Below are positions 1 to 64,000 of a DNA stretch of 64,000 nucleotides, in pieces. A model generated the notes under the pieces. The model saw only the letters and a list, made by a program, of their open reading frames with translations. It did not search any database and was not told the origin of the DNA. The position numbers were made by a program, and so were the translations under genes. The stretch covers positions 248,001 to 312,000 of the forward strand of contig JASANG010003810.1 of assembly GCA_030248215.1 (NCBI GenBank). The letters are read 5' to 3'. The DNA is from Enoplolaimus lenunculus. Taxonomy: Eukaryota. How positions within the stretch are numbered: the first letter of the stretch is position 1; the number at the start of each line of letters is the position of its first letter.

Positions 1-323
1 CTCCATATAGCGGCGCCCCCAGTTTGAACTAAGGGCCTAACTAAATACCGCAGGACAAATCTCTTGCAGTATTTTTTCAAAATCGGCGCAGCCATTCGCT
101 AAAGGTTGTCCAAACGTAACCTTTTGCAACAACAAAAAACCGAAGTTTGTTTCGAAATTGTTTATTTTTTATTTCCGCACTGTAGAAAATTTGCTAAATT
201 TGTTCGAAAAACTGAGCACACAAAATTAAAGTACAAAAGCAAATGTTTCCGTAAAGTCAGAAATAACGTACACCACTCAGTAGCTTTATACTACCTTGCG
301 CAAAAAATTAAAAATTCCATTAC

Positions 324-3300
324 CTCAGGGCATCAGCGCCGTACTGGTTCGCAATAAGCATTGGATCTGGAAAATTTTTCTTGCGTTTACTCATTTTACT
401 TCCATCTTCGGCGAGCACAAGGCCGTTGGCAATTAAATTTTTGAACGCTGGTTTACCGAACAATGCTGTTGACAGGACCAAGAGTGTATAGAACCTAAAA
501 TAACTTATTAAAATTTAAACCTTTTCAATATGTTTTAACCCCTTCGCACATAGTTAGCCGTGGGCAACTCAGCGCAATGTGCATGCGTGAAATAATGTAT
601 ACCAGCACAGTGTTTAACAATTGCAACACGTATGCGTAGTACAAAATCCTCATAATACGTAAGAGCTCTTTTTGGCACGCGTGTTAACCTAGTATAGCTG
701 AGTGGTGTTGATAAACGTTTTCCACTCCACACTCCATGTTTCAAAACCAAGCATAAAAATTATATCTCACAGGAGAGGAAACAGAAAGTATTCATGAGAG
801 AAAATTAAATAATACACAATTACGTACATTTTATATTTCAGTTCGTTATCGTCAAGCCTTGAAACGAACAGATGTCTAACTTTTAGCAAAGGTTCAGTAA
901 ATGTCAAGCTAACGTCCACTAGAAACTGCAGATTTTTTAAACACATTTAACAACTATCCCAACGCACGGATTACTGATTGCTACATCAGAAAGTGCCACT
1001 AAAATTAAAAAATAATTTTCGCAACTCAAAGTTGATATAACACACACCAGCCTCTCGTTTGATCAATGCCTTCAGCGATAAAATCCGCAGGAAATATCGT
1101 TTCAAATTCAGATTTATTTTCAAACGGATAGTGTGACTGAGCATAAGGCATGCATCCAGACTCAAACCAGCAATCGAAAACTTCACTGACACGCCGCAAA
1201 AACGTCCCTGGCCTACTCCGGCTTGGAATCAATATTTCATCCACACTGAAGCAGTAAGAAAACAGCAATACGCACTCTGTGCATGCTTCAAATAATGCAA
1301 ATTATTTAGGCGACTGAAACCAAAACATAGAGCGTTAGCCATATCTGATCACAACAGTTCACCGAATATCATCTTTCTCGGTATGTCAGCCCAAGCGTAA
1401 TTCCACTCTGTACTCAAAATCTTACTTGCCAAATTACTCCTTTAACAACTTTTTTAACACATAGAAAGAAATGTAAATTCTTTTTAAATTGTTTCTTTTA
1501 ATATTCTTTTTTACAACACCGTCACACTTTAAACTGAAAAAACACATTTGGATAGATAGATTGAGAAAAAGTTGCAAGTAAAGCGTGTAGACCCCGTAGG
1601 TCGATTAAACTATGCACCATAACTTACTCCACCTACAGGTACTAATAATCAGACAAAGAAACATGGCTTATTATTTACAGCGACAGTTTGACTTACCGCA
1701 AAATGAATTAATTTAAATAAATGACCATACCAAGTATGAATTAAAAATATCTGCTAACTTGTCTCGGTGTAAATCTTCAACTTTGCTCCCAGACAATTCT
1801 TCTAGTTCGGCAATTGACCCGATGCAAACAACCTATAAAAGAGAATGGAAAAAGCGTAGACTTAAATTTAACTAATTCTAAGATAAGCAGTACCATATAG
1901 AGCCCTTCACGAAAATTTTGCTGCATATGCCCTGGGTCTCGAACGCACGACTTACGGATTACCGATCTGCTAAACCATATGAACCAAAGAACACGTAAAG
2001 CTTCATATAATCACCACCTAAAACTAACAAGTCAAAAGTCAAAGAAAACGCAGATGATTTTTCCTAAGCTGTAAGCTTTCTGACGAAATCGAGTTCGAGG
2101 GAAAAGCAGACTCAAGTTTTTATAATATGCCTGGCCAACTAAAATGCTATTTAAACGTCACATTTCACACTACGTAAAAGTTTTTTCCTTAAACTCCAAT
2201 GCAAACTGCCCGTTTAACCCAGTGCAAAATTAAAACTTTCCTCCACTTCTACGAATTCACAGAAAACACTGCCAACTTACTTCCTCAAAATCTTCGCTAA
2301 CCCATAATGGAATTGGTGTACCCCAATAGCGATTACGGCTCACTGCCCAATCTCGCGCGTCGCGCAACCAATTAGCAAAGCGTTTGTCTTTCACGAACGA
2401 AGGCACCCTGGGAACATAAAAACACTTTGATTTAAAATAGCCCTAAAAGAAAACAGTTCAAAAAATTTGTAAAGCTTTATTTGCACATGCTAGTTTACAA
2501 CATCGAGGACTTACAGTTGACACTGCCGTGTTCACATTTTTTTCGAAAATACTGTCACAAATTTTGTAGCTGTTAGCTCATGCTGCAAGAACTTGCACGT
2601 GTAAGTAAGCAGAGATTAATGTGTAGGTCACAATTATTTTATTCCAAATTCAATTCTGTTTGCTGTTCTGATTTCCGCAAATTTAAACCAGTCGTAGAAG
2701 AACTACATGTATTGAGCGAAGCCCGGACACACTTACTTTGTAATCAGTCTAGTTACGCATTCCAAACAATTAATCAAATATGCAGATTAGCTTTAGCGAA
2801 TTATCCACTGATCAGTTTTGACGGGTTATAATCAGTGTATTCAGATTTCTAGCACCAAAAAACCCTTTAGTACTAAATTTGATTGCTGGTAACCATAATA
2901 ATCAGTGAAGTAATTTAGAAAGTCCTAATTTAGGCAAAACTAAATAAATGATACGCAAATTAACTATTAGCTAATTATTCAATTATCGGTTGTGGCGTTT
3001 ATAAACAATTTATTCAGATTGCTCGCACTAAAAACTATTCAATAACCCTAATAATGAGTGAAATAACTTAAAAAATCCTAATTTAGGCTCACCAGTTAAG
3101 CTAATATGCAAATTAGCTATTATCTAATTATTTAATTATCCGTCTTGAACGTTTATAAACAATTTAGTTGATTGCTCGCATATAAACGTTATAATCAGGG
3201 TATTAGCTTACTATTCAATTATCGGTTTTGGACGTTTATATACCATTTATTCAGACTTCTCGTACCCAAAACCCTTCAGTACTAAAATTAAATTGCCTGT

Positions 3301-6300
3301 AACCCAAATAATTAGTGAAATACAGTAAAAAGTCCTATTTTAGGAGGTTAACATTGCAGGATAATAAACTTTCAAACAAATAAAGTTAACCAGTCGTAGT
3401 GGGACTACATTCTTCGCACCTAAAAACCCTTTATTGCTGAAATTATACCGCTTTTAACCTTAATAATTAGTGAAATATTGTAAGAAGTCCTAATTTAGAC
3501 TTACAAACTATGCTAATATGCAAATTATGTATTAGCTAACAACGCAATTATCAGTTTTGGAGGTTTGTAAACAGTCTACGGAGATTTCTCGCACCCAAAA
3601 ACCCTTTAATGCTAAAATTAGATTGCTTCTAACTGTAATAATTAGTGAAATATTGTGGAAAGTCCTAATTTAGGCTTAAATAATTATGCAAATTAGCCTG
3701 TAGCTAATAAACAGCTTAAAATTTTAAAACCCCAATGCGAGGTTAACACTCCAGGATAATTGGCTTTCAAACAAAAAAAGTTTATCAAAATCGGTTCAGC
3801 CGTTACTGAGATTCTTTTCGGACGGACAGACGGACATCCACCTTTCGACCCCCAAGTACAAAACATAAAACGCTTCGCGAAACTCCGAGCTTCGCTCGGA
3901 GTTTCGCTTCGCTCAATCAAAATCGGTTCAGCAGTTCCTGAGATTTTTTTTCGACGGACAGACGGACGGACATCAACCTTTCGATTCCAGCGTAGAAAAG
4001 ATAAAACGCTTTTTAGAAAAACCAACTTATTCTAATAGCAAACCATTTAAAATTAAAAAATCACATTTGACACTGTCTTAACAAAAAAACCAACAAAACC
4101 ATGTGAACCTTACCAATAGGTTTGACTGTTGCACTCAAGCAACTGCTCAACTAAAGATTCGACTCGTATAAACCACGAAGGAACCGCCTTGTAAATCAGC
4201 GGAGTTTCACTTCGCCAACAGAACGGGTACGAATGTTTCGTTTGCGTTGAGTGCACCAACCGATCCGCTTTCTTCAAATTGGTAATGATTGCTTTATCTG
4301 CGTCCTGAAAAAACGATACATAAAAACTTGTAAACAACGACGTATATATTAAAATGTCTTACTCATATTGCTGTCGCTGGTGGACATCAGTACTTAACCC
4401 GAAATTTTCTGTTATCTAAAAATTATTGTGCGCAAAGTCAAACAATGCCCGTAACAGGGCCTGAAAGAAGCAAAAAATGGCAACTAAAAATTCAATCGAG
4501 CAACTACAAATACATACGTATGCAATACACCTACATAACAAAATACTCGTACGTATAATCAAAAGCATGTTTATACATTAGATCCACATACTTTAATATA
4601 CATTCCATGAAAGTCAGGTACTTCATCCGTAAAACATCCAGTTTCATCCACTGGACATATCATTCGCATATCTTTGCTGATTATTTTGTTATACAAACAT
4701 ACACGGTTGTCATCCTAAACAACGTATAGCACAATCAATACGATTGAACGTAAGATTTAACGAATAGCATAAGTACAGTAGTGAACAATTTTTTAACGCT
4801 GAATCAATGTTCCTTAATGCTCATTTGGTACGTACTATCAAACTCTATTTGTCCTTAACAAGAATTGTATAGCACCAAATGAACCATCACGCGTTGCATT
4901 TATGCGCAATCTCACCGGATGACCATATTTCAAGAACATAAGCGCAGCGACTAACGAATCTGATGGCGCATAATAAACAATAGCTGAATAAATCGGCAAA
5001 CTATATCCACTAAATGGATGGATTACCAAAACATAGTGCTAACCCAGGCACATTCTTTTGTACACAAAACGTACTCACTAGCCAGTTACAAACTAGTGTC
5101 TAAGAAGTTAACATTAGTGTATTTAGTTGCAAACTCTTGTCTAATAGTTATCATTGACTTTTGGTCAAACTTTACCTCGCCAAAATACGGCGCCTGATGT
5201 ACCACACCTGTACCAGATTCAGTCGTTACATACTCATCACAAGTCACACGGAACGCTTTTGTTTCCGATTTCAGACGTATAAAATAGTCAAACAGTGGTT
5301 TGTAGAATTTTCCTTCCAACGATTTTCCTTTAAATCTGAAAACACAAAACATGCATTAAGATATACTACATACCTTGAAATGTTTTCCGCTGCAGCGCAC
5401 TGAGTTTAAGTCATGTGCCTTACAGGGACTACAAAAACCATAAATGAACCCAATTTATAAACATTAACTCTGACGTTACCTTTAAATGTCAACCAAACAG
5501 AAATATAAAATTTTGCGCCAACATTTTTAAACCATAAAAACGAAAACTATTAAAATTTGTTGTCTAAATTTAAAAATCCGAAACAATTCTGTTGTTAAAG
5601 TACTTAGCAAATATTTGTTTACACCCCGTTTTTATGAAACATCTGTTTTCGCCGCATTTTCTTTGTATTTCAATGAACCTTCTTTTCGTTGTTTCCATTC
5701 ATATATGCATTCCTATTTCAACAAACCGTTATCCTCGAAATAATATTTAAACTAACCGGTCAAGGACACAATACTCTTCAGTATTTTTATACATAATTTC
5801 AAGCCGTGCTTCCATCAGTATAAGCTTTCGTCCACTATTATTGTCTGAAACAGACATAAAACAGCATTCATTGGCAGCATAGCATGCTAACTGTATATAT
5901 ATATAGTCGTATCCAAAATAAACAGGATGTATACGGTACGGACAGTAAACAGCCAGGTGCTACCGGAATTACAATTTACCGAAACCGGAACCGAAATTTG
6001 AAAAAATTACCGGAAACTGACGCGTAAAATTAAAAATACATGCCACCGAAAAATTCATTTTAATTTTCTTCTTTTGCAATGTTATTCGTGAAATAAAACT
6101 AGTTGAAATAGGTATTGAATTTATCTGTTGTATTTTACATTTTCCCAATCCACGGATGCAAAATCTATCTTCGATGGTTTGTGGAAGACGATAAAATACA
6201 ACCTAGAAGAATGCACTTGTTTACTAATTTGTCTATACCAAACTTTCTCCGACACCACAAATAATTTTAAAAATTTCGAGCTCCTGACACCAATGTTACT

Positions 6301-9300
6301 CCAATTTCATGCAACTACTGTTCATTAGGGAGTTGCAAACTCCATCTCTCTAAAGTTACCAAACAAAGCACACTGCATTTTGTGAAAACACTCATTTCAA
6401 TATCAACCAACCTTGTATCAGTACATAATCTAGACCGGGATTTACACAAACACCTAAATTGCTTGGCAGAGTCCAAGGCGTTGTTGTCCAAGCGACAAGC
6501 GAAACGTCAGGATTATCATCTAGGGGAAAGCTGACGATCACTGAAATGAACAAAAATAATACATTTTGTATAACCCATATTTACAACTATGTATACCACC
6601 TATCACAATTTAACAGCAGGTCTTGTATCTATTACAAATTTTTAATCAAATTTTATTAAATTCCACAAGCTTTTCGCGACTGAGATATAACTAACTACCT
6701 GTTAAATTTAAGCATAAGTCATGTCATTTGGTCCAAATAACAGCTTCTTACTTTCTGTTTCACCGGCGACAATACTTAAAGTTTGTTATTGCAAACAATA
6801 TAATCAAATCCAACAAGTACGTTTACATTATAAAATACATCCAACCGAAAATCCATACCAGAGGGATCTACGACTTCTTTATAATTTTGACCGGATTCAA
6901 AATTTGACAATGGTGTACTGCAACCGGTAGAAAATGGCATTACCTAAAACAAGAAACAATACAACGACTAATCTAAATAAATACACCACATATTCTGTTC
7001 TCCTTTCTCCGATGATATATAAGCAAACAATTAACCTAAGCGCCCGTTCTATCAAGAAAACAATGGTCAACTTCTTTAAGCCTAAACATAAATTTCAGCT
7101 GCTCGATAACAATAAAACTTAGAAAACACGAAAATCTGCTTAAAACAGAATTGTTGTCCAAGTGTAAGTTGAAAAGATATCCGGCCATATTTAACAAGTT
7201 AAGCCGGCAATGTTAATCAGACAACTTACAACGCACAGGCGTGTTATAGACTCCTCGGAAAGTATAAATACAAAAGTAACACCTAATGCTGTATTTAAAA
7301 TAAAGAAGCAAACACGGCAAAACATTAACCACAAAATATACCTTAACTCCTCGATAGACCAAACCTTTCTTGAAAAGTTGACTAAAAACCCACCAGACAG
7401 ATTCCATAAACCATGGATACATTGTTTTGTAGTCATTTTCAAAATCAATCCAACGTCCAGTTCGTGTGACAATATGCTGCAAAAATATTTTCCTTCCTAA
7501 TATTTCATGAAAGTGTACGACTTAGAAAATTTTGAGTAACGTATCAAAGGCCAGACCTCAGTCTTATTTAATCATACAACAGAATGACCTATATGCCTAA
7601 TTGACCAAACTACTCAATTTATCAGATATGGTGAAACAAACGACTCAACTACTGGAGTTTCCCTAGTGGGAGAAGGATGCCCCCATCCACAACTGAGCTC
7701 CCCCCCCCTACTCCGATCACTTCCCCGAGTTGGTCACCCCCTCGCCTTTTAAAACCCCTCTTGCAAACACCAAATTTATTTACAACTTCCACACTTTTTA
7801 GGTATAATTTGAATGTACATAAATTTTGCTTCGCCTCTAACAGCTCCTCACCGCTGTTAGTAAGCTAACAAGAACCGCAGGAAATCCCTCGAACCAAGAA
7901 CTCATACCTGCCATTCAGCTGAGTAACGCATCACAATAGCGCGACATTTGTCATTGTACGCTTTTATTCCCATTTTTTCTACATCAGCCGGTCCACGTAT
8001 GTTGTTTTCTTTGTCAATTTCGTATTCCTAAAAGCTATAAGAAGCTACAGATGATGACTAAACAATCAAAATTTGGTGTTTCTTAACTCATAAGATTATT
8101 GTCATTAATTCTAAATAAGAAAAAACTGTTTCTCATACACAGAAAACATTCAGTCACAGCATCTTGGCTTGATTAAATTTGAAAGCATTGCATATTCATG
8201 AAAAATTTGCATCATTTATGCGCCGTTCGCAATAAAATTGTCATTGCACACGGCGCATTACTGCTTTGTTTTTTATTGCGAACGACGCATTATTGCTTTG
8301 TTTAGAAGTATACAACATTATTACACAGCATGAATGGCGTCAGCTAAAATTGTATGTCTAGGTTGTACGGTTTATAGCGAAGTTCGGTATAGAGTCTATA
8401 CATCACATAGGCTGAATAAAATTGATAACGCAAAAAACTGAATGGGTTCATAACAGAGTCATTAAGATTTTAATTTAGACTTTAATTTAGTCATCCTAGT
8501 TTTTAGAGACTGTGTAACGGACCAACTGTGTCCAAACACCTCGAGGTCTCTTTCAATGGATATGTATCTATCTATCTATCTATGGGTGGGTTCGAACAAG
8601 CGACGTACGGATCCTTAGACAAACGATCTATCAATGCGCCCCGCATCCGCCTGTCTAACTGCTTTTCTTATCGACTGTATGTCGACATGTTTCCAGTCGG
8701 CGAGCACACATACAGTGCACACCACATTATTGCATGTGCACATAACGAACAAGCATGTGTAACATGCTTACAAAAACAAAATATTCTTACTACTGGCAAA
8801 CCGTGACAATCCCATCCAAACCGACGCTCAACATGAAAGCCGCTTTGATGAGCGTATCGCGTTACGATGTCTTTGATTGTCCCGGCAAGCAAGTTTCCGT
8901 AGTGTGGCAGGCCAGTAGCAAACGGCGGACCATCATAGAACGTAAACCTAAAGCCATACAACCATGGTGGCAAAAAGTGTGGATATGGATTGGGAAAACC
9001 TTCGCGGTTCAAATTCAAATGTGATTATGAAAAAACCGAATCTAATAGCTGAATCCAACAGTTTGACAATATACGCTTACATTCTGAAAACAAAAAAATC
9101 AATATTTTTTGTTTCACGTCACAAGTCTCAGAAATAAAGTGGGTCACAACATAATTGCGTTTGCGAAAAAGCAGCTTTGCTGAACTAATTGTATTAGGGT
9201 TGACAATGTTCTCATTTTATTAAGTTGGTACGTCTCTTAAACAAATTATCCATATATCGGAAATTTGCAAAATGCAAGGTTCGGACTCGGATTTGGCAAA

Positions 9301-9490
9301 TTAGTAATGGATCTGGATTCGGTCAAATCGTGGATTCGTTTGTAAGATACTCTAAACGCAACATATGTATATACCTTGCACAGTTTTTATTCCGCTTCAC
9401 AGATGTTCTGAAGGCATCGATTGCGCTCCAGTATTTTAAAATCTCTAGTTCAGTACTAGCAAAATCAACTTTTTCAGGAATACTATCCAT
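324..9490 (-). CDS. IARS1: Cytosolic isoleucyl-tRNA synthetase, 5' portion (gene continues beyond the left edge)
   Basis: Phase-consistent GT-AG exons: 9490-9375, 8947-8791, 8027-7908, 7476-7342, 6943-6859, 6540-6412, 5845-5758, 5335-5176, 4714-4592, 4304-4114, 2407-2281, 1832-1759, 1245-1048, 494-324. Motifs: [16 protein letters not shown] (HIGH), [19 protein letters not shown] and [15 protein letters not shown] (CP1 editing domain), [31 protein letters not shown]. Confidence 0.97.
2687..3917 (+). mobile_element. Non-autonomous Helentron/DINE-1-like element with central tandem repeats
   Basis: 5' end ACCAGTCGTAG, subterminal inverted repeat ATTGAGCGAAGC...GCTTCGCTCAAT, several 140-165 bp tandem units, (GGAC/AGAC)n microsatellite, 3' hairpin GCGAAACTCCGAGC-TTC-GCTCGGAGTTTCGC. 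Confidence 0.7.
8511..8772 (-). mobile_element. Diverged solo or partial LTR of the tRNA-bearing TRIM family, in IleRS intron 2
   Basis: Minus strand starts TGTAAGCATGTTACACATGCTTG and shares the GTGCAyATGCAATA, GTCGACATA..GTCGA, GCAGTT, TAAGGATCC and GTTCGA blocks with the 10423 LTR. The far end and TSD are uncertain. Confidence 0.65.
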
Positions 9491-10530
9491 TCTAAAACAC
9501 ACAAATGATGTTTATAGCACATGTAGTAACGCTAATTTTTAACCACATATTTATTGCAATTGTTGCCACTAGCTACGTTGTTTCGACAGACAACAAAATA
9601 ACAATATTGTATAAGGTTTTGGCACAAAAAACTAGACCAATGTTACGTTTAAGGACGTAACAGTAAATTAAGCGGAATCCTAAGGCTAAACCTAAGCCTA
9701 AGCGGTGCAAAAATGAGCTCCTAAGCCTAAGCCTATGCCTAAGCAAAAAATGTAATGTAGAGACTAAACCTACTCTTTTTATAGACCCATCAGTAACCTG
9801 GACTCCCCTTAGTGTAACTACATGGGCCAACTACTGGTACAGTTTAGCTGAACACTTACAAACCGACTCTAATTAAAACTTGGTAAACTAGAGAGACTGG
9901 GATATTGGACGACGGGGACACTGATAGAATAAATATTTAGAGACAGGACGGCGGGCTCGTAGCCAAAAAGGGCTTGGTGGTTCAGCCCCTTTGTAAGTAT
10001 TTTGGCCCCTTTTAATAAAGACCAGTTTCAACCTTGCTTGAATAATCATCGAAAATTAGGTACGCTGGGAGCGCGGGTTACTGAAAGACTCGGGCACTAG
10101 GAGACTGGGAGATAGCTGTCCAATCCTCTTGTTTTCTCGAAAAAATTTAGAGCTGTTATGCACATGACCGAGACAAAGATGCCGGATGATGTTCAACCAA
10201 ACATAGTGGACAAGCGTAGCCTCAGTGTAATTTAAGGATAGGTCTGTAACTAAACCTAGCTCTAAGCCTAAGCTTTTAACAAAAATTAGCTTAAAGGCTA
10301 AGCTTACAGTATTGCAGCACGGAGAAAAATGACCATCCTCCATGTTATAGGTAAATATGAGTGTATCGGGGTTGAGAAACGATAAACGGATAGCTAGTTG
10401 GAGATGAAATTGTAAAGCTACTTGTAAGCATGTGAGACATGCTTGTCCTGGTGCATATGCAATAAAAGCAATGTACATTGTGTTGTACGGTCGACATATA
10501 TAGTCGACGGAAAACGCAGTTGGAGGGGCG

Positions 10531-10602
10531 GACTACGTGGCGCAGTGGTAGAGTGCTCGCTTAAGGATCCAAAGGCTAAGAGTTTGATCCCCGCTCTAGC
10601 CC
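10531..10602 (+). pseudogene. tRNA-like cassette in 5' LTR (Pro-like)
   Basis: 72 nt. A box TGGCGCAGTGG, B box GTTTGATCC, acceptor strands GACTACG/TCTAGCC, followed by GCTTTT. Confidence 0.65.
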
Positions 10603-10866
10603 GCTTTTCCAACTGCTTAGTTGAAAGGTCTGATTTCCCGCATCCTACCTAGACTGACATGGGGGCTACTCCGTGGACGCAATGGCAAACTGCCGCGCTA
10701 TGAACACGGTATCCAGTCGAAAATAGGATGGACGGTCAAGGGACGACCTTGCTGAAAATAAGGGCATGTGAGACATGCTTGTCCTGGTGCATATGCAATA
10801 AAAGCAATGCACATTGTGTTGTACGGTCGACATATATAGTCGACGAAAAACGCAGTTGGAGGGGCG

Positions 10867-10938
10867 GGCTACGTGGCGCAGTGGTAGAGTGCTTGCTTAA
10901 GGATCCAAAGGCTAAGAGTTCGATCCCCGTTCTAGCCC
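10867..10938 (+). pseudogene. tRNA-like cassette in 3' LTR (Pro-like)
   Basis: 72 nt. A box TGGCGCAGTGG, intact B box GTTCGATCC, acceptor strands GGCTACG/TCTAGCC, T4 run 2 nt downstream. Anticodon and T stems are degenerate. Confidence 0.7.
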
Positions 10939-11124
10939 GCTTTTCCAACTGCTTAGTTGAAAGGTCTGATTTCCCGCATCCTACCTAGACTGACACTACT
11001 GTTTACAGCGGGTTGGAGTGTGTTAACTGTAAAACCTAACTTAACTCGTTATTGCCATTCATTTCGTGTTCTAGGTGTTTGTTTGTTTGTTTGTTTTTGT
11101 AAAGTACTAACAGGCATATTAAAT

Positions 11125-14100
11125 ATGCATTTCCGCTATCAAGAAATTGATCAGGAGTTTTTCACTCCAAGATCTTATCAGGTACATTCTGAAGTTTTCC
11201 GCTGCATGCGTTGTAGAATCATGATGCCATACAGGAGTCGTTTGAACGATGCCGGTTAATTTAAAATTGTTTCAGTGTGCAATACGCTATCATGGATTTG
11301 CTTACAGTAGACTTTTGACTAAAGTTCACCAAAATTATGCGAGAAAACGTAATGTAAGCATGTGATACATGCTTGTCGGAGAGGCGGGCTACGTGGCTCA
11401 GTGGTAATAGCGTCTGCCTGACACGCAGAAGGTCGCTAGTTCGAAACCATCCGTAATCCGCTTTTCTAGCTGCTTAGTGAAAAGGTGTGAAGTCCCGGTT
11501 CCTACCTAGGCTGACATGGGGACTGCGCCGTGAGCGCAATGGTAAATTGCCGCGCTGTGAACACGATATCCAACCGAAAATAGAGTGGACCGTCAAGGCA
11601 AGATCTTGTTGAAAATTGGGGCATGTAAGCATGTCAAACATGCTTGCCGGCTGCATACGGTCGACATATAGTAGACGATAGAAGCAGTTGCAGAGGCTGA
11701 CTACGTGACGTAGTGGTTACAGCGCTTGTCTGACACGCAGAAGGTCTCTCGCTGCTTAGTGAAAAGATGTGAAGTCCCGGCTCCTACCTAGACTGATACG
11801 TGATTCGATGTTTTAAGATCGAACTGGTCGACAAAGCTAAGAAAGAAAACATAATCGTACCTTTGGGAACTGGAACTGGGAAAACATTCATTGCGGTAAT
11901 GCTGATTCGTGAAATGGCGACAGATGTCCGAATACCATTAGACAGTGGTGGTAAACGAACGTTTTTCTTGTGCGTCACAGGTAGAAATAAAACTTTTCGT
12001 CTTTTATGGAATGTATTTGATACACATTTGCATCGTCCAATTTGTTTACTTTGTTTCTGCGCATAAATATATAATATTCACATACCCGGGGCGAGCAATA
12101 CACTCCAACTTCATATGTTTTTGTATTTTTGCGTAAGCTTGTACCTGGTAGTGCGTTACCCTTGTTATCATATCGCGTCATGCGACATTTTGTTTATATA
12201 CTCCCATACTGTGACGCGCGTTTTTCAGTCCCCACTCCAATATTTATAAACTTTCTGTTCCCGTTCTGTTTCTTTGAGCAGATACGCAAATGTAGTTCTG
12301 GTTCCGTTCATGGTACCGTATTGCCCCGACCCCGGGACAACTCTAATATATACGTATATATACATATATACCAGGGTGGAACCGGAATTCCGGTTCCGGC
12401 ATTTTTTCACCTTCCGGTTCCGGTTCCGGTAAATTTTTACCGGATTTAAAAATTCCGGTATTATAATTTGGCCGTTTTCTTAACTTTGCTAATTTTTAAG
12501 AATTTCTTTTGAAAGCCACTTGTACTCCGAATATAAGCCATTGATGGTGGATTTCACTTCAGTCGATGATGAAAATCTAAAATACAACAAATAAAATAAA
12601 TACCTATGTTCGACTAAGGTTATTTCACAAATAATAGAGCAAAAAATAAGATTAAAATGAAATTTTTGGTGAAATGCGTTTTTCACTTTCCGGTTCCGGT
12701 AAAATTTTCAAATTCCGGTTCCGGTTCCGGTAAATTGTAATTCCGGTTGCACCCTGATATATACGTATGTCGTGTATATACACATATATTTCTATGTGTT
12801 GGGTCTTCGTTCAAACTCGATTTGCCTCACTCCAGATCAAGCTCCGTACTTGAAAATTTGCCCCCAGTCAAATATTTTTAGGTTTTTAAAAGTTAACTTT
12901 TTTCACATCAAGTATTCTCGCCTGAAAACTTATTTTGTTGCGACCAGGCAAACATAGGCGACACGTTACGCATAGCGATCGACCGGATATCCGGTTTCAG
13001 TTTGATATCCGGCAAAAATCGACATCCGCATCCGGAATAGGAACCGGAATTTGAGATAATTTTCATCGCCGAATTGCTGTTGAACTTTTTAGAAAATTTT
13101 CCAACAAAAGCCTTAAGCGAATTTTCAGCTATTTCAACATCAAGTTTTGCGAATACACATCACAAATAGTTTATTAACAACCACGCATGTCGAAATAACA
13201 ATTTTTCAGAAGCAAAATTTGCTTGCTATAAAACTTTAAAATTTCCGGTTCGTGCATCTTTGAATACAGAAACGGGAACATGATTTGAATTTTTGAAGGA
13301 ATTCCTTCCGGAACAGCAATTCCGGTAGAAATCCGGTAAAAATAATATTCAGTCAAACCCTGGTTACGTTTTTCATTGCCAGGAAAAGGCAAACTGTTGA
13401 AGTTATATTATGTTTTAGTTCCGTTGGTTAGGCAACAAGCCGAACATATCAGGAAATTCACTGATCTTGAAGTTGGTGAATTTCACGGCAAAATGAATGT
13501 GGATTTGTGGGTAAGGTTCTTTTTATTAATGTATTTCTTTTTAATAGCCTGCGCATGCAGCGATTATGAAATACGCGCGGTAGTCGATGCTAGTAGTATT
13601 AGCACTTTTTATTACAGTGTTTGCATTTGCCTGATTTCCGTGTTTATAGTGAGATATGTGTAATTATTTTTAGGAAAAGAGTCAATGGGAACAAGAGCTG
13701 GCGAAAAACAACGTTCTTGTTATGACTGCGCAAATATTTCTCAATCTTTTGAACCATGGCTACTGGACACTTGAGCGAACAAATTTGCTGGTTTTTGACG
13801 AATGTCATCACGCTAAGAAAAATGACCCATACAAAGAAATTATGACACATTACAGTCAGATGGAACCGAGTAAGTGGTGACTTGTAATTTTGGCGGCACC
13901 AGGTTGTGGGTCGTCTGATGTAAGGGAAGCTTTGTCTTGGTGTCGACGGTGAGAAAAAGTCATTTTTTTTCAAAAATAAATTATTTCAAGGTTTGACCCT
14001 TCTTGCTTTGTAGAAGAAAGAGTTTTGATTTTTGATTTGAGCAGTATTCACATGTGCAAGTTTTGAATTTATATGAATACATTGCAGACGTCTGCAATAC

Positions 14101-17100
14101 ATATCAAGCATAAGCTGTAAGTTATCAGTGCAGCCAATGATAAGGAATTAATTCGACTTGCAAGGCTCTTTATACCTCTTCGTTAATTCATAGCGCGTAC
14201 TAATCATGAAAACCTTGCAGCTGCTAGTTTCACCTGCAAAACACATTAACGCTTGAAGAAATTGTACTCGAAATTTCTAGGCTTGCAAACGCTTTTATAC
14301 CGATACAATTTATCTTTAATGCTTAAAAAAGAAAAACAAGCCCGTCACAATTGCTATTGACTGCAAAATATCAGACAAGTTGGATAGTTGACTTAATTCA
14401 AGACTCTTGAATATATTCATAAAGTGCGACTTAATTCATATGCACGCAAAAGCATGTCTTCCGATTGGCCAAGCAAAATGCAGGTGCAAGTAACTAAAGC
14501 GACTTGCAAGTGTCACACGTGCGAATTAATATTAACAGCAAGAAGCTCATTGAATAATTTGCAGCTGCAAGAAATTCAAAGCTGTTTTGTGACCAAAGTG
14601 GCACATGCAAGTTATGTGCAATTTTTGCTGCATAAACTTGCGCGTGTGAATAGGGCTTTGGAAAGAAAAATGCCATGGGTTGACGGTTTTACGCTAATGA
14701 CCATAGATTTCAGATTTTCGCCCTCGGATTCTTGGTCTGACAGCATCGGTCATCAATGAAAATATTTTACCATCTGAGCTCGAGAATAAAATTCTGCAGC
14801 TGGAACAAATTTTAGACGCCAGAATTGAAACGGCGTCTGATATTGTTATTGTATCTAAATACGGTGCAAAACCTAAGCAGTTAATCGTAGCGTGCAAGGA
14901 TTATGAAGATCCAACTGGACAATCAGCTGCGGTGATTAAAATTCTTGACAAGGTAAGGCTAGTTTAGCTCTTACCATTATATATACTAATATATACCGTT
15001 GGCACGGAGATGGGAAAGATAAAGCTTATTGAAGACATATTTAAAACTATAATGTACTTTATAGCCGAAGTTGGTGCAGTAAGTAAAAATGGTTTGTACA
15101 TACAACTAAACGTTTTGAAGCTTGCATGGTTGCGTTACAAGTAAAGTGAGTGTTACCAGTCGTAGTGGGACTACATTTATTGAGCGAAGCTCGAACACAC
15201 GTAAGCAATTAAGGTAATATGCAAATTAGTTATTAGCTAACTATTCATTTATCGGTTTTGGAGGTTTGTAAGCAATTTCCTCAGATTCCTCGCACCCAAA
15301 AACCCTTCAGCCACCCTATAATTTTTGGAATAATTTAAAAAATCCTAATTTTGTCTTGTCAATTAAGCTAATATGCAAATTTACTATTAGCTAACTATTC
15401 AATTATCGGTTTTGGAGGTTTGTAAACAATTTATTTAGATTCCTCGCACCCAAAAACCTTCAGTGAACCCTAAAAATTATTGAAATAATTTAAAAAGTCC
15501 TAGTTTTGTCTTGTCAATTAAGCTATTATGCAAATTAGTTATTAGCTAACTATTCAATTATCGGTTTTGGATGTTTGTAAACTATTTATTCAAATTCCTT
15601 GCGCCTAAAAATCCTTTAGTGCTGAAATTATATTGCTTTTAACCTTAATAATTAGTCAAACATTGTAACAAGTCCTAATTTAGGCTTATACCCTACTAAT
15701 ATGCAAATTATCTATTAGCTAACTGCTCAATTATCGGTTTTGGAGGTTTGTAAACAGTCTACACAGATTCCTCGCATCCAAAAACCCTTTAATGCTAAAA
15801 TTAGATTGCTTCTAACTGTAATAATTAGTAAAATATTGTGGAAAGTACTAATTTAGGCTTAATTAATTATGCAAAAAGCCTGTAGCTAATAAACGGCTCC
15901 AAATTTTAAAACCCCAATGCGAGGCTAACACCCCAGGATTATTGGCTTTCAAACAAAAAAAGTTTATCAAAATCGGTTCAGCCGTTCCTGAGATTCTTTT
16001 CGGACGGACAGACGGACGGACGGACATCCACCTTTCGACCCGCAAGTACAAAACATAAAACGCTTCGCGAAACTCCGAGCTTCGCTCGGAGTTTCGCTTC
16101 GCGCAATAATTTATGTAGATGTTAGTATAAGTTGTACTTGTCTTAAAATATCCTTGACTGGATAGATTTGCGTAATCCCTCTGACGCAATGCACTGTTCT
16201 GTTTAATGAAATGTTACGGCAGGTCTGCGTCTGCTTCTATGAGCTTGCAGTTATACCGTCAGGTTCTCAGTTTCACGAAGCGAACAAATTTTCATAAAGA
16301 ATTTGATTTGGAGCCTGCAAAAGCGCCATTGGAAGCTTTTTGGCGAACGAAGACAGTCATCGAACAACTGGGACCCTGGGCTGGATGGAAAGTTGCTCAC
16401 GAGCAAGACAAAATGCTGCAAAAGTTGTCGAAATATACAATGACTCCGATGCAGGTGTGTAAATTTATATAGTATTTTAGTCTACTAATGCTTATAATAA
16501 CTGTTTTCTTTCAAAAACATAAGAAATCTGTCGCTTGACTTTTCTGGAACAAAAGGTAGAAACAACTAAATAATCGTACACTTGATTTGTAATATATCTC
16601 CAATAAAATATTTTACGAAACAACATCCTAAGTAAATTTTGCTATTTTTTAGGCTTGTGACAGACATTTCTATCGTAAACCTAACTAGTTGTGCGGCGGA
16701 AACAGCAACGGCATAATGAGCCTTATGTAGCAATAGTAGGATTAGAACGAGAACTAATTTTCAGGGTTGCTGTTTCAGGAAACGTTTGTTAACCTTGGCA
16801 GAACCTATTTGAGAGCTGTTTATCGTATGTTGCACAAGAAAATGTCTAAAATCAAAAGTGTCAAAGATTTGATGGCTGTAACTCCTCCCAAGGTAAGCAT
16901 GTAGGCTTGCTGGGCAAACATGGATACCTACAAAATGTCTGAGCCAGACGCATTACCGAAACTGAATATTAAGTACTGTTTTATTTCTGGTAGATTTTCG
17001 ACAACCGATATCGCATGAATTTGAAGTGAATAGATTTATTTTGCTTTAACAGTAGATCCGTAGCGGTCTAGTGTTTGCTTGATTTTGTGTTGTAGTAACA

Positions 17101-20100
17101 GTGGGCATTTGCGTAAAATGTAATTTTGTTTATAGAACTCACTAATACCAAGAGTTTATGATCACTCTTAGACAAGAGTGTGCAACTACTGGGGTTCTGC
17201 ATGGTGCAAAATGTACCGGCGCGTGTTGTAGTTCTTCGCAACCCCTCCTGATTTAAGTGGTCTAGGTAGACACCACTTGAATTACACAGTAAACATAAGC
17301 TTGAAGAATATAATCGGAGCAACTTGAAATTAAATTGGAAATCAACGGACCACCCTCCCCTAAATAAGGGGGTCGGCCAAAAACGCAACGTGCGCTGGGT
17401 ACATTCGTTTGTACACAGAATGTACCCAGTTGCACACTCTTGTCATTCACTATTGCTAATATTAATGGTAATCTATTGCATGTACACCTTTTATGCCAGC
17501 AAGTAACAACAATAAAAACAGTTCAACGGCATCCTAATGGAAAATAACGACAATCAATTTGAATTTTGTTTTTCTTTTGTAATTTACTAAATAAAATGAT
17601 GTTTATTTTAGTTTAAAAGACTCTTGGAAATTTTGGCGTTGCACAAACCAGAACCTAAGTCGAAATCGTCTACGTGTATGGCGGTTGATAAAACCAATAG
17701 TTCTGCGCAGCAGTCAACACGGAACCGGATCCGTGGACCTCCGTCACAGTGGGCGGATGAAAATTTTGCTGGAATCATTTTCGTGGAGCAACGTTATGTA
17801 GCGTTTATTTTAACGGTAAGGAATTGCAACTTGAGAGCTTCTATGTTTATATTTTTAAATAAATATAGCACCTCATAAAAGTGATTATGGGGTTTCGAAT
17901 AAACAAAATTTGGTGTTTGTTAATACGCTCACTGTGTTGTGTTTAGCTTTAAAAACTATTGACAGGAAATTTATGTTGAAGTTATTTTAAAATTGTTGAT
18001 AAGTCTTTAGCTGTCATACGGTTTCCTGCTGTATTTGTATACGTATCTATCTCAACTTGTCGAACCCAACTTACGGGATATAGAACCATTGTGGCGAAAT
18101 GTATTGTTGACATGGCTGCGTAGCTAAGTAGTTAAAGCAGTGGAACAGCTTATCGGTAATCCGTGAATCGCAGTTTTGAATACTGGTTTATCTACTACAA
18201 TCATGGTTTAATTTTTTATGAATGGTTCAATAGGAGACTTTACTTTATTAGGTTTATTTACTAAATTAAAGTTTTCTTTTTTTACGCTTACAGGTGTTGC
18301 TCAAGAATATTCGCTTGTGGGACCCAGATAATTATGGATTTCTTAGCGTGGATTTTGTCATTGGCTACACAGGAAGTAGGATTCAACAGGCTGATCAGAC
18401 AGACGAGCAGATGTCGCTCCAAAGACGTCAAGAAGAGGTGTGCAATTTATATAAGCGTGGTGCTTACGAGTAAAAACTTTAAATGAAAAAGTCGTAGAAA
18501 ACAAAGTGATTTAGTTTTTAAAAGTTCAGAAATAGCGTATTGTTGATATTTTGCGATTAATGTCTACAATGCAATTATTGCGGCTTTCGAAATTTGCACA
18601 AAAGTTGTGGCAGTCAACTCAATCTGAAAAATGTGCTCAGTCAGTAATTTCAAAGATTTCATACCTATGGATATATGACTAACGGTGATGATAGGCGCTA
18701 TACACATTTTGAGAATACGAGCACAGTTTCAAGTTTGTCGACCTTAAGCTCTATATTTTCCTATTGTGAATTCGTAAAAGATTGTTAAAGTTGTAAACTT
18801 CAAATAATGTACCAGTATAACAGAGCATAGCGAACAAAGTGCATTTGTAACATTTTAACCATTGTACGTCAGACGGTTTAAGAACATAAAACTTATTTCA
18901 CTCAGCTTCGCAGGATTGTGGCTACCTTGATTTATTATTAGTAGGCGTATTCTCAAAGATGTGTAACACTATCGTCAACTGGTTATAGGTCCTATAAGTT
19001 TTGAACCAAGAAACAGGGTGCTTGAAAACTATTCTGTTTCTTGACCTGATTTAGCCGGAGCAAAATTGCCCATTCACAGCGGTTGTGCTGTTGCCTTGTG
19101 GCGATGCAAAGACGTATTGCTAACAAGACGTAGTTCTTCATGGTTACATTTGAAATTTGGGCATAAAATAGGAATGTTGTTTTCAGGCTTTGCGAAATTT
19201 TCGACAGAAGCATTTGAATTTGCTTGTTGCAACCAGTGTGCTTGAGGAAGGAGTTGATGTCCGTCATTGTAACTGCGTTGTACGCTACGATTTGCCAAAA
19301 ACGTTCACATCATATGTGCAGTCAAAAGGTATTTGCCAAGCTTCCAATAGGAACGGCATTTTACTACAGCAGGAACGGGAACAGGAACGAATTTAGTTTG
19401 AACCGTGATGTTTGCATTGAGATACAACTTGCCACTATAAATGTTCACAATCAGAATCACAAGATTCTGCTATTAAATTGCAGTGTGTGTGTAAGCGGCG
19501 CAAAACACTCTGAAACAGATATATTGCAGTGGCGCATACGTTATATTGGGAATCTGGAAATTCGTATTTCTGATTCCGGTATAAAGTTCCGATCTCGATA
19601 TAAAAAATTCAGTTCCGTTTAACGTTCTGTGCTAAAATGTCCGCGGTACTTGATTATTTCTGTTTCTTTTATTGTTCAATTCAGGCCGCGCCCGGAAAGC
19701 GAACTCGCAGTTTTATTTGCTCACTGAAGAGCGTGAGCTTTCGCTGTTTGAAAGCCGATTCAACAATTACCAGCAGCTTGAAAAGGTTCATTTTGGTTTT
19801 ATTTTAAAAGATAGATTAGTATTGCTTGACCGATTTGCAGTGGAGTTTTCTTGTGATGCCTCAGGATTAAGTCTCTTAATTTTATTACTTGGCTTCCAGT
19901 GAGACTATTAGAGAGTTTAGTCAAGATGCAAATCGACTGCTTTGCGGTGGAAAATAGTGATTTAATATACGTTGATTTTTGTGTGACAGGCAACCACGTA
20001 GTTGGAATGTTCTTGGAGATTTCTGACAAAGCATTTTTTTGAACCGGATTTTCAACTGATTACTTATTGTTTGTATTAACCTCTTTGTTTTAATTTGTTT

Positions 20101-23100
20101 ATTATTTTATAGACGCTTGTGAAGCACTTCAAAAATCGCAATAATCCTGAGCCAGAGGGTGTTCAAGCGCAACACGCGGATCTGATGATTAAGCCGTATT
20201 ATCCGGAAATTCCACCTGATGCTAAAGTGATTGGTAGACCACGTGTCAGTATGTCTAGTGCGATTCCTTTAGTAAACAGGTAAGCATTTTTTGTAGATAT
20301 TCTCAAATGGCTATAGCACCTATTGTCAGCTAGTGATGGTATTTTAACCATATTATATGTGGTGTTGTAGTGCACGATGAGGTGTTTTAGCTGTATACAC
20401 TATGTTTAACTTGTAACAGAACACAAGACATAATCGAACTTGTTATCTTAAAACAAAATAACTTTCTTTGTTTCAAAATTTGTAAATGGGTACTTTTTGC
20501 AAGCAAAAATTAGAAAGGATATATTCACAGCCCCTGAAATTATTTGGTGGTTTGGATACCCTCAAAGCTGTGGAAATTTAATCTGTGTTACGTTGCATCT
20601 CGTTTTCGGCATTGGTATAGTCTCTCCCCACACCTGTGATAATTTGATTCTTATACTACAGTCCTGAAATACAGTATCAAAATTACTTCAGAAAAAAAAT
20701 TTTGTTTTAATAATGAGTTGCTAATGTTTAATTTTTAGTGCCCAGTAGCTCTCCGTCGTGCTTAGGATCCCTTTAAGTTGCGATAGGTTCAGGGGTTCAC
20801 AATGTTCAGTTTTCAGTGTGCAGTAGCTTTCCGTCGTGCTTAAGATCCCTTTAAGTTGCGGTAGGTTCATGTGTCATCAGCCTACTTGTGAATATTACTA
20901 GAAATAGTATATATTTGAGCATTTCATAACTTAAAATACTGCATAAAATCGTTTGTGTGTAATGTATTGCGTTATTTCTGCAATTGAGTACGTTAGGATT
21001 AGCTGCGTAAAGCTAAAATGTGGTTCTGTTATTTCAAGCGAAAAATATACCACAGGATTAAAATGCCGGTAATCAATGGTAATCCGGTTTTCATTTCACT
21101 TATTGTATATCTCTGAAGGTAACACTATATTCACAGTTTTTAATCATAGATATATGATTTGAGCGAAAGGTTTTTCAGCAATCGTGATTTTCTTTACCAT
21201 AGCATTACTTGAGCAACGACCCACATAAAATATAATGAACTATAATTTTTGTTACAGGTACTGTGCTAAGCTTCCCAGTGATATATTCACTCGTCTTACG
21301 CCACATTCCATTATTACAAAAGATCCAGATTTTCCTGGAAACTATATTGCAACTGTATTACTGCCAATAAATTCGCCTGTTAAGTGCGAAATTAAAGTAA
21401 GTTGATAACCAGTTGAACAAGAACAAATTATATTTTTGCGCTTAGCTTGTTTAGACAATGATTTGTTTATTGGATAACCAAAAATGAGGCCTCAATTTTT
21501 AAATATTTATCGAGAATATTATAATAATTTTTTGTTTTATAATATTGTTTTATTTTAAAGTCGTCTGGTTATAAAACTATACGTTTTTATTTGGGTTGCT
21601 TAGCAGAAATTGATCAAGTTAGTGTCAGTGTAGTACGAAATTATCCGGTTTCATAAATTTTATTCTTGAATTGGATTTATTTCGTAGCCGAGTTGCTTAT
21701 TTCAGGGTCTATCGATGCCAAACAAAAAATATGCTCAAATGGCTGCCGCGTTTGAATGTTGCAAAACGTTGCATAAACAGGGTAATTTTGAATTTAGATA
21801 ATACAATGCGGATTTATAAAAGCAATAATAAAATAAACAGTGATAAGGTATATTTTGTAAAGCTGTCAGCTGCAGAACGGAATTGCGTCAGATGTTTAAA
21901 TAATAAGAAAAGTTTAACAAGGTACAAAGCAATGAAAATAGGTTAGTATCACATTTTGAGCCCGGAGACGGGTGTCGGGTTTTCTTTGTATGTTCATCTG
22001 AAATGGAATATCAGCTCGTATTCTGTCTGTTGACGCTTATCAGGGATAGCAGTCTCTATTATCAGCTTGTCGTTGTCATATTTTTTGTGTTTCGGTTGAT
22101 TTCAATAGTCAGGCTAGAACTGTGAAGGCAAACGATGGCCTTTGTCTGAACCTTAACTCTGACGCGTAGCTGCAGTATTCTTTTAAGCTATTGGTTTTGT
22201 TTTGTTTTTGTAGGTGAGTTAGATCACCATTTGTTGCCGATTGGTAAAGAAGCTTTACGGCTTGAGTTGGCTGCTATGGAAGATGACGATGAAGGCGCGT
22301 GGCCTGCGGATGGGAAAGCGAGGCCTGGTTCTACGAAGCGACGCCAGTATTATGATAAGCGAGTAGGTTTTGCAGTGCCTAAATGAAGGTTTTAATATTT
22401 AAAGTTTTATTTTATAAACATGAGTAACATTTCAAAAATGAAATTTTGTTCGTTTTTATATGAAACCTGCGTGCGTCGAACGCCTAGATAAACAAGGGAA
22501 AATGGGTGCAAACTAAGTACAGTATTTTAAACTTTTTGGGAAATATATTATCATGTTAACCAGTTCTTTGTGTATGTGCAAAATGTACGATTGCAGGATG
22601 CAAAACATTTTCCGACCTGCACATGGCATGTGTATAAAAATTGTGACGTGGTGTGCGCAGGTTATTGTAAAATATGCATAAAAGTACGGAATTATTAAAT
22701 TTTGCATTTTTGCAGTATTATTTTCTAGGTCGCGCAATCGCTATCTGACTGTTGTCCGCAACCAAGCAAACAAGCGTACGTTCACGTACTGTCAATGCGT
22801 TTAGCAGAGTCACCAGATATTGTTATCAGCTGTACGAAAAAACGACGTGCAGTTGATCCAGGAAATAGTGAACGGTGCTTTGGATTAATATCAACAAAGC
22901 TTGTGCCTGTTGTAAGTTCAAAAAATATGTAAAAAATATTCAGCAAAAATTTAAGTAAATTAAACTTTACAGAAACGTGCACAGCAAAGATTTTAAAAAA
23001 TAATAGGGCTGATTACTGATTGATACGGCTATTGACGTATTTTATTTAAATTTTTGAGTGTTCAGGTAAAATACCTCCTAAAATGGGCCTGAAGTCATGA

Positions 23101-26100
23101 TTTTGGAAAGGGAGTTTCGTTCAATAAACTTTCTAAGGAGGATTCTTGTGTTGCAATCTGGTACTGTGTCTAAAACCCAGGTAAAAATAGGGGATTGACA
23201 CCTGAAAGCCCTCTGACTACGCCATAGTCCGTAATCTACTCGAAATTTGCTGTTTTTTATCAGATTCCTAAATTTCCGTTGTACACGCGGCATGGCGAAT
23301 TTCAAATCACCGTGAACACACTGCCTGACCAAGTGACAATAACTGAGTCGCACCTAGAAGACGCAGCAGTTTTTCATCATTACTTATTCTCAAATTTACT
23401 TCGCCTTGAAAAATACAGCATGCACTTTAATCCTGGCCGTGCTACAAACGCTTCTTTAATTGTGCCGTTGGTCAAAGGTGAGACACATGATTATATGATT
23501 TGTCGCTGTTCAGTATTTTTAACGTGCAATGATGTGCACTATTTAGCATTTCGTAAACGCAGTAAATACAGCGTTACATAGGGTGTAACAAGTCTAACAA
23601 AAGTATATTGTATTAACTGAAATTTTCCTAATATTTCGCTGTTACTTTTGTTTTAAATGACAGGAATACAGGTATAGCAAGAAACACTACCAAAACCCGT
23701 TTAAGAACGTAACTGTAGCAAATTGTTGCAACTAATGCTAAATCAGCGTGATTCAATGTTAGTTTTTCTTTAATTGGAGTATCCGGCTCCGTTATTTTTT
23801 GGTATCCGGTTGAACCCTGGTTCTACATATATGATACTGCATGCGGACATACGGAAAAAATTTAAGGATTCCGTTCGTTTGTTACAGATACCGCTGGCGG
23901 TTTGACCATTGACTGGGTATTCTTAAACGAAATCGTGTCTGTAATTCGACATTTACCCCGTAAACCAACCCTCACTGAACGGCAAAATTACGAATTTGTC
24001 GCGTCTCGTTTCGAAGATGCTATAGTTCTGCCCTGGTATCGAAACGTTGACCAACCGTTGTTCTATTTTGTCGCTGATATTTTGACCGATTACACGCCGA
24101 ACAGCGCGTTTCCAGATGATGAATTTGAAAATTTCAACGAATATTTTATGAAAAAGTATAAATTGGAAATATTTCAACAAAATCAACCGTTGCTCGATGT
24201 GGATTATACCTCGAATCGGTAACTGTTTATTTATTTGTTTGTTTATTTATTTTTTATTGAACTGACATTGAATATATTACAAGAAAATGTGAAATATGAC
24301 GCAGCAAAATGAAGAATAATTCTAAATTAAAAACACATTGAGACAATAATTTGAGGTAATAACAGTTTATAAATTTTTTGGTGACAGCTATAACCACTGA
24401 ACAACGTTATCTGGTGAACTTAAGTTATTGTAGGCCTTGTATTGGAAATTTTTATACTTGGTTGAATTTTGTGTTTGTATTAAGGTGCTTTGGGTGTACT
24501 TTTTTAGATTAGACTCGCGAGAAAAAATGTGATATAGATACGGAAACGCTGGCTGAGAGGGCAAAATTGTGACAAAATTTTTGGAGACATACTGAAAGTG
24601 TGCAAAACAGTGTTTCTCTTCAGATAGAAAACATGTGACAACAACTGATCTTAGGTGCTATACACATTTGAGAATATCAACTAGAACCACAGGTAGACCG
24701 TTGACGTTGATCTTGGTTTAGGCTCAATTTATTGACCCCGCGACATTTGGGACGCCGTGCTCAAATCAATCCATCAAATAATCAGCAAAATAACCAAACC
24801 GGTTCTGAGGAATCAAACAAAGCTACTGTATGCAGCAACAACAACAACAACGATAATAACAATAATAATAATAGCAACAACGACGACGACGAAGATTGCG
24901 ATAACAAGCAACAATTAGAAGTAACTACAGCGAACGCAACTAGCACCACAGCGACTGCGACGGTTACACAAAAGCAAATTTTGATCCCTGAATTGGTTGA
25001 CGTTCATCCAATTCCGGCGTCTTTGTGGAATATGATTACGTGCCTGCCGTCTGCGCTGTATCGGTAAGGGTGGTGCTACACTTTTTGGCTAATTTAATGT
25101 ATGGCAACGCTTGTGAAATGTTTGACTTTCGATGTCGCTTACGATACACTTAAATGGTTTTTCCTGTTTTTGGTCAAAGTTGCGGCTGTTCGTAATGAGT
25201 GAAGACCGAAAAGTTTTTCAAAATACTGGTTTGGCTAATTTTTACTATAAATAAAGCTGTTTCAGAATTAACCAACTGCTGCTTGCCGACGAGCTGCGAA
25301 TTCAAGTCGAAACAGAAGCGTTTGAAAAAATTGGAAATCCAGATACTGGAAGCGCTGAATGGCCACCGCTGAAATTTTCACATTTTCCGCGAAATGGTCT
25401 AGGATTTGAGCAGGACACAGGGTTGGAAAGTGGTGGGCCGGATGACAATGGAAGCGCTGCAGCATTTTCTAGAAGGGGATATTTTGCTTCGCCACCAGTA
25501 AGTTGTTTTTTCCTTTCTGGCTCATTTTTTTAAACTTCATGAAGTCATATTTTAATTAGCGATACACGATGATGGTGCAATTTTACGGGGCTAAAACGCA
25601 TAAGTATTACTGCTTGAGTTCAATTCGTTGTGCTAAAGCGGCAAGCGTAACTGCCAGATTTTACCTGATAACACACATGTGTCATGCGTATAAACCTAGG
25701 CCGTGTTTATAAAATGCAATTTTCAAAATAATTGCTCATCTTGATCGGCTTGCAAGCAATATTGCTGTGAACACTTTGTTGGTGGAGCGTAACCAGGATA
25801 TTGAAAATGGGTGAAAAATTTCTTGCAAATGGTGGATAGCCCATAAACTTGCCCTGCCTACGCCCTTGATTATTAGTGATGCATTTTAATTTAGGTGCCG
25901 CTAACAACCGCATCAACCACAACGCAAGCGCAACCAACATCGAAACAAGAAAGTGATTTTGAAATTGGCGTTTGGGATCCGTGTCTTGCCAATAGTTTGA
26001 CAAATATCGATCAGTTGTTGCCCGATGGTACGTATCTAGCGGGATTGTCGAATGTTGAGCTACTGTCTATGTCAAGTATTGAGTTTAACGGCGTCACCAA

Positions 26101-29100
26101 AGCAACTACGAGTTTGAATGAAGACAAAGAAACACTTGATGGAAATGAGGAAAAACTGATGCAGCCGGGTAAAACGTGGGTTAGTGCTATGGCGAATCGT
26201 GGACCGGTAGCTCAAGGATTAGGAGGCTCTAGGGCTGGTGGTAGGTCTTTGAGTAAAGGGGGAATTGGAGGCACTGTTAGCGGAGAAGATGATGACGACG
26301 ACGAACAGCTATGGAATGTCGAAATGGAACAAGGAGCGTTGTTTTTTGATACAAGTTGGAAGCAAAAGTTTATTGATGCTGGGTTGGCTGGTGTCGCGAT
26401 TGAAAGGTTGGATGGTACCGAGCCTGCTGCGGAGGAAACAGACACTGGGGAGCCTTCCCGGTGTAGAGAGATGGGAGCTAGCACTGGTATACCTGGTCAT
26501 GCTAGCTCTGAGCGGCTAGTAGACGTTGGTGATTCGCCGATGATAAATGGGTTCGTGGGATCAGGAACAGCCTCACCTAGACCGCCACAGCCCACTCCAG
26601 ATACGTTGTTGTTTGCGCCTCGAGCCAATATTGTCCCCACTGGGTGGAGTTTAGACGATACATCGGGCGATGCTGTCTTTGCGTCTGCTTCCACAGCTGC
26701 AAACGGCGGTTTCTCCACTGGCGTTCAGTTTTTGTCCCTTGGTAGCGCAAATGGTTTCGATCCTAATGCCCTGTTACAGGATATTGCGTATGATGAACAG
26801 TCGACAATGCTTGAGACCATGGCAAACCAGCAAAGCTCTGGGAGTAACCCAGGAGGGCGGGCGGCATCGCGTGAAAGACCGTCTCAGCAACGTGTGATTC
26901 AACCAAAGTTGAACGGGTATGTTCCTGTAAGTGTTGCCTCAGGGGTGGTTGACGAACAGTCTGTTATTTATGAAGTAGGTTCTGCTGCGAGTGCGAGCAG
27001 TACTGAGTTGGGAAGCCATCAGGTTGGACAAGCATTTGCAGGGGGTACTGGGACAGGCCCTGCGGCAACATACACAAGTTCGGATGACGCAAGCCATGTA
27101 CGACAAAATTTTCAAGTCAATTTTTCCTACTCTACACGGAGTTCACTGGCAAGTACTGAGCAACCAATTTCTCCCCATGAATTGACATTTGACGACTGTG
27201 ATACACGACCCCCGGATCCTACCATTGACTGGAGTGAGTTTGATGATTTGGCATTGGATGTGACAGCTAACAGCGGGCTAGTAGGGGATATAGGCAAGAC
27301 GGACCAAGAACCCTCAGCTGGTACTAGCCGGGTGTCAAATTTTGCCCTTCTATGTTCAGCTGATGAAGACTTGAATAAGTTGTTAGCTAGCGATATTGAA
27401 AAATCAAATAATGTGGTAGCTAAGTCATTATCGGAACGCGATCAATCTGAATCGAGTAGTTCTAGTAGTACTAGTGGAAGCAGTCGAAATTTGGCAGCGG
27501 AAACTGTGAATGGATCCCGGATTTGTATCCGAAATCGGAGCGATAGTTTTGACGGGCAAAATATGACGTTGTTCGACGGTGTGATAGAGCCTGATTTGAT
27601 ATTTGAGGTAAGCTGGTCAGCTAATGTTTGCTGTGAAAAATAAAAACCAAGTGTCGTTTTGGGCATTTTAAGAAACGAAATTTATAGTTATGGTTTTAAG
27701 TGCCTTGGCTGATGACTGCAAAGAATTTATTGTAAATTCTGCATAATGTTAATCTTATTTTTTGTGATTTGTAGAACAAAACACTAGAATCGTGTGATTA
27801 CGGCCCATCACCTGGTTTAATTCTACAAGCGCTTACTATGTCGAACGCAAATGATGGGTTCAATTTAGAAAGGCTGGAAACTGTGGGTGATTCCTTTCTC
27901 AAATATGCGATCACGGTATTTTTGTTCAAGAAACACTCAGATAAGCACGAAGGCAAATTGTCATTTTTACGCAGCAAACAAGTGTCAAACTATAACCTTT
28001 ATCGATTGGGAAAACGGAAGAATATTGGTAAATTTAGACCGTGGTTTTAGTTTGAACCATTATTCAGTTTAATGTTTTTGTCTTCATTTCGAGACATTAT
28101 GATGCGGGCATCTATTTTGCGTCTTCCGATAGACGTGCTTCGGTTTTTTCTCGTTCCATTTTTATCCACCGGAAAATAAGTTCTAACACAGAAGAGGAAA
28201 ATATTTTATTTTGTTGAAATTTTTTGTGAATCGTGCATGGGAATTACTAATCGTAATTTAGTTGGAATCATGTGTAACTTTCCGGCAACTGGTATTTCTT
28301 TACAATTTCCTCACATTGGGCAACCCCACGAAGACAGGGCGTTGCCCCTTCGGTCTCACTAACCATCAGCGTAGATGAAATCGCAGTATTCAGATGGAAA
28401 ATACCTGAGATATCCTTAATTAAAAAACAGAAAAAATATAAAAAGGTTCATGCAAATAAAAATATTTTAATTTCTTGACTGTGTCGTGTGAGATTTCAGG
28501 TGAGCTGATGGTTGCGGTGAAATTTGAACCAAGCGACAATTGGCTCCCACCCGGATATACACCGGCTGCTGGATTGTCTCGAGCAGAAAATGAAGGCGTA
28601 GACGAAGATGACGAAAGAATGGAACAAGTACTCGAAGGAGAAGTCGATCATGATAAGTTTTGTGAAGGTAAGTTCTACTACACTTATTCGTTTTCTAGTT
28701 GAAAATGAACGACTGTTTGAAAGTAATGGTAAGTGGAGCAAAATGATATCGCAAAGTTGTGAAAATTCATGCCGAAACTAGTGAAAATATATAATATCTT
28801 GATCTATCGGAAATAGAACGAGAATAGACTGTTGTCTTTTCGTTTTAATGACCTTTGTACAGACCAGGGCGGTACGTATTTTGCACTGATTTTTTTGCTC
28901 AGGTTAAGCGTCAATTTTGGTGCCTAAGTTGTCAATATATGGGTAACACTGTCTGCAAAAAGTGTAATCACTGATACTGGCATATTCGTATTATTAGTTT
29001 TTCAGAAATGTGTGACGTTCAAGATCCAAAAAGTTGGTACGCGGAAAGTGATTTTGGACCGAGTGTTCCGTACAATTTACTCATTCAACATTCGGTTCCG

Positions 29101-32100
29101 GATAAAAGTATCGCAGATGCCGTAGAAGCTCTGATTGGAGTCTATCTGTTGACGTACGGGCCGCACGGAGCTTTGCTGTTCATGAAGTGGCTTGGTCTGA
29201 AAGTGTTACCGTCGGTAAAAAGTTTAAATTTTGCGACAATTTGATTTGTAGCTTACTAGAATTTTTAGGTGATTGGTTTCAGTGAAATGTTCACGAATAA
29301 GAGAGCCGGGATAGGTGAAATAGGTGGTTCGTATTTTTGCTCTGGTGTCCTTAGATTGCTGGAGACAAGATAAGATCAGAATTTTGTTCAGACCATGCAC
29401 CAAATTTTGTAATAAAGATTAAAAGTGGCAGCTTTTTGTTACTGCGACATGAGTGAATGAATGTAATAATCAATTCTTACCCATCTCTTTTTTAATGTTT
29501 GCTGCACCTTTCTCCGTAACAAAACAATTTAGTATTTTACAGTGCTTTTAAGCAATATATGTGAATATATGTATATGTATATATGGCGGAGGTTCGGAAT
29601 ATAGACTCCCTAGGAATTAAAAGTATGTATTGTATTGTTGAGCGAAGCGAAACTCCGAGCAAAGCTCGGAGTTTCGCGAAGCGTTTTATGTTTTGTACTT
29701 GGGGGTCGAAAGGTGGATGTCCGTCTGTCCGTCCGAAAAGAATCTTATTAGCTTAATTGACAAGACAAAACTAGGACTTTTTAAATTATTTCAATAATTA
29801 TTAGGGTTTACTGGAGGTTTTTGGGTGCGAGGAATCTGAATAAATTGTTTACAAACCTCCAAAACCGATAATCGAATAGTTAGCTAATAGCTAATTTGCA
29901 TATTAGCTTAATTGACAAGACAAAATTAGGACTTTTTAAATTATTTCAAAAATTATTAGGGTGGCTGTAGTGTGTTCGAGCTTCGCTCAATAAATGTCGT
30001 GCCACTACGACTGGTTTTGACGTGCTGAGTTCAGTTCATAAGTAGCTAACGGCGCATTTGTTTGAGTTTGTAAATTTTGTAGAATCAAAAGCGATTCATC
30101 AAATTGGACACTTAGGATAGGGGTAAGTGAGCTGCAACATGCCACCGCATAACCATTTCTCCAGAATTTTTTAAATCGCGGCGCTGTACGACGCGTTACG
30201 GCGTCGCCCGAATTGCTACAAACTTATTCAGCTTTGTTATCTTTCTATTGTTTCAGGATGAAGATTTACCATTTGAAGCGCGGCCACCACTACTGGAATT
30301 TGTGCGCGAACCGACGACAGCGTTGCACGCCTTGTGGAAGCAACACAATTTCAGCGATGTTGAAAGAACCCTACACTATTCGTTTCGAGATAAAGCTTAT
30401 TTGGTTCAGGCTTTCACGCACGCTTCCTATCATTATAACCGGGTTACAGACTGTTACCAAGTAAGCGAGCGAAGTTTGCAGCTAGAGTTTTGCTGTGTGT
30501 TCGTCAGGGGTTTATTAGAATTATTGCTTTTCACTGCTGAATTCATGACTAAACGAAATTCCTACTCATGTTCCGGACTTTAAGGACGCAGTCAGAAAAG
30601 TTTGTTGTGTCGATTAAAAATCAAAAAGGTTTATATGTAGTAGTAGTAGTAAGCTTAAGGTTTAGGCTATTTTTTGCTTGGCTTAGGCTTAGGCTTAGGA
30701 ATATGCTCATTTACGATTAGACTTAGGCTTAGGAATATGCTTATAATACTGTTCCGCTCCTGTTCTTTACATTGGCCCGGATGGAATTAAATTTCTTGTT
30801 GGAAGCTGAGCTGTTTCAGTTTTGTTTCAGAGACTTGAGTTTCTGGGTGACGCAGTGCTGGATTATTTGATTACAAGGCATTTGTATCAAGACGAGCGAC
30901 AGCATTCCCCTGGTGTTTTGACTGATTTACGCTCTGCTTTGGTCAACAATACGATATTCGCTTCGCTTGGAGTGAAATATAAGTTTCATAAAGTGAGAAT
31001 GATTATAGATTTTGACGGCAGAATACTGATCGGTAGTTTAGAGTGGTGTTATAAGATTGTAGAACAATGACGGTCGGATACGTTAGCTCAAAATTGTAGT
31101 ACCTTCACGTAAAGCGTAAAGAGTTAGGTGGTGTAATAAGAGATGCAAAGGCATGTAAACGTTTTTATTGCGTATCGTTTTTAAGAATATCACTTCATAC
31201 TTAAATTTTTGGTTAACTGAAGCACTTTGCATAGGTCAATAGTGTCTTAGTGAACAAAATTAATCGTATATTTCTATGTCTCTTCCTTTTGTGTTTTAGT
31301 ACTTCCTGGCGATTTGTCCTGGCTTGTATACTGTGATTGAAAAGTTTGTTCGTTTGCAATCAGAACGTCAAGATGATCTCAATTTTGATGAAGAGGTTAG
31401 TGATATGTAAATTATGGGGCTCGAGACAGAGGACACGTTTGCCCTGTTTTGTTTCGTAATTTAAATTTGGTACTAGGCGCTTTGGGTGACCCGGCTTTTG
31501 AGGCCGGGTATGGCCGCCATTTGAGGCCGGGTAGGGTGGTTGATTTAAAGACACATTATACTTTGCTCGCAGCATAAAAATTTAAAAATAATTTTCGAAA
31601 AATGATAAAATATTTTCCTCACCAAAGGTCAAAAATTATTTTTCCAAACAAATTTTCAAAATGCTTAGAAAAAGTAGTCTTGATATCACTAACATGATAC
31701 ATCTTGATATCACGAACAGGATACATCTTGATATCACTAACAGGATACATCTGTCATATTTTTATCCGAAACGTAACTAAGTAAGAACTAGATGTCTTCA
31801 CTGGTAAAGTTCCATTTGGTGTGTTTTAGCTATATTTACTGGACACGGAAGGGGACGTTGAGGATGGTGAAGATATTGAAGTACCAAAGGCGATCGGTGA
31901 TATTTTTGAGTCCGTTGCGGGAGCGATATTTTTGGATTCTGGCGAGTCGTTGGATGCCGTATGGAGGGTGTATTTCAATTTGATGAAAGAACAAATTGGT
32001 AAGAAACGGCAGGTTGGAGTTGGTTATGATTTGCAGTGGTTTTGTTGGAAATTGAATTTGAGTAATTAAAAATTATACATTTGCATTGAGATAATTGCGG

Positions 32101-33235
32101 AATATGAAATATTTATTGTTTGTTTATTTTTAATTAATTATCAAGAAACCGGGCATTTGTAATTGTAACATTGTTTGTCTTCAGAAAAATGTTGTAAAAT
32201 TCCACCAAGGAATATTAAATATTTATTGTTTATTTTTAATTAATTATCAAGAAACCGGGCATTTGTAATTGTAACATTGTTTGTCTTCAGAAGAACGCTG
32301 TAAAAATCCACCAAGAAATATTAAATATTTTATTGTTTATTTTTAATTAATTATCAAGGAACCGGGCATTTGTAATTGTAACATTGTTTGTCTTCAGAAA
32401 AATGTTGTAAAATTCCACCAAGGAATATTAAATATTTATTGTTTATTTTTAATTAATTATCAAGAAACCGGGCATTTGTAATTGTAACATTGTTTGTCTT
32501 CAGAAAAACGCTGTAAAAATCCACCAAGGAATATTAAATATTTATTGTTCATTTTTAATTCATTATCAAGAAACCGGGCATTTGTAATTGTAACATTGTT
32601 TGTCTTCAGAAAAATGTTGTAAAAATCCACCAAAGTCACCGATACGAGAGTTGTTGGAAATGGAGCCAGAAACTGCCAAATTTTCGTAAGTTTTAACAAA
32701 AAACAATGTTTCTGCATTTTAACATAGTATTTTATAAATTATACCTTTACCTTATCCTAAATAGCTTGCTTGCGTTCTAGTGTTGTCTGGAAAGATGATA
32801 GCTCAATAACACTGTTAATAGGAAATCTTGATGAATGACAACTTTCATAGTGACCAGAGTTTTAGGTAGTGTCCCATATCCAAGTGTTCCAAATATTGTT
32901 AGTTGCAACTCAAAACTACTCTAAATAATTTTAAAGCAGAATTTGAAAATTTTACTAACTTTTTAAGCGTATGCAGCGTAATTTTGGCTTTGATGCTTTG
33001 AAATTTTAGGAAGGGTGAAAGGCTGGCTACAGAAGGCAAAGTTCGAGTCACCGTGGACGTTGCTGATAAAGGCCGTTTTACTGGACTTGGCCGGAACTAT
33101 CGAATAGCAAAGTGTACCGCAGCCAAACGGGCACTGAAATATTTGAAGTCTTTGGAGAGACAGCGGCGTCAACAACAACAGCGAGAGCAGTTGGCACGCG
33201 AGCAACGCGATTTAGATCAAGTTTCGGTTGATTGA
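11125..33235 (+). CDS. dcr-1: Dicer-1 endoribonuclease (helicase, DUF283, platform, PAZ, RNase IIIa, RNase IIIb, dsRBD), about 2250 aa
   Basis: 30 exons summing to 6753 nt, in frame: 11125-11181, 11818-11980, 13419-13510, 13674-13869, 14714-14952, 16263-16454, 16779-16892, 17612-17815, 18294-18437, 19187-19328, 19685-19785, 20113-20279, 21258-21396, 21706-21781, 22214-22362, 22729-22911, 23264-23477, 23888-24218, 24722-25063, 25266-25497, 25895-27607, 27775-28027, 28500-28667, 29006-29214, 30257-30460, 30831-30992, 31300-31395, 31830-31998, 32610-32685, 33010-33235. Motifs: [124 protein letters not shown]. The exon 6 start could alternatively be 16251. Confidence 0.97.
11353..11798 (+). mobile_element. 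Second, older tRNA-bearing TRIM, in Dicer intron 1
   Basis: 5' LTR 11353-11516 (TG...CA), 107-bp internal region starting with PBS TGGGGACTGCG and ending GAAAATTGGGGCA, 3' LTR 11624-11798 (TG...TA). TSD CGTAA/CGTGA (4 of 5). Confidence 0.85.
11387..11459 (+). pseudogene. tRNA-Val-like cassette (anticodon GAC) in LTR
   Basis: A box TGGCTCAGTGG, perfect anticodon arm TCTGC-CTGACAC-GCAGA, B box GTTCGAAAC, followed by GCTTTT. T stem is degenerate. Confidence 0.7.
12372..12756 (-). mobile_element. MITE, CAGGGTGCAACCGGAATT TIR family, Dicer intron 2
   Basis: About 385 bp, terminal inverted repeats, (ACCGGA)n subterminal motifs, TA-rich flanks. Highly similar to four copies in arrestin intron 7. 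Confidence 0.85.
15155..16107 (+). mobile_element. Helentron/DINE-1-like element, same family, Dicer intron 5
   Basis: Same termini, tandem units, GGAC microsatellite and 14-bp hairpin as 2687-3917. Confidence 0.72.
17171..17444. mobile_element. Degenerate MITE, Dicer intron 7
   Basis: Inverted termini GACAAGAGTGTGCAACT...AGTTGCACACTCTTGTC. Confidence 0.6.
18078..18235 (+). mobile_element. Degenerate tRNA-derived repeat; related fragment at about 1893-1975 (- strand)
   Basis: A-box-like TAGCTAAGTAG, shared block ATCGGTAATCCGT, decayed B box. Confidence 0.4.
20733..20869. repeat. Two-copy tandem duplication of about 60 bp
   Basis: CAGTAGCTyTCCGTCGTGCTTArGATCCCTTTAAGTTGCGrTAGGTTCA occurs twice. 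Confidence 0.8.
29637..30015 (-). mobile_element. Internally deleted Helentron/DINE-1-like element, Dicer intron 24
   Basis: Reverse complement of both ends of the 15155 element, with about two central units retained. Confidence 0.7.
32099..32633 (+). repeat. 106-107 bp tandem repeat, 5 copies, spanning the Dicer intron 28/exon 29 junction
   Basis: TTGTTTGTCTTCAG ends at 32184, 32290, 32397, 32503 and 32609, each followed by about 24 nt of exon-29-like sequence. Confidence 0.95.
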
Positions 33236-35027
33236 CAACAAGAAGTGACCAGATATCCGGTTCCGGTTTAATATCCGACAAACATAATATGTCCGGCTCT
33301 ATTTTTATATCGGGGATTTTCATTGCGATTTAATTTGTTTGTTTGTATGCTTGTTACTTTTGTTTGTATCAAAATTAAAACATGTAAATAAATACTGAAA
33401 TGCTGCCCAAATTACGTATGTGGGGTAGTTTAGCTATTGATATTTTGGTTAAGCCATATCTATAATTCGAATTATCTGTAGTTATAAGGTTTTTCATATA
33501 TGAGAACTGATGGAAGGTGTTAAGCACTCCTGAACCATACGAGTTTGACGAACGCGCCCGAGGTGTTTTACATCTGTGAACATTTTGTACTGCACAGTGC
33601 ACATACGCATGATTGTTAAACATACTGTGAATTGTATATATATTAATAATTCGCGAACGCAGTTTGCGCTAAGTTGCTCACAGTATACTGTATCCGAAGA
33701 TAAGGGCTTATACTTTCGTTTAGGTTTTACATTGTGCAGGCACCATTTTTGTCTTCGGCGTTACCTAAAATGCAAACTAACGCTTCGTGCTGTATTCAGG
33801 ACCATTCATTTTATGCGCAGTTTACTTCGCTTTTCAACGCAGTGTGGAAGCTAATTCTGGCCATGGACGCTTGCGTAATGATTATGCCCCGCCAAACACA
33901 ATGTTGTATGATCTCATACTCTGTGTAGTTTTAATTTGCGTTTCGGCGGTTATTAATGCTTTATTATGTGTGTTGCTCGCTGTTATTGATGAGCAGAGTA
34001 TTGAATAAACTAGCCATGTATTTAGAGCATTGTGGTGCGTATAAAACTTATTGAGACTTATTGAGAAATTCAGCAAACTACTGAACTGCAACGGCATTCT
34101 CGAAACCGAAAGTACCCGTCTGTCTGAGCTGGAGAAAAATGGTATGTCCAACCATAAACAGGCTGTTCCCGAAAAAATTTTGAACATTCAGATTCTGATA
34201 ACTCGTCGTTGCTGCTGCTTGTGATTCCATTGGTGCATTTTGGACCATGAATTATTTAACTTCAATATCACTGGATGCTCATTGCTTACTTACTACAAAG
34301 ACACATATATTTAATATAGACTGCGTCACATAGACAGTTCAATTATATACACGGCATAGCATATCATCGGCCATTTTTCACACCGAATGAACGTACAAAA
34401 GAATCTTGACGCAAACATACACTGAACCATCATACAAAACACCACTGTCAGCATCTCTTCACAGTTCTTGTACACTGTACCCCAGGAGTTTGAGAAACGT
34501 TAGCATAACTAAGCTTACGTTTCCGCATCGCATAAGCCATAAGGACCGGTCTTCGATCCTCCGTGTATCCAAAAATATTTCCAGCAAAAAATATTGCTCA
34601 ACTTTAAGAAGCCTAAGCGCATATGTGAGAGGAAAGTACATATACAAAAGCCGGTTGCTATTGTCTAGCGTTCTATACACTTCCAATCGCGACACCATGC
34701 CACCAAATTTGCGTAACCTAACGCTATTACAGCCATGTGCAACAAACGTAACAGTATACACAGAAAACACACTCAATATATTAAACAATCGTATATATAT
34801 CCAAAACATATATGTCATGGCAAATACATGTGTTAATTATCCGACGCGACTATAAAAAAATTTTAGGCCCGTAAAACTAAAAAATAAAACGCTGATAAAA
34901 AATTGCGACTGCAATCATCGCTAGGCTCACGTTATAACCGAGACAATTATAGCGTTATGTTACGCTCATAGTATAATAAGTACACTACTGGATAACATTT
35001 TGCACGCTTATAAATCCACACTAAAGT

Positions 35028-35207
35028 GGGCCCATGTATAGAACACGGTCGTATCGTTTTCAAGAGGGGCTTATAATAGAGTCAGTTTAAGCTTTAGACT
35101 ATTTTTTGCTTAGGCTTAGGCTTCGGCTTAAGAATAGGCTCATCTATACGCTTAGGCTTAGGATTATGCTTATACTATTATTCTGGCCCTGTTCTATACA
35201 TGGGCCC
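35028..35207 (+). mobile_element. MITE carrying TTAGGC telomere-like repeats
   Basis: Perfect 18-bp TIR GGGCCCATGTATAGAACA with internal TTAGGC runs. Degenerate relatives near 9635-9828, 30645-30778, 40420-40571, 59065-59228 and 62500-62600. Confidence 0.8.
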
Positions 35208-36834
35208 GAAAGTGACCTCAACGAAAAAAATTTTCTTGTTACAACAAGCGTAAGACTCAGCGTAACTATAAATGTATAACTAAGTTTAGGCCTGACCCTA
35301 AGTAAAAAAGTTATATTACTCTATTGGAGTCCCGCAGAAAAGCCCTAACCAAGATGAAACGTATATTCCAAAATGATTGTCACAAACAAACACAACTGAA
35401 AGATATTTGAAAACACAACAACAATATATAAAACAGCAACATTGTGGTATAGATAGACATGTTTGTATCAAACCTAACAACCTGATTATATACATATATA
35501 TGATGTATATTATGTAGCAAATAAACTATTATATATAATTATTTACATAATTCATCAAAACGATTTATAAGTATACACAATCAAACGTTTACAACTATAA
35601 ATCCCAAGGAACCGTATAGTATATTCTCAGCTGTGTCTAACCTTTATCACGAGTCAGAGCTTATTTTTCAAAACGAACTGTGACAACTGCCTTATATACG
35701 CATTTTTTGCTTACAAGTATGAGCAAACGAAGCCGAAAAAATATTATAACTTTCCAAAGCACACCGACGTAATTTGACAAGGAGTCAATGACAACACAAA
35801 ACAGACTTCTAAATAACATTTCATTTTGAATTTTAGTCAATTAGCAGCAATGCATTGATGCAATATCTATATACAATTCCTGTTTCAGTTCCTGTTCCTG
35901 TTCTGGCGCGAAAGTGAATTCCTGTATTCCGGTTTTCGCTTCCTGTGAAGAGTAATTCCTGTTGAAACCCTGGCTGTAATAATGCTAAATGCAACGTGAG
36001 ACAAATTTTTTTACCATAGCAATATAAAAACATCAGAGTGCGACTGGATATCCGGATCCTGTTAAATATCCGTCAAAAACTGATATGCGTACTTGGTTCC
36101 GGTATAAAACTACAGGATGTTTAAGGTGGTGATCCCGCATTTTAAAAATGGTTTTTTACAAGGAAGCGTATTTAACATCATGCTGCGATGGCATTTCTGA
36201 GCATTTCAATAACATCCAGTTTTAATACGCTTCAATAAAAATGAAAAATTCGAGCGAATAATTTATTAAATCGAAATCACTAAACATATACTTTGTATTG
36301 TTCCACTTAAATACTCTAACCAGTGATTTCATTCCGATGCTATATCCAGCTCCAGTTACGGTAAAAATTCACTATCCAGATCAGGTTGCGGTATCCGGTA
36401 AGTTAACATCCGGTCATACCCTGAAAACCGCGTATCGAAAATAAATCATCCGATTGATAACAAAAACAGATTCATAACCAAATTAACTTCAAATATCCGT
36501 TAGATGCATTATTCTGAACACATACATACTTGTTATATGGCAACTTGACCGTTCAAAAGCGAAACGTATCCAGCATTTCATTTCCAAAAACGATAACTTC
36601 GGCTAAGTGTTTGCGTTTTAAGCAAAACATCAAAAAACGATGATTTAAAAACATCACATCTTTTTACAACAGAATCACCAATATTAATTTTATGGAATTT
36701 TGCACATTCATCAAAATTTGTTACAATTTTGCAAACATCGTTTATCCTTAAACCCTCTCCATGTGCAATAATTTGTCCAAAATGTGGATTAAATATTCAC
36801 ATGTTAAACATCCCAACGTTGCGCATGGTTTTTA

Positions 36835-37008
36835 GGGCCCATGTATAGAACAGGGTCGGAACAGTAATATAAGCATGTTCCTAAGCCTAAACCTAATCGT
36901 ATGGATGAGCCTATTCCTAAGCCTAAGCAGAAAAATTAGTCTAAAGCTTAAACTGACTCTATTATAGCCCCTCCGGAAAACGACCCGGCCCTGTTCTATA
37001 CATCGGCC
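36835..37008 (-). mobile_element. TTAGGC-carrying MITE, inverted relative to the 35028 copy
   Basis: GGGCCCATGTATAGAACAGGG...CCCTGTTCTATACATCGGCC with internal GCCTAA runs. Confidence 0.8.
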
Positions 37009-38068
37009 GGTTTTAGGTGCAAAAACAATATTCAACAATAAATAATACGAATGTTACACATACCCGCTTATTATTTCATTCATCAAGACTGTTTGTACTG
37101 CGGACACACTCATTTAAAACGTTGCACCCAGACTGAAATTTTGTAATTCAATCGTTAACAGGACTGCGACCATGAACAAATATTGAATTTTAAAAAGTTC
37201 CATTATTAAATTAGGAACTAATATTTTTTTCTACTCCAAGAAAATTTTCTGGCCTCAATATACCAAGGAGGAGAAAACAAAAATTACGATTCCGATTCAA
37301 ATGCAGTTCCGGTTCTGAATCTGATTCTACATTACGTATAATCGGAATTGTTCATCTTTTCTAACCTATATTAGTACAATCATTATGTGGGAAATTTGCA
37401 TGCATTCCAATTAAGTTTCAGAACAACCGGTGCATATGTATATCAGTTCTCATGGCGCATTTTTTGTACATTATGGCATGGAAATTAACACGAATAACAA
37501 GCCCTCTGAAACAGATAAAGCTTGGTATGTTAACAGTATCTATTCCAAAATTTCTGATTCCGATTCCAGTATACAAAATTTCCTGCTCCAATTCCGGTAT
37601 AACACAGTTCCGCTTTAAACCCTGGAAGATACCTCGCACATTCGAAAAGCAAAAACATTGATAGACAAGCTAACATTCAAATGACACCTCTGTGCCACAC
37701 ATTTGCCTAAAATGTACGCCTAATCTTCCCGGGGTGCAACATGCGGTGTTGTCCGCCCAGTCCAAACCACAAATCTAATCGTAAAACGAGACAAAAATTC
37801 ACAAACCTCCCGTCGCTAAAAACTCTCATGTGTTGCGTATAACATAATCGCCACATTCCATTCGACTAATACATCTTCTGTAATAACTTACGTATTCCAT
37901 GTCACAATAATTTTTACACGACGTCTGTCAGACAGTGTTCAAAAAATCTCGCGACCCAGACGTATCAGATTTCCACACGAACACCCAGCTCTGCAGTTGT
38001 TATGGGAATAGAATTAGCAGTAGTTGCAGCAGCAATATAGCAATACTATTACACGCCGGCACGACTGA

Positions 38069-41000
38069 CTAGGATTGTACTTCGCCTTCAGACGCATGCA
38101 GTCTTAATCGAGCAAAATCTTCAAAGACAATATCGTCATCAACGTCATCGCAATTGTTCACATCCAAACTGTAAAACAACATAAAAGTCATTGAAAAGAT
38201 AGTCATTTATACCAAAAAAAAACTAAGCTAATTCGTAACTTAATGAAAACCATCTGATTAGGATGGGTGTAACCAGACATCCGTTCGCGGTAAAAACCGA
38301 CGTCAGTTTCCGTTATAGAAATACTGCAAGTTGCGTCACTTTTACACTCATAATTAGTTGTAAATCACTTAAAAACATTCAATTATCCAGTATAGAAATT
38401 CTGCAATTGTTCGATTAGAAATAAAAACGACGAAATTAGTCGTAAATCTTCACAAATTTGCGCGTGTCCGCCATTTTTCTACAACATTTCAGAAATTCCT
38501 GTGAATACATGCATACCACAATAGATTGTACTGGCAGAGGAATAAAAATTCTTGGAAATATCCGTTTCCAATTGCAGAACGCTGATCACCATCCGTATCC
38601 CTTTCCGTTATTTGTTACGAACTGATTGTACCCTTCTTACAACGATACTCGAAACAAAAAAGGCTAGTTTCAAACCCATCGGTATTGAAAAATACAAACA
38701 GCCGTTAAGTACTCAAATTACCTTGTGTCCAATTGTATGAGATCAGTATCAAGTGCAGTATCATCGGCGTTAGGGTTTGCCGTATTGCCAGATTTGCTTT
38801 GACCATTAGCCGCCGAATCTTGCGTACCACCCGTGCCCCCGGTACGATGAGCTCTACTCGATGGCGGTGGTGAATCCGGTGGTTTCGGATGTGACAACGT
38901 GAAAGGGAGTTCTGCAGTGAGCTCGCTGAAATAAACGTGTATGGCCGTAAGTACGCTTACCAAAGCGCATGCAACGCTCAAAACGCTAACAAATTTCAAT
39001 TCTGACCCGATTTAATTTTCTGTCTTACACCATGATTAGAAGAATATAATAAATTCTGCTCGCTGAAAAAGAAATTATGGCGTGTGAAATATGTTGGATA
39101 AGCTTGTCGGGAGTAATTCAAGTGCAATTCGGGATTACGATTACATATAATTTTAATAAACTACCGCTTAACTATTGTAACTACCGCTTAACTATTGTAA
39201 CAAGACACTAATCGAAGAAAACCCCTTTTCAATATAATCGAGTTACTGTTTTTTCATTTTTTAAGATTAAATAACCCTAACACCTCTTATGACTTGAGCT
39301 CTCAAACGACTTTCATAATTTAGCCATTCACAAGATTTGAACACAACAGCAATAAAATATTAATCAAAAATTTCAAATTAATTTTTAACGTATTCCGAGT
39401 AATTTCGAAAAAACCAAATCCAAAATTCTGTATTTCTCGCTGATTTTGATCAGAAAACACAAAAAATACCTTAGAGTATTTGGTTCATATCGCACTATAA
39501 TGTGAATGATTCGATGAATGCTTTACAAGAAACTGTAGGAAAACTTCACATCGTCGTACAACCAATAAGAAAACAACTTACCCAGCCAGGGCACCAGAAA
39601 TCGTTAACTTTGTACGTACTTTATAGCTGACAATAATACCGAGCGATTCTTTTTGGATCGGATCTTTCATTCTAAAATCAATACGAACAAAAATATACAT
39701 TAAAATTTCAACACAATTCTGCTACAAATGAATATTAAATATTTCACACTTTCCGCAAAGGAAACTCACCACAAGCTCTGGTCAGTCCGTAACCTCACTC
39801 TAACAAGCCATTCATTCTAAGTTACTACAGTACTATAAAGTTCCATTCAAGAAAACTATAGTTCGCTAGGTATCCAAGTGATTGCTTACATTGTTGACGA
39901 CGCTAAATTTGTATCTTCATGCTTCAATTTGCCATCCAACGCAAGTCCACGTTTTTCACGATTGTTCTGCAGTAACGGACACATCGTATAAACCTTTGAC
40001 AGTGTACCGCCAGGTGCTACCGGAAATCCTTCTCTAAAAAAGTAAATCAAACTCTTTAAAAAATAAATTCAAAAAGGCAGTTAAGCATCGATTAATGAAA
40101 ATCGTGCGACTAAGTGGTATACTCGAGTTCCAAAGCTCTTCTAAAACATGCGTAAACTAATTTTGGCGACAAAGTCTGAAACTGGGCTAATTTTAAAACT
40201 AGCAGTGAACAATAATATCAGACTCTATTTCCCGAGAGCAAACGAAACCAAAGCACAACCAAACTTACGTGCTCTCAAATTTGGCAACTTCGCACGTGTA
40301 GCTCGCGGTAGTAAACAGGCAGATATCAGCGATTTGTACAACTAAAACATTTAAAACATATATCAGTAAGTCGAAATATGTAGTATTCCAGTCATTTAAC
40401 ACAAATATTTTTTTCTGTGGGACTAGGTAAGAGTAGGCTTAAGCTTTACACTAATTTTTTGCTTGGCTTAGGCTTAGGCTTAGGAATAGGAATAAGCTTA
40501 TTCTTATTCTTACGCTTAGGCTTAGGAATATACTTATAATACTCTTCCGCCCCTGTTATTTACATTGGCCGACATTTTCAGCTGCCTTTGGCTGTTTTAT
40601 TTGAACCGCTATATCGCTAACTGGTGCTCAGTGCTACACACATTTGAAAATATGATCCATTATCGTTAGCCAGTAAACCTCACAATAAAAAACCAATATA
40701 CCTGCAACTCGTATTTTTTTCACACTTTTATTGCTATTATTCTGTATATGAATGTTGACGCATATTGATTCGCCGTGATAATACATCTGAAACAGACAAA
40801 AAATAACATTTTGAAGCCACTCAAAATCATTATGTGACTACCAAGAGCACAATATTAATCAACTTAGTATTTATCTACTTTAAAATCCTACCAAACTCCA
40901 CTAACCAGCGACCAAAAACTAACAAATTCACAATAGAATACTTCAAAACTGTTAACATGATAGCAATAATACATTAAATTTAAAAATCAATTAAACATGT

Positions 41001-44000
41001 ACAAATAGTACGTAGATATTGTATGTGTTCTACCATGATAGGACAGGTTGACATGACATAATGCATGCTGCAATTAGAGTCGTTAGAACTCTCTTTAAGG
41101 GGAGAAGAACACCTCCCTGTTATTCTCCGTTTAGCGTTCGAAAACAGATCCCTTCACAGCTCGAATCTCCAGATCAAAGACTTCAAAGCTCGAATCTCCA
41201 GATCAGAGACTTCAAAGCTCGGATCTCCAGATCAGAGACTTCAAAGCTCGATCTCCAGAGCAGATACGTCAAAACTATGATCTCAAGATCAGAGATTTCA
41301 AAGCTCGGATCTCCAAATCAGAGACTTCAACGCTCGGATCTCCAAATCAAAGACTTCAAAGCTCGGATCTCCAGATTAGAAACTTCAAAGCTCGGATCTC
41401 CAGATCAGAGACTTCAACGCTCGGATCTCCAGATCAGAGACTTCAACGCTCGGATCTCCAGATCAGAGACTTCAACGCTCGGATCTCCAGATCATAGACT
41501 TCAAAGCTCGGATCTCCAGATCAAAGAGTTCAAAGCTCGGATCTCCATATCAGAGACTTCAAAGCTCGGATCTCCAGATCAGAGACTTCAACGCTCGGAT
41601 CTCCAGATCAGAGACTTCAACGCTCGGATCTCCAGATCAGAGACTTCAACGCTCGGATCTCCAGATCAGAGACTTCAACGCTCGGATCTCCAGATCAGAG
41701 ACTTCAACGCTCGGATCTCCAGATCAGAGACTTCAAAGCTCGGATCTCCAGATCAAAGACTTCAAAGCTCGGATCTCCAGATCAGAGACTTCAACGCTCG
41801 GATCTCCAGATCAGAGACTTCAACGCTCGGATCTCCATATCAGAGACTTCAACGCTCGGATCTCCAGATCAGAGACTTCAACGCTCGGATCTCCAGATCA
41901 GAGACTTCAACGCTCGGATCTCCAGATCAGAGACTTCAACGCTCGGATCTCCAGATCAGAGACTTCAACGCTCGGATCTTCAGAACAGAGACTTCAACGC
42001 TCGGATCTCCAGATCAAAGACTTCGATGTGTTCTCAGAAAAAAATGATCCCTAAGCCCAACCCAAGATTCTTACGACCTTGTTGAGATCATAACACAATT
42101 AACCTGCACTATGAAATTTTCATAGAACGTTATTCGATTTCCAAAATCATAATTACACCCCCTTTGGTTACGCCCTCTTTGGTTACACCCCCTCTTCGAG
42201 TCGTACAAAAATAAAATTGAAACCAACCTCTTTATCGAGCGACACTTCCATATGCAAAAGGCCCGGGCACATCATAAACTCCTTTGAAACTTCAACTGAT
42301 GGTTGCGGTTTGCGACTGTCACTTGATGCGTATGTCAATTTGCGCAGTGCCAAACGTACACAGCCCCTGAAACAACAACAACAACATAATTCACTTTAAT
42401 TCAAGAACGGAGGGCAACGAAGCGCAAACAACGATAAACGTTTTTTGCATCCACATATTGGTCTTTGATATCAACGTATTCGTGCGCATAATATTTCACG
42501 GATATGGACACAAACTATTGAAGGAATGTGAACACTTATGCCACATGACCACCGAACTGTGTCTCAGCCGCAATTTCTCTATAATTTCGGTCGATACTTG
42601 TTGCGGTATTCAAGTTCTGAAATAGCAACACAATATACATACTTGCCGCTTGTCAGGGTTGTCTGAGATCACGGCTGGGATACGTCCACAAGTCATATGT
42701 CTCAGTTACATAGTTTTTTACTCACACCCTTAACATAATATGTTAAGTGTGTGAGGAAAAAAACTATGTAACTTACCGGAATCGGAACAGCAAATTTATG
42801 CCGGAATCGGAATCGGAACTACAAAGTTTATGACTGTACGGATAATTTGCATTAACAAGTACAATATTGATTTATGGTGTCTGTTGGTCGGCAATAATTA
42901 TCAAAAACGTCGCATGAACAAATTGGCAATCATTTTTTGACTCTGTAAAACTAAACTACAATCAATTATTGATAAGTTAACTCATCGAAAACAATTTAAT
43001 AGACAAATGATGCAGAATTTTTATACAACATATCACAGCAAGTAGGGCTAAAATTAAAATGTGGAAATTCCGATTCCGATTGATTGTGCAATCGGAATCG
43101 GAACTCGTTTTGCATCGGAATTCCGATTGCACCTTGTATATTACATATTAAAAATATACTGCAACAATGACCAGCCCGCTCGAATACATCTCAAATCGTT
43201 GCCTTCCTCATTTTTCAAGACCCTTGACTCAAATAATTTAGCTGAGTCAAATAATTTATCTGAGTCAAATAATTTAGCATTTCAGCTAATGATAATAAGT
43301 AGTATAACATGACAATTACAATAACTTTAAACCTCCAGTTTTTACGCAATCCGTTGAACCCGCCCCTGATTCATAATAAAAAATTCAATGTCTACATATT
43401 TCAAAATAACTCATCACCGCTCAAACTTTTGCAACAAACTGTATTAACGTTGTCTTAGCTGCGTCATACATACTACTTTTTTTAAATGCGTCTAATACGC
43501 GTTCACTACCAAACTACCAATAATGGTACGCCTACACAACACATCATCAATCCATATACGTAACTGTGAGCCTGTTTAAAATAATTTATTTCCATCAATG
43601 CTTGCTTGTAAACTGAAAAATCCATTCTATTACATTATGAACAACGACTTGTTTTACATATCCGAATGCAGCTAAACCAAGGATGCAACCGGATATTACA
43701 ATTCACCCGAACCGGAAAGTGAAACAATGTCGCAACCGGAACCGGAATTCCGGTTGCATCCTGATCGAAACCTATTTTTTAGCTTACACGCTGACTATGA
43801 TTTATCCAGATAGAAACGGGCTAAAAATGTTTTCCGTTCTCAACCCAACCTTACAATTTCACAAGCAAGCTTGCCTTGGCTTTGACAAAATATATTATTT
43901 TTTTGTTCAAAAGTTGACAATGTTACAAATATATACATTATTATAATAATACGTACGTGTACCTACCAGGGATGAGCCGTCTCGGTCAAAGACACGAGAC

Positions 44001-47000
44001 CAAGTCTGAAACCGAGTCTGACACCGAGTTTCATCCTACCGAAACCGAAACTTTTAGTCTCGATCTCGGTCAATTTTTAATCGTTACCAAAAAGAAAAAG
44101 ATTTTTTCTAACCAAAGTTTTGAATATTTTTATCTGCTCATCGCTTTTTCATCCCTTTGGTATCGATTTGCAAGCCACCGAGACTACTCCGAAAAAGCGA
44201 GTCCGAGAAAACACATCGCTGAATATTGTCCGATTCGGCTGTTTCACAACCGAATCCGAACCAGAAATTTTTACTGAAACCGAATCCGAAGCTTTGTTTG
44301 CAACCCTGATTTGAATCACTTTTGTTCTCAAATTACAACGACTTCACCAAGAGCCTGTGTAGGGGTTACCGATCAAACGCCATTTTAAATTCTTTCTGAC
44401 TCGTTTGTAGACTCTTTTTCAGCTGGTGACACAAGAACTCCCCCCTTCATAATTTAAACAAAATGTAACACCCCTTTACTAACTTCTCGCTACACCCCTG
44501 ATCAACCTAATACGTATATATGAACCATGGTCACTAGCCATACCTAAACCTCAAACTATACATAAATAATACTTTATATATATAAAGCTTAAATTTCTAC
44601 AAACACATATCTAAACATAATATTTAAATATGTGTAAGCTTAGAACAAAGTCTGCCCAAATCTAGCATATCGTACGTACCATATTTCTAACCCACCGACA
44701 CTACCAATAAACCGTTGCGACCTTCACCTTTATCAAATTCATCGCCCTAAAACCCAGTAGCAGTTCAAGAAACCCAAGATATACATATACATATACATAT
44801 ATATAGTAAATATATATGTAATATATTATATATGTAGTATATTATATATACTATAAACAAGACATTTCATCTACTTTATCATATCTATCGGTCCTGTGTG
44901 CCAACAACATTTGCCCAATACGTATATATTACGGTTCATTTTCAGAGCCAACAACCTGGTTGAACATATGGTGACGCCACAAGCCTATCTAACGTATCAC
45001 TGTCAGAGCTTCAACAGCTGTCTAAAAGCAATCGCTATACCGCCCGACCATTTAAACCAACGATTACGCTCTGTGTACGTTAGTATCGACCCCTTCACAG
45101 ATAACATAAACTGACGCCAATTTCAAAAGTTTCACGATATTTTCCGCCCATCCTTGGGGGTACAACCCAAATATCACTTTTACAATCGATGTATGTAACC
45201 GTGTTGTCCAAGTTAAGATGCCGTCTATACGCAACATCACATCTATGTCGCAGTATTTAGAGCGCTTTTAGCCAATTTTTTCAAACAGCTAAATAGGCTT
45301 ATTAACGCTCCTGATCAATCCTTACTTTGACTTCAGATAAACACTACTGATTTACTCGACTTAGCTTACAATGTGTACGCTTGACAAATTGATTCTTACT
45401 AGGACAAAACGTGGTTCGAATATTGGCAACCCTATTTGTTCTCATATTTATTAGGCTAGCATCAGTTTACTTTCTGTGCCTTAAACGTCTCGCATCTGCC
45501 ATCAATATATACGTATGTCGTAGCCCAACCCATAATTCAGCCCAAATTCCGCATTCGGCTAGTCCAGCGCGGAATTACAACCCGGGCTAGCCCACGGCGT
45601 AATTGATTCTCGGCTACAAATGCACGCCTTGTGATTGGTTACTACCTTAATGCCGTAGTCAAATACAATTAGCTGGTACGAATACTTTTTTCTGATTGGC
45701 TAAGTAATCGTTAAGTATGAGTTGTTTACCAAAAAAAGTTAGTTTATTTTACTAAGCTAATTTGCCACTATCACGTAACCAATCAGAAAGGAAAACCTTA
45801 AATCAGACATGGTTCCGCCTTGGGCTAGCCCGCGTCGTAATTCCGCTTTGGACTAGCCCAATTCGGAATTGGGCTCAATTACGACTTGGGCTACGACATA
45901 TGTCCGTCCGTAGTTACGTAAATCACTTTGCATATACCTATATTTCACCAATAATTGTGCCGATTAATCGGCATCGGTAATAATCGGCAGTTTTCGTGAG
46001 TATCGGCATCGGCACTGCAAAAAAAAATGCCGATTCTTTGCGAGATACTTTTTGCACATAACAGTCAGTTTGAATGCTATGAATATCATTTCTGCGCGCA
46101 TATCACTGTGTCCGGTCAGGAAAACTGATATCTTTCTTGCGTTTGTGTGAAAAAATATTAATTGAAATGAACCGTTCGTCTAAAATTATAATCGTTTAGG
46201 ACGGTTAGGGCAAAATTTCAAAATGACAATCGGCATTGGTATCGGCATCGGCAAAAATTTTGGTATCGGCACATTCCTTATATATTGTCGAGTTACAATT
46301 TTAACCTGCAAATCTTCACGGTCCAATCACGCATCCAGTCAGCCACAACGCTCCAACATCACCTAAACACTACAATTGACTCAAAGCGGACACCACTGTT
46401 TTCCCTGTGACCTCTCCTTACCGATGCACTTCTTTATTGGGCGACTACCACCAATAAACCAAACGACATACACGTTTATATGATTAGCCTGTTTTTTTCC
46501 AGCCAATGCCAACCTTTCAAACCGGTTAATATGAACTCAATCTCGTAGACCAGCGAAAACCCGTCTTCATCTACTGCTCAGTTAATAAATAAATAAATAA
46601 ATAAATAAAACCATACATACGTCAGCGGCTTCAATTGCATTAAATCGTCAAAAAACAACAAAATAACAAAACAACAAAAATATATTATGACATACATACC
46701 TGGTGTATATATCTTTCATACCTTCATAAAATTATATATACGTATCAGGGTGCAACCGGAATTACAATTTACCGGAACCGGAATTTGAAAATTTTACAGG
46801 AACCGGAACGGGAAAGTGAAAAGTGCATTTCACCAAAAATTTCATTTTAATCGTATTTTTTGCTCTATTATTTGTGAAACAACCTTAGTCGAACATAGGT
46901 ATTAATTTTATTTGTTGTATTTTAGATTTTGGTCGTAGACTGAAGTGAAATCCACCATCAACGGCTTATACTCGGAGTACAAGTGGCTTTCAAAAGAGAT

Positions 47001-50000
47001 TCTTAAAAATTAGCAAAGTTAAGAAAACGGCCAAACTATAACACAGGAATTTTTTAAATCCGGTAAAAATTTACCGGAACCGGAACCGGGAGGTGAAAAA
47101 ATGCCGGAACCGGAATTCCGGTTGCACCCTGATACGTATGTATATAAGCAATCTACGATAATTCATCGGCCGACAACCTGTCGTCCAACAGTGTCCTAAA
47201 GCCTATGAATAAACATAAACATTATCCTGCGTCTAAGACTACGCGCCTAAACATAAATGATGGGTAACCAATTGTCGAGTCAACGGAATTTGCGATTACT
47301 CGTTGTCGGGCACCGACGAATTGTCGTCATTTAAATAGAAAAACTCATTCTGGATGCAAATTTCTACTGGAAGTTAAGTTGGAACAGCTTGCTCTTGTCA
47401 TTACGTAAGCGTTTCGTATTCGACGTATATAATCGCGGTACGTACCCTATTGAAAATGCCAAAATCCTTAAACAAATGCTGTAGCTGAGCTGGGAAAAGT
47501 ACATATGATAAATTATAGAGTATGACACAAATTGAAAATTTTGACAGTACACGCTCAGACAATTTTAGAACAATAAGTTAATATGTCAATTTTTCTTAAA
47601 TTTTCGAATGAACAATATTTTCAATACCGAAAATATCGGAAAATTCTGGTGAAAAAAGCCGGATTCATTACCGAAACCCGATAGTATAAAATACCGGTGA
47701 AATAACCTTAGTTGAATATACGTATTTACTTAATCTGATGTATTTTAGATTTTCATAATCCACAAAACGCAATCTACCTTCTATGGTTTATTTTCGGTAA
47801 TTGTCAAGGTTTATATTCAGGGTGCAACCGGAATTACAATTTAAAGGAACCGGAACCGGAATTTGAAAATTTTACCCGAACCGGAACCGGAAAGTGAAAA
47901 ATGCATTTCACCAAAAATTTCATTTTAATCTTATTTTTTGCTCTATTATTTGTGAAATAACCTTAGTCGAACATAGATAGGTACGTATTTATTTTATTTG
48001 TTGTATTTTAGATTTTTATCATCGACTGAAGTGAAATCCACCATCAATGGCTTATATCCGGAGTACAAGTGGCTTTCAAAACAGATTCTTAAAAATTAGC
48101 AAAGTTAAGAAAACGGCCAAATTATAACACCGGAATTTTTAAAATGCCGTAACCGGAATTCCGGTTGCACCCTGGTACTATACTAATGAAATCTACTTAA
48201 TTTTTATCATTTTTTAGTAAAACGTTTAATTTTCACCGACTAAAATATACTACCGCAGTTTTTAATTTCGATAAAAATTTACCGGCGCCGGAAGAGGAAA
48301 AACCCCCGCAACCGGGATTCCGGTTACACCCTCAGATATATGTATGTATAAAAATATATATGTGTGTGTGCATTGTAGGTTTTACCAATTATACCCGTTC
48401 CCTTATAATACAGATCCTTTAGTAACCCCAACAATACATATATGTTAATAATTACAGCTCTGCCTTAAAAATCCAACCAGAGTTCGGCTTGTGTTCTAAT
48501 TAGCCCAACTTACAAACATTTACACAAACAACATTAATATTTCCGGCTATAGACGCAACAAAAATCCGTAATATCCGCTTGCAATAGCTGACGATCGAAT
48601 AAAAACTCTGTTGCATATTCAAGGAAATTAAACGCCATATTATTTCCGGTTACATCGCTCGTTATAAACACCGAGAATAACTATCAAAAAATAATCATAC
48701 ACAACGACGGCTGTAAGGAGGAGACGAGGAAATATCCCGTCTAAAATTGCAACAATGAAATTAAAAAAAATAACCGCTAATACCGCAGAATGGCCAAAAT
48801 ACCGGCTGAACTTAAGCATACGCTCAGAATAGCAACAAAAAAATATGAAAACAACAAAGACGTCGCGACCGGAAACGGATATTAGTGAAAAATAACTGTT
48901 ATTAAAAATTCAATTTTTAGCACAATTTCACTTTAAATATTGCCACCATATTACGGCCTTTTCATTAGCGCCGGCGTTAGGATATTCGGCCGTTCCAAAC
49001 AGGTCCAAGGGCCAAGAGACCTTCAATTAACTGTTTCACAGCTCAGTAACTTCGTGGTCTGCGAAAAAAAAATCAGTTTGTTATGATGGGCCCCTCAAGA
49101 CCAAGGGTCGACCCCCACTTGGGAGATTCTGGGGGCGCGATTACGCCGGCACTCCTTTTCATCGTTCACAATAAAATTTAAAACACAATACTTTTTGATA
49201 CGTATTTAAATTTAACTGCAAAAACTGTTATTATATAAAAAAAGCATCTGTCTCACCATTGACATGTTTAACTAAATAAAATTCTTCAAAACAAAGTATT
49301 AACAAACTTAAACGTTGCCTTTTCAGACACTAAACTAATAGCTATGTAAATACCGGAACAAACAAAATAAAGCGAAAAATACCACCATATTTTAAAGCGA
49401 AGCCGACTTGCTAAGATACCGGATTTTCATTCCCGAATTCCGATTGCAATATTACAACAGCATCACGTTCCCATGTTTTGACCAGTGACCAGACACACGC
49501 CACTCCGGAATTTCTGATATCCAGCACCGCAGTTAACTACATGCATACATAAATACATATTATTCATACAGTATTTACACACATCTATATATCTATATAT
49601 ATCTATATATCTATCTATCTATATATAACAAGGGTGCAACCGGAATTCCGGTTCCGGCATTTTTTCACCTTAAGGTTCTGGTTCCGGTAATATTTTACCG
49701 GATTTAAAAATTCCCGTGTTATAATTTGGCCGTTTTCTTATCTTTGCTAATTTTTACAAATCTCTTTTGAAAGCCACTTGTACTCCGAATATATATAAGC
49801 CATTGATGGTGGATTTCACTTCAGTCGATGATGAAAATCTAAAATACAACAAATAAAATAAATACCTATGTTCGACTAAGGTTATTTCACAAATAATAGA
49901 GCAAAAAATAAGATTAAAATGAAATTTTTGGTGAAATGCATTTTTCACTTTCCGGTTCCGGTAAAATTTTTAAATTCCGGTTCCGGTAAATTGTAATTCC

Positions 50001-50949
50001 CGTTGTACCCTGATCCAGATATATATACATATATATACGTATATATATATCAGGCTGCAACCGGAATTCCGGTTCCGGTTGCGGCATTTTTTCACATTCC
50101 GGTTCCGGTAAATTTTTACTGGATTTAAAAATTTTGGTGTTATAATTTGGCCGTTTTCTTAACTTTGCTAATTTTTAAGAATCTGTTTTGAAAGCCACTT
50201 GTACTCCGAATATAAGCCATTGATGGTGGATTTCACTTCAGTCGACGACGAAAATCTAAAATACAACAAATAAAATAAATACCTATGTTCGACTAAGGTT
50301 GTTTCACAAATAATAGAGCAATAAAATAAGATTAAAATGAAATTTTTGGTGAAATGCATTTTTCACTTTCCGGTTCCGGTAATATTTTCAAATTCCGGTT
50401 CCGGTAAATTGTAATTCCGGTTGCACCCTGATCCAGAGATATATACGTATATAAATATGTATATATTATATATATATATAACATATACATTACACGTAAA
50501 AATTCACAAATTTCCCTCAAACACCGACCCTGACTCAAAAACAACACGCACCAAAAACGAAACACTTCACTAAACCAAATACATACGCACTTTACATAAT
50601 CGCGCAACACAGCGATAACCAGAAACAACAAACAGACAAACCGAACAAACAATATATACTTACGTACGTATACAGCAAAACACAACTCTATGAACCCGAC
50701 AACGAAACCTTTAATCAGAATAGTCAATTTTCTTCAACCTTCACAACAATCTGATCACTACTCTAAACTACACAGTCGAGACCTAATTATCAATCTATGC
50801 AGCGTTACAAACGCCTAAAAGCTGAACAACCATCTCAGCGGCGGCGGCAATCAGCAGCCATAACAAAATCTCAAACACACTCACCTGCGGTTGACAGCAA
50901 AACCGTTTGCGATACGCTCTTTCTTGCATAAATGCTTCACATACAGTTG

Positions 50950-50991
<42 letters not shown>

Positions 50992-53900
50992 ATATTATTA
51001 TTATTACTACTACTATTATTATTATTAATCTGTTATGTTAAGATTTAGCCAAGATTTCAGTTGCTAAACAAGCCACACAGCCGTGTCGAGATAGACGCTC
51101 ATGATCAGAAATGCATACAACTAAAATTTTCTGCTACATATCAGGTACCAAAAGACACTCACATACACGTATTATAGCTTATTGCACAGTGATGTGCGTA
51201 TGTATATATCAGGGTGGACCGCTTACCGAAAATACCGAAGCCGGCGGAGGTCGATATTTTGCCGGAACCAGATATCCGGTCGGCCCCAAAATTATGTACT
51301 CATGGGTGTAGCCAAAATTCAAAAATGGATGAATAAGTTCCATAAAATCTTCGAGGGCTGTTTTTTTGCGTTGAAGACTGAAACCATGACTAAAAACTCT
51401 AGTACAAAAATCCCAAACGGGTTTAACACCTAAAATCCCCCTGACTGCGCTACGTTTTATACATAACACGTGTATATATGTATATCCGTACGTATATATA
51501 CATACTTTTGATAAATAACATAACTTACATGCTTGTATATATTTTGCAGATATAAATTGTATCATATCATGGTACATAAGAACGCATACAAAGGGGTGAC
51601 AGCAATTCTAATAAGTCTTCGAATAAATTTAACCTGTCGGGTGTTAATTTTAGAATGGAAAAAAACCATTTACATGAGGGTATACTCTCCCGAATTTCAA
51701 TCAAGGATACGCCTTTACTAAATGTGTTGCATAAAAATCATAAACGCAACGTGTAACGTTCGTTACTTTTCTAACTTTGAAGCACATACTTTCGGCCGGC
51801 CACATAGCAACGATATCATTTCACGTACTAATCAATAATAAAAGCATTCAATTCACACATATAGACGTGCAAATTCAATAGGTTAGCTTAACCGCAAACA
51901 GATATTTTGATAAGCCTATATAGCACCTGTCACAAGTTATGGTTACGCCATACCCGACGCGCGTCGTGTGGTCAAAAACGAATTTTCACGAAACGCACAG
52001 TGCCGCTCGTCACCAGATCCCGCCGCGTGGTCCATCTAAAATTCGGCGCCACACGTCGGCGAACGGCGCCGTGTGGCATAAAATTGTACAGCGAAACCTT
52101 TAAGTCATACAAAATATACATAACCCCTAATAAATAAACAAACGATGCCTCTGTCCCCTGGCTGGACATGCACCTTTCGGCAAACCATTCAAAAAGCAAC
52201 CGAAACTAAGAAGCTCAGCTGTTGACCAATCGAACATGGATCCGGACAGTCCCATATACCCGAAATTCTACTGAGACCTAAACTGTGACTGCACACAAGT
52301 GTGCGTCGCTATCTTTCTATTCGTACTCCAAGCAACAAGCACTTATTTATTGTAACTCTGGGTGTCCGTAATATATAATTATTTATTATGCTACATTGTG
52401 ATGCGTTAAAATCCTACAAACGATAGCACTGCAATCTCAATACTACTTTTTGTCGCATCTGTATCTGCTAAATTAATTGACTCATCAACCTTTGACGCAT
52501 GCTACTAGGAGAAGGCGTCGTGAATAAAACTTAATAAAATCCCAAGTTAACGGCATGGCCACAGCATGTACAAGGAAACATGAACAATACAAAACAAACA
52601 AGTAGAATAAGTTTTCCTTGTCTGGCTGCCTTACAGACATCACTTAGCCACGTCAACTGAAAAAATAATTACAGCTAAAAGATGTACAGATAAAAGATGT
52701 CTCAAGCTTAAGATTAACTTCCGAAGGTCATACCTAACAAACAAAAAACTAATACACAAACACACCAACAGACAAACAAACACACAAACGAAACAACTAC
52801 ACAACGCAACAAACACAGCCTGGATGATACAAAACGAGATAATCAACTTACTGTTTCTTTGGCTTCTCAGCAAAGGACTCGGCGATGAAAGTTTTGAGCT
52901 CGTAGTCAACACCGCACGGCTGCAACAAAAACAAAGAAATGTTATTTAACATTTTAAATTTTTCCGCTAGTCTACCTTTTTCCCAATGTATCTCGGTCAA
53001 ACTATCACCTCGGCAAACCTACAGTGGTCTACGGTTTTGCAAAAAAGTAAATTGTAAATTTAGACAGAACGCGCCACTACAGCATTCTGAAATGATACAA
53101 AACCAAACGCTTTTAGCCGACTTCAAAAAGAGTCCGTTTGACAAAAAATATGCTGACTGAGCAAAAGAAAGTTCAATAAATACTTAACGAAACACGAAAT
53201 AAACACAACTATGGGACAACAATACCACATAAAACTTTTTACCGTCTGCAGAGGTCATTTTCAATGTCACAGGAGGATTTTACCGTAAAAGTGCATACTT
53301 ACTTACTAGCGTATTTTCAATAACCCCACCCACAATATGTTGCACCGCGAAAATATAGCATTGTAAGAAAAAAATACGAGATTAATTTGAAATTAACAAC
53401 GTGTAAGAATACTTTTAAAGTTTTATGGCATTATTGACAAAACTGTTACCAAAAGGCTTAACAATACGATCAATATACAAACAAGAAACCACAGCGTTAT
53501 AATCACAGAGGTGCGCTTACCCGTACCTTCCCCGAATCATTCGGTGCTGGTTGAAGGGTAATTGAAGCGGCTGAGTACGGAGGTATCCAAAATAAAAATA
53601 GCCACTTCAAAGTTAACGCAATGCCAAACAAAATGTTCACACAGTAAAAGCAAGCATGCTGATACGAATACAAACATTACACAATTCAATTTTTAATTAA
53701 AATTTCGTTATTTTAATAAGTTGAGTAATAAGCATGCTGCCAGACTTAAAACTTCGTCTATGCTCACGCTTAACTAAAACAACAAATATTCTAACTAAAC
53801 AAACGGAACAAAGTTGGTACGTACCTGAAACCAAAAGGGATACGCGTTTGCGCCCAGCTTCTTTTTCAGTCTTTCCTGCAAACGAGTCAGCGGTCGTTGT

Positions 53901-55191
53901 TCGCTTGAAACAGGCGGATACACCTGAAACCATTATGTACTAAGATGATTAATTATAAATCACAATTGAAAACCAGTCGAAAATTCAAAGAAACTTGATT
54001 AACAGTTGAAAAATTGAGTGTTAAAACTTCAACTTTTAAATTCTATGGTTTTTTTCTTTCTTTTATAAATGTTGCGCGCTAAGACGTATTTCGGAGTGTA
54101 AGCTTACCGGTAACAATGCAAACATAAGGATAAATACTGCAGCAGCCAAATAAAAAGCAGAACATCTACAAAAACAATACCAAATGTAGCAATGAAAATT
54201 TTAACACATGTTACGCTGTCTAAAACTGCGCTATATTAACTATATAAATACTAAACAAACCTGCATGTGGAAAGTGAGCAAATCCTTTCGGAAAGTAAGG
54301 CCAAGAACATCCAAATCTTCTCTGCCGTAGCGAAAAGCGGCCACCAAATGTGCAAATATTTTGCTGCCTTCAGGCAGCCCGTCTGACTCTATCAACACCA
54401 TGCCGTCTGGAAATAATTAGCACTGCAACACAATCTAAATATATTGAAAACTGGAACGTTTCGTGGTAACTTCGCACTCGGAAATAAACAACCGATATTT
54501 TAATTTCTTAAAAGTAAAAACCCTACAAAGCTTCCAAGAAACGCTGGTATAGCGCTTTCAAAACTTAAACTCTTACTGCGCCCTGAAAAACCAACCAATT
54601 AAGTCCACATGGTCCAAATGATCGATGAAATCTCTCTTTCCGAGATACGTTGTAATCTGAAATCAATTTACGTCATAATAAGATGAAGTTTTCGCACATT
54701 TGCCAGCATAGAATACACATCGAAGTCTTATATACGCTGATGCGCATGTATGCCTCACAAATAAAGTACTGAACGGAAATCCTCTTAATTTACCAAGATC
54801 GCCTTATAACTACGTTAAACTGCTACAAAAACCAAGATCAAACACAACGTTAAGTAAAGGCAGAATTATTAGATTTTCTACCTACCTTTGAATTGGGACT
54901 TGTTTTCTTGAACACCCTGAAAAACCAAAAAACAGCTACATAGCTAAAACAATTATAAGTTGTCTTACTTGATAATAAGTTACGCTATAAGCTTATCTTT
55001 ATAATAACTTCCAAAATAGTCAAAGTACTATATTATTTCTGATTGCGCTACCGTTTTGTCAGTGAACTCAGCACTATAAACCTAGTTGCTGTGCATGTAA
55101 AACATTTAGGCACACGTTCTACATATATTAAAAACAGGCATTTATACCTCGTTCCGGAGACTTTCTCATTTTGTTCATCTGCTGAAGTCAT
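38069..55191 (-). CDS. arr-1: Beta-arrestin (non-visual arrestin), about 447 aa
   Basis: 14 exons summing to 1344 nt: 55191-55148, 54916-54886, 54656-54596, 54406-54261, 53923-53825, 53586-53527, 52919-52852, 42366-42228, 40786-40702, 40341-40269, 40033-39890, 39671-39582, 38925-38722, 38168-38069. Motifs: [74 protein letters not shown], clathrin box LIQLD, AP-2 motif [12 protein letters not shown]. The exon 6 acceptor is non-canonical (see findings). Confidence 0.95.
41159..42024 (+). repeat. 29-bp minisatellite, about 30 copies, arrestin intron 8
   Basis: Unit GCTCGGATCTCCAGATCAGAGACTTCAA(C/A), highly homogeneous. Confidence 0.97.
45514..45900. mobile_element. MITE with about 85-bp imperfect TIRs
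   Basis: TATGTCGTAGCCCAA...TTGGGCTACGACATA, with further inverted matches (GGCTAGTCCA/TGGACTAGCC, GGGCTAGCCC). Confidence 0.75.
46746..47131 (+). mobile_element. MITE, CAGGGTGCAACCGGAATT family
   Basis: Perfect 18-bp TIRs; reverse complement of the 12372 copy. Confidence 0.88.
47818..48174 (+). mobile_element. MITE, CAGGGTGCAACCGGAATT family
   Basis: Same TIRs and body, with a small internal deletion. Confidence 0.85.
49630..50012 (-). mobile_element. MITE, CAGGGTGCAACCGGAATT family
   Basis: Same body in the opposite orientation to 46746 and 47818. Confidence 0.85.
50051..50430 (-). mobile_element. MITE, CAGGGTGCAACCGGAATT family
   Basis: Tandem neighbour of the 49630 copy. Both are followed by ATCCAGA, suggesting local duplication. 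Confidence 0.85.
50953..51027. repeat. (TTA)n microsatellite
   Basis: Direct reading; interrupted by a few CTA units. Confidence 0.9.
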
Positions 55192-56897
55192 AGCCGCTTA
55201 TTATTTCACAACCAAAAAATGATAGACACAAGTCGCTTTGATGTTTAGATTGTTTCAGCCTAGAATCAGCTAAAACACCGGAATAACAATGAATACGTTC
55301 AAGCTACACATACGTATATATGCATATATCTCATTAGTGTACATTTAATCCAGCCATCCATGTGATATCATACAGGATATTAGTGATGCGACAATACCAA
55401 AACTTTTGCCGATGCCGATACCGATTCTTATTCTGAAATTTCGCCGATGTAGATAACGATGCCAATTTTAAAATATTACTAGATCACTTCATTATAGGTC
55501 CAAACACTTAAACCTTGACTACCATAAACGGTTACTATTTTATGTTAAAGGGACATTTCAGTTAATTTTCTCAAACACAAACGCAAGAGACATAACAGCT
55601 TCCTGAACAGATTATATGAACCAATAGGTGAAATTGATAGCATTCCATCTCACTGCTAAGTGCGAAAAGCATCGGCAAAAAATAGTATTTTTTTACAATG
55701 CCGATGCCGATACGCAAGAAAAGGATCGATATTACAGATTCAAATTAATCAGCATATCCCCATACTCCTGAAATTTGGTTCCACAAATATTAGTGTTGCG
55801 ATTCAGAGCTATATATTATACATACGTAATGATGTGGCCGAACATGGTCAAAACAAATATATTATATCAACTAGTAAAATCAGTAGAAACACTGTAAATA
55901 TATACTTCATCACAACAGATGTTTACACCGTAAAACATTTGTTAGAAACTAAAAATAGCCCTGCGATAGCAATCTTGTTAACGCTGCCGAACCTATGCCA
56001 TGAAAGCCCCAGAACTTACTTGTTGCCAATAGTTAACAAGCTATTTAAGGCAAGTAAATGAACGTTTCGCAACCGCGACTGTTATGTCATGTTACGGTTA
56101 TCGGTTGGACTTAAATACAGGCATATATATTTACTGCGACGCTTTTTCAAGTTCTGCAGACAAATATCAGAATATACACTCAATGGCTGCAGGTTCAGAA
56201 ACAATGTGCCTAACGAATCACTTTGCAACATATTACTCATATATTCAAACCTGCATCAAAGCAAGAAACCATTCTGCAAAATATTCGTCACGTGACTACT
56301 AAACATTAAAACCAGAAAATCAATCATAGTGCTCACAAGAAAAACACAAATGCCATAACAACTAAGTATGTATCACATTATTACGCCGAGCAGTAATCGT
56401 AACACTTAGACATAGTCTTCCTCACATCAGTATAATAGTTTTTTCTAGCTTTGTAGCTGCACCTTTGTACATTATTTGTGCTAAAAACAGAGTGTTTCTT
56501 ACATTAGCAGGTTCCAAATTGTTATAGTTTTTTCAAACTTTGTAGCTTAACTAGTTATGTACTTCGTTATACTTGTGACATGCGGATGCATAGAGACAAC
56601 TAATAACCTCACACTGATGCTGCACATCGGTAAAAATCACTGCTGCAAATGTAGTGATTTCAAATGCAGCAGCAATAAAAACACGGAAGAACCAAGATGC
56701 GTGCGTATAATGTTGAGGTTCTTATAAGGCATAAAAATAGAAAAACTCAGAAGTTGATTGTGAGGCAGCGTGACTCAGTGGGTAGCGCGCTAGACTGATA
56801 ATCTGTCGACCGAGTTCGTAGCCTCCTGGGAGCGTCCCTCATTTTCAGCTGTTAACTCAGAACTAAAAACCGTCGTACCCAAACCTACCCAAGTTAT

Positions 56898-57107
56898 TGT
56901 CGGTATATGTGCACGTAAGTGTGTGTAAAGCAAATGTTGCCATGCCTGTGCACATATACCGGTATAAGAAGTTGTTGCAATGGCCGCGTGGTGTAGTGGT
57001 TGCATGCTTGGCTCGAGCGCAAGAGGGCCGAGGTTCGATTCCCGGCGTGGTCATTAACTTTGGGCAGAACTTCAAACAGGGGTCGTGCAGACCGTATAGT
57101 ACCAACA
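56898..57107 (+). mobile_element. Nested solo LTR with tRNA-like cassette
   Basis: Termini TGTCGGTA...TACCAACA, perfect TSD GTTAT (56893-56897 and 57108-57112). Internal palindrome GTATATGTGCAC...GTGCACATATAC upstream of the tRNA-like part. Confidence 0.78.
56982..57053 (+). pseudogene. tRNA-like sequence inside nested LTR
   Basis: 72 nt. Acceptor GGCCGCG/CGTGGTC fully pairable, A box TGGTGTAGTGG, B box GGTTCGATTCC. Anticodon and T stems are imperfect; isotype not assignable. Confidence 0.65.
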
Positions 57108-59595
57108 GTTATCACAATACTGTTTCTTACTTGGCACTTCTGTGTACGCATACACAACAATTTAATACAAAGGAATGTTTTACTTTCTAGTGATATTCAT
57201 ACAACAAAGGTAACTCCCAGGATAACACTAGAGCGACAGTAAATATTTATAATTATCCAAACATAATTCATTATTAAAAACGCTTTGGAGATCACGAAAA
57301 CATCAGGATTACGGCACCTACGGCCAGACCTCAATAGTCTTGAACATGATCCACTTCTGGATAAACAAAGAACAAAAGGTCGAAAGCCAACAATGCACAG
57401 TATAATGAAATATCGATTTTACACAAAGAAATCTTAATCTGCAACATTGAAGCAAAATTTATACTAGCTACGTATCTTTCACTATTAAAAGATAGCGCTT
57501 TGTAGTTGTAAAGTTAGCAAGAATTGACACATTACAGGCATAGGCAGCAGCTCTACAGCAGCTATAACTATTACCTTCCGTATTTATAATTATCAAGCTT
57601 GTTTGATTTTATCACCGCGCGAACCTTTTTAACACATGGGTTATTACACTTTATAATGTTTGTATCACTGCACTCTTCGAAATTTATAAATTGTCAAATT
57701 GACAGGGCAAATATAACACAGCAAAAAAATTGCAGTCAAAATATAAATTAATACCTTTTGAGGTTCGCGTTCGAGCAGTAAAAAATCTCCACAAGAGGTG
57801 AAATGTTTCCGGTTCAAAAATTAGGAATGCAACTCCTAGCGCACATTAATCTCTAAGATAGAGACTGAAACTATTTTTAAGAATGTATTATGCTTTTGGA
57901 TGCAGAAAGGACAGTGTTCCCACTGAGTTGTTTCATATCTGGGACCACAAAGGTCACGAGCGGATCACTTTTCCGCGGGACTGCAAAATAACTAAAGCAG
58001 CCTTGATGCTTGACTACTCCTAATAATATGCCTATACTACTTTTAATACGATCTAATATTATTTTCATTTCCACTTTGTGAAAACGTACAAGGGCCGAAA
58101 ACTATTTAAATTTTGCCATACGTTCTTGCGCTACACAATTTTTTATTACACTATAAAGTATGGAATGTTTAAAAAGAATTACATTTTATACCTGTTGTGA
58201 CTGAGAGTTTAGCCTCATATAAGATGTACCAGTTGTTGCATACAGTCCCACTGTTCAAATTGCCGACGCAATTCAGCAGGTGGAACTGTATGTTTCGTGT
58301 CTTTATTAGAGGCACTCAAAAATCAAATGTTTACTGTTCTTTTGTGACACTCACACAGCGGTTGCAATACTGTCGCTTTTAACCAAAAAATACATAATTT
58401 TTCAGCAGTCACACAGGTTTTGGTTCTCAAACATTAGTTATATTTTGTTCAGCGGTTCATACAATGTATGATATGTAAATGCTAAATGCGCCCTGTTTTA
58501 TATATCGATACCTCTCCAAAACAATACCTGCAACATTTTTTGGTATATACCTATATATGCAAGCGGGGTTTATGCACAGATCTTCATATTTAGAGAGAGA
58601 GCAATGTGTTCAAGCTTTACGGGCTCATATTGTATCCAATTTTAACTGGGTAAGTAGTGTTGAGTAAAATAATTGAGAAAAAATATTTAAAAATGTAATA
58701 TTATACAAACCGCAGCAGCGAATCACACTAAACAATTGTGGGAGGGCAACAGAAACAGTTCCTTCAACGGTGTACAGGTTTGAGAGAAAAAATAAATGTA
58801 CAGTGTTTGATGGTGGTCTCTAGGGTATGCAGGCACTGAGAGTGTAAATGTGCTACATCAGCACCGTATCCCCCTCGTTCGATTGCATTAAAGCTTTTCG
58901 CTCAACGACCAGACATTTTGCATTGCTGTCTGGGTCAGATAAAGAAATGAGCACATTATGGGTATTTTTTTCGGTTTTTAGCCAGTTTTAAAAGCGTGAA
59001 AATCTATATAATTTCATAAGATTTTAAAATCAAAGTATATGCCTCGTAAGGGATTGAGACATCAGCCAATGTATTAAAGAACAGGGGCGGAACAGTATTA
59101 CTAGCATATTCATTAGCCTGAGCCTAGCCTAAGCCTAAAGCCAAGCAAACAAATTAGTGTAAAGCTTAAGCATACTCTTTTCCAGTATCCCACAGAAAAA
59201 CTCTTTGCCCCCTGATCTTTACATGGTCCAAGACATCTTGTGGTCAAGATTAAATTAAGATAGACTGCAGTTTGAATTTTACATTTAAAACTGGACAATT
59301 TGTGCAAAAATCAGTGCAAAAGTAATAATGCATTTAGTTTTCGCACATATTTTAAACAGCACAACGAGCGGCATTATCTTAAACTTTTGTTGAGATACGT
59401 TTATGAAAACATTATTCATTACGTGTGCTGAAAGAATTGAGTCGTTTCGTTTGTAGTTTTTAGAAAATCACATCTATGAAGCTGAAATGACCCACATACG
59501 TATTTTGCACAGCGTTCCAGCGGATTTTTGCAAACATACGTATGCAAAAACAACTAAATAGTAAAAATATGAGGTTTTTGCATTATGCGTTGTTA

Positions 59596-59812
59596 CACTG
59601 CAAAAAATGTTGAGTCAAATTGACTCTCCGAAATAGGCTTTTCGGGACTACAACTGAGTCAAATTCGACTCCGCCAGAGTCGAATGCGATTCGGTGAGTC
59701 GAATTTGATTCTGGCGGAGTCAAATTTAACTCAGTGTGTGTAGTCCAGAAAAGCCTATTCCGAAGAGAGTCAGTCAATTTGCAGTCAATTTGACTCACCA
59801 TTTCTTGCAGTG
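59596..59812. mobile_element. Palindromic MITE
   Basis: CACTGCAAAAAATG...CATTTCTTGCAGTG; nearly the whole element folds back. Confidence 0.75.
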
Positions 59813-62247
59813 CAGTTATATAGACATGATGATATGTTTAAGATCGTTCTATGAAACAGAATCGGATGTCCGTGTCTAATGCGGGGTTCACGTTATAACT
59901 GGGGCAGCAGGGACACGCTTTGTCCCATGTTGATTCGACATCAACGTCTAATTTTAACATTCAATACACAGTGAACAGACAAAAGTCGAATATCATATGA
60001 TATTCATCTACTAAACCATGGATTGTTTGATCCGACTGACTAGTGCACAGCTATACTGTATTGACCGAAGGGGGAGGGGTAATCAGAGGGGGGTCCCCTT
60101 CTTGAGTCCGAATCAATAGAAGCCAATATCCCTAATAGAGTCCGTAAGCGGATAGAGTCCCTAAACCCTAATTAGAGTCCATAAATGTCAATTATTTCTA
60201 ATTGTAGCGTATAAATGACTACAGGACCAAATAATTTGAGTTCTTAACTTTAAACCGTACTTAAATTTTGAAAGTATATTCCTAAGTATAACCTTGTCAT
60301 AAGACAAATAAACGTTTGATTCAACGGATAATTGCAGTACCTAATATATATCAGCAACGAAGGGCGGCGGATCGCGGGTTAGAAATAAGTAACAGTCCGT
60401 AACCGAATAACTCGGGGGGTACCCTCTGTAGAGGCCAAATAAATATCAGTGCCCCCTCTTAATATTCGGGTCACTACAGTATTTTTATACATTTAGGGTT
60501 GCAAAATTGCAACTACGTTGACTAGGACCGTGTTCGGAAAGGCGTCTGTAACAGATTGGGCACTTGACTGCACTCCCTATGATCAGGGAAAACAATATTA
60601 AACGACAAAACCTTAAAATTTCTCGTGATTCCGGTCGTAATTTTCCGAACACAGGTTTATTCCAACCGATTATAAACCGCTAATTTGCCTTAGATTAGCA
60701 ATGACGCCGAGGGGAGTTTAATATGGCGTACCATTTCCTGAACTGAATAGAAAAATTCTAGAAATACCTACATGACCAACCACTTCTGGGGTAGTAGACG
60801 TGAAGTTCACCCTCATGGTATCAAAGTTCTATCCTTTACGTCTCCTGACAAGAAACCCTCCATCATCATTTCCAATGCCTAAAGAAAACAATTGAGAGAC
60901 GTTAACTTGAGAGTGGTTTGGCTTCGGACATTTGTTCATATTTGGATATCGGGAAATTCCTGCAAAATATTTGTGTATCATCCAGTACCATGGTGTAAAA
61001 CGGATAGAAGAATTAACCGGAAACGGATAGCGATGAAAATATCGAAAACCGAGAACGGATACTGAAGTACAAAAATTTTCCAAAATGCCTTTATTTTTCT
61101 GCCAATACAATTATGAGAGGCGTGCATATTCACCGGTGTTTCAAAAATTTTAAACAAAAATTACGGATGTAGTGTATTTAATTTTTAAGATTTTGAATGA
61201 ATTTCGTAACTTTTATTTCATTTCGAACCGGTCTGTCAACGAAAAATTGCAAGATGCATATTTATCTGAGATAAATATTTTCTCATTGCGACGATGTGTA
61301 AAAAATAACCGAGAGGGGTCGCTTTAATGGGGGTCATTTACGTTATTTACAACTAATTTTGAACGTAAACATAACTGAATTCCCGATGTTTTTACAACGG
61401 AAACTGAAAAAAATTCCGGAAACGGATATCCGGTTACACTGTATCCGGTTCTCATCTATTTTATTCTTCTTAAGATCTGTTTAATATCGTTTCAGGAACG
61501 CTCGTGCGTCTTAAACGTATACATTTAAGCATCAGTTATATATAATCTGCAACGATATAAGCCGAATTTAAGCGTTATTGACTCCAAAAAATTATGCAAT
61601 TCGGGTTTTACCTCAAAACCTGTCAATCCAACCCAGCCGAACGAGTAGCACATTTTCTAGTTTACCAAAGACTATAATTAATTTTAAAAACATATTAGAC
61701 ATATATAATAACCCATTATATAATTTTAATATATTATTAATTATATTTATTGATATATTATTATTGTTTACCATTTAACTCATATTTATCCTCTGAAATC
61801 TTTCAAATAAACTCAAAACCTAGTATATACTTTTGTCGCTTCCCGTCTGTCTGATCGTTGCTCAATTTTGTGATTTAATGTCAAAATGCTGTTCAGATTA
61901 ATAGCGGTTGCTACGATTGCTTTTTGTGGCCTTCAAATAGTTGAAAGTAACGCGTTTTATGACCTTAAAAATAGTGGCTGTAGGTAGCTGTGCCACTCCT
62001 AAATATATTTCAATCTAAAAACTAAAACAAAACTAAAACCAAATCCTAAACCACACATTAAGGGAGAGTCCCCGGCTCCGCCTACTGAGACAGAATAGCC
62101 ATATAACGAAATACTGTAATATCTAAAAGTCGTTTAAGAGCTAGTTGCAATTTGAACTCCCGCGGTTGAAATATACTCACTGGCCAATGTGTGAAACAGT
62201 ACCGTAATACACAGTATGTATAAAGCATATTCTGAAGCGTATGCTTA

Positions 62248-62477
62248 CACTGTAAATTCCAATGACTTGATTAATCAATTCAGCTAGCGAGTTAGTTATT
62301 TCTAAATTATAAAATCAGTAAACATTAACTCATTCTGTGATGAGCTGATTCTCACTCTGAGTTAAGTTTATTAGCTCAGAATGAATTGAATAAGCTCAAA
62401 ATTTTGAGTTCTGATAGTCCTACTTCAGACTGACTGATTTAACTTAAGTTAAAATCAACTCACTAAAATTTACAGTG
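62248..62477. mobile_element. MITE with TA flanks
   Basis: TA-CACTGTAAATT...AATTTACAGTG-TA. Confidence 0.7.
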
Positions 62478-62812
62478 TAACCCTAAACATTAGAATGCGC
62501 TCATAGCTAAGCCTAAGCAAAAATTAGTCTAAAGCTTCAGCTTATTCTATTTCAGTCCGACAGAAAGGCGCTTAATTCCTGATATTTCTTTACATGAGCC
62601 TAAATGATTTTGTTTGTGTATTTTCATGCGCCGGCGCACCAAATCGTGTGTCTACTGTGAGCTTAGCTGATCCTTCGTTTGATGGCAATAACGAAGCACA
62701 ACCTTGCAGTCGCTTTGCCAATTTACGTCAAGTTTACGAGACTAAAATTATGCCACTTCAATCTACGTTAAGAATTGACGAGTTGATACCGGATGTACAC
62801 GAAGGTATTATA

Positions 62813-63642
62813 ATGATTACAAATTACAATCCTAAGTTGAACATTGGAATCATCAAAAAAATTGTGTAAAAAATTCTTTGTAGTTGTTTTTTACGAAAGC
62901 CCGTATGCGATCCTTAAAAAGGAATTCTTAGCGTTAAAACTGTACCGTTCCTGATTCTGAAGTGCGCTCCGTGACTGATCCTGATTCTGCTCCATTTTTT
63001 TCTGGTTGACTCGGTTTCATCGGTGTAACGCACTTGCGTCTATTGTTTGGCATTGCTAAATGTGTAAACTTAGCTATTATAATGTAAACTACAGCGCTCC
63101 GTATTAGTTTCTGTGGTTTATTTTGATGTGTAGCTTAAATTAAACCATTTACAATCGTCAGACAACGACCTTAAGCCTAATCTAACCGAGATGAACCTAT
63201 TGACTACCTTATCAGTTACCCGAACCGGGAAATTGTTGGTTCTTTCAATAGGTTCCACTCGGCTAGATTAGGCTTTACATCTTTGGCTGACGATTCTAAA
63301 TTCGCTTAATTTAAGCTACACCTCAAATTTATTCATAGAAACTAATACGGAGCTCTGTGGTTTACATAATAACAGCTAAGTTTACACATTTGGCAATGCC
63401 GAACAAAACACGCAAGCTCACTTCACCAACGAAACTGAGTCAACCAGGAAAAATCGAGCAGAATTAGACTCAGTCACGGAGCGCACCTCAGAATCAGGAA
63501 CGGTACGGTTTTCCGGTTTTCAGCGCTAGGAATTTTTTTAGGATCGCATATATACCGACTTTCTAAAAAGCAATTGCAAAGAATTTTGACACAATTTTTT
63601 GGTGATTACAATGTTCAACTTACGATAGTAATTTGTAATCAT
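62813..63642. repeat. About 830-bp imperfect foldback palindrome
   Basis: ATGATTACAAATTAC...GTAATTTGTAATCAT. The arms are colinear over about 400 bp, with the centre near 63225. Confidence 0.92.
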
Positions 63643-64000
63643 ACAAAAGTGGGTAATTTTTCCGAATCAATATATTTGTTCCAACTGTCAGTTGGACTAC
63701 ATTGGTTCGACCAATCGACAATTTTTTAAACGCATTTGCGAGCACCAGCAGTTTCCAGATAGCACCCTCAATCAAACTAAGTCAAGTTCAACATTCAAGT
63801 CAACTATCACAGACGACAGTCACAGTTGCGGTCTTTTTTACTTTTCTACAATCTCTGCCAGTTCTCGTCAGAGCACCCCCTCTAGATACAACTTCGCTCT
63901 CTATGACCTCGAATCACTCTTCATACGCGATTTACGACCTAAATTGAATCTGCAGAGCAATACTTATCGCTATAGAATAATTGTCACCAAAATTTTCATC
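63643..64000 (+). mobile_element. Penelope-like retroelement fragment (GIY-YIG endonuclease)
   Basis: Stop-free frame from about 63668 to the window end: QYICSNCQLDYIGSTNRQFFKRICEH...LYDLESLFIRDLRPKLNLQ, matching the CxxC-YIG-T-R-R-EH and E-x3-I-P-LN pattern of Penelope-type endonucleases. Confidence 0.75.

Follow-up and report, generated by a model that had tools for sequence, protein, structure and literature searches.

Element A, a 573-bp repeat in the 64-kb window (the whole stretch of DNA analyzed here), belongs to a real, abundant and dispersed LTR family. The family is probably a high-copy, non-autonomous TRIM of the Helenus type, likely transcribed by Pol III from a tRNA-like cassette in its LTR, primed by a host tRNA of the tRNA-Pro type and mobilized by an autonomous LTR helper that leaves a 5-bp footprint. 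What is likely new in element A is the host, probably a nematode, the 5-bp rather than 4-bp footprint and a PBS that partly matches the element's own cassette. The features on which this reading draws are collected in Table 1.

Table 1. Element A, its relatives and the neighboring Dicer exon, in window coordinates.
Feature	Position	Strand	Remarks
Element A, left TSD	10418..10422	.	CTACT, 5/5 letters identical to 10996-11000
Element A, 5' LTR	10423..10659	+	237 bp, TG...CA; unrelated flanks of other copies abut both ends
TATA-like hexamer (TATATA)	10497..10502	+	loop of a short palindrome, 29-34 bases 5' of the cassette; possible Pol III upstream element
Upstream arm of 15-bp cassette-closing stem	10516..10530	+	partner 10602-10616, including TTTT
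5' LTR cassette, degenerate, tRNA-like	10531..10602	+	72 nt; A box 10538-10548, B box 10581-10590
TTTT after 5' LTR cassette	10605..10608	+	candidate leaky Pol III terminator
Element A, interior	10660..10766	+	107 bp, TGG first; element B interior equally long
PBS, tRNA-Pro type	10660..10677	+	TGG-led; first 9 bases also pair with cassette 3' end + CCA
Polypurine tract, short	10754..10764	+	10/11 purines; also kept in element B
Element A, 3' LTR	10767..10995	+	229 bp, shorter than the 5' LTR by its initial 8 bases
3' LTR cassette, tRNA-like	10867..10938	+	72 nt; A box at 10874, B box at 10917; TTTT 10941-10944
Element A, right TSD	10996..11000	.	CTACT, pairs with 10418-10422
Dicer, likely first coding exon	11125..11181	+	between elements A and B; start of exon 2 at 11818
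Element B, older sister TRIM	11353..11798	+	446 bp; LTRs 11353-11516 and 11624-11798; interior 107 bp
Element C, old truncated LTR of A's family	8563..8772	-	in an intron of the class I aminoacyl-tRNA synthetase gene
Element E, solo LTR from a different tRNA-cassette family	56574..57116	+	328 bp without the nested element; TSD 5/5; TG...CA
Element D, solo LTR from a third tRNA-cassette family	56898..57107	+	210 bp, nested in E; TSD 5/5; TG...CA

Element A has the two LTRs, the short length and the lack of mobilization proteins that characterize TRIMs; its longest ATG-led frame comprises 86 codons and yields no Pfam match. Its LTRs are identical at 223 of 229 aligned bases, which bears out the ∼97% identical TG...CA repeats of the preliminary description; the 107-bp interior opening with TGG is confirmed as well. 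All six differences between the LTRs are transitions, which, together with the identity, indicates a fairly young insertion. The CTACT duplication reported earlier is exact: a 5-bp window matches at 5/5 letters, against 0, 0 and 1 letters for windows of 4, 6 and 7 bp, and the chance of a 5-bp match at the given ends is 0.0013. The LTR pair is thus as real as had been claimed, but it is uneven, the 3' LTR having lost the start of the repeat, and the purine tract described alongside it is short (Table 1). Since contigs from other copies carry the first 8 LTR bases (loose ends at 10769 in 37, 32 and 32 contigs), their loss is private to element A. The terminal inverted repeat is weak (5/8), an AATAAA stands at 10461–10466 in the 5' LTR, and the interior folds no better than its shuffles (z-scores of −0.59 and +1.85). 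The first 30 interior bases (10660–10690) resemble the acceptor and A-box region of the cassette, beyond the PBS as well; without the PBS, the best likenesses among 20 non-independent comparisons were reached by 0/1000 and 3/1000 shuffles. This likeness might suggest that the interior is a third, worn cassette, but a profile of six cassettes did not list it at E ≤ 2, and the idea plays no part in the reading given here.

Contigs from three DNA runs (X1, X2 and X3; two samples of one study) show that the family is dispersed; the best of these runs may be the source of the window and is not counted as independent support. The region 10200–12000 is matched by 9457, 4182 and 6282 contigs in X1, X2 and X3, respectively. 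Unrelated flanks (agreement of 0.36–0.39) join immediately before 10422/10423 in 262, 161 and 285 contigs (92+170, 53+108 and 101+184), behind 10659 in 80, 54 and 73, and behind 11516 in 98, 61 and 105; solo LTRs are counted here too, the figures do not stand for copy numbers, and a left flank cannot be paired with its right one. Because so many unrelated flanks meet exactly the TG and CA termini, the contigs describe a dispersed LTR family and not a SINE dimer, so the question raised in the preliminary description, whether other copies share the termini, is answered in the affirmative. Joins from the end of the interior to the LTR start (10766 to 10423) occur in 3–4 contigs per run. The 20-mer spanning the LTR-PBS junction has no match in metagenome contigs or in viral contigs; a 17-mer hit 120 metagenome loci, none of which aligned beyond 28 bases, and these were set aside as chance matches.

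Within the window, element A has an older sister, a truncated LTR of its own family and two unrelated counterparts. The LTRs of element B are identical at 113/133 bases, with deletions, and its TSD matches at 4/5. Compared with element A, identity is high at the LTR start (21/22), lower in the acceptor/D region (33/43) and in U5 (50/62), and lowest from the anticodon to the T arm (16/35): the element B cassette has preserved its acceptor and D region, but the anticodon arm is a different one, which ARAGORN reads as Val. The Val-like type recurs in the contigs, with loose ends at 10550 (19 contigs, X1) and 10600 (21 contigs, X3); a third one, distinguished by additional bases close to the cassette 3' end, gives loose ends at 10599 in 27 and 24 contigs. 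Elements D and E, whose ends were chosen by eye and with knowledge of the TSD, bring the window to at least three tRNA-cassette LTR families within 64 kb. A 5-bp TSD is found at all four bounded insertions (5/5 in A, D and E; 4/5 in B), the four on which this length rests, and other lengths do not fit.

The cassette of element A retains the A and B boxes of a tRNA gene and, more loosely, its shape. The preliminary description spoke of a tRNA-shaped cassette followed by TTTT; the 72-nt length, the A and B boxes and the T4 run all stand, while the tRNA shape is a loose one. The 3' cassette matches the Rfam tRNA model over its full length at 20.2 bits (E 0.34), below the gathering score of 29; the 5' cassette is absent from the Rfam tRNA matches at E ≤ 5, and ARAGORN calls neither as a tRNA. 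Acceptor-stem pairs, including G-U, number 6/7 in the 3' cassette and 5/7 in the 5' cassette, the T stem has 2–3 of 5 pairs, and the folding z-score is +1.58. A working tRNA was rejected on the sub-threshold Rfam score, the missing ARAGORN call, the z-score and the T stem. The A box fits and the B box departs by one mismatch from the GGTTC motif of Helenus, at a spacing like that of tRNA. Across six cassettes from three families these two boxes are the best preserved parts, and the anticodon arm is not among them. A scan of the window for box pairs returned seven matches (0–3 in ten shuffles), five of which are LTR cassettes. We infer that the cassette serves as a promoter and not as a working tRNA, which would leave the anticodon arm free to change. 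The B box of the 5' LTR cassette has a T at 10585, where 98–99.5% of the contig depth has C; with this private change, the 5' LTR of element A itself may be silent. Both ARAGORN tRNA calls in the window (Val at 11386–11461; Ser, the cassette of element D, at 56981–57054) are LTR cassettes, so the tRNA annotation of the host genome is likely inflated, and copies of such cassettes would raise tRNA gene counts.

Pol III transcription of the family is suggested by analogy with Cassandra, which likewise has a small-RNA promoter in each LTR and whose RNA, as outlined in Kojima's paper, runs from the 5' LTR module to the 3' LTR module (PMC10886601). In element A, Pol III would start near the 5' LTR cassette, sometimes pass the first TTTT, and terminate at the one in the 3' LTR. 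T4 runs occur nowhere in the element but at 10605 and 10941, each two bases past a cassette, and under this model the first of them must be leaky. The resulting read-through RNA of ∼414 nt would have a cassette at both ends, which would act as the R region in strand transfer. In element A the cassette is closed by a 15-bp stem, which is matched in stability by 0/2000 shuffles; the two commonest family variants within it (10526/10862 and 10612/10948) keep the pairing. In the read-through RNA, its arms would be complete only between the downstream arm of the 5' LTR and the upstream arm of the 3' LTR, so that the RNA ends would be brought together, an arrangement that would favor the first strand transfer. 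The computed fold of the predicted RNA contains this long-range helix, and the corresponding arms of element B (3'-LTR upstream with 5'-LTR downstream) pair at a stability reached by 1/2000 shuffles. The stem is marginal in the 5' LTR of B (41/2000) and in E (75/2000) and absent in D (747/2000). The enzymes of an autonomous LTR helper would then copy and insert the element.

The PBS points to a host tRNA of the tRNA-Pro type as the likely primer. Against the tRNA-Pro end drawn in Fig. S2 of the Helenus paper (PMC10886601) it forms 8 contiguous pairs plus positions 12–14, 12/18 by hand count, and 10 of 14 letters, again including 12–14, equal the PBS given for Cer1, the Gypsy/Ty3 element of C. 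elegans (PMC3315495; hand count); this primer is assigned from tRNA-Pro ends of other species, and mismatches remain at PBS positions 9–11. Short matches are no exception, as several PBSs in the same Fig. S2 are complementary to their primer along no more than a short stretch. The PBS of element A also pairs with its own cassette followed by CCA, at 9 contiguous positions and 14/18 in all against 12/18 for that tRNA-Pro, and the PBS of element B pairs with its own cassette + CCA at 9 of the first 11 positions, including one G-U. In most of the contig depth there is a G at 10670 (83–90%) and a G at 10532 (98–99%), so that PBS positions 5–11 equal seven letters of the cassette 5' acceptor strand (10867–10873). 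Most simply, one and the same tRNA donated the acceptor stem of the cassette and acts, or once acted, as the primer. The match lacks specificity, however, because the unrelated cassette of element D pairs about as well with the PBSs of A and B (−20.2 and −23.0 kcal/mol) as A's own does (−22.3 kcal/mol).

Three other explanations were weighed against this reading, two of which concern the nature of the repeat and of its cassette. Element A might be no LTR element at all, but a head-to-tail tRNA-SINE dimer or a local tandem duplication flanked by a chance 5-bp match. The cassette, the TTTT and the short length are SINE-like, the terminal inverted repeat is weak, and the few joins from 10766 to 10423 would also be expected from tandem arrays. 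Against this stand the many unrelated flanks that meet exactly the TG and CA ends, the solo LTRs with TSDs, and element B, in which the interior, again of 107 bp, recurs together with the PBS and the purine tract. A tRNA-SINE would begin with a tRNA head, end in an A-rich or repeat tail and make TSDs of variable length; here the cassette lies ∼108 bases inside the repeat, an A-rich tail is absent, and the TG/CA termini and 5-bp TSDs are fixed. We regard such a dimer as very improbable. It is also conceivable, if unlikely, that an LTR family carries the cassette as a passenger or structural piece, an old tRNA-SINE insertion kept for RNA folding (pairing of the ends or masking of the PBS), and is transcribed by Pol II. 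The AATAAA and the TATA-like hexamer (TATATA at 10497) are compatible with Pol II, and the first T4 run would end Pol III transcription early; the closing stem is conserved, its variants are neutral for pairing, and the B box has its mismatch to the Helenus motif. Yet a Pol II LTR would be expected to have these two signals in the reverse order, the AATAAA here preceding the TATA-like hexamer, and the 5' LTR of element B has neither hexamer, both having been lost either before or after insertion. Moreover, the boxes, unlike the anticodon arm, are the parts best kept, and each of the three families in the window has a cassette, as would suit a promoter more than a passenger.

The third alternative keeps the Pol III promoter but replaces the host primer: transcripts ending at the first TTTT would be trimmed, receive CCA and prime reverse transcription on the read-through RNA, the cassette coming from the same or a sibling subfamily. 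The pairing of PBS and cassette in A and B speaks for it, as do the seven shared letters and the TTTT two bases past the discriminator, resembling a pre-tRNA trailer. Kojima found no complementarity between cassette and PBS in Helenus (section 3.6, PMC10886601), which sets element A apart in this respect. One leaky Pol III LTR unit would then supply both primer and template, which would free a nematode TRIM radiation from the host tRNA supply and from helper-primer matching. In LTR replication the primer is copied back into the PBS at each round. The PBS should therefore track the cassette 3' strand; the letters that the commonest cassette type would imply for PBS positions 10–11 are not those observed, and the 3' strands differ among the three subfamily types, two of them seen in the loose ends at 10599 and 10600 (21–27 contigs), without matching PBS variants. 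No variant of at least 12% of the contig depth was found at 10660–10669 or at 10595–10596, the listing covering variants from 12% upward and away from contig ends. The poorly paired T stem makes tRNA-like processing doubtful, the cassette 3' strand is buried in the 15-bp stem, PBS positions 12–14 fit tRNA-Pro in register, and the unrelated cassette D pairs roughly equally well. Because the PBS does not track cassette variation among the subfamilies, self-priming appears unlikely, and a host tRNA of the tRNA-Pro type is retained as the likely primer. The match nonetheless makes the question that Kojima raised and dismissed, whether LTR tRNAs act as primers, testable in one family.

No autonomous partner of element A was found within the 64-kb window. 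Ganko et al. in 2001 reportedly described tRNA-like sequences inside some Cer elements. Judged by PBS and TSD alone, a Gypsy helper (Cer1-like or Mag) is somewhat favored, a BEL/Pao helper is possible but less likely, and a helper of any other kind is improbable. The BEL/Pao helper put forward in the preliminary description loses its footing here: a TSD of 5 bp is no mark of BEL/Pao alone, since it is also the prevailing length among the Mag-lineage Gypsy elements of Culex (5 of the 6 complete table rows examined, PMC3286476) and that of Ajax, and the PBS resembles that of the Gypsy element Cer1. The Culex elements share with element A an animal host, the 5-bp TSD and short LTRs, and differ in being autonomous and in using Leu or Ser primers in those rows. 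Cer1, as described in the portion of its paper used here (PMC3315495), also has its PBS right behind the 5' LTR and complementary to tRNA-Pro; unlike element A it is autonomous and protein-coding, and the comparison, made by PBS, marks it as a candidate kind of helper only.

Among described elements, the closest in kind is Helenus (TRIMp3; Kojima 2024, PMC10886601), TRIMs with tRNA-derived sequence in their LTRs that are thought to have arisen many times; the group exists as the preliminary description had it, tRNA-bearing and with 4-bp TSDs in animals. Element A falls within its operational definition, being a TRIM with a tRNA-derived A/B-box sequence in the LTR, a PBS and PPT, and a TSD within 4–6 bp. 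Like Helenus, as far as it is described in the sections consulted, element A is a short non-coding LTR element with an A/B-box tRNA-like cassette in each LTR that is unlikely to be a working tRNA; both show solo LTRs with TSDs and several families per genome, the 573 bp of element A lie within the Helenus size range (311–1263 bp), and Helenus-1_TeGr has a tRNA-Pro PBS. The differences begin with the host: Table S1 of that paper lists six animal phyla and no nematode, and the term "Nematoda" has no match in the supplement. In the same table the TSD is 4 bp in every animal family for which it was determined (two were not), against 5 bp in element A, which thereby departs from the described animal lineages. 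Further differences are the 9-base complementarity of cassette 3' end + CCA to the PBS, a feature stated in the paper to be absent in Helenus, the 15-bp stem closing the cassette, and sister subfamilies whose anticodon arms have been swapped. The Helenus supplement contained no match to three family-specific motifs (a motif search, not an alignment).

Other TRIMs resemble element A in single traits. Ajax, an animal TRIMp3, has 5-bp TSDs and an interior of 108–113 bp in the account of PMC10886601, where the LTR modules of Ajax and Cassandra are derived from 5S rRNA, in contrast to the tRNA-like module of element A. No 5S rRNA match was found by Rfam at E ≤ 5 in 10000–11400. Retrozymes carry a hammerhead ribozyme in the LTR; no hammerhead family is among the four Rfam matches at E ≤ 5. 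A literature search that left Repbase, Dfam and most subscription papers outside its coverage returned no nematode TRIM bearing a tRNA and no self-primed one, and the family may already be catalogued in Repbase or Dfam. The earlier suggestion of an undescribed lineage is therefore likely to hold at the level of family and host, but the kind of element was described in 2024 as Helenus. Nematodes would thereby join the hosts of Pol III-type TRIMs, at least three families of which lie in these 64 kb; the 5-bp footprint is an exception to the 4-bp rule among animal Helenus and would indicate another helper lineage.

The genomic setting places these insertions close to two host genes. On either side of element A a gene starts and runs away from it: a class I aminoacyl-tRNA synthetase gene (minus strand, first codon near 9490; PF00133), which we take from its motif to be IleRS, and Dicer (plus strand). 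The two starts stand head to head 1.6 kb apart, and elements C, A and B cluster within 3.3 kb around them; element B sits in Dicer intron 1 and ends 19 bases 5' of exon 2. With A between the two starts and B immediately before exon 2, effects on host genes can be tested. The Dicer PAZ exon found its best match, of 331 among 1.84 billion proteins, in an Ancylostoma protein (54% identity). Against 26 named Dicers, nematodes rank top for four of nine exons, clearly for three, and the other five are led by tick, cnidarian, spider, barnacle or bird. Single Dicer exons gave no match in two word-based protein searches. Overall a nematode host is very probable, one that belongs to a group distant from the nematodes sampled. 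Between PAZ and RNase IIIa, Dicer has an open exon of 582 codons (25895–27643), an acidic, low-complexity and unusually long linker, for which Pfam gave no match and one protein search no homologue.

Several other repeats were observed in the window. A dispersed repeat with degenerate telomere-like hexamer arrays occurs at 9668–9779, 35075–35211, 36831–37016 and 40410–40570, with GCTTAG arrays at 35108 and 40461; GCTTAG is presumably the nematode telomere unit read on the other strand. Inverted-repeat elements of ∼420 bp, with CCGGTT-rich and ATAT ends, are probably MITEs and are present in several copies and a tandem pair (12346–12789, 46733–48360, 49591–50471). A further family (2764–4011, 15155–16110, 29634–30015) has internal tandem units of 153–173 bp and a common tail, and is possibly Helitron- or satellite-like. 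The minisatellite at 41152–42024 repeats a 29-bp unit 30 times (93% matches), and its plus strand has long open frames. Finally, a minus-strand exon at 38718–39011 ends in a DTDLIQL motif reminiscent of the DIDLID element of SKN-1/Nrf factors.

Follow-up and report, generated by a model that had tools for sequence, protein, structure and literature searches.

Nested solo LTRs with tRNA-like cassettes upstream of an arrestin gene in a likely early-branching nematode

The window analysed here, by which we mean the whole stretch of 64,000 nucleotides, contains upstream of an arrestin gene two solo long terminal repeats (LTRs), one inserted in the other: an outer LTR of 328 bp, which spans 56574-57116, is interrupted 4 bp before its 3' end by an inner LTR of 210 bp (Table 1). 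Each of them is flanked by a target site duplication (TSD) which matches exactly at 5 bp and fits neither at 4 nor at 6 bp, and the terminal inverted repeats measure 5 bp in the outer LTR and 3 bp exactly (or 7 of 8) in the inner one. An earlier reading made from the sequence alone had proposed an outer TGTGA...TCACA element flanked by ATACT, an inner element flanked by GTTAT a few nucleotides from the outer 3' end, and a position about 1.4 kb upstream of the arrestin ATG. The exact duplications and the contigs ending at the same borders (see below) bear out both elements, and the distance to the candidate ATG at 55191 on the minus strand is 1383 bp. Taken alone, the motif is weak: TG..CA pairs with a 5-bp duplication, whatever their inverted repeat, number 206 in the window, and those which also have a 5-bp inverted repeat number 6, against 0 to 8 per shuffle. 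A nested pair of such motifs is found once in the window and in none of ten shuffles.

Table 1. Coordinates of the features discussed in the text (positions in the window).
Feature	Positions	Strand	Remarks
Outer TSD, left copy, ATACT	56569-56573	+	sequence read
Outer solo LTR up to the inner insertion, 324 of its 328 bp (main part), begins TGTGA	56574-56897	+	sequence; loose contig ends at both borders
Tail of outer main part, GTTAT (its last 5 bp), target site and left TSD copy of the inner LTR	56893-56897	+	
Outer cassette, decayed, tRNA-like	56764-56836 (3' end approximate)	+	A box 56771-56781 and B box 56814-56822, each with one mismatch
Inner solo LTR, 210 bp, TG...CA, starts TGTCGGTA, ends TACCAACA	56898-57107	+	sequence; loose contig ends; two-LTR joint
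Inner LTR palindrome, in the 5' (U3-like) region	56901-56961	.	14-bp perfect arms, z = -5.0
Inner cassette, tRNA-like	56982-57054	+	A box 56989-56999 and B box 57033-57041; anticodon CGA, body with short variable loop
Inner TSD, right copy, GTTAT	57108-57112	+	
CACA, final 4 bp of the outer LTR, severed by the inner insertion	57113-57116	+	continuation of other outer copies
Outer TSD, right copy, ATACT	57117-57121	+	
D1, complete two-LTR element of a third family	10423-10995	+	573 bp; 5-bp TSD CTACT
Parts of D1	first LTR 10423-10659; second LTR to 10995		107-bp internal part with tRNA-Pro-type primer site and short purine tract
D2, related two-LTR element in Dicer intron 1	11353-11798	+	446 bp; 5-bp TSD with one mismatch
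Arrestin candidate start codon	55189-55191	-	1383 bp from the outer LTR

Both LTRs had been read as containing a tRNA-like segment with A and B boxes. This stands for the inner one, whose cassette is found by ARAGORN and by the Rfam tRNA search (43.2 bits), and the palindrome noticed before that cassette is real. For the outer LTR it stands in a weakened form, the cassette of this copy being decayed: its Rfam score of 17.2 bits (E 0.34) falls short of the 29-bit cut-off, and ARAGORN gives no match even at a 70% threshold. Its A and B boxes are 43 nt apart, and such pairs with one mismatch each arise 0.75 times per shuffled window. At the two mismatch sites the box consensus is matched by 90% and 99% of the contig depth, so that the letters of the window are those of a minority. 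A run of four T is found near the outer cassette (56842-56845), and the + strand of the inner LTR is devoid of any such run and thus lacks an evident Pol III stop. A tRNA-Ser requires a long variable arm. The inner cassette, with a Ser anticodon and no such arm, is hence likely not a working tRNA, and it is likely, as far as the sequence can tell, that the cassettes act as promoters and not as working tRNA genes.

We looked for other copies in contigs of the same organism, obtained from three DNA runs of one study (X1, X2 and X3, of which X1 and X2 come from the same sample; in X3 the flanks of the nest are barely covered). No RNA run stood among the runs listed, which has no bearing on expression. 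The summed contig depth, about 30 in the flanks, climbs to 10^4-10^5 within the LTRs. Among the matches listed, loose contig ends gather before 56574 (54 and 44 contigs), behind 56897 (63, 60 and 42), before 56898 (45) and behind 57107 (75 and 70), and the flanks at these borders agree at only 0.36-0.45, which means that dozens of distinct flanks are present. The depth ratios to the flanks, about 10^4 for the inner and 10^3 for the outer LTR, are upper bounds on copy number, and the dozens of distinct flanks are a lower bound. Outer copies deprived of the insert continue with CACA directly behind 56897 in all three runs. The sequence-only reading had proposed that the LTR interpretation would fall if homologous copies failed to end at the TG/CA boundaries; dozens of them end there, with differing flanks. 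It had also suggested that complete elements with two LTRs should be sought. For the inner family one exists, since in each of the three runs one contig joins 57100 to 56898 with 94 letters between them, which leaves an internal part of about 87 bp and an element of about 507 bp. The exact borders in dozens of copies, the uninterrupted outer copies and the two-LTR form of the inner family show together that we are dealing with LTRs and not with SINEs.

The outer family gives a similar joint, from 56897 to 56574, on single contigs in two of the three runs; the length of its spacer is unseen, and two adjacent solo LTRs could give the same joint. In X1 and X2 a purine tract (GGGGAA) closes the consensus flank that precedes 56574, and no primer site emerged from the contig flank consensus behind the outer LTR. 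Conversely, no purine tract was seen in the flank consensus before the inner LTR, and the consensus behind 57107 starts with TGGAGG, which looks like a primer site, in X2 only, X1 (the same sample) having given unrelated letters; this putative site may resemble tRNA-Gln. Exact-pattern scans of metagenome contigs gave no match. The depth falls from 94,317 at 57100-57109 to 107 at 57110-57119 and to 30 beyond, which means that the nest junction is single-copy and rules out that the outer and inner LTRs were amplified as one composite unit.

The window contains a third family, at the Dicer gene, and it is only in its two members, D1 and D2, that primer site and purine tract were both seen directly. 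D1 lies between the divergent IleRS and Dicer genes, 130 bp before the candidate ATG of Dicer, and 357 bp from D2. The two LTRs of D1 are identical at 226 of 237 positions, and the internal parts of D1 and D2 at 87 of 107. The D1 primer site matches the 3' end of tRNA-Pro, as displayed in the available part of the Helenus supplement, over 8 straight bases (11/13 by eye). No support emerged for self-priming by the cassettes: the primer sites of D1 and D2 share at most 8 complementary bases with the four cassettes compared. Local alignment scores are 16-21 between the three LTR families, against 79 within the Dicer family, which leaves no clear similarity between families; the earlier suggestion that the tRNA-in-LTR design is used by several families of this genome is thus upheld by three of them in one window.

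Two genes of the window inform on the host. In a quick Dicer tree, which includes two nematodes and no Enoplea or Nematomorpha, the window is sister to Caenorhabditis plus Steinernema (SH-aLRT 100); the exon of RNase IIIa alone is nearer to arthropods. Among the arrestin matches most of the named ones are nematode and the best named one is a moth. The host likely belongs to an early branch of the nematodes, outside the Caenorhabditis-Steinernema group.

The reading which we hold to be by far the most probable is that the locus consists of two solo LTRs, each from a different multi-copy family of the tRNA-cassette design known as Helenus/TRIMp3, nested by chance, in a host that is likely an early-branching nematode; that chance alone accounts for the nesting is likely. 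The class name refers here to features of design, and not to homology with the published Helenus families. In such elements, the published Helenus included, Pol III would start at the cassette of the 5' LTR, cross the short internal part and end after the cassette of the 3' LTR, a host tRNA would prime reverse transcription, and the enzymes would be supplied in trans by an autonomous LTR retrotransposon, one with an integrase that makes cuts staggered by 5 bp. Recombination between LTRs would then leave a solo LTR, of the outer element first and of the inner one later. The outer copy is indeed probably the older, as it carries minority letters at no fewer than 21 places when compared to the contigs, and the inner one at no fewer than 4. 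A motif scan found no RT or gag motif of an autonomous helper in the window. BEL/Pao would be our first guess for this helper, a Copia or a 5-bp Gypsy clade being possible as well. In Drosophila the duplications measure 5 bp in Pao families and 4 bp in Gypsy families (PMC3276498, in the part available), and BEL/Pao elements occur in almost all the nematode genomes surveyed (PMC3118150, in the part available). Our literature search found nothing on the length of BEL/Pao duplications in Caenorhabditis.

The alternative that comes closest to the chance nest, and that we still regard as unlikely, is a preference, common to the families, for open chromatin where protein genes start, the nesting being a by-product of the hot spot. 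All three loci of the window are indeed near gene starts (D1 before the Dicer ATG, D2 in the first intron of Dicer, the nest before the arrestin ATG), but three loci in one gene-dense window are few, and the first exons, with any trans-splicing, are predicted only. Quite improbable is a helper integrase tethered to TFIIIB/TFIIIC or to Pol III at tRNA genes and at its own cassettes, so that families pile up, which develops the earlier suggestion of a Pol III-guided insertion like that of Ty1 and Ty3. The insertion point of the inner LTR lies some 56 bp downstream of the outer cassette, 80 bp from the outer B box, no fewer than four further contigs link outer to inner sequences (the junctions found favour those matching the query on both sides, and their counts are minima), and D1 and D2 are close neighbours. 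Ty1 and Ty3 insert upstream of Pol III genes, the former in a window of about 1 kb and the latter 1-4 bp from the start site, so that the nest is on the wrong side for them, but the dictyostelid elements Skipper-2 (8-23 bp, or about 140 bp in other species) and TRE3 (40-150 bp) do target downstream (PMC5911963, in the part available). The other junctions have unlike offsets and order: in one the inner LTR precedes an outer cassette by about 133 bp, and another has an outer end that leads into the 3' end of an inner cassette; each of them is read from a single contig and from one side. Moreover, the consensus flanks at both inner ends are AT-rich (agreement 0.36-0.39) and resemble neither a tRNA nor the outer LTR, and the boxes of the outer cassette are damaged in this copy, though this damage may be of any age. 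Targeting in the manner of Ty1 and Ty3, as suggested earlier, finds no support here. Given the several other cross-family junctions, nesting may be mildly enriched. A stronger version, a nematode radiation of tRNA-promoter TRIMs relying on a BEL/Pao integrase drawn to Pol III complexes, including those on their own cassettes, is a long shot; if true, the families would be landing pads for one another, and an animal would display Pol III-directed, self-attracting LTR insertion.

Two further alternatives concern the elements themselves. They could be LTRs of ordinary large autonomous retrotransposons with a tRNA-like piece rather than TRIMs, mainly in the outer family, whose internal part was never seen and whose LTR of 328 bp exceeds the longest Helenus LTR in the available part of the list, 323 bp. 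We consider this very unlikely, since the inner two-LTR form has a tiny internal part in all three runs, single contigs carry the outer 3'-to-5' joint in two of them, and D1 and D2 measure 573 and 446 bp. That they could be ordinary tRNA-derived SINEs, or else tRNA pseudogenes, whose TG/CA ends and duplications match by chance is scarcely conceivable: the 206 motif pairs of the window speak for such matches, but these very borders recur in dozens of other copies, the cassettes start 84 bp (inner) and 190 bp (outer) inside the 5' end, there is no tail, the duplication is fixed at 5 bp and two-LTR forms exist.

Returning to the TRIM reading, the type of element is already published as Helenus/TRIMp3 (Kojima 2024): in the available part of that work, TRIMs with a tRNA promoter are listed from six animal phyla, with elements of 311-1263 bp, a range into which the inner element and D1 fall. 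The likeness extends to TG...CA LTRs, an internal A/B-box cassette, many solo LTRs, several families per genome, a disagreement between anticodon and body, and, between the LTRs, a short non-coding stretch that holds a primer site and a purine tract, both of which are seen directly here in D1 and D2. The host group and the 5-bp footprint differ from those reported there for animals. All four insertions of the window have a 5-bp duplication (one with a mismatch; 4-bp fits fail in all four), whereas every animal row of the available list that gives a value has 4 bp, and 5 bp stands in fungal and plant rows only. The outer LTR is also longer than any listed, and the inner LTR bears a U3-like palindrome, a feature of which the available part makes no mention for Helenus. 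Nematoda has no match in the part of the supplement available, so that tRNA-promoter TRIMs would be extended to a likely seventh animal phylum and the published split in duplication length is broken. As this split served to assign Gypsy and Copia helpers, a third type of helper (BEL/Pao) becomes a testable idea, at which the 5-bp duplications of the window hint. Helenus is regarded by its author as having arisen several times (Kojima 2024, in the part available). By title and abstract we found no nematode TRIM with a tRNA in its LTR, most subscription papers and Repbase being outside this search. Cer7 of C. elegans may have a tRNA-like piece, but our literature search did not confirm this and nothing here relies on it.

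Other known systems share part of this design, as far as the available parts of the papers go. Ajax, a TRIMp3 of nemertean worms with 5-bp duplications, and Cassandra of plants are small, have two LTRs and bear a Pol III promoter within the LTR (PMC10886601), and the cassette-to-cassette transcript of Cassandra is the model for the mechanism proposed here. Their cassette derives from 5S rRNA, whereas ours is tRNA-like and no 5S match to Rfam is found in the window; a retrozyme or 5S-type element was likewise rejected, as no such Rfam match occurs in the window at E<=1. Skipper-2 and TRE3 resemble the nest by inserting downstream of and close to a Pol III promoter, but these elements, like Ty1, Ty3 and DGLT-A, are autonomous and have a fixed insertion window at true tRNA genes of compact genomes (PMC5911963); no fixed offset is seen here.

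Finally we must note that, unless a genome-wide excess appears, the nest is an ordinary dated pair of insertions, and that judging from the letters alone we saw no effect of it on the arrestin gene. The two calls that ARAGORN makes in the window both fall on LTR cassettes; such LTRs will therefore inflate tRNA gene counts in this genome.

The outer and the inner element are two solo LTRs, one nested in the other, as the sequence-only reading had described them: the coordinates hold, and the ATACT and GTTAT duplications are exact at a length of 5 bp, with no fit at 4 or 6. Once the inner element and one GTTAT are taken out, a 328-bp outer LTR results, of which only CACA lies past the second GTTAT. 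Motifs of this kind prove little by themselves, because the window contains six TG..CA pairs with a 5-bp duplication and a 5-bp inverted repeat against 0-8 per shuffle (206 pairs when the inverted repeat is not asked for). A nested pair of such motifs occurred in 0 of 10 shuffles.

Features of the window, in order of position
Feature	Position	Strand	Remarks
Isoleucyl-tRNA synthetase exons (presumed, from motifs)	about 1000-9020	minus	divergent from Dicer
D1, complete two-LTR tRNA-cassette TRIM	10423-10995		LTRs 226/237 identical; duplication CTACT
Dicer gene	11125-33232	+	multi-exon
D2, complete two-LTR tRNA-cassette TRIM	11353-11798		duplication with one mismatch
MITE-like elements, ~420 bp	12346-12789, 46733-48360, 49591-50471		terminal inverted repeats, TA-rich ends
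Tandem array	32099-32633		unit ~109 bp
Tandem array	41152-42024		units ~29/58 bp; several reading frames stay open
Long hairpin	42699-42778		mir-3003 Rfam match 36.8 bits, threshold 70
Outer element	56574-57116		between two ATACT copies
Inner element	56898-57107		between two GTTAT copies
Inner cassette	56982-57054		ARAGORN and Rfam, 43.2 bits

Three DNA runs from the organism of the window, all of one study, cover the region, with 2945, 4104 and 1608 aligned contigs; X1 and X2 are from a single sample, from which the window itself may derive, and X3 is from a second one. The contig depth in X1 is about 30 in the flanks against 10^4-10^5 within the element. Among 18 listed out of 1323 loose-end entries, 54 and 44 contigs have loose ends before 56574, 63, 60 and 42 behind 56897, and 45 before 56898; behind 57107 the counts are 75 and 70. 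The flank agreement is 0.36-0.45. Since the loose ends fall at the TG and CA borders, the elements pass the check set in the sequence-only reading and count as LTRs, not as SINEs. Behind 56897, the consensus opens with CACA in all three runs. This shows that some outer copies lack the insert, and that GTTAT stands twice through a true target-site duplication. In a contig comparison, the window's outer copy carries the minority letter at at least 21 places and the inner copy at at least 4 (one of four inner places being absent from a second comparison); this higher number fits an outer element older than the inner one.

From a joint running from 57100 to 56898 with 94 letters between, seen on one contig in each of the three runs, we infer that the inner family has a two-LTR form with an internal part of about 87 bp. 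The corresponding joint of the outer family (56897 to 56574), which gives no spacer length, is present in X2 and X3. In the flank consensus, a purine tract stands directly before the outer LTR in X1 and X2, and the letters behind the inner LTR begin with TGGAGG in X2, not in X1; the aligned contigs yielded no primer site for the outer family and, for the inner one, no purine tract.

A third family is represented at the 5' end of Dicer by two two-LTR elements, D1 and D2, whose internal parts (107 bp each) are identical at 87 of 107 positions. D1 lies 130 bp before the candidate Dicer ATG, while D2 lies within intron 1, ending some 20 bp short of exon 2 (11818), and its second LTR is without the B-box region. 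The D1 primer site matches by eye the 3' end of tRNA-Pro, as given in the Helenus supplement, over 8 straight bases. LTR local scores are 16-21 between the three families against 79 within, and the families have no clear LTR similarity.

The inner cassette has a CGA (Ser) anticodon and a short variable loop in its body, a combination that speaks against its being a functional tRNA-Ser. ARAGORN, at the 70% threshold, does not find the outer cassette, and a local Rfam search gives it 17.2 bits (E 0.34). The A box and the B box, each with a single mismatch, stand at a distance of 43 nt, such pairs arising by chance at 0.75 per shuffled window. At the mismatched places, 90% and 99% of the X1 contig depth matches the box consensus. 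This means that the decay is particular to the window's copy. Behind the cassette, a run of four T is present in the LTR of the outer element, in the two LTRs of D1 and in the 5' LTR of D2, and the inner LTR has no such run. The palindrome noticed before the inner cassette is real (z = -5.0); the D1 5' region gives z = -4.1, and the outer 5' region is not unusual as a whole (z = -0.7), one 50-nt part giving z = -4.1. Contigs related to the inner LTR diverge around its cassette (56981-57063), with loose ends at 57006 and 57054, and those related to the outer cassette diverge at 56781, which suggests that there are further subfamilies, or else repeats of a related tRNA origin.

The nest junction is single-copy, its depth falling over three bins from 94,317 to 107 to 30. 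The nesting had been taken to hint at Pol III-guided targeting like that of Ty1 and Ty3, an idea which is conceivable but which we find unsupported. The inner element lies on the downstream side of the outer cassette, at about 56 bp from it, whereas Ty1 and Ty3 insert upstream, and the available part of PMC5911963 reports downstream targeting from dictyostelids only. Among the joint entries listed (87 further ones exist), an inner start precedes an outer cassette by about 133 bp, an outer end runs into an inner cassette at its 3' end, 56897 is joined to 57050 on the opposite strand, and a fourth outer-inner junction has no spacer length given, each read from one side on one contig per run. As the offsets are not fixed, they argue against a tethering of integrase to the cassettes. 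Such junctions being several, there may be a mild excess of them, counted by a method which favours junctions matching the query on both sides. Clustering could also be due to nearness to gene starts, and all three loci in the window are near gene starts.

The Dicer PAZ exon has a Caenorhabditis protein as its only match at E<=1e-20 among 135 candidates; for the RNase IIIa exon, arthropod sequences come closest. In a quick-search tree of 19 Dicers, with 25 exon pieces for the window and with Enoplea and Nematomorpha absent, the window Dicer is sister to Caenorhabditis+Steinernema (SH-aLRT 100). Of 38 arrestin matches, most of the named ones are from nematodes, though a moth gives the best named one. 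Judging from these sequences, the host is likely an early-branching nematode outside the Caenorhabditis-Steinernema group.

By structure, the design of the three families is that of Helenus/TRIMp3, small non-coding LTR elements with a tRNA-derived cassette in the LTR. In the available part of PMC10886601, Helenus hosts belong to six animal phyla, Nematoda not among them, and every animal Helenus entry for which a duplication length is stated gives 4 bp, in contrast to the 5 bp of our outer and inner elements; Ajax, a 5S-type animal element, has 5 bp. The literature searched lists no nematode case of a tRNA-in-LTR TRIM, PMC13570524, in its available part, only citing Helenus. The locus is a real, modestly novel form of a known design, new in host group and duplication length.

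Beyond the anatomy, copy structure and nesting order, which are observed, a mechanism can be proposed by analogy with Cassandra (PMC10886601, available part): a Pol III transcript would start at the 5' cassette and end shortly behind the 3' one, reverse transcription would be primed by a host tRNA, an autonomous element would lend reverse transcriptase and integrase, and LTR-LTR recombination would leave solo LTRs. BEL/Pao may serve as a first guess for the helper, because Pao families make 5-bp duplications in Drosophila and Gypsy families 4-bp ones (PMC3276498, available part), and because BEL/Pao is reported from almost all surveyed nematode genomes (PMC3118150, likewise). The guess is weakened by the tRNA-Pro primer site of a bivalve Gypsy (PMC10886601) and by the fact that no helper was found.

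Elsewhere in the window, Dicer includes a long, low-complexity open stretch of 582 aa (25895-27643) between PAZ and RNase IIIa. The MITE-like family has several copies, some in tandem, and the hairpin is likely a palindromic repeat. Fragmentary open frames at about 62570-64000, with a YIG motif near 63698, presumably belong to a decayed GIY-YIG/Penelope-like element.
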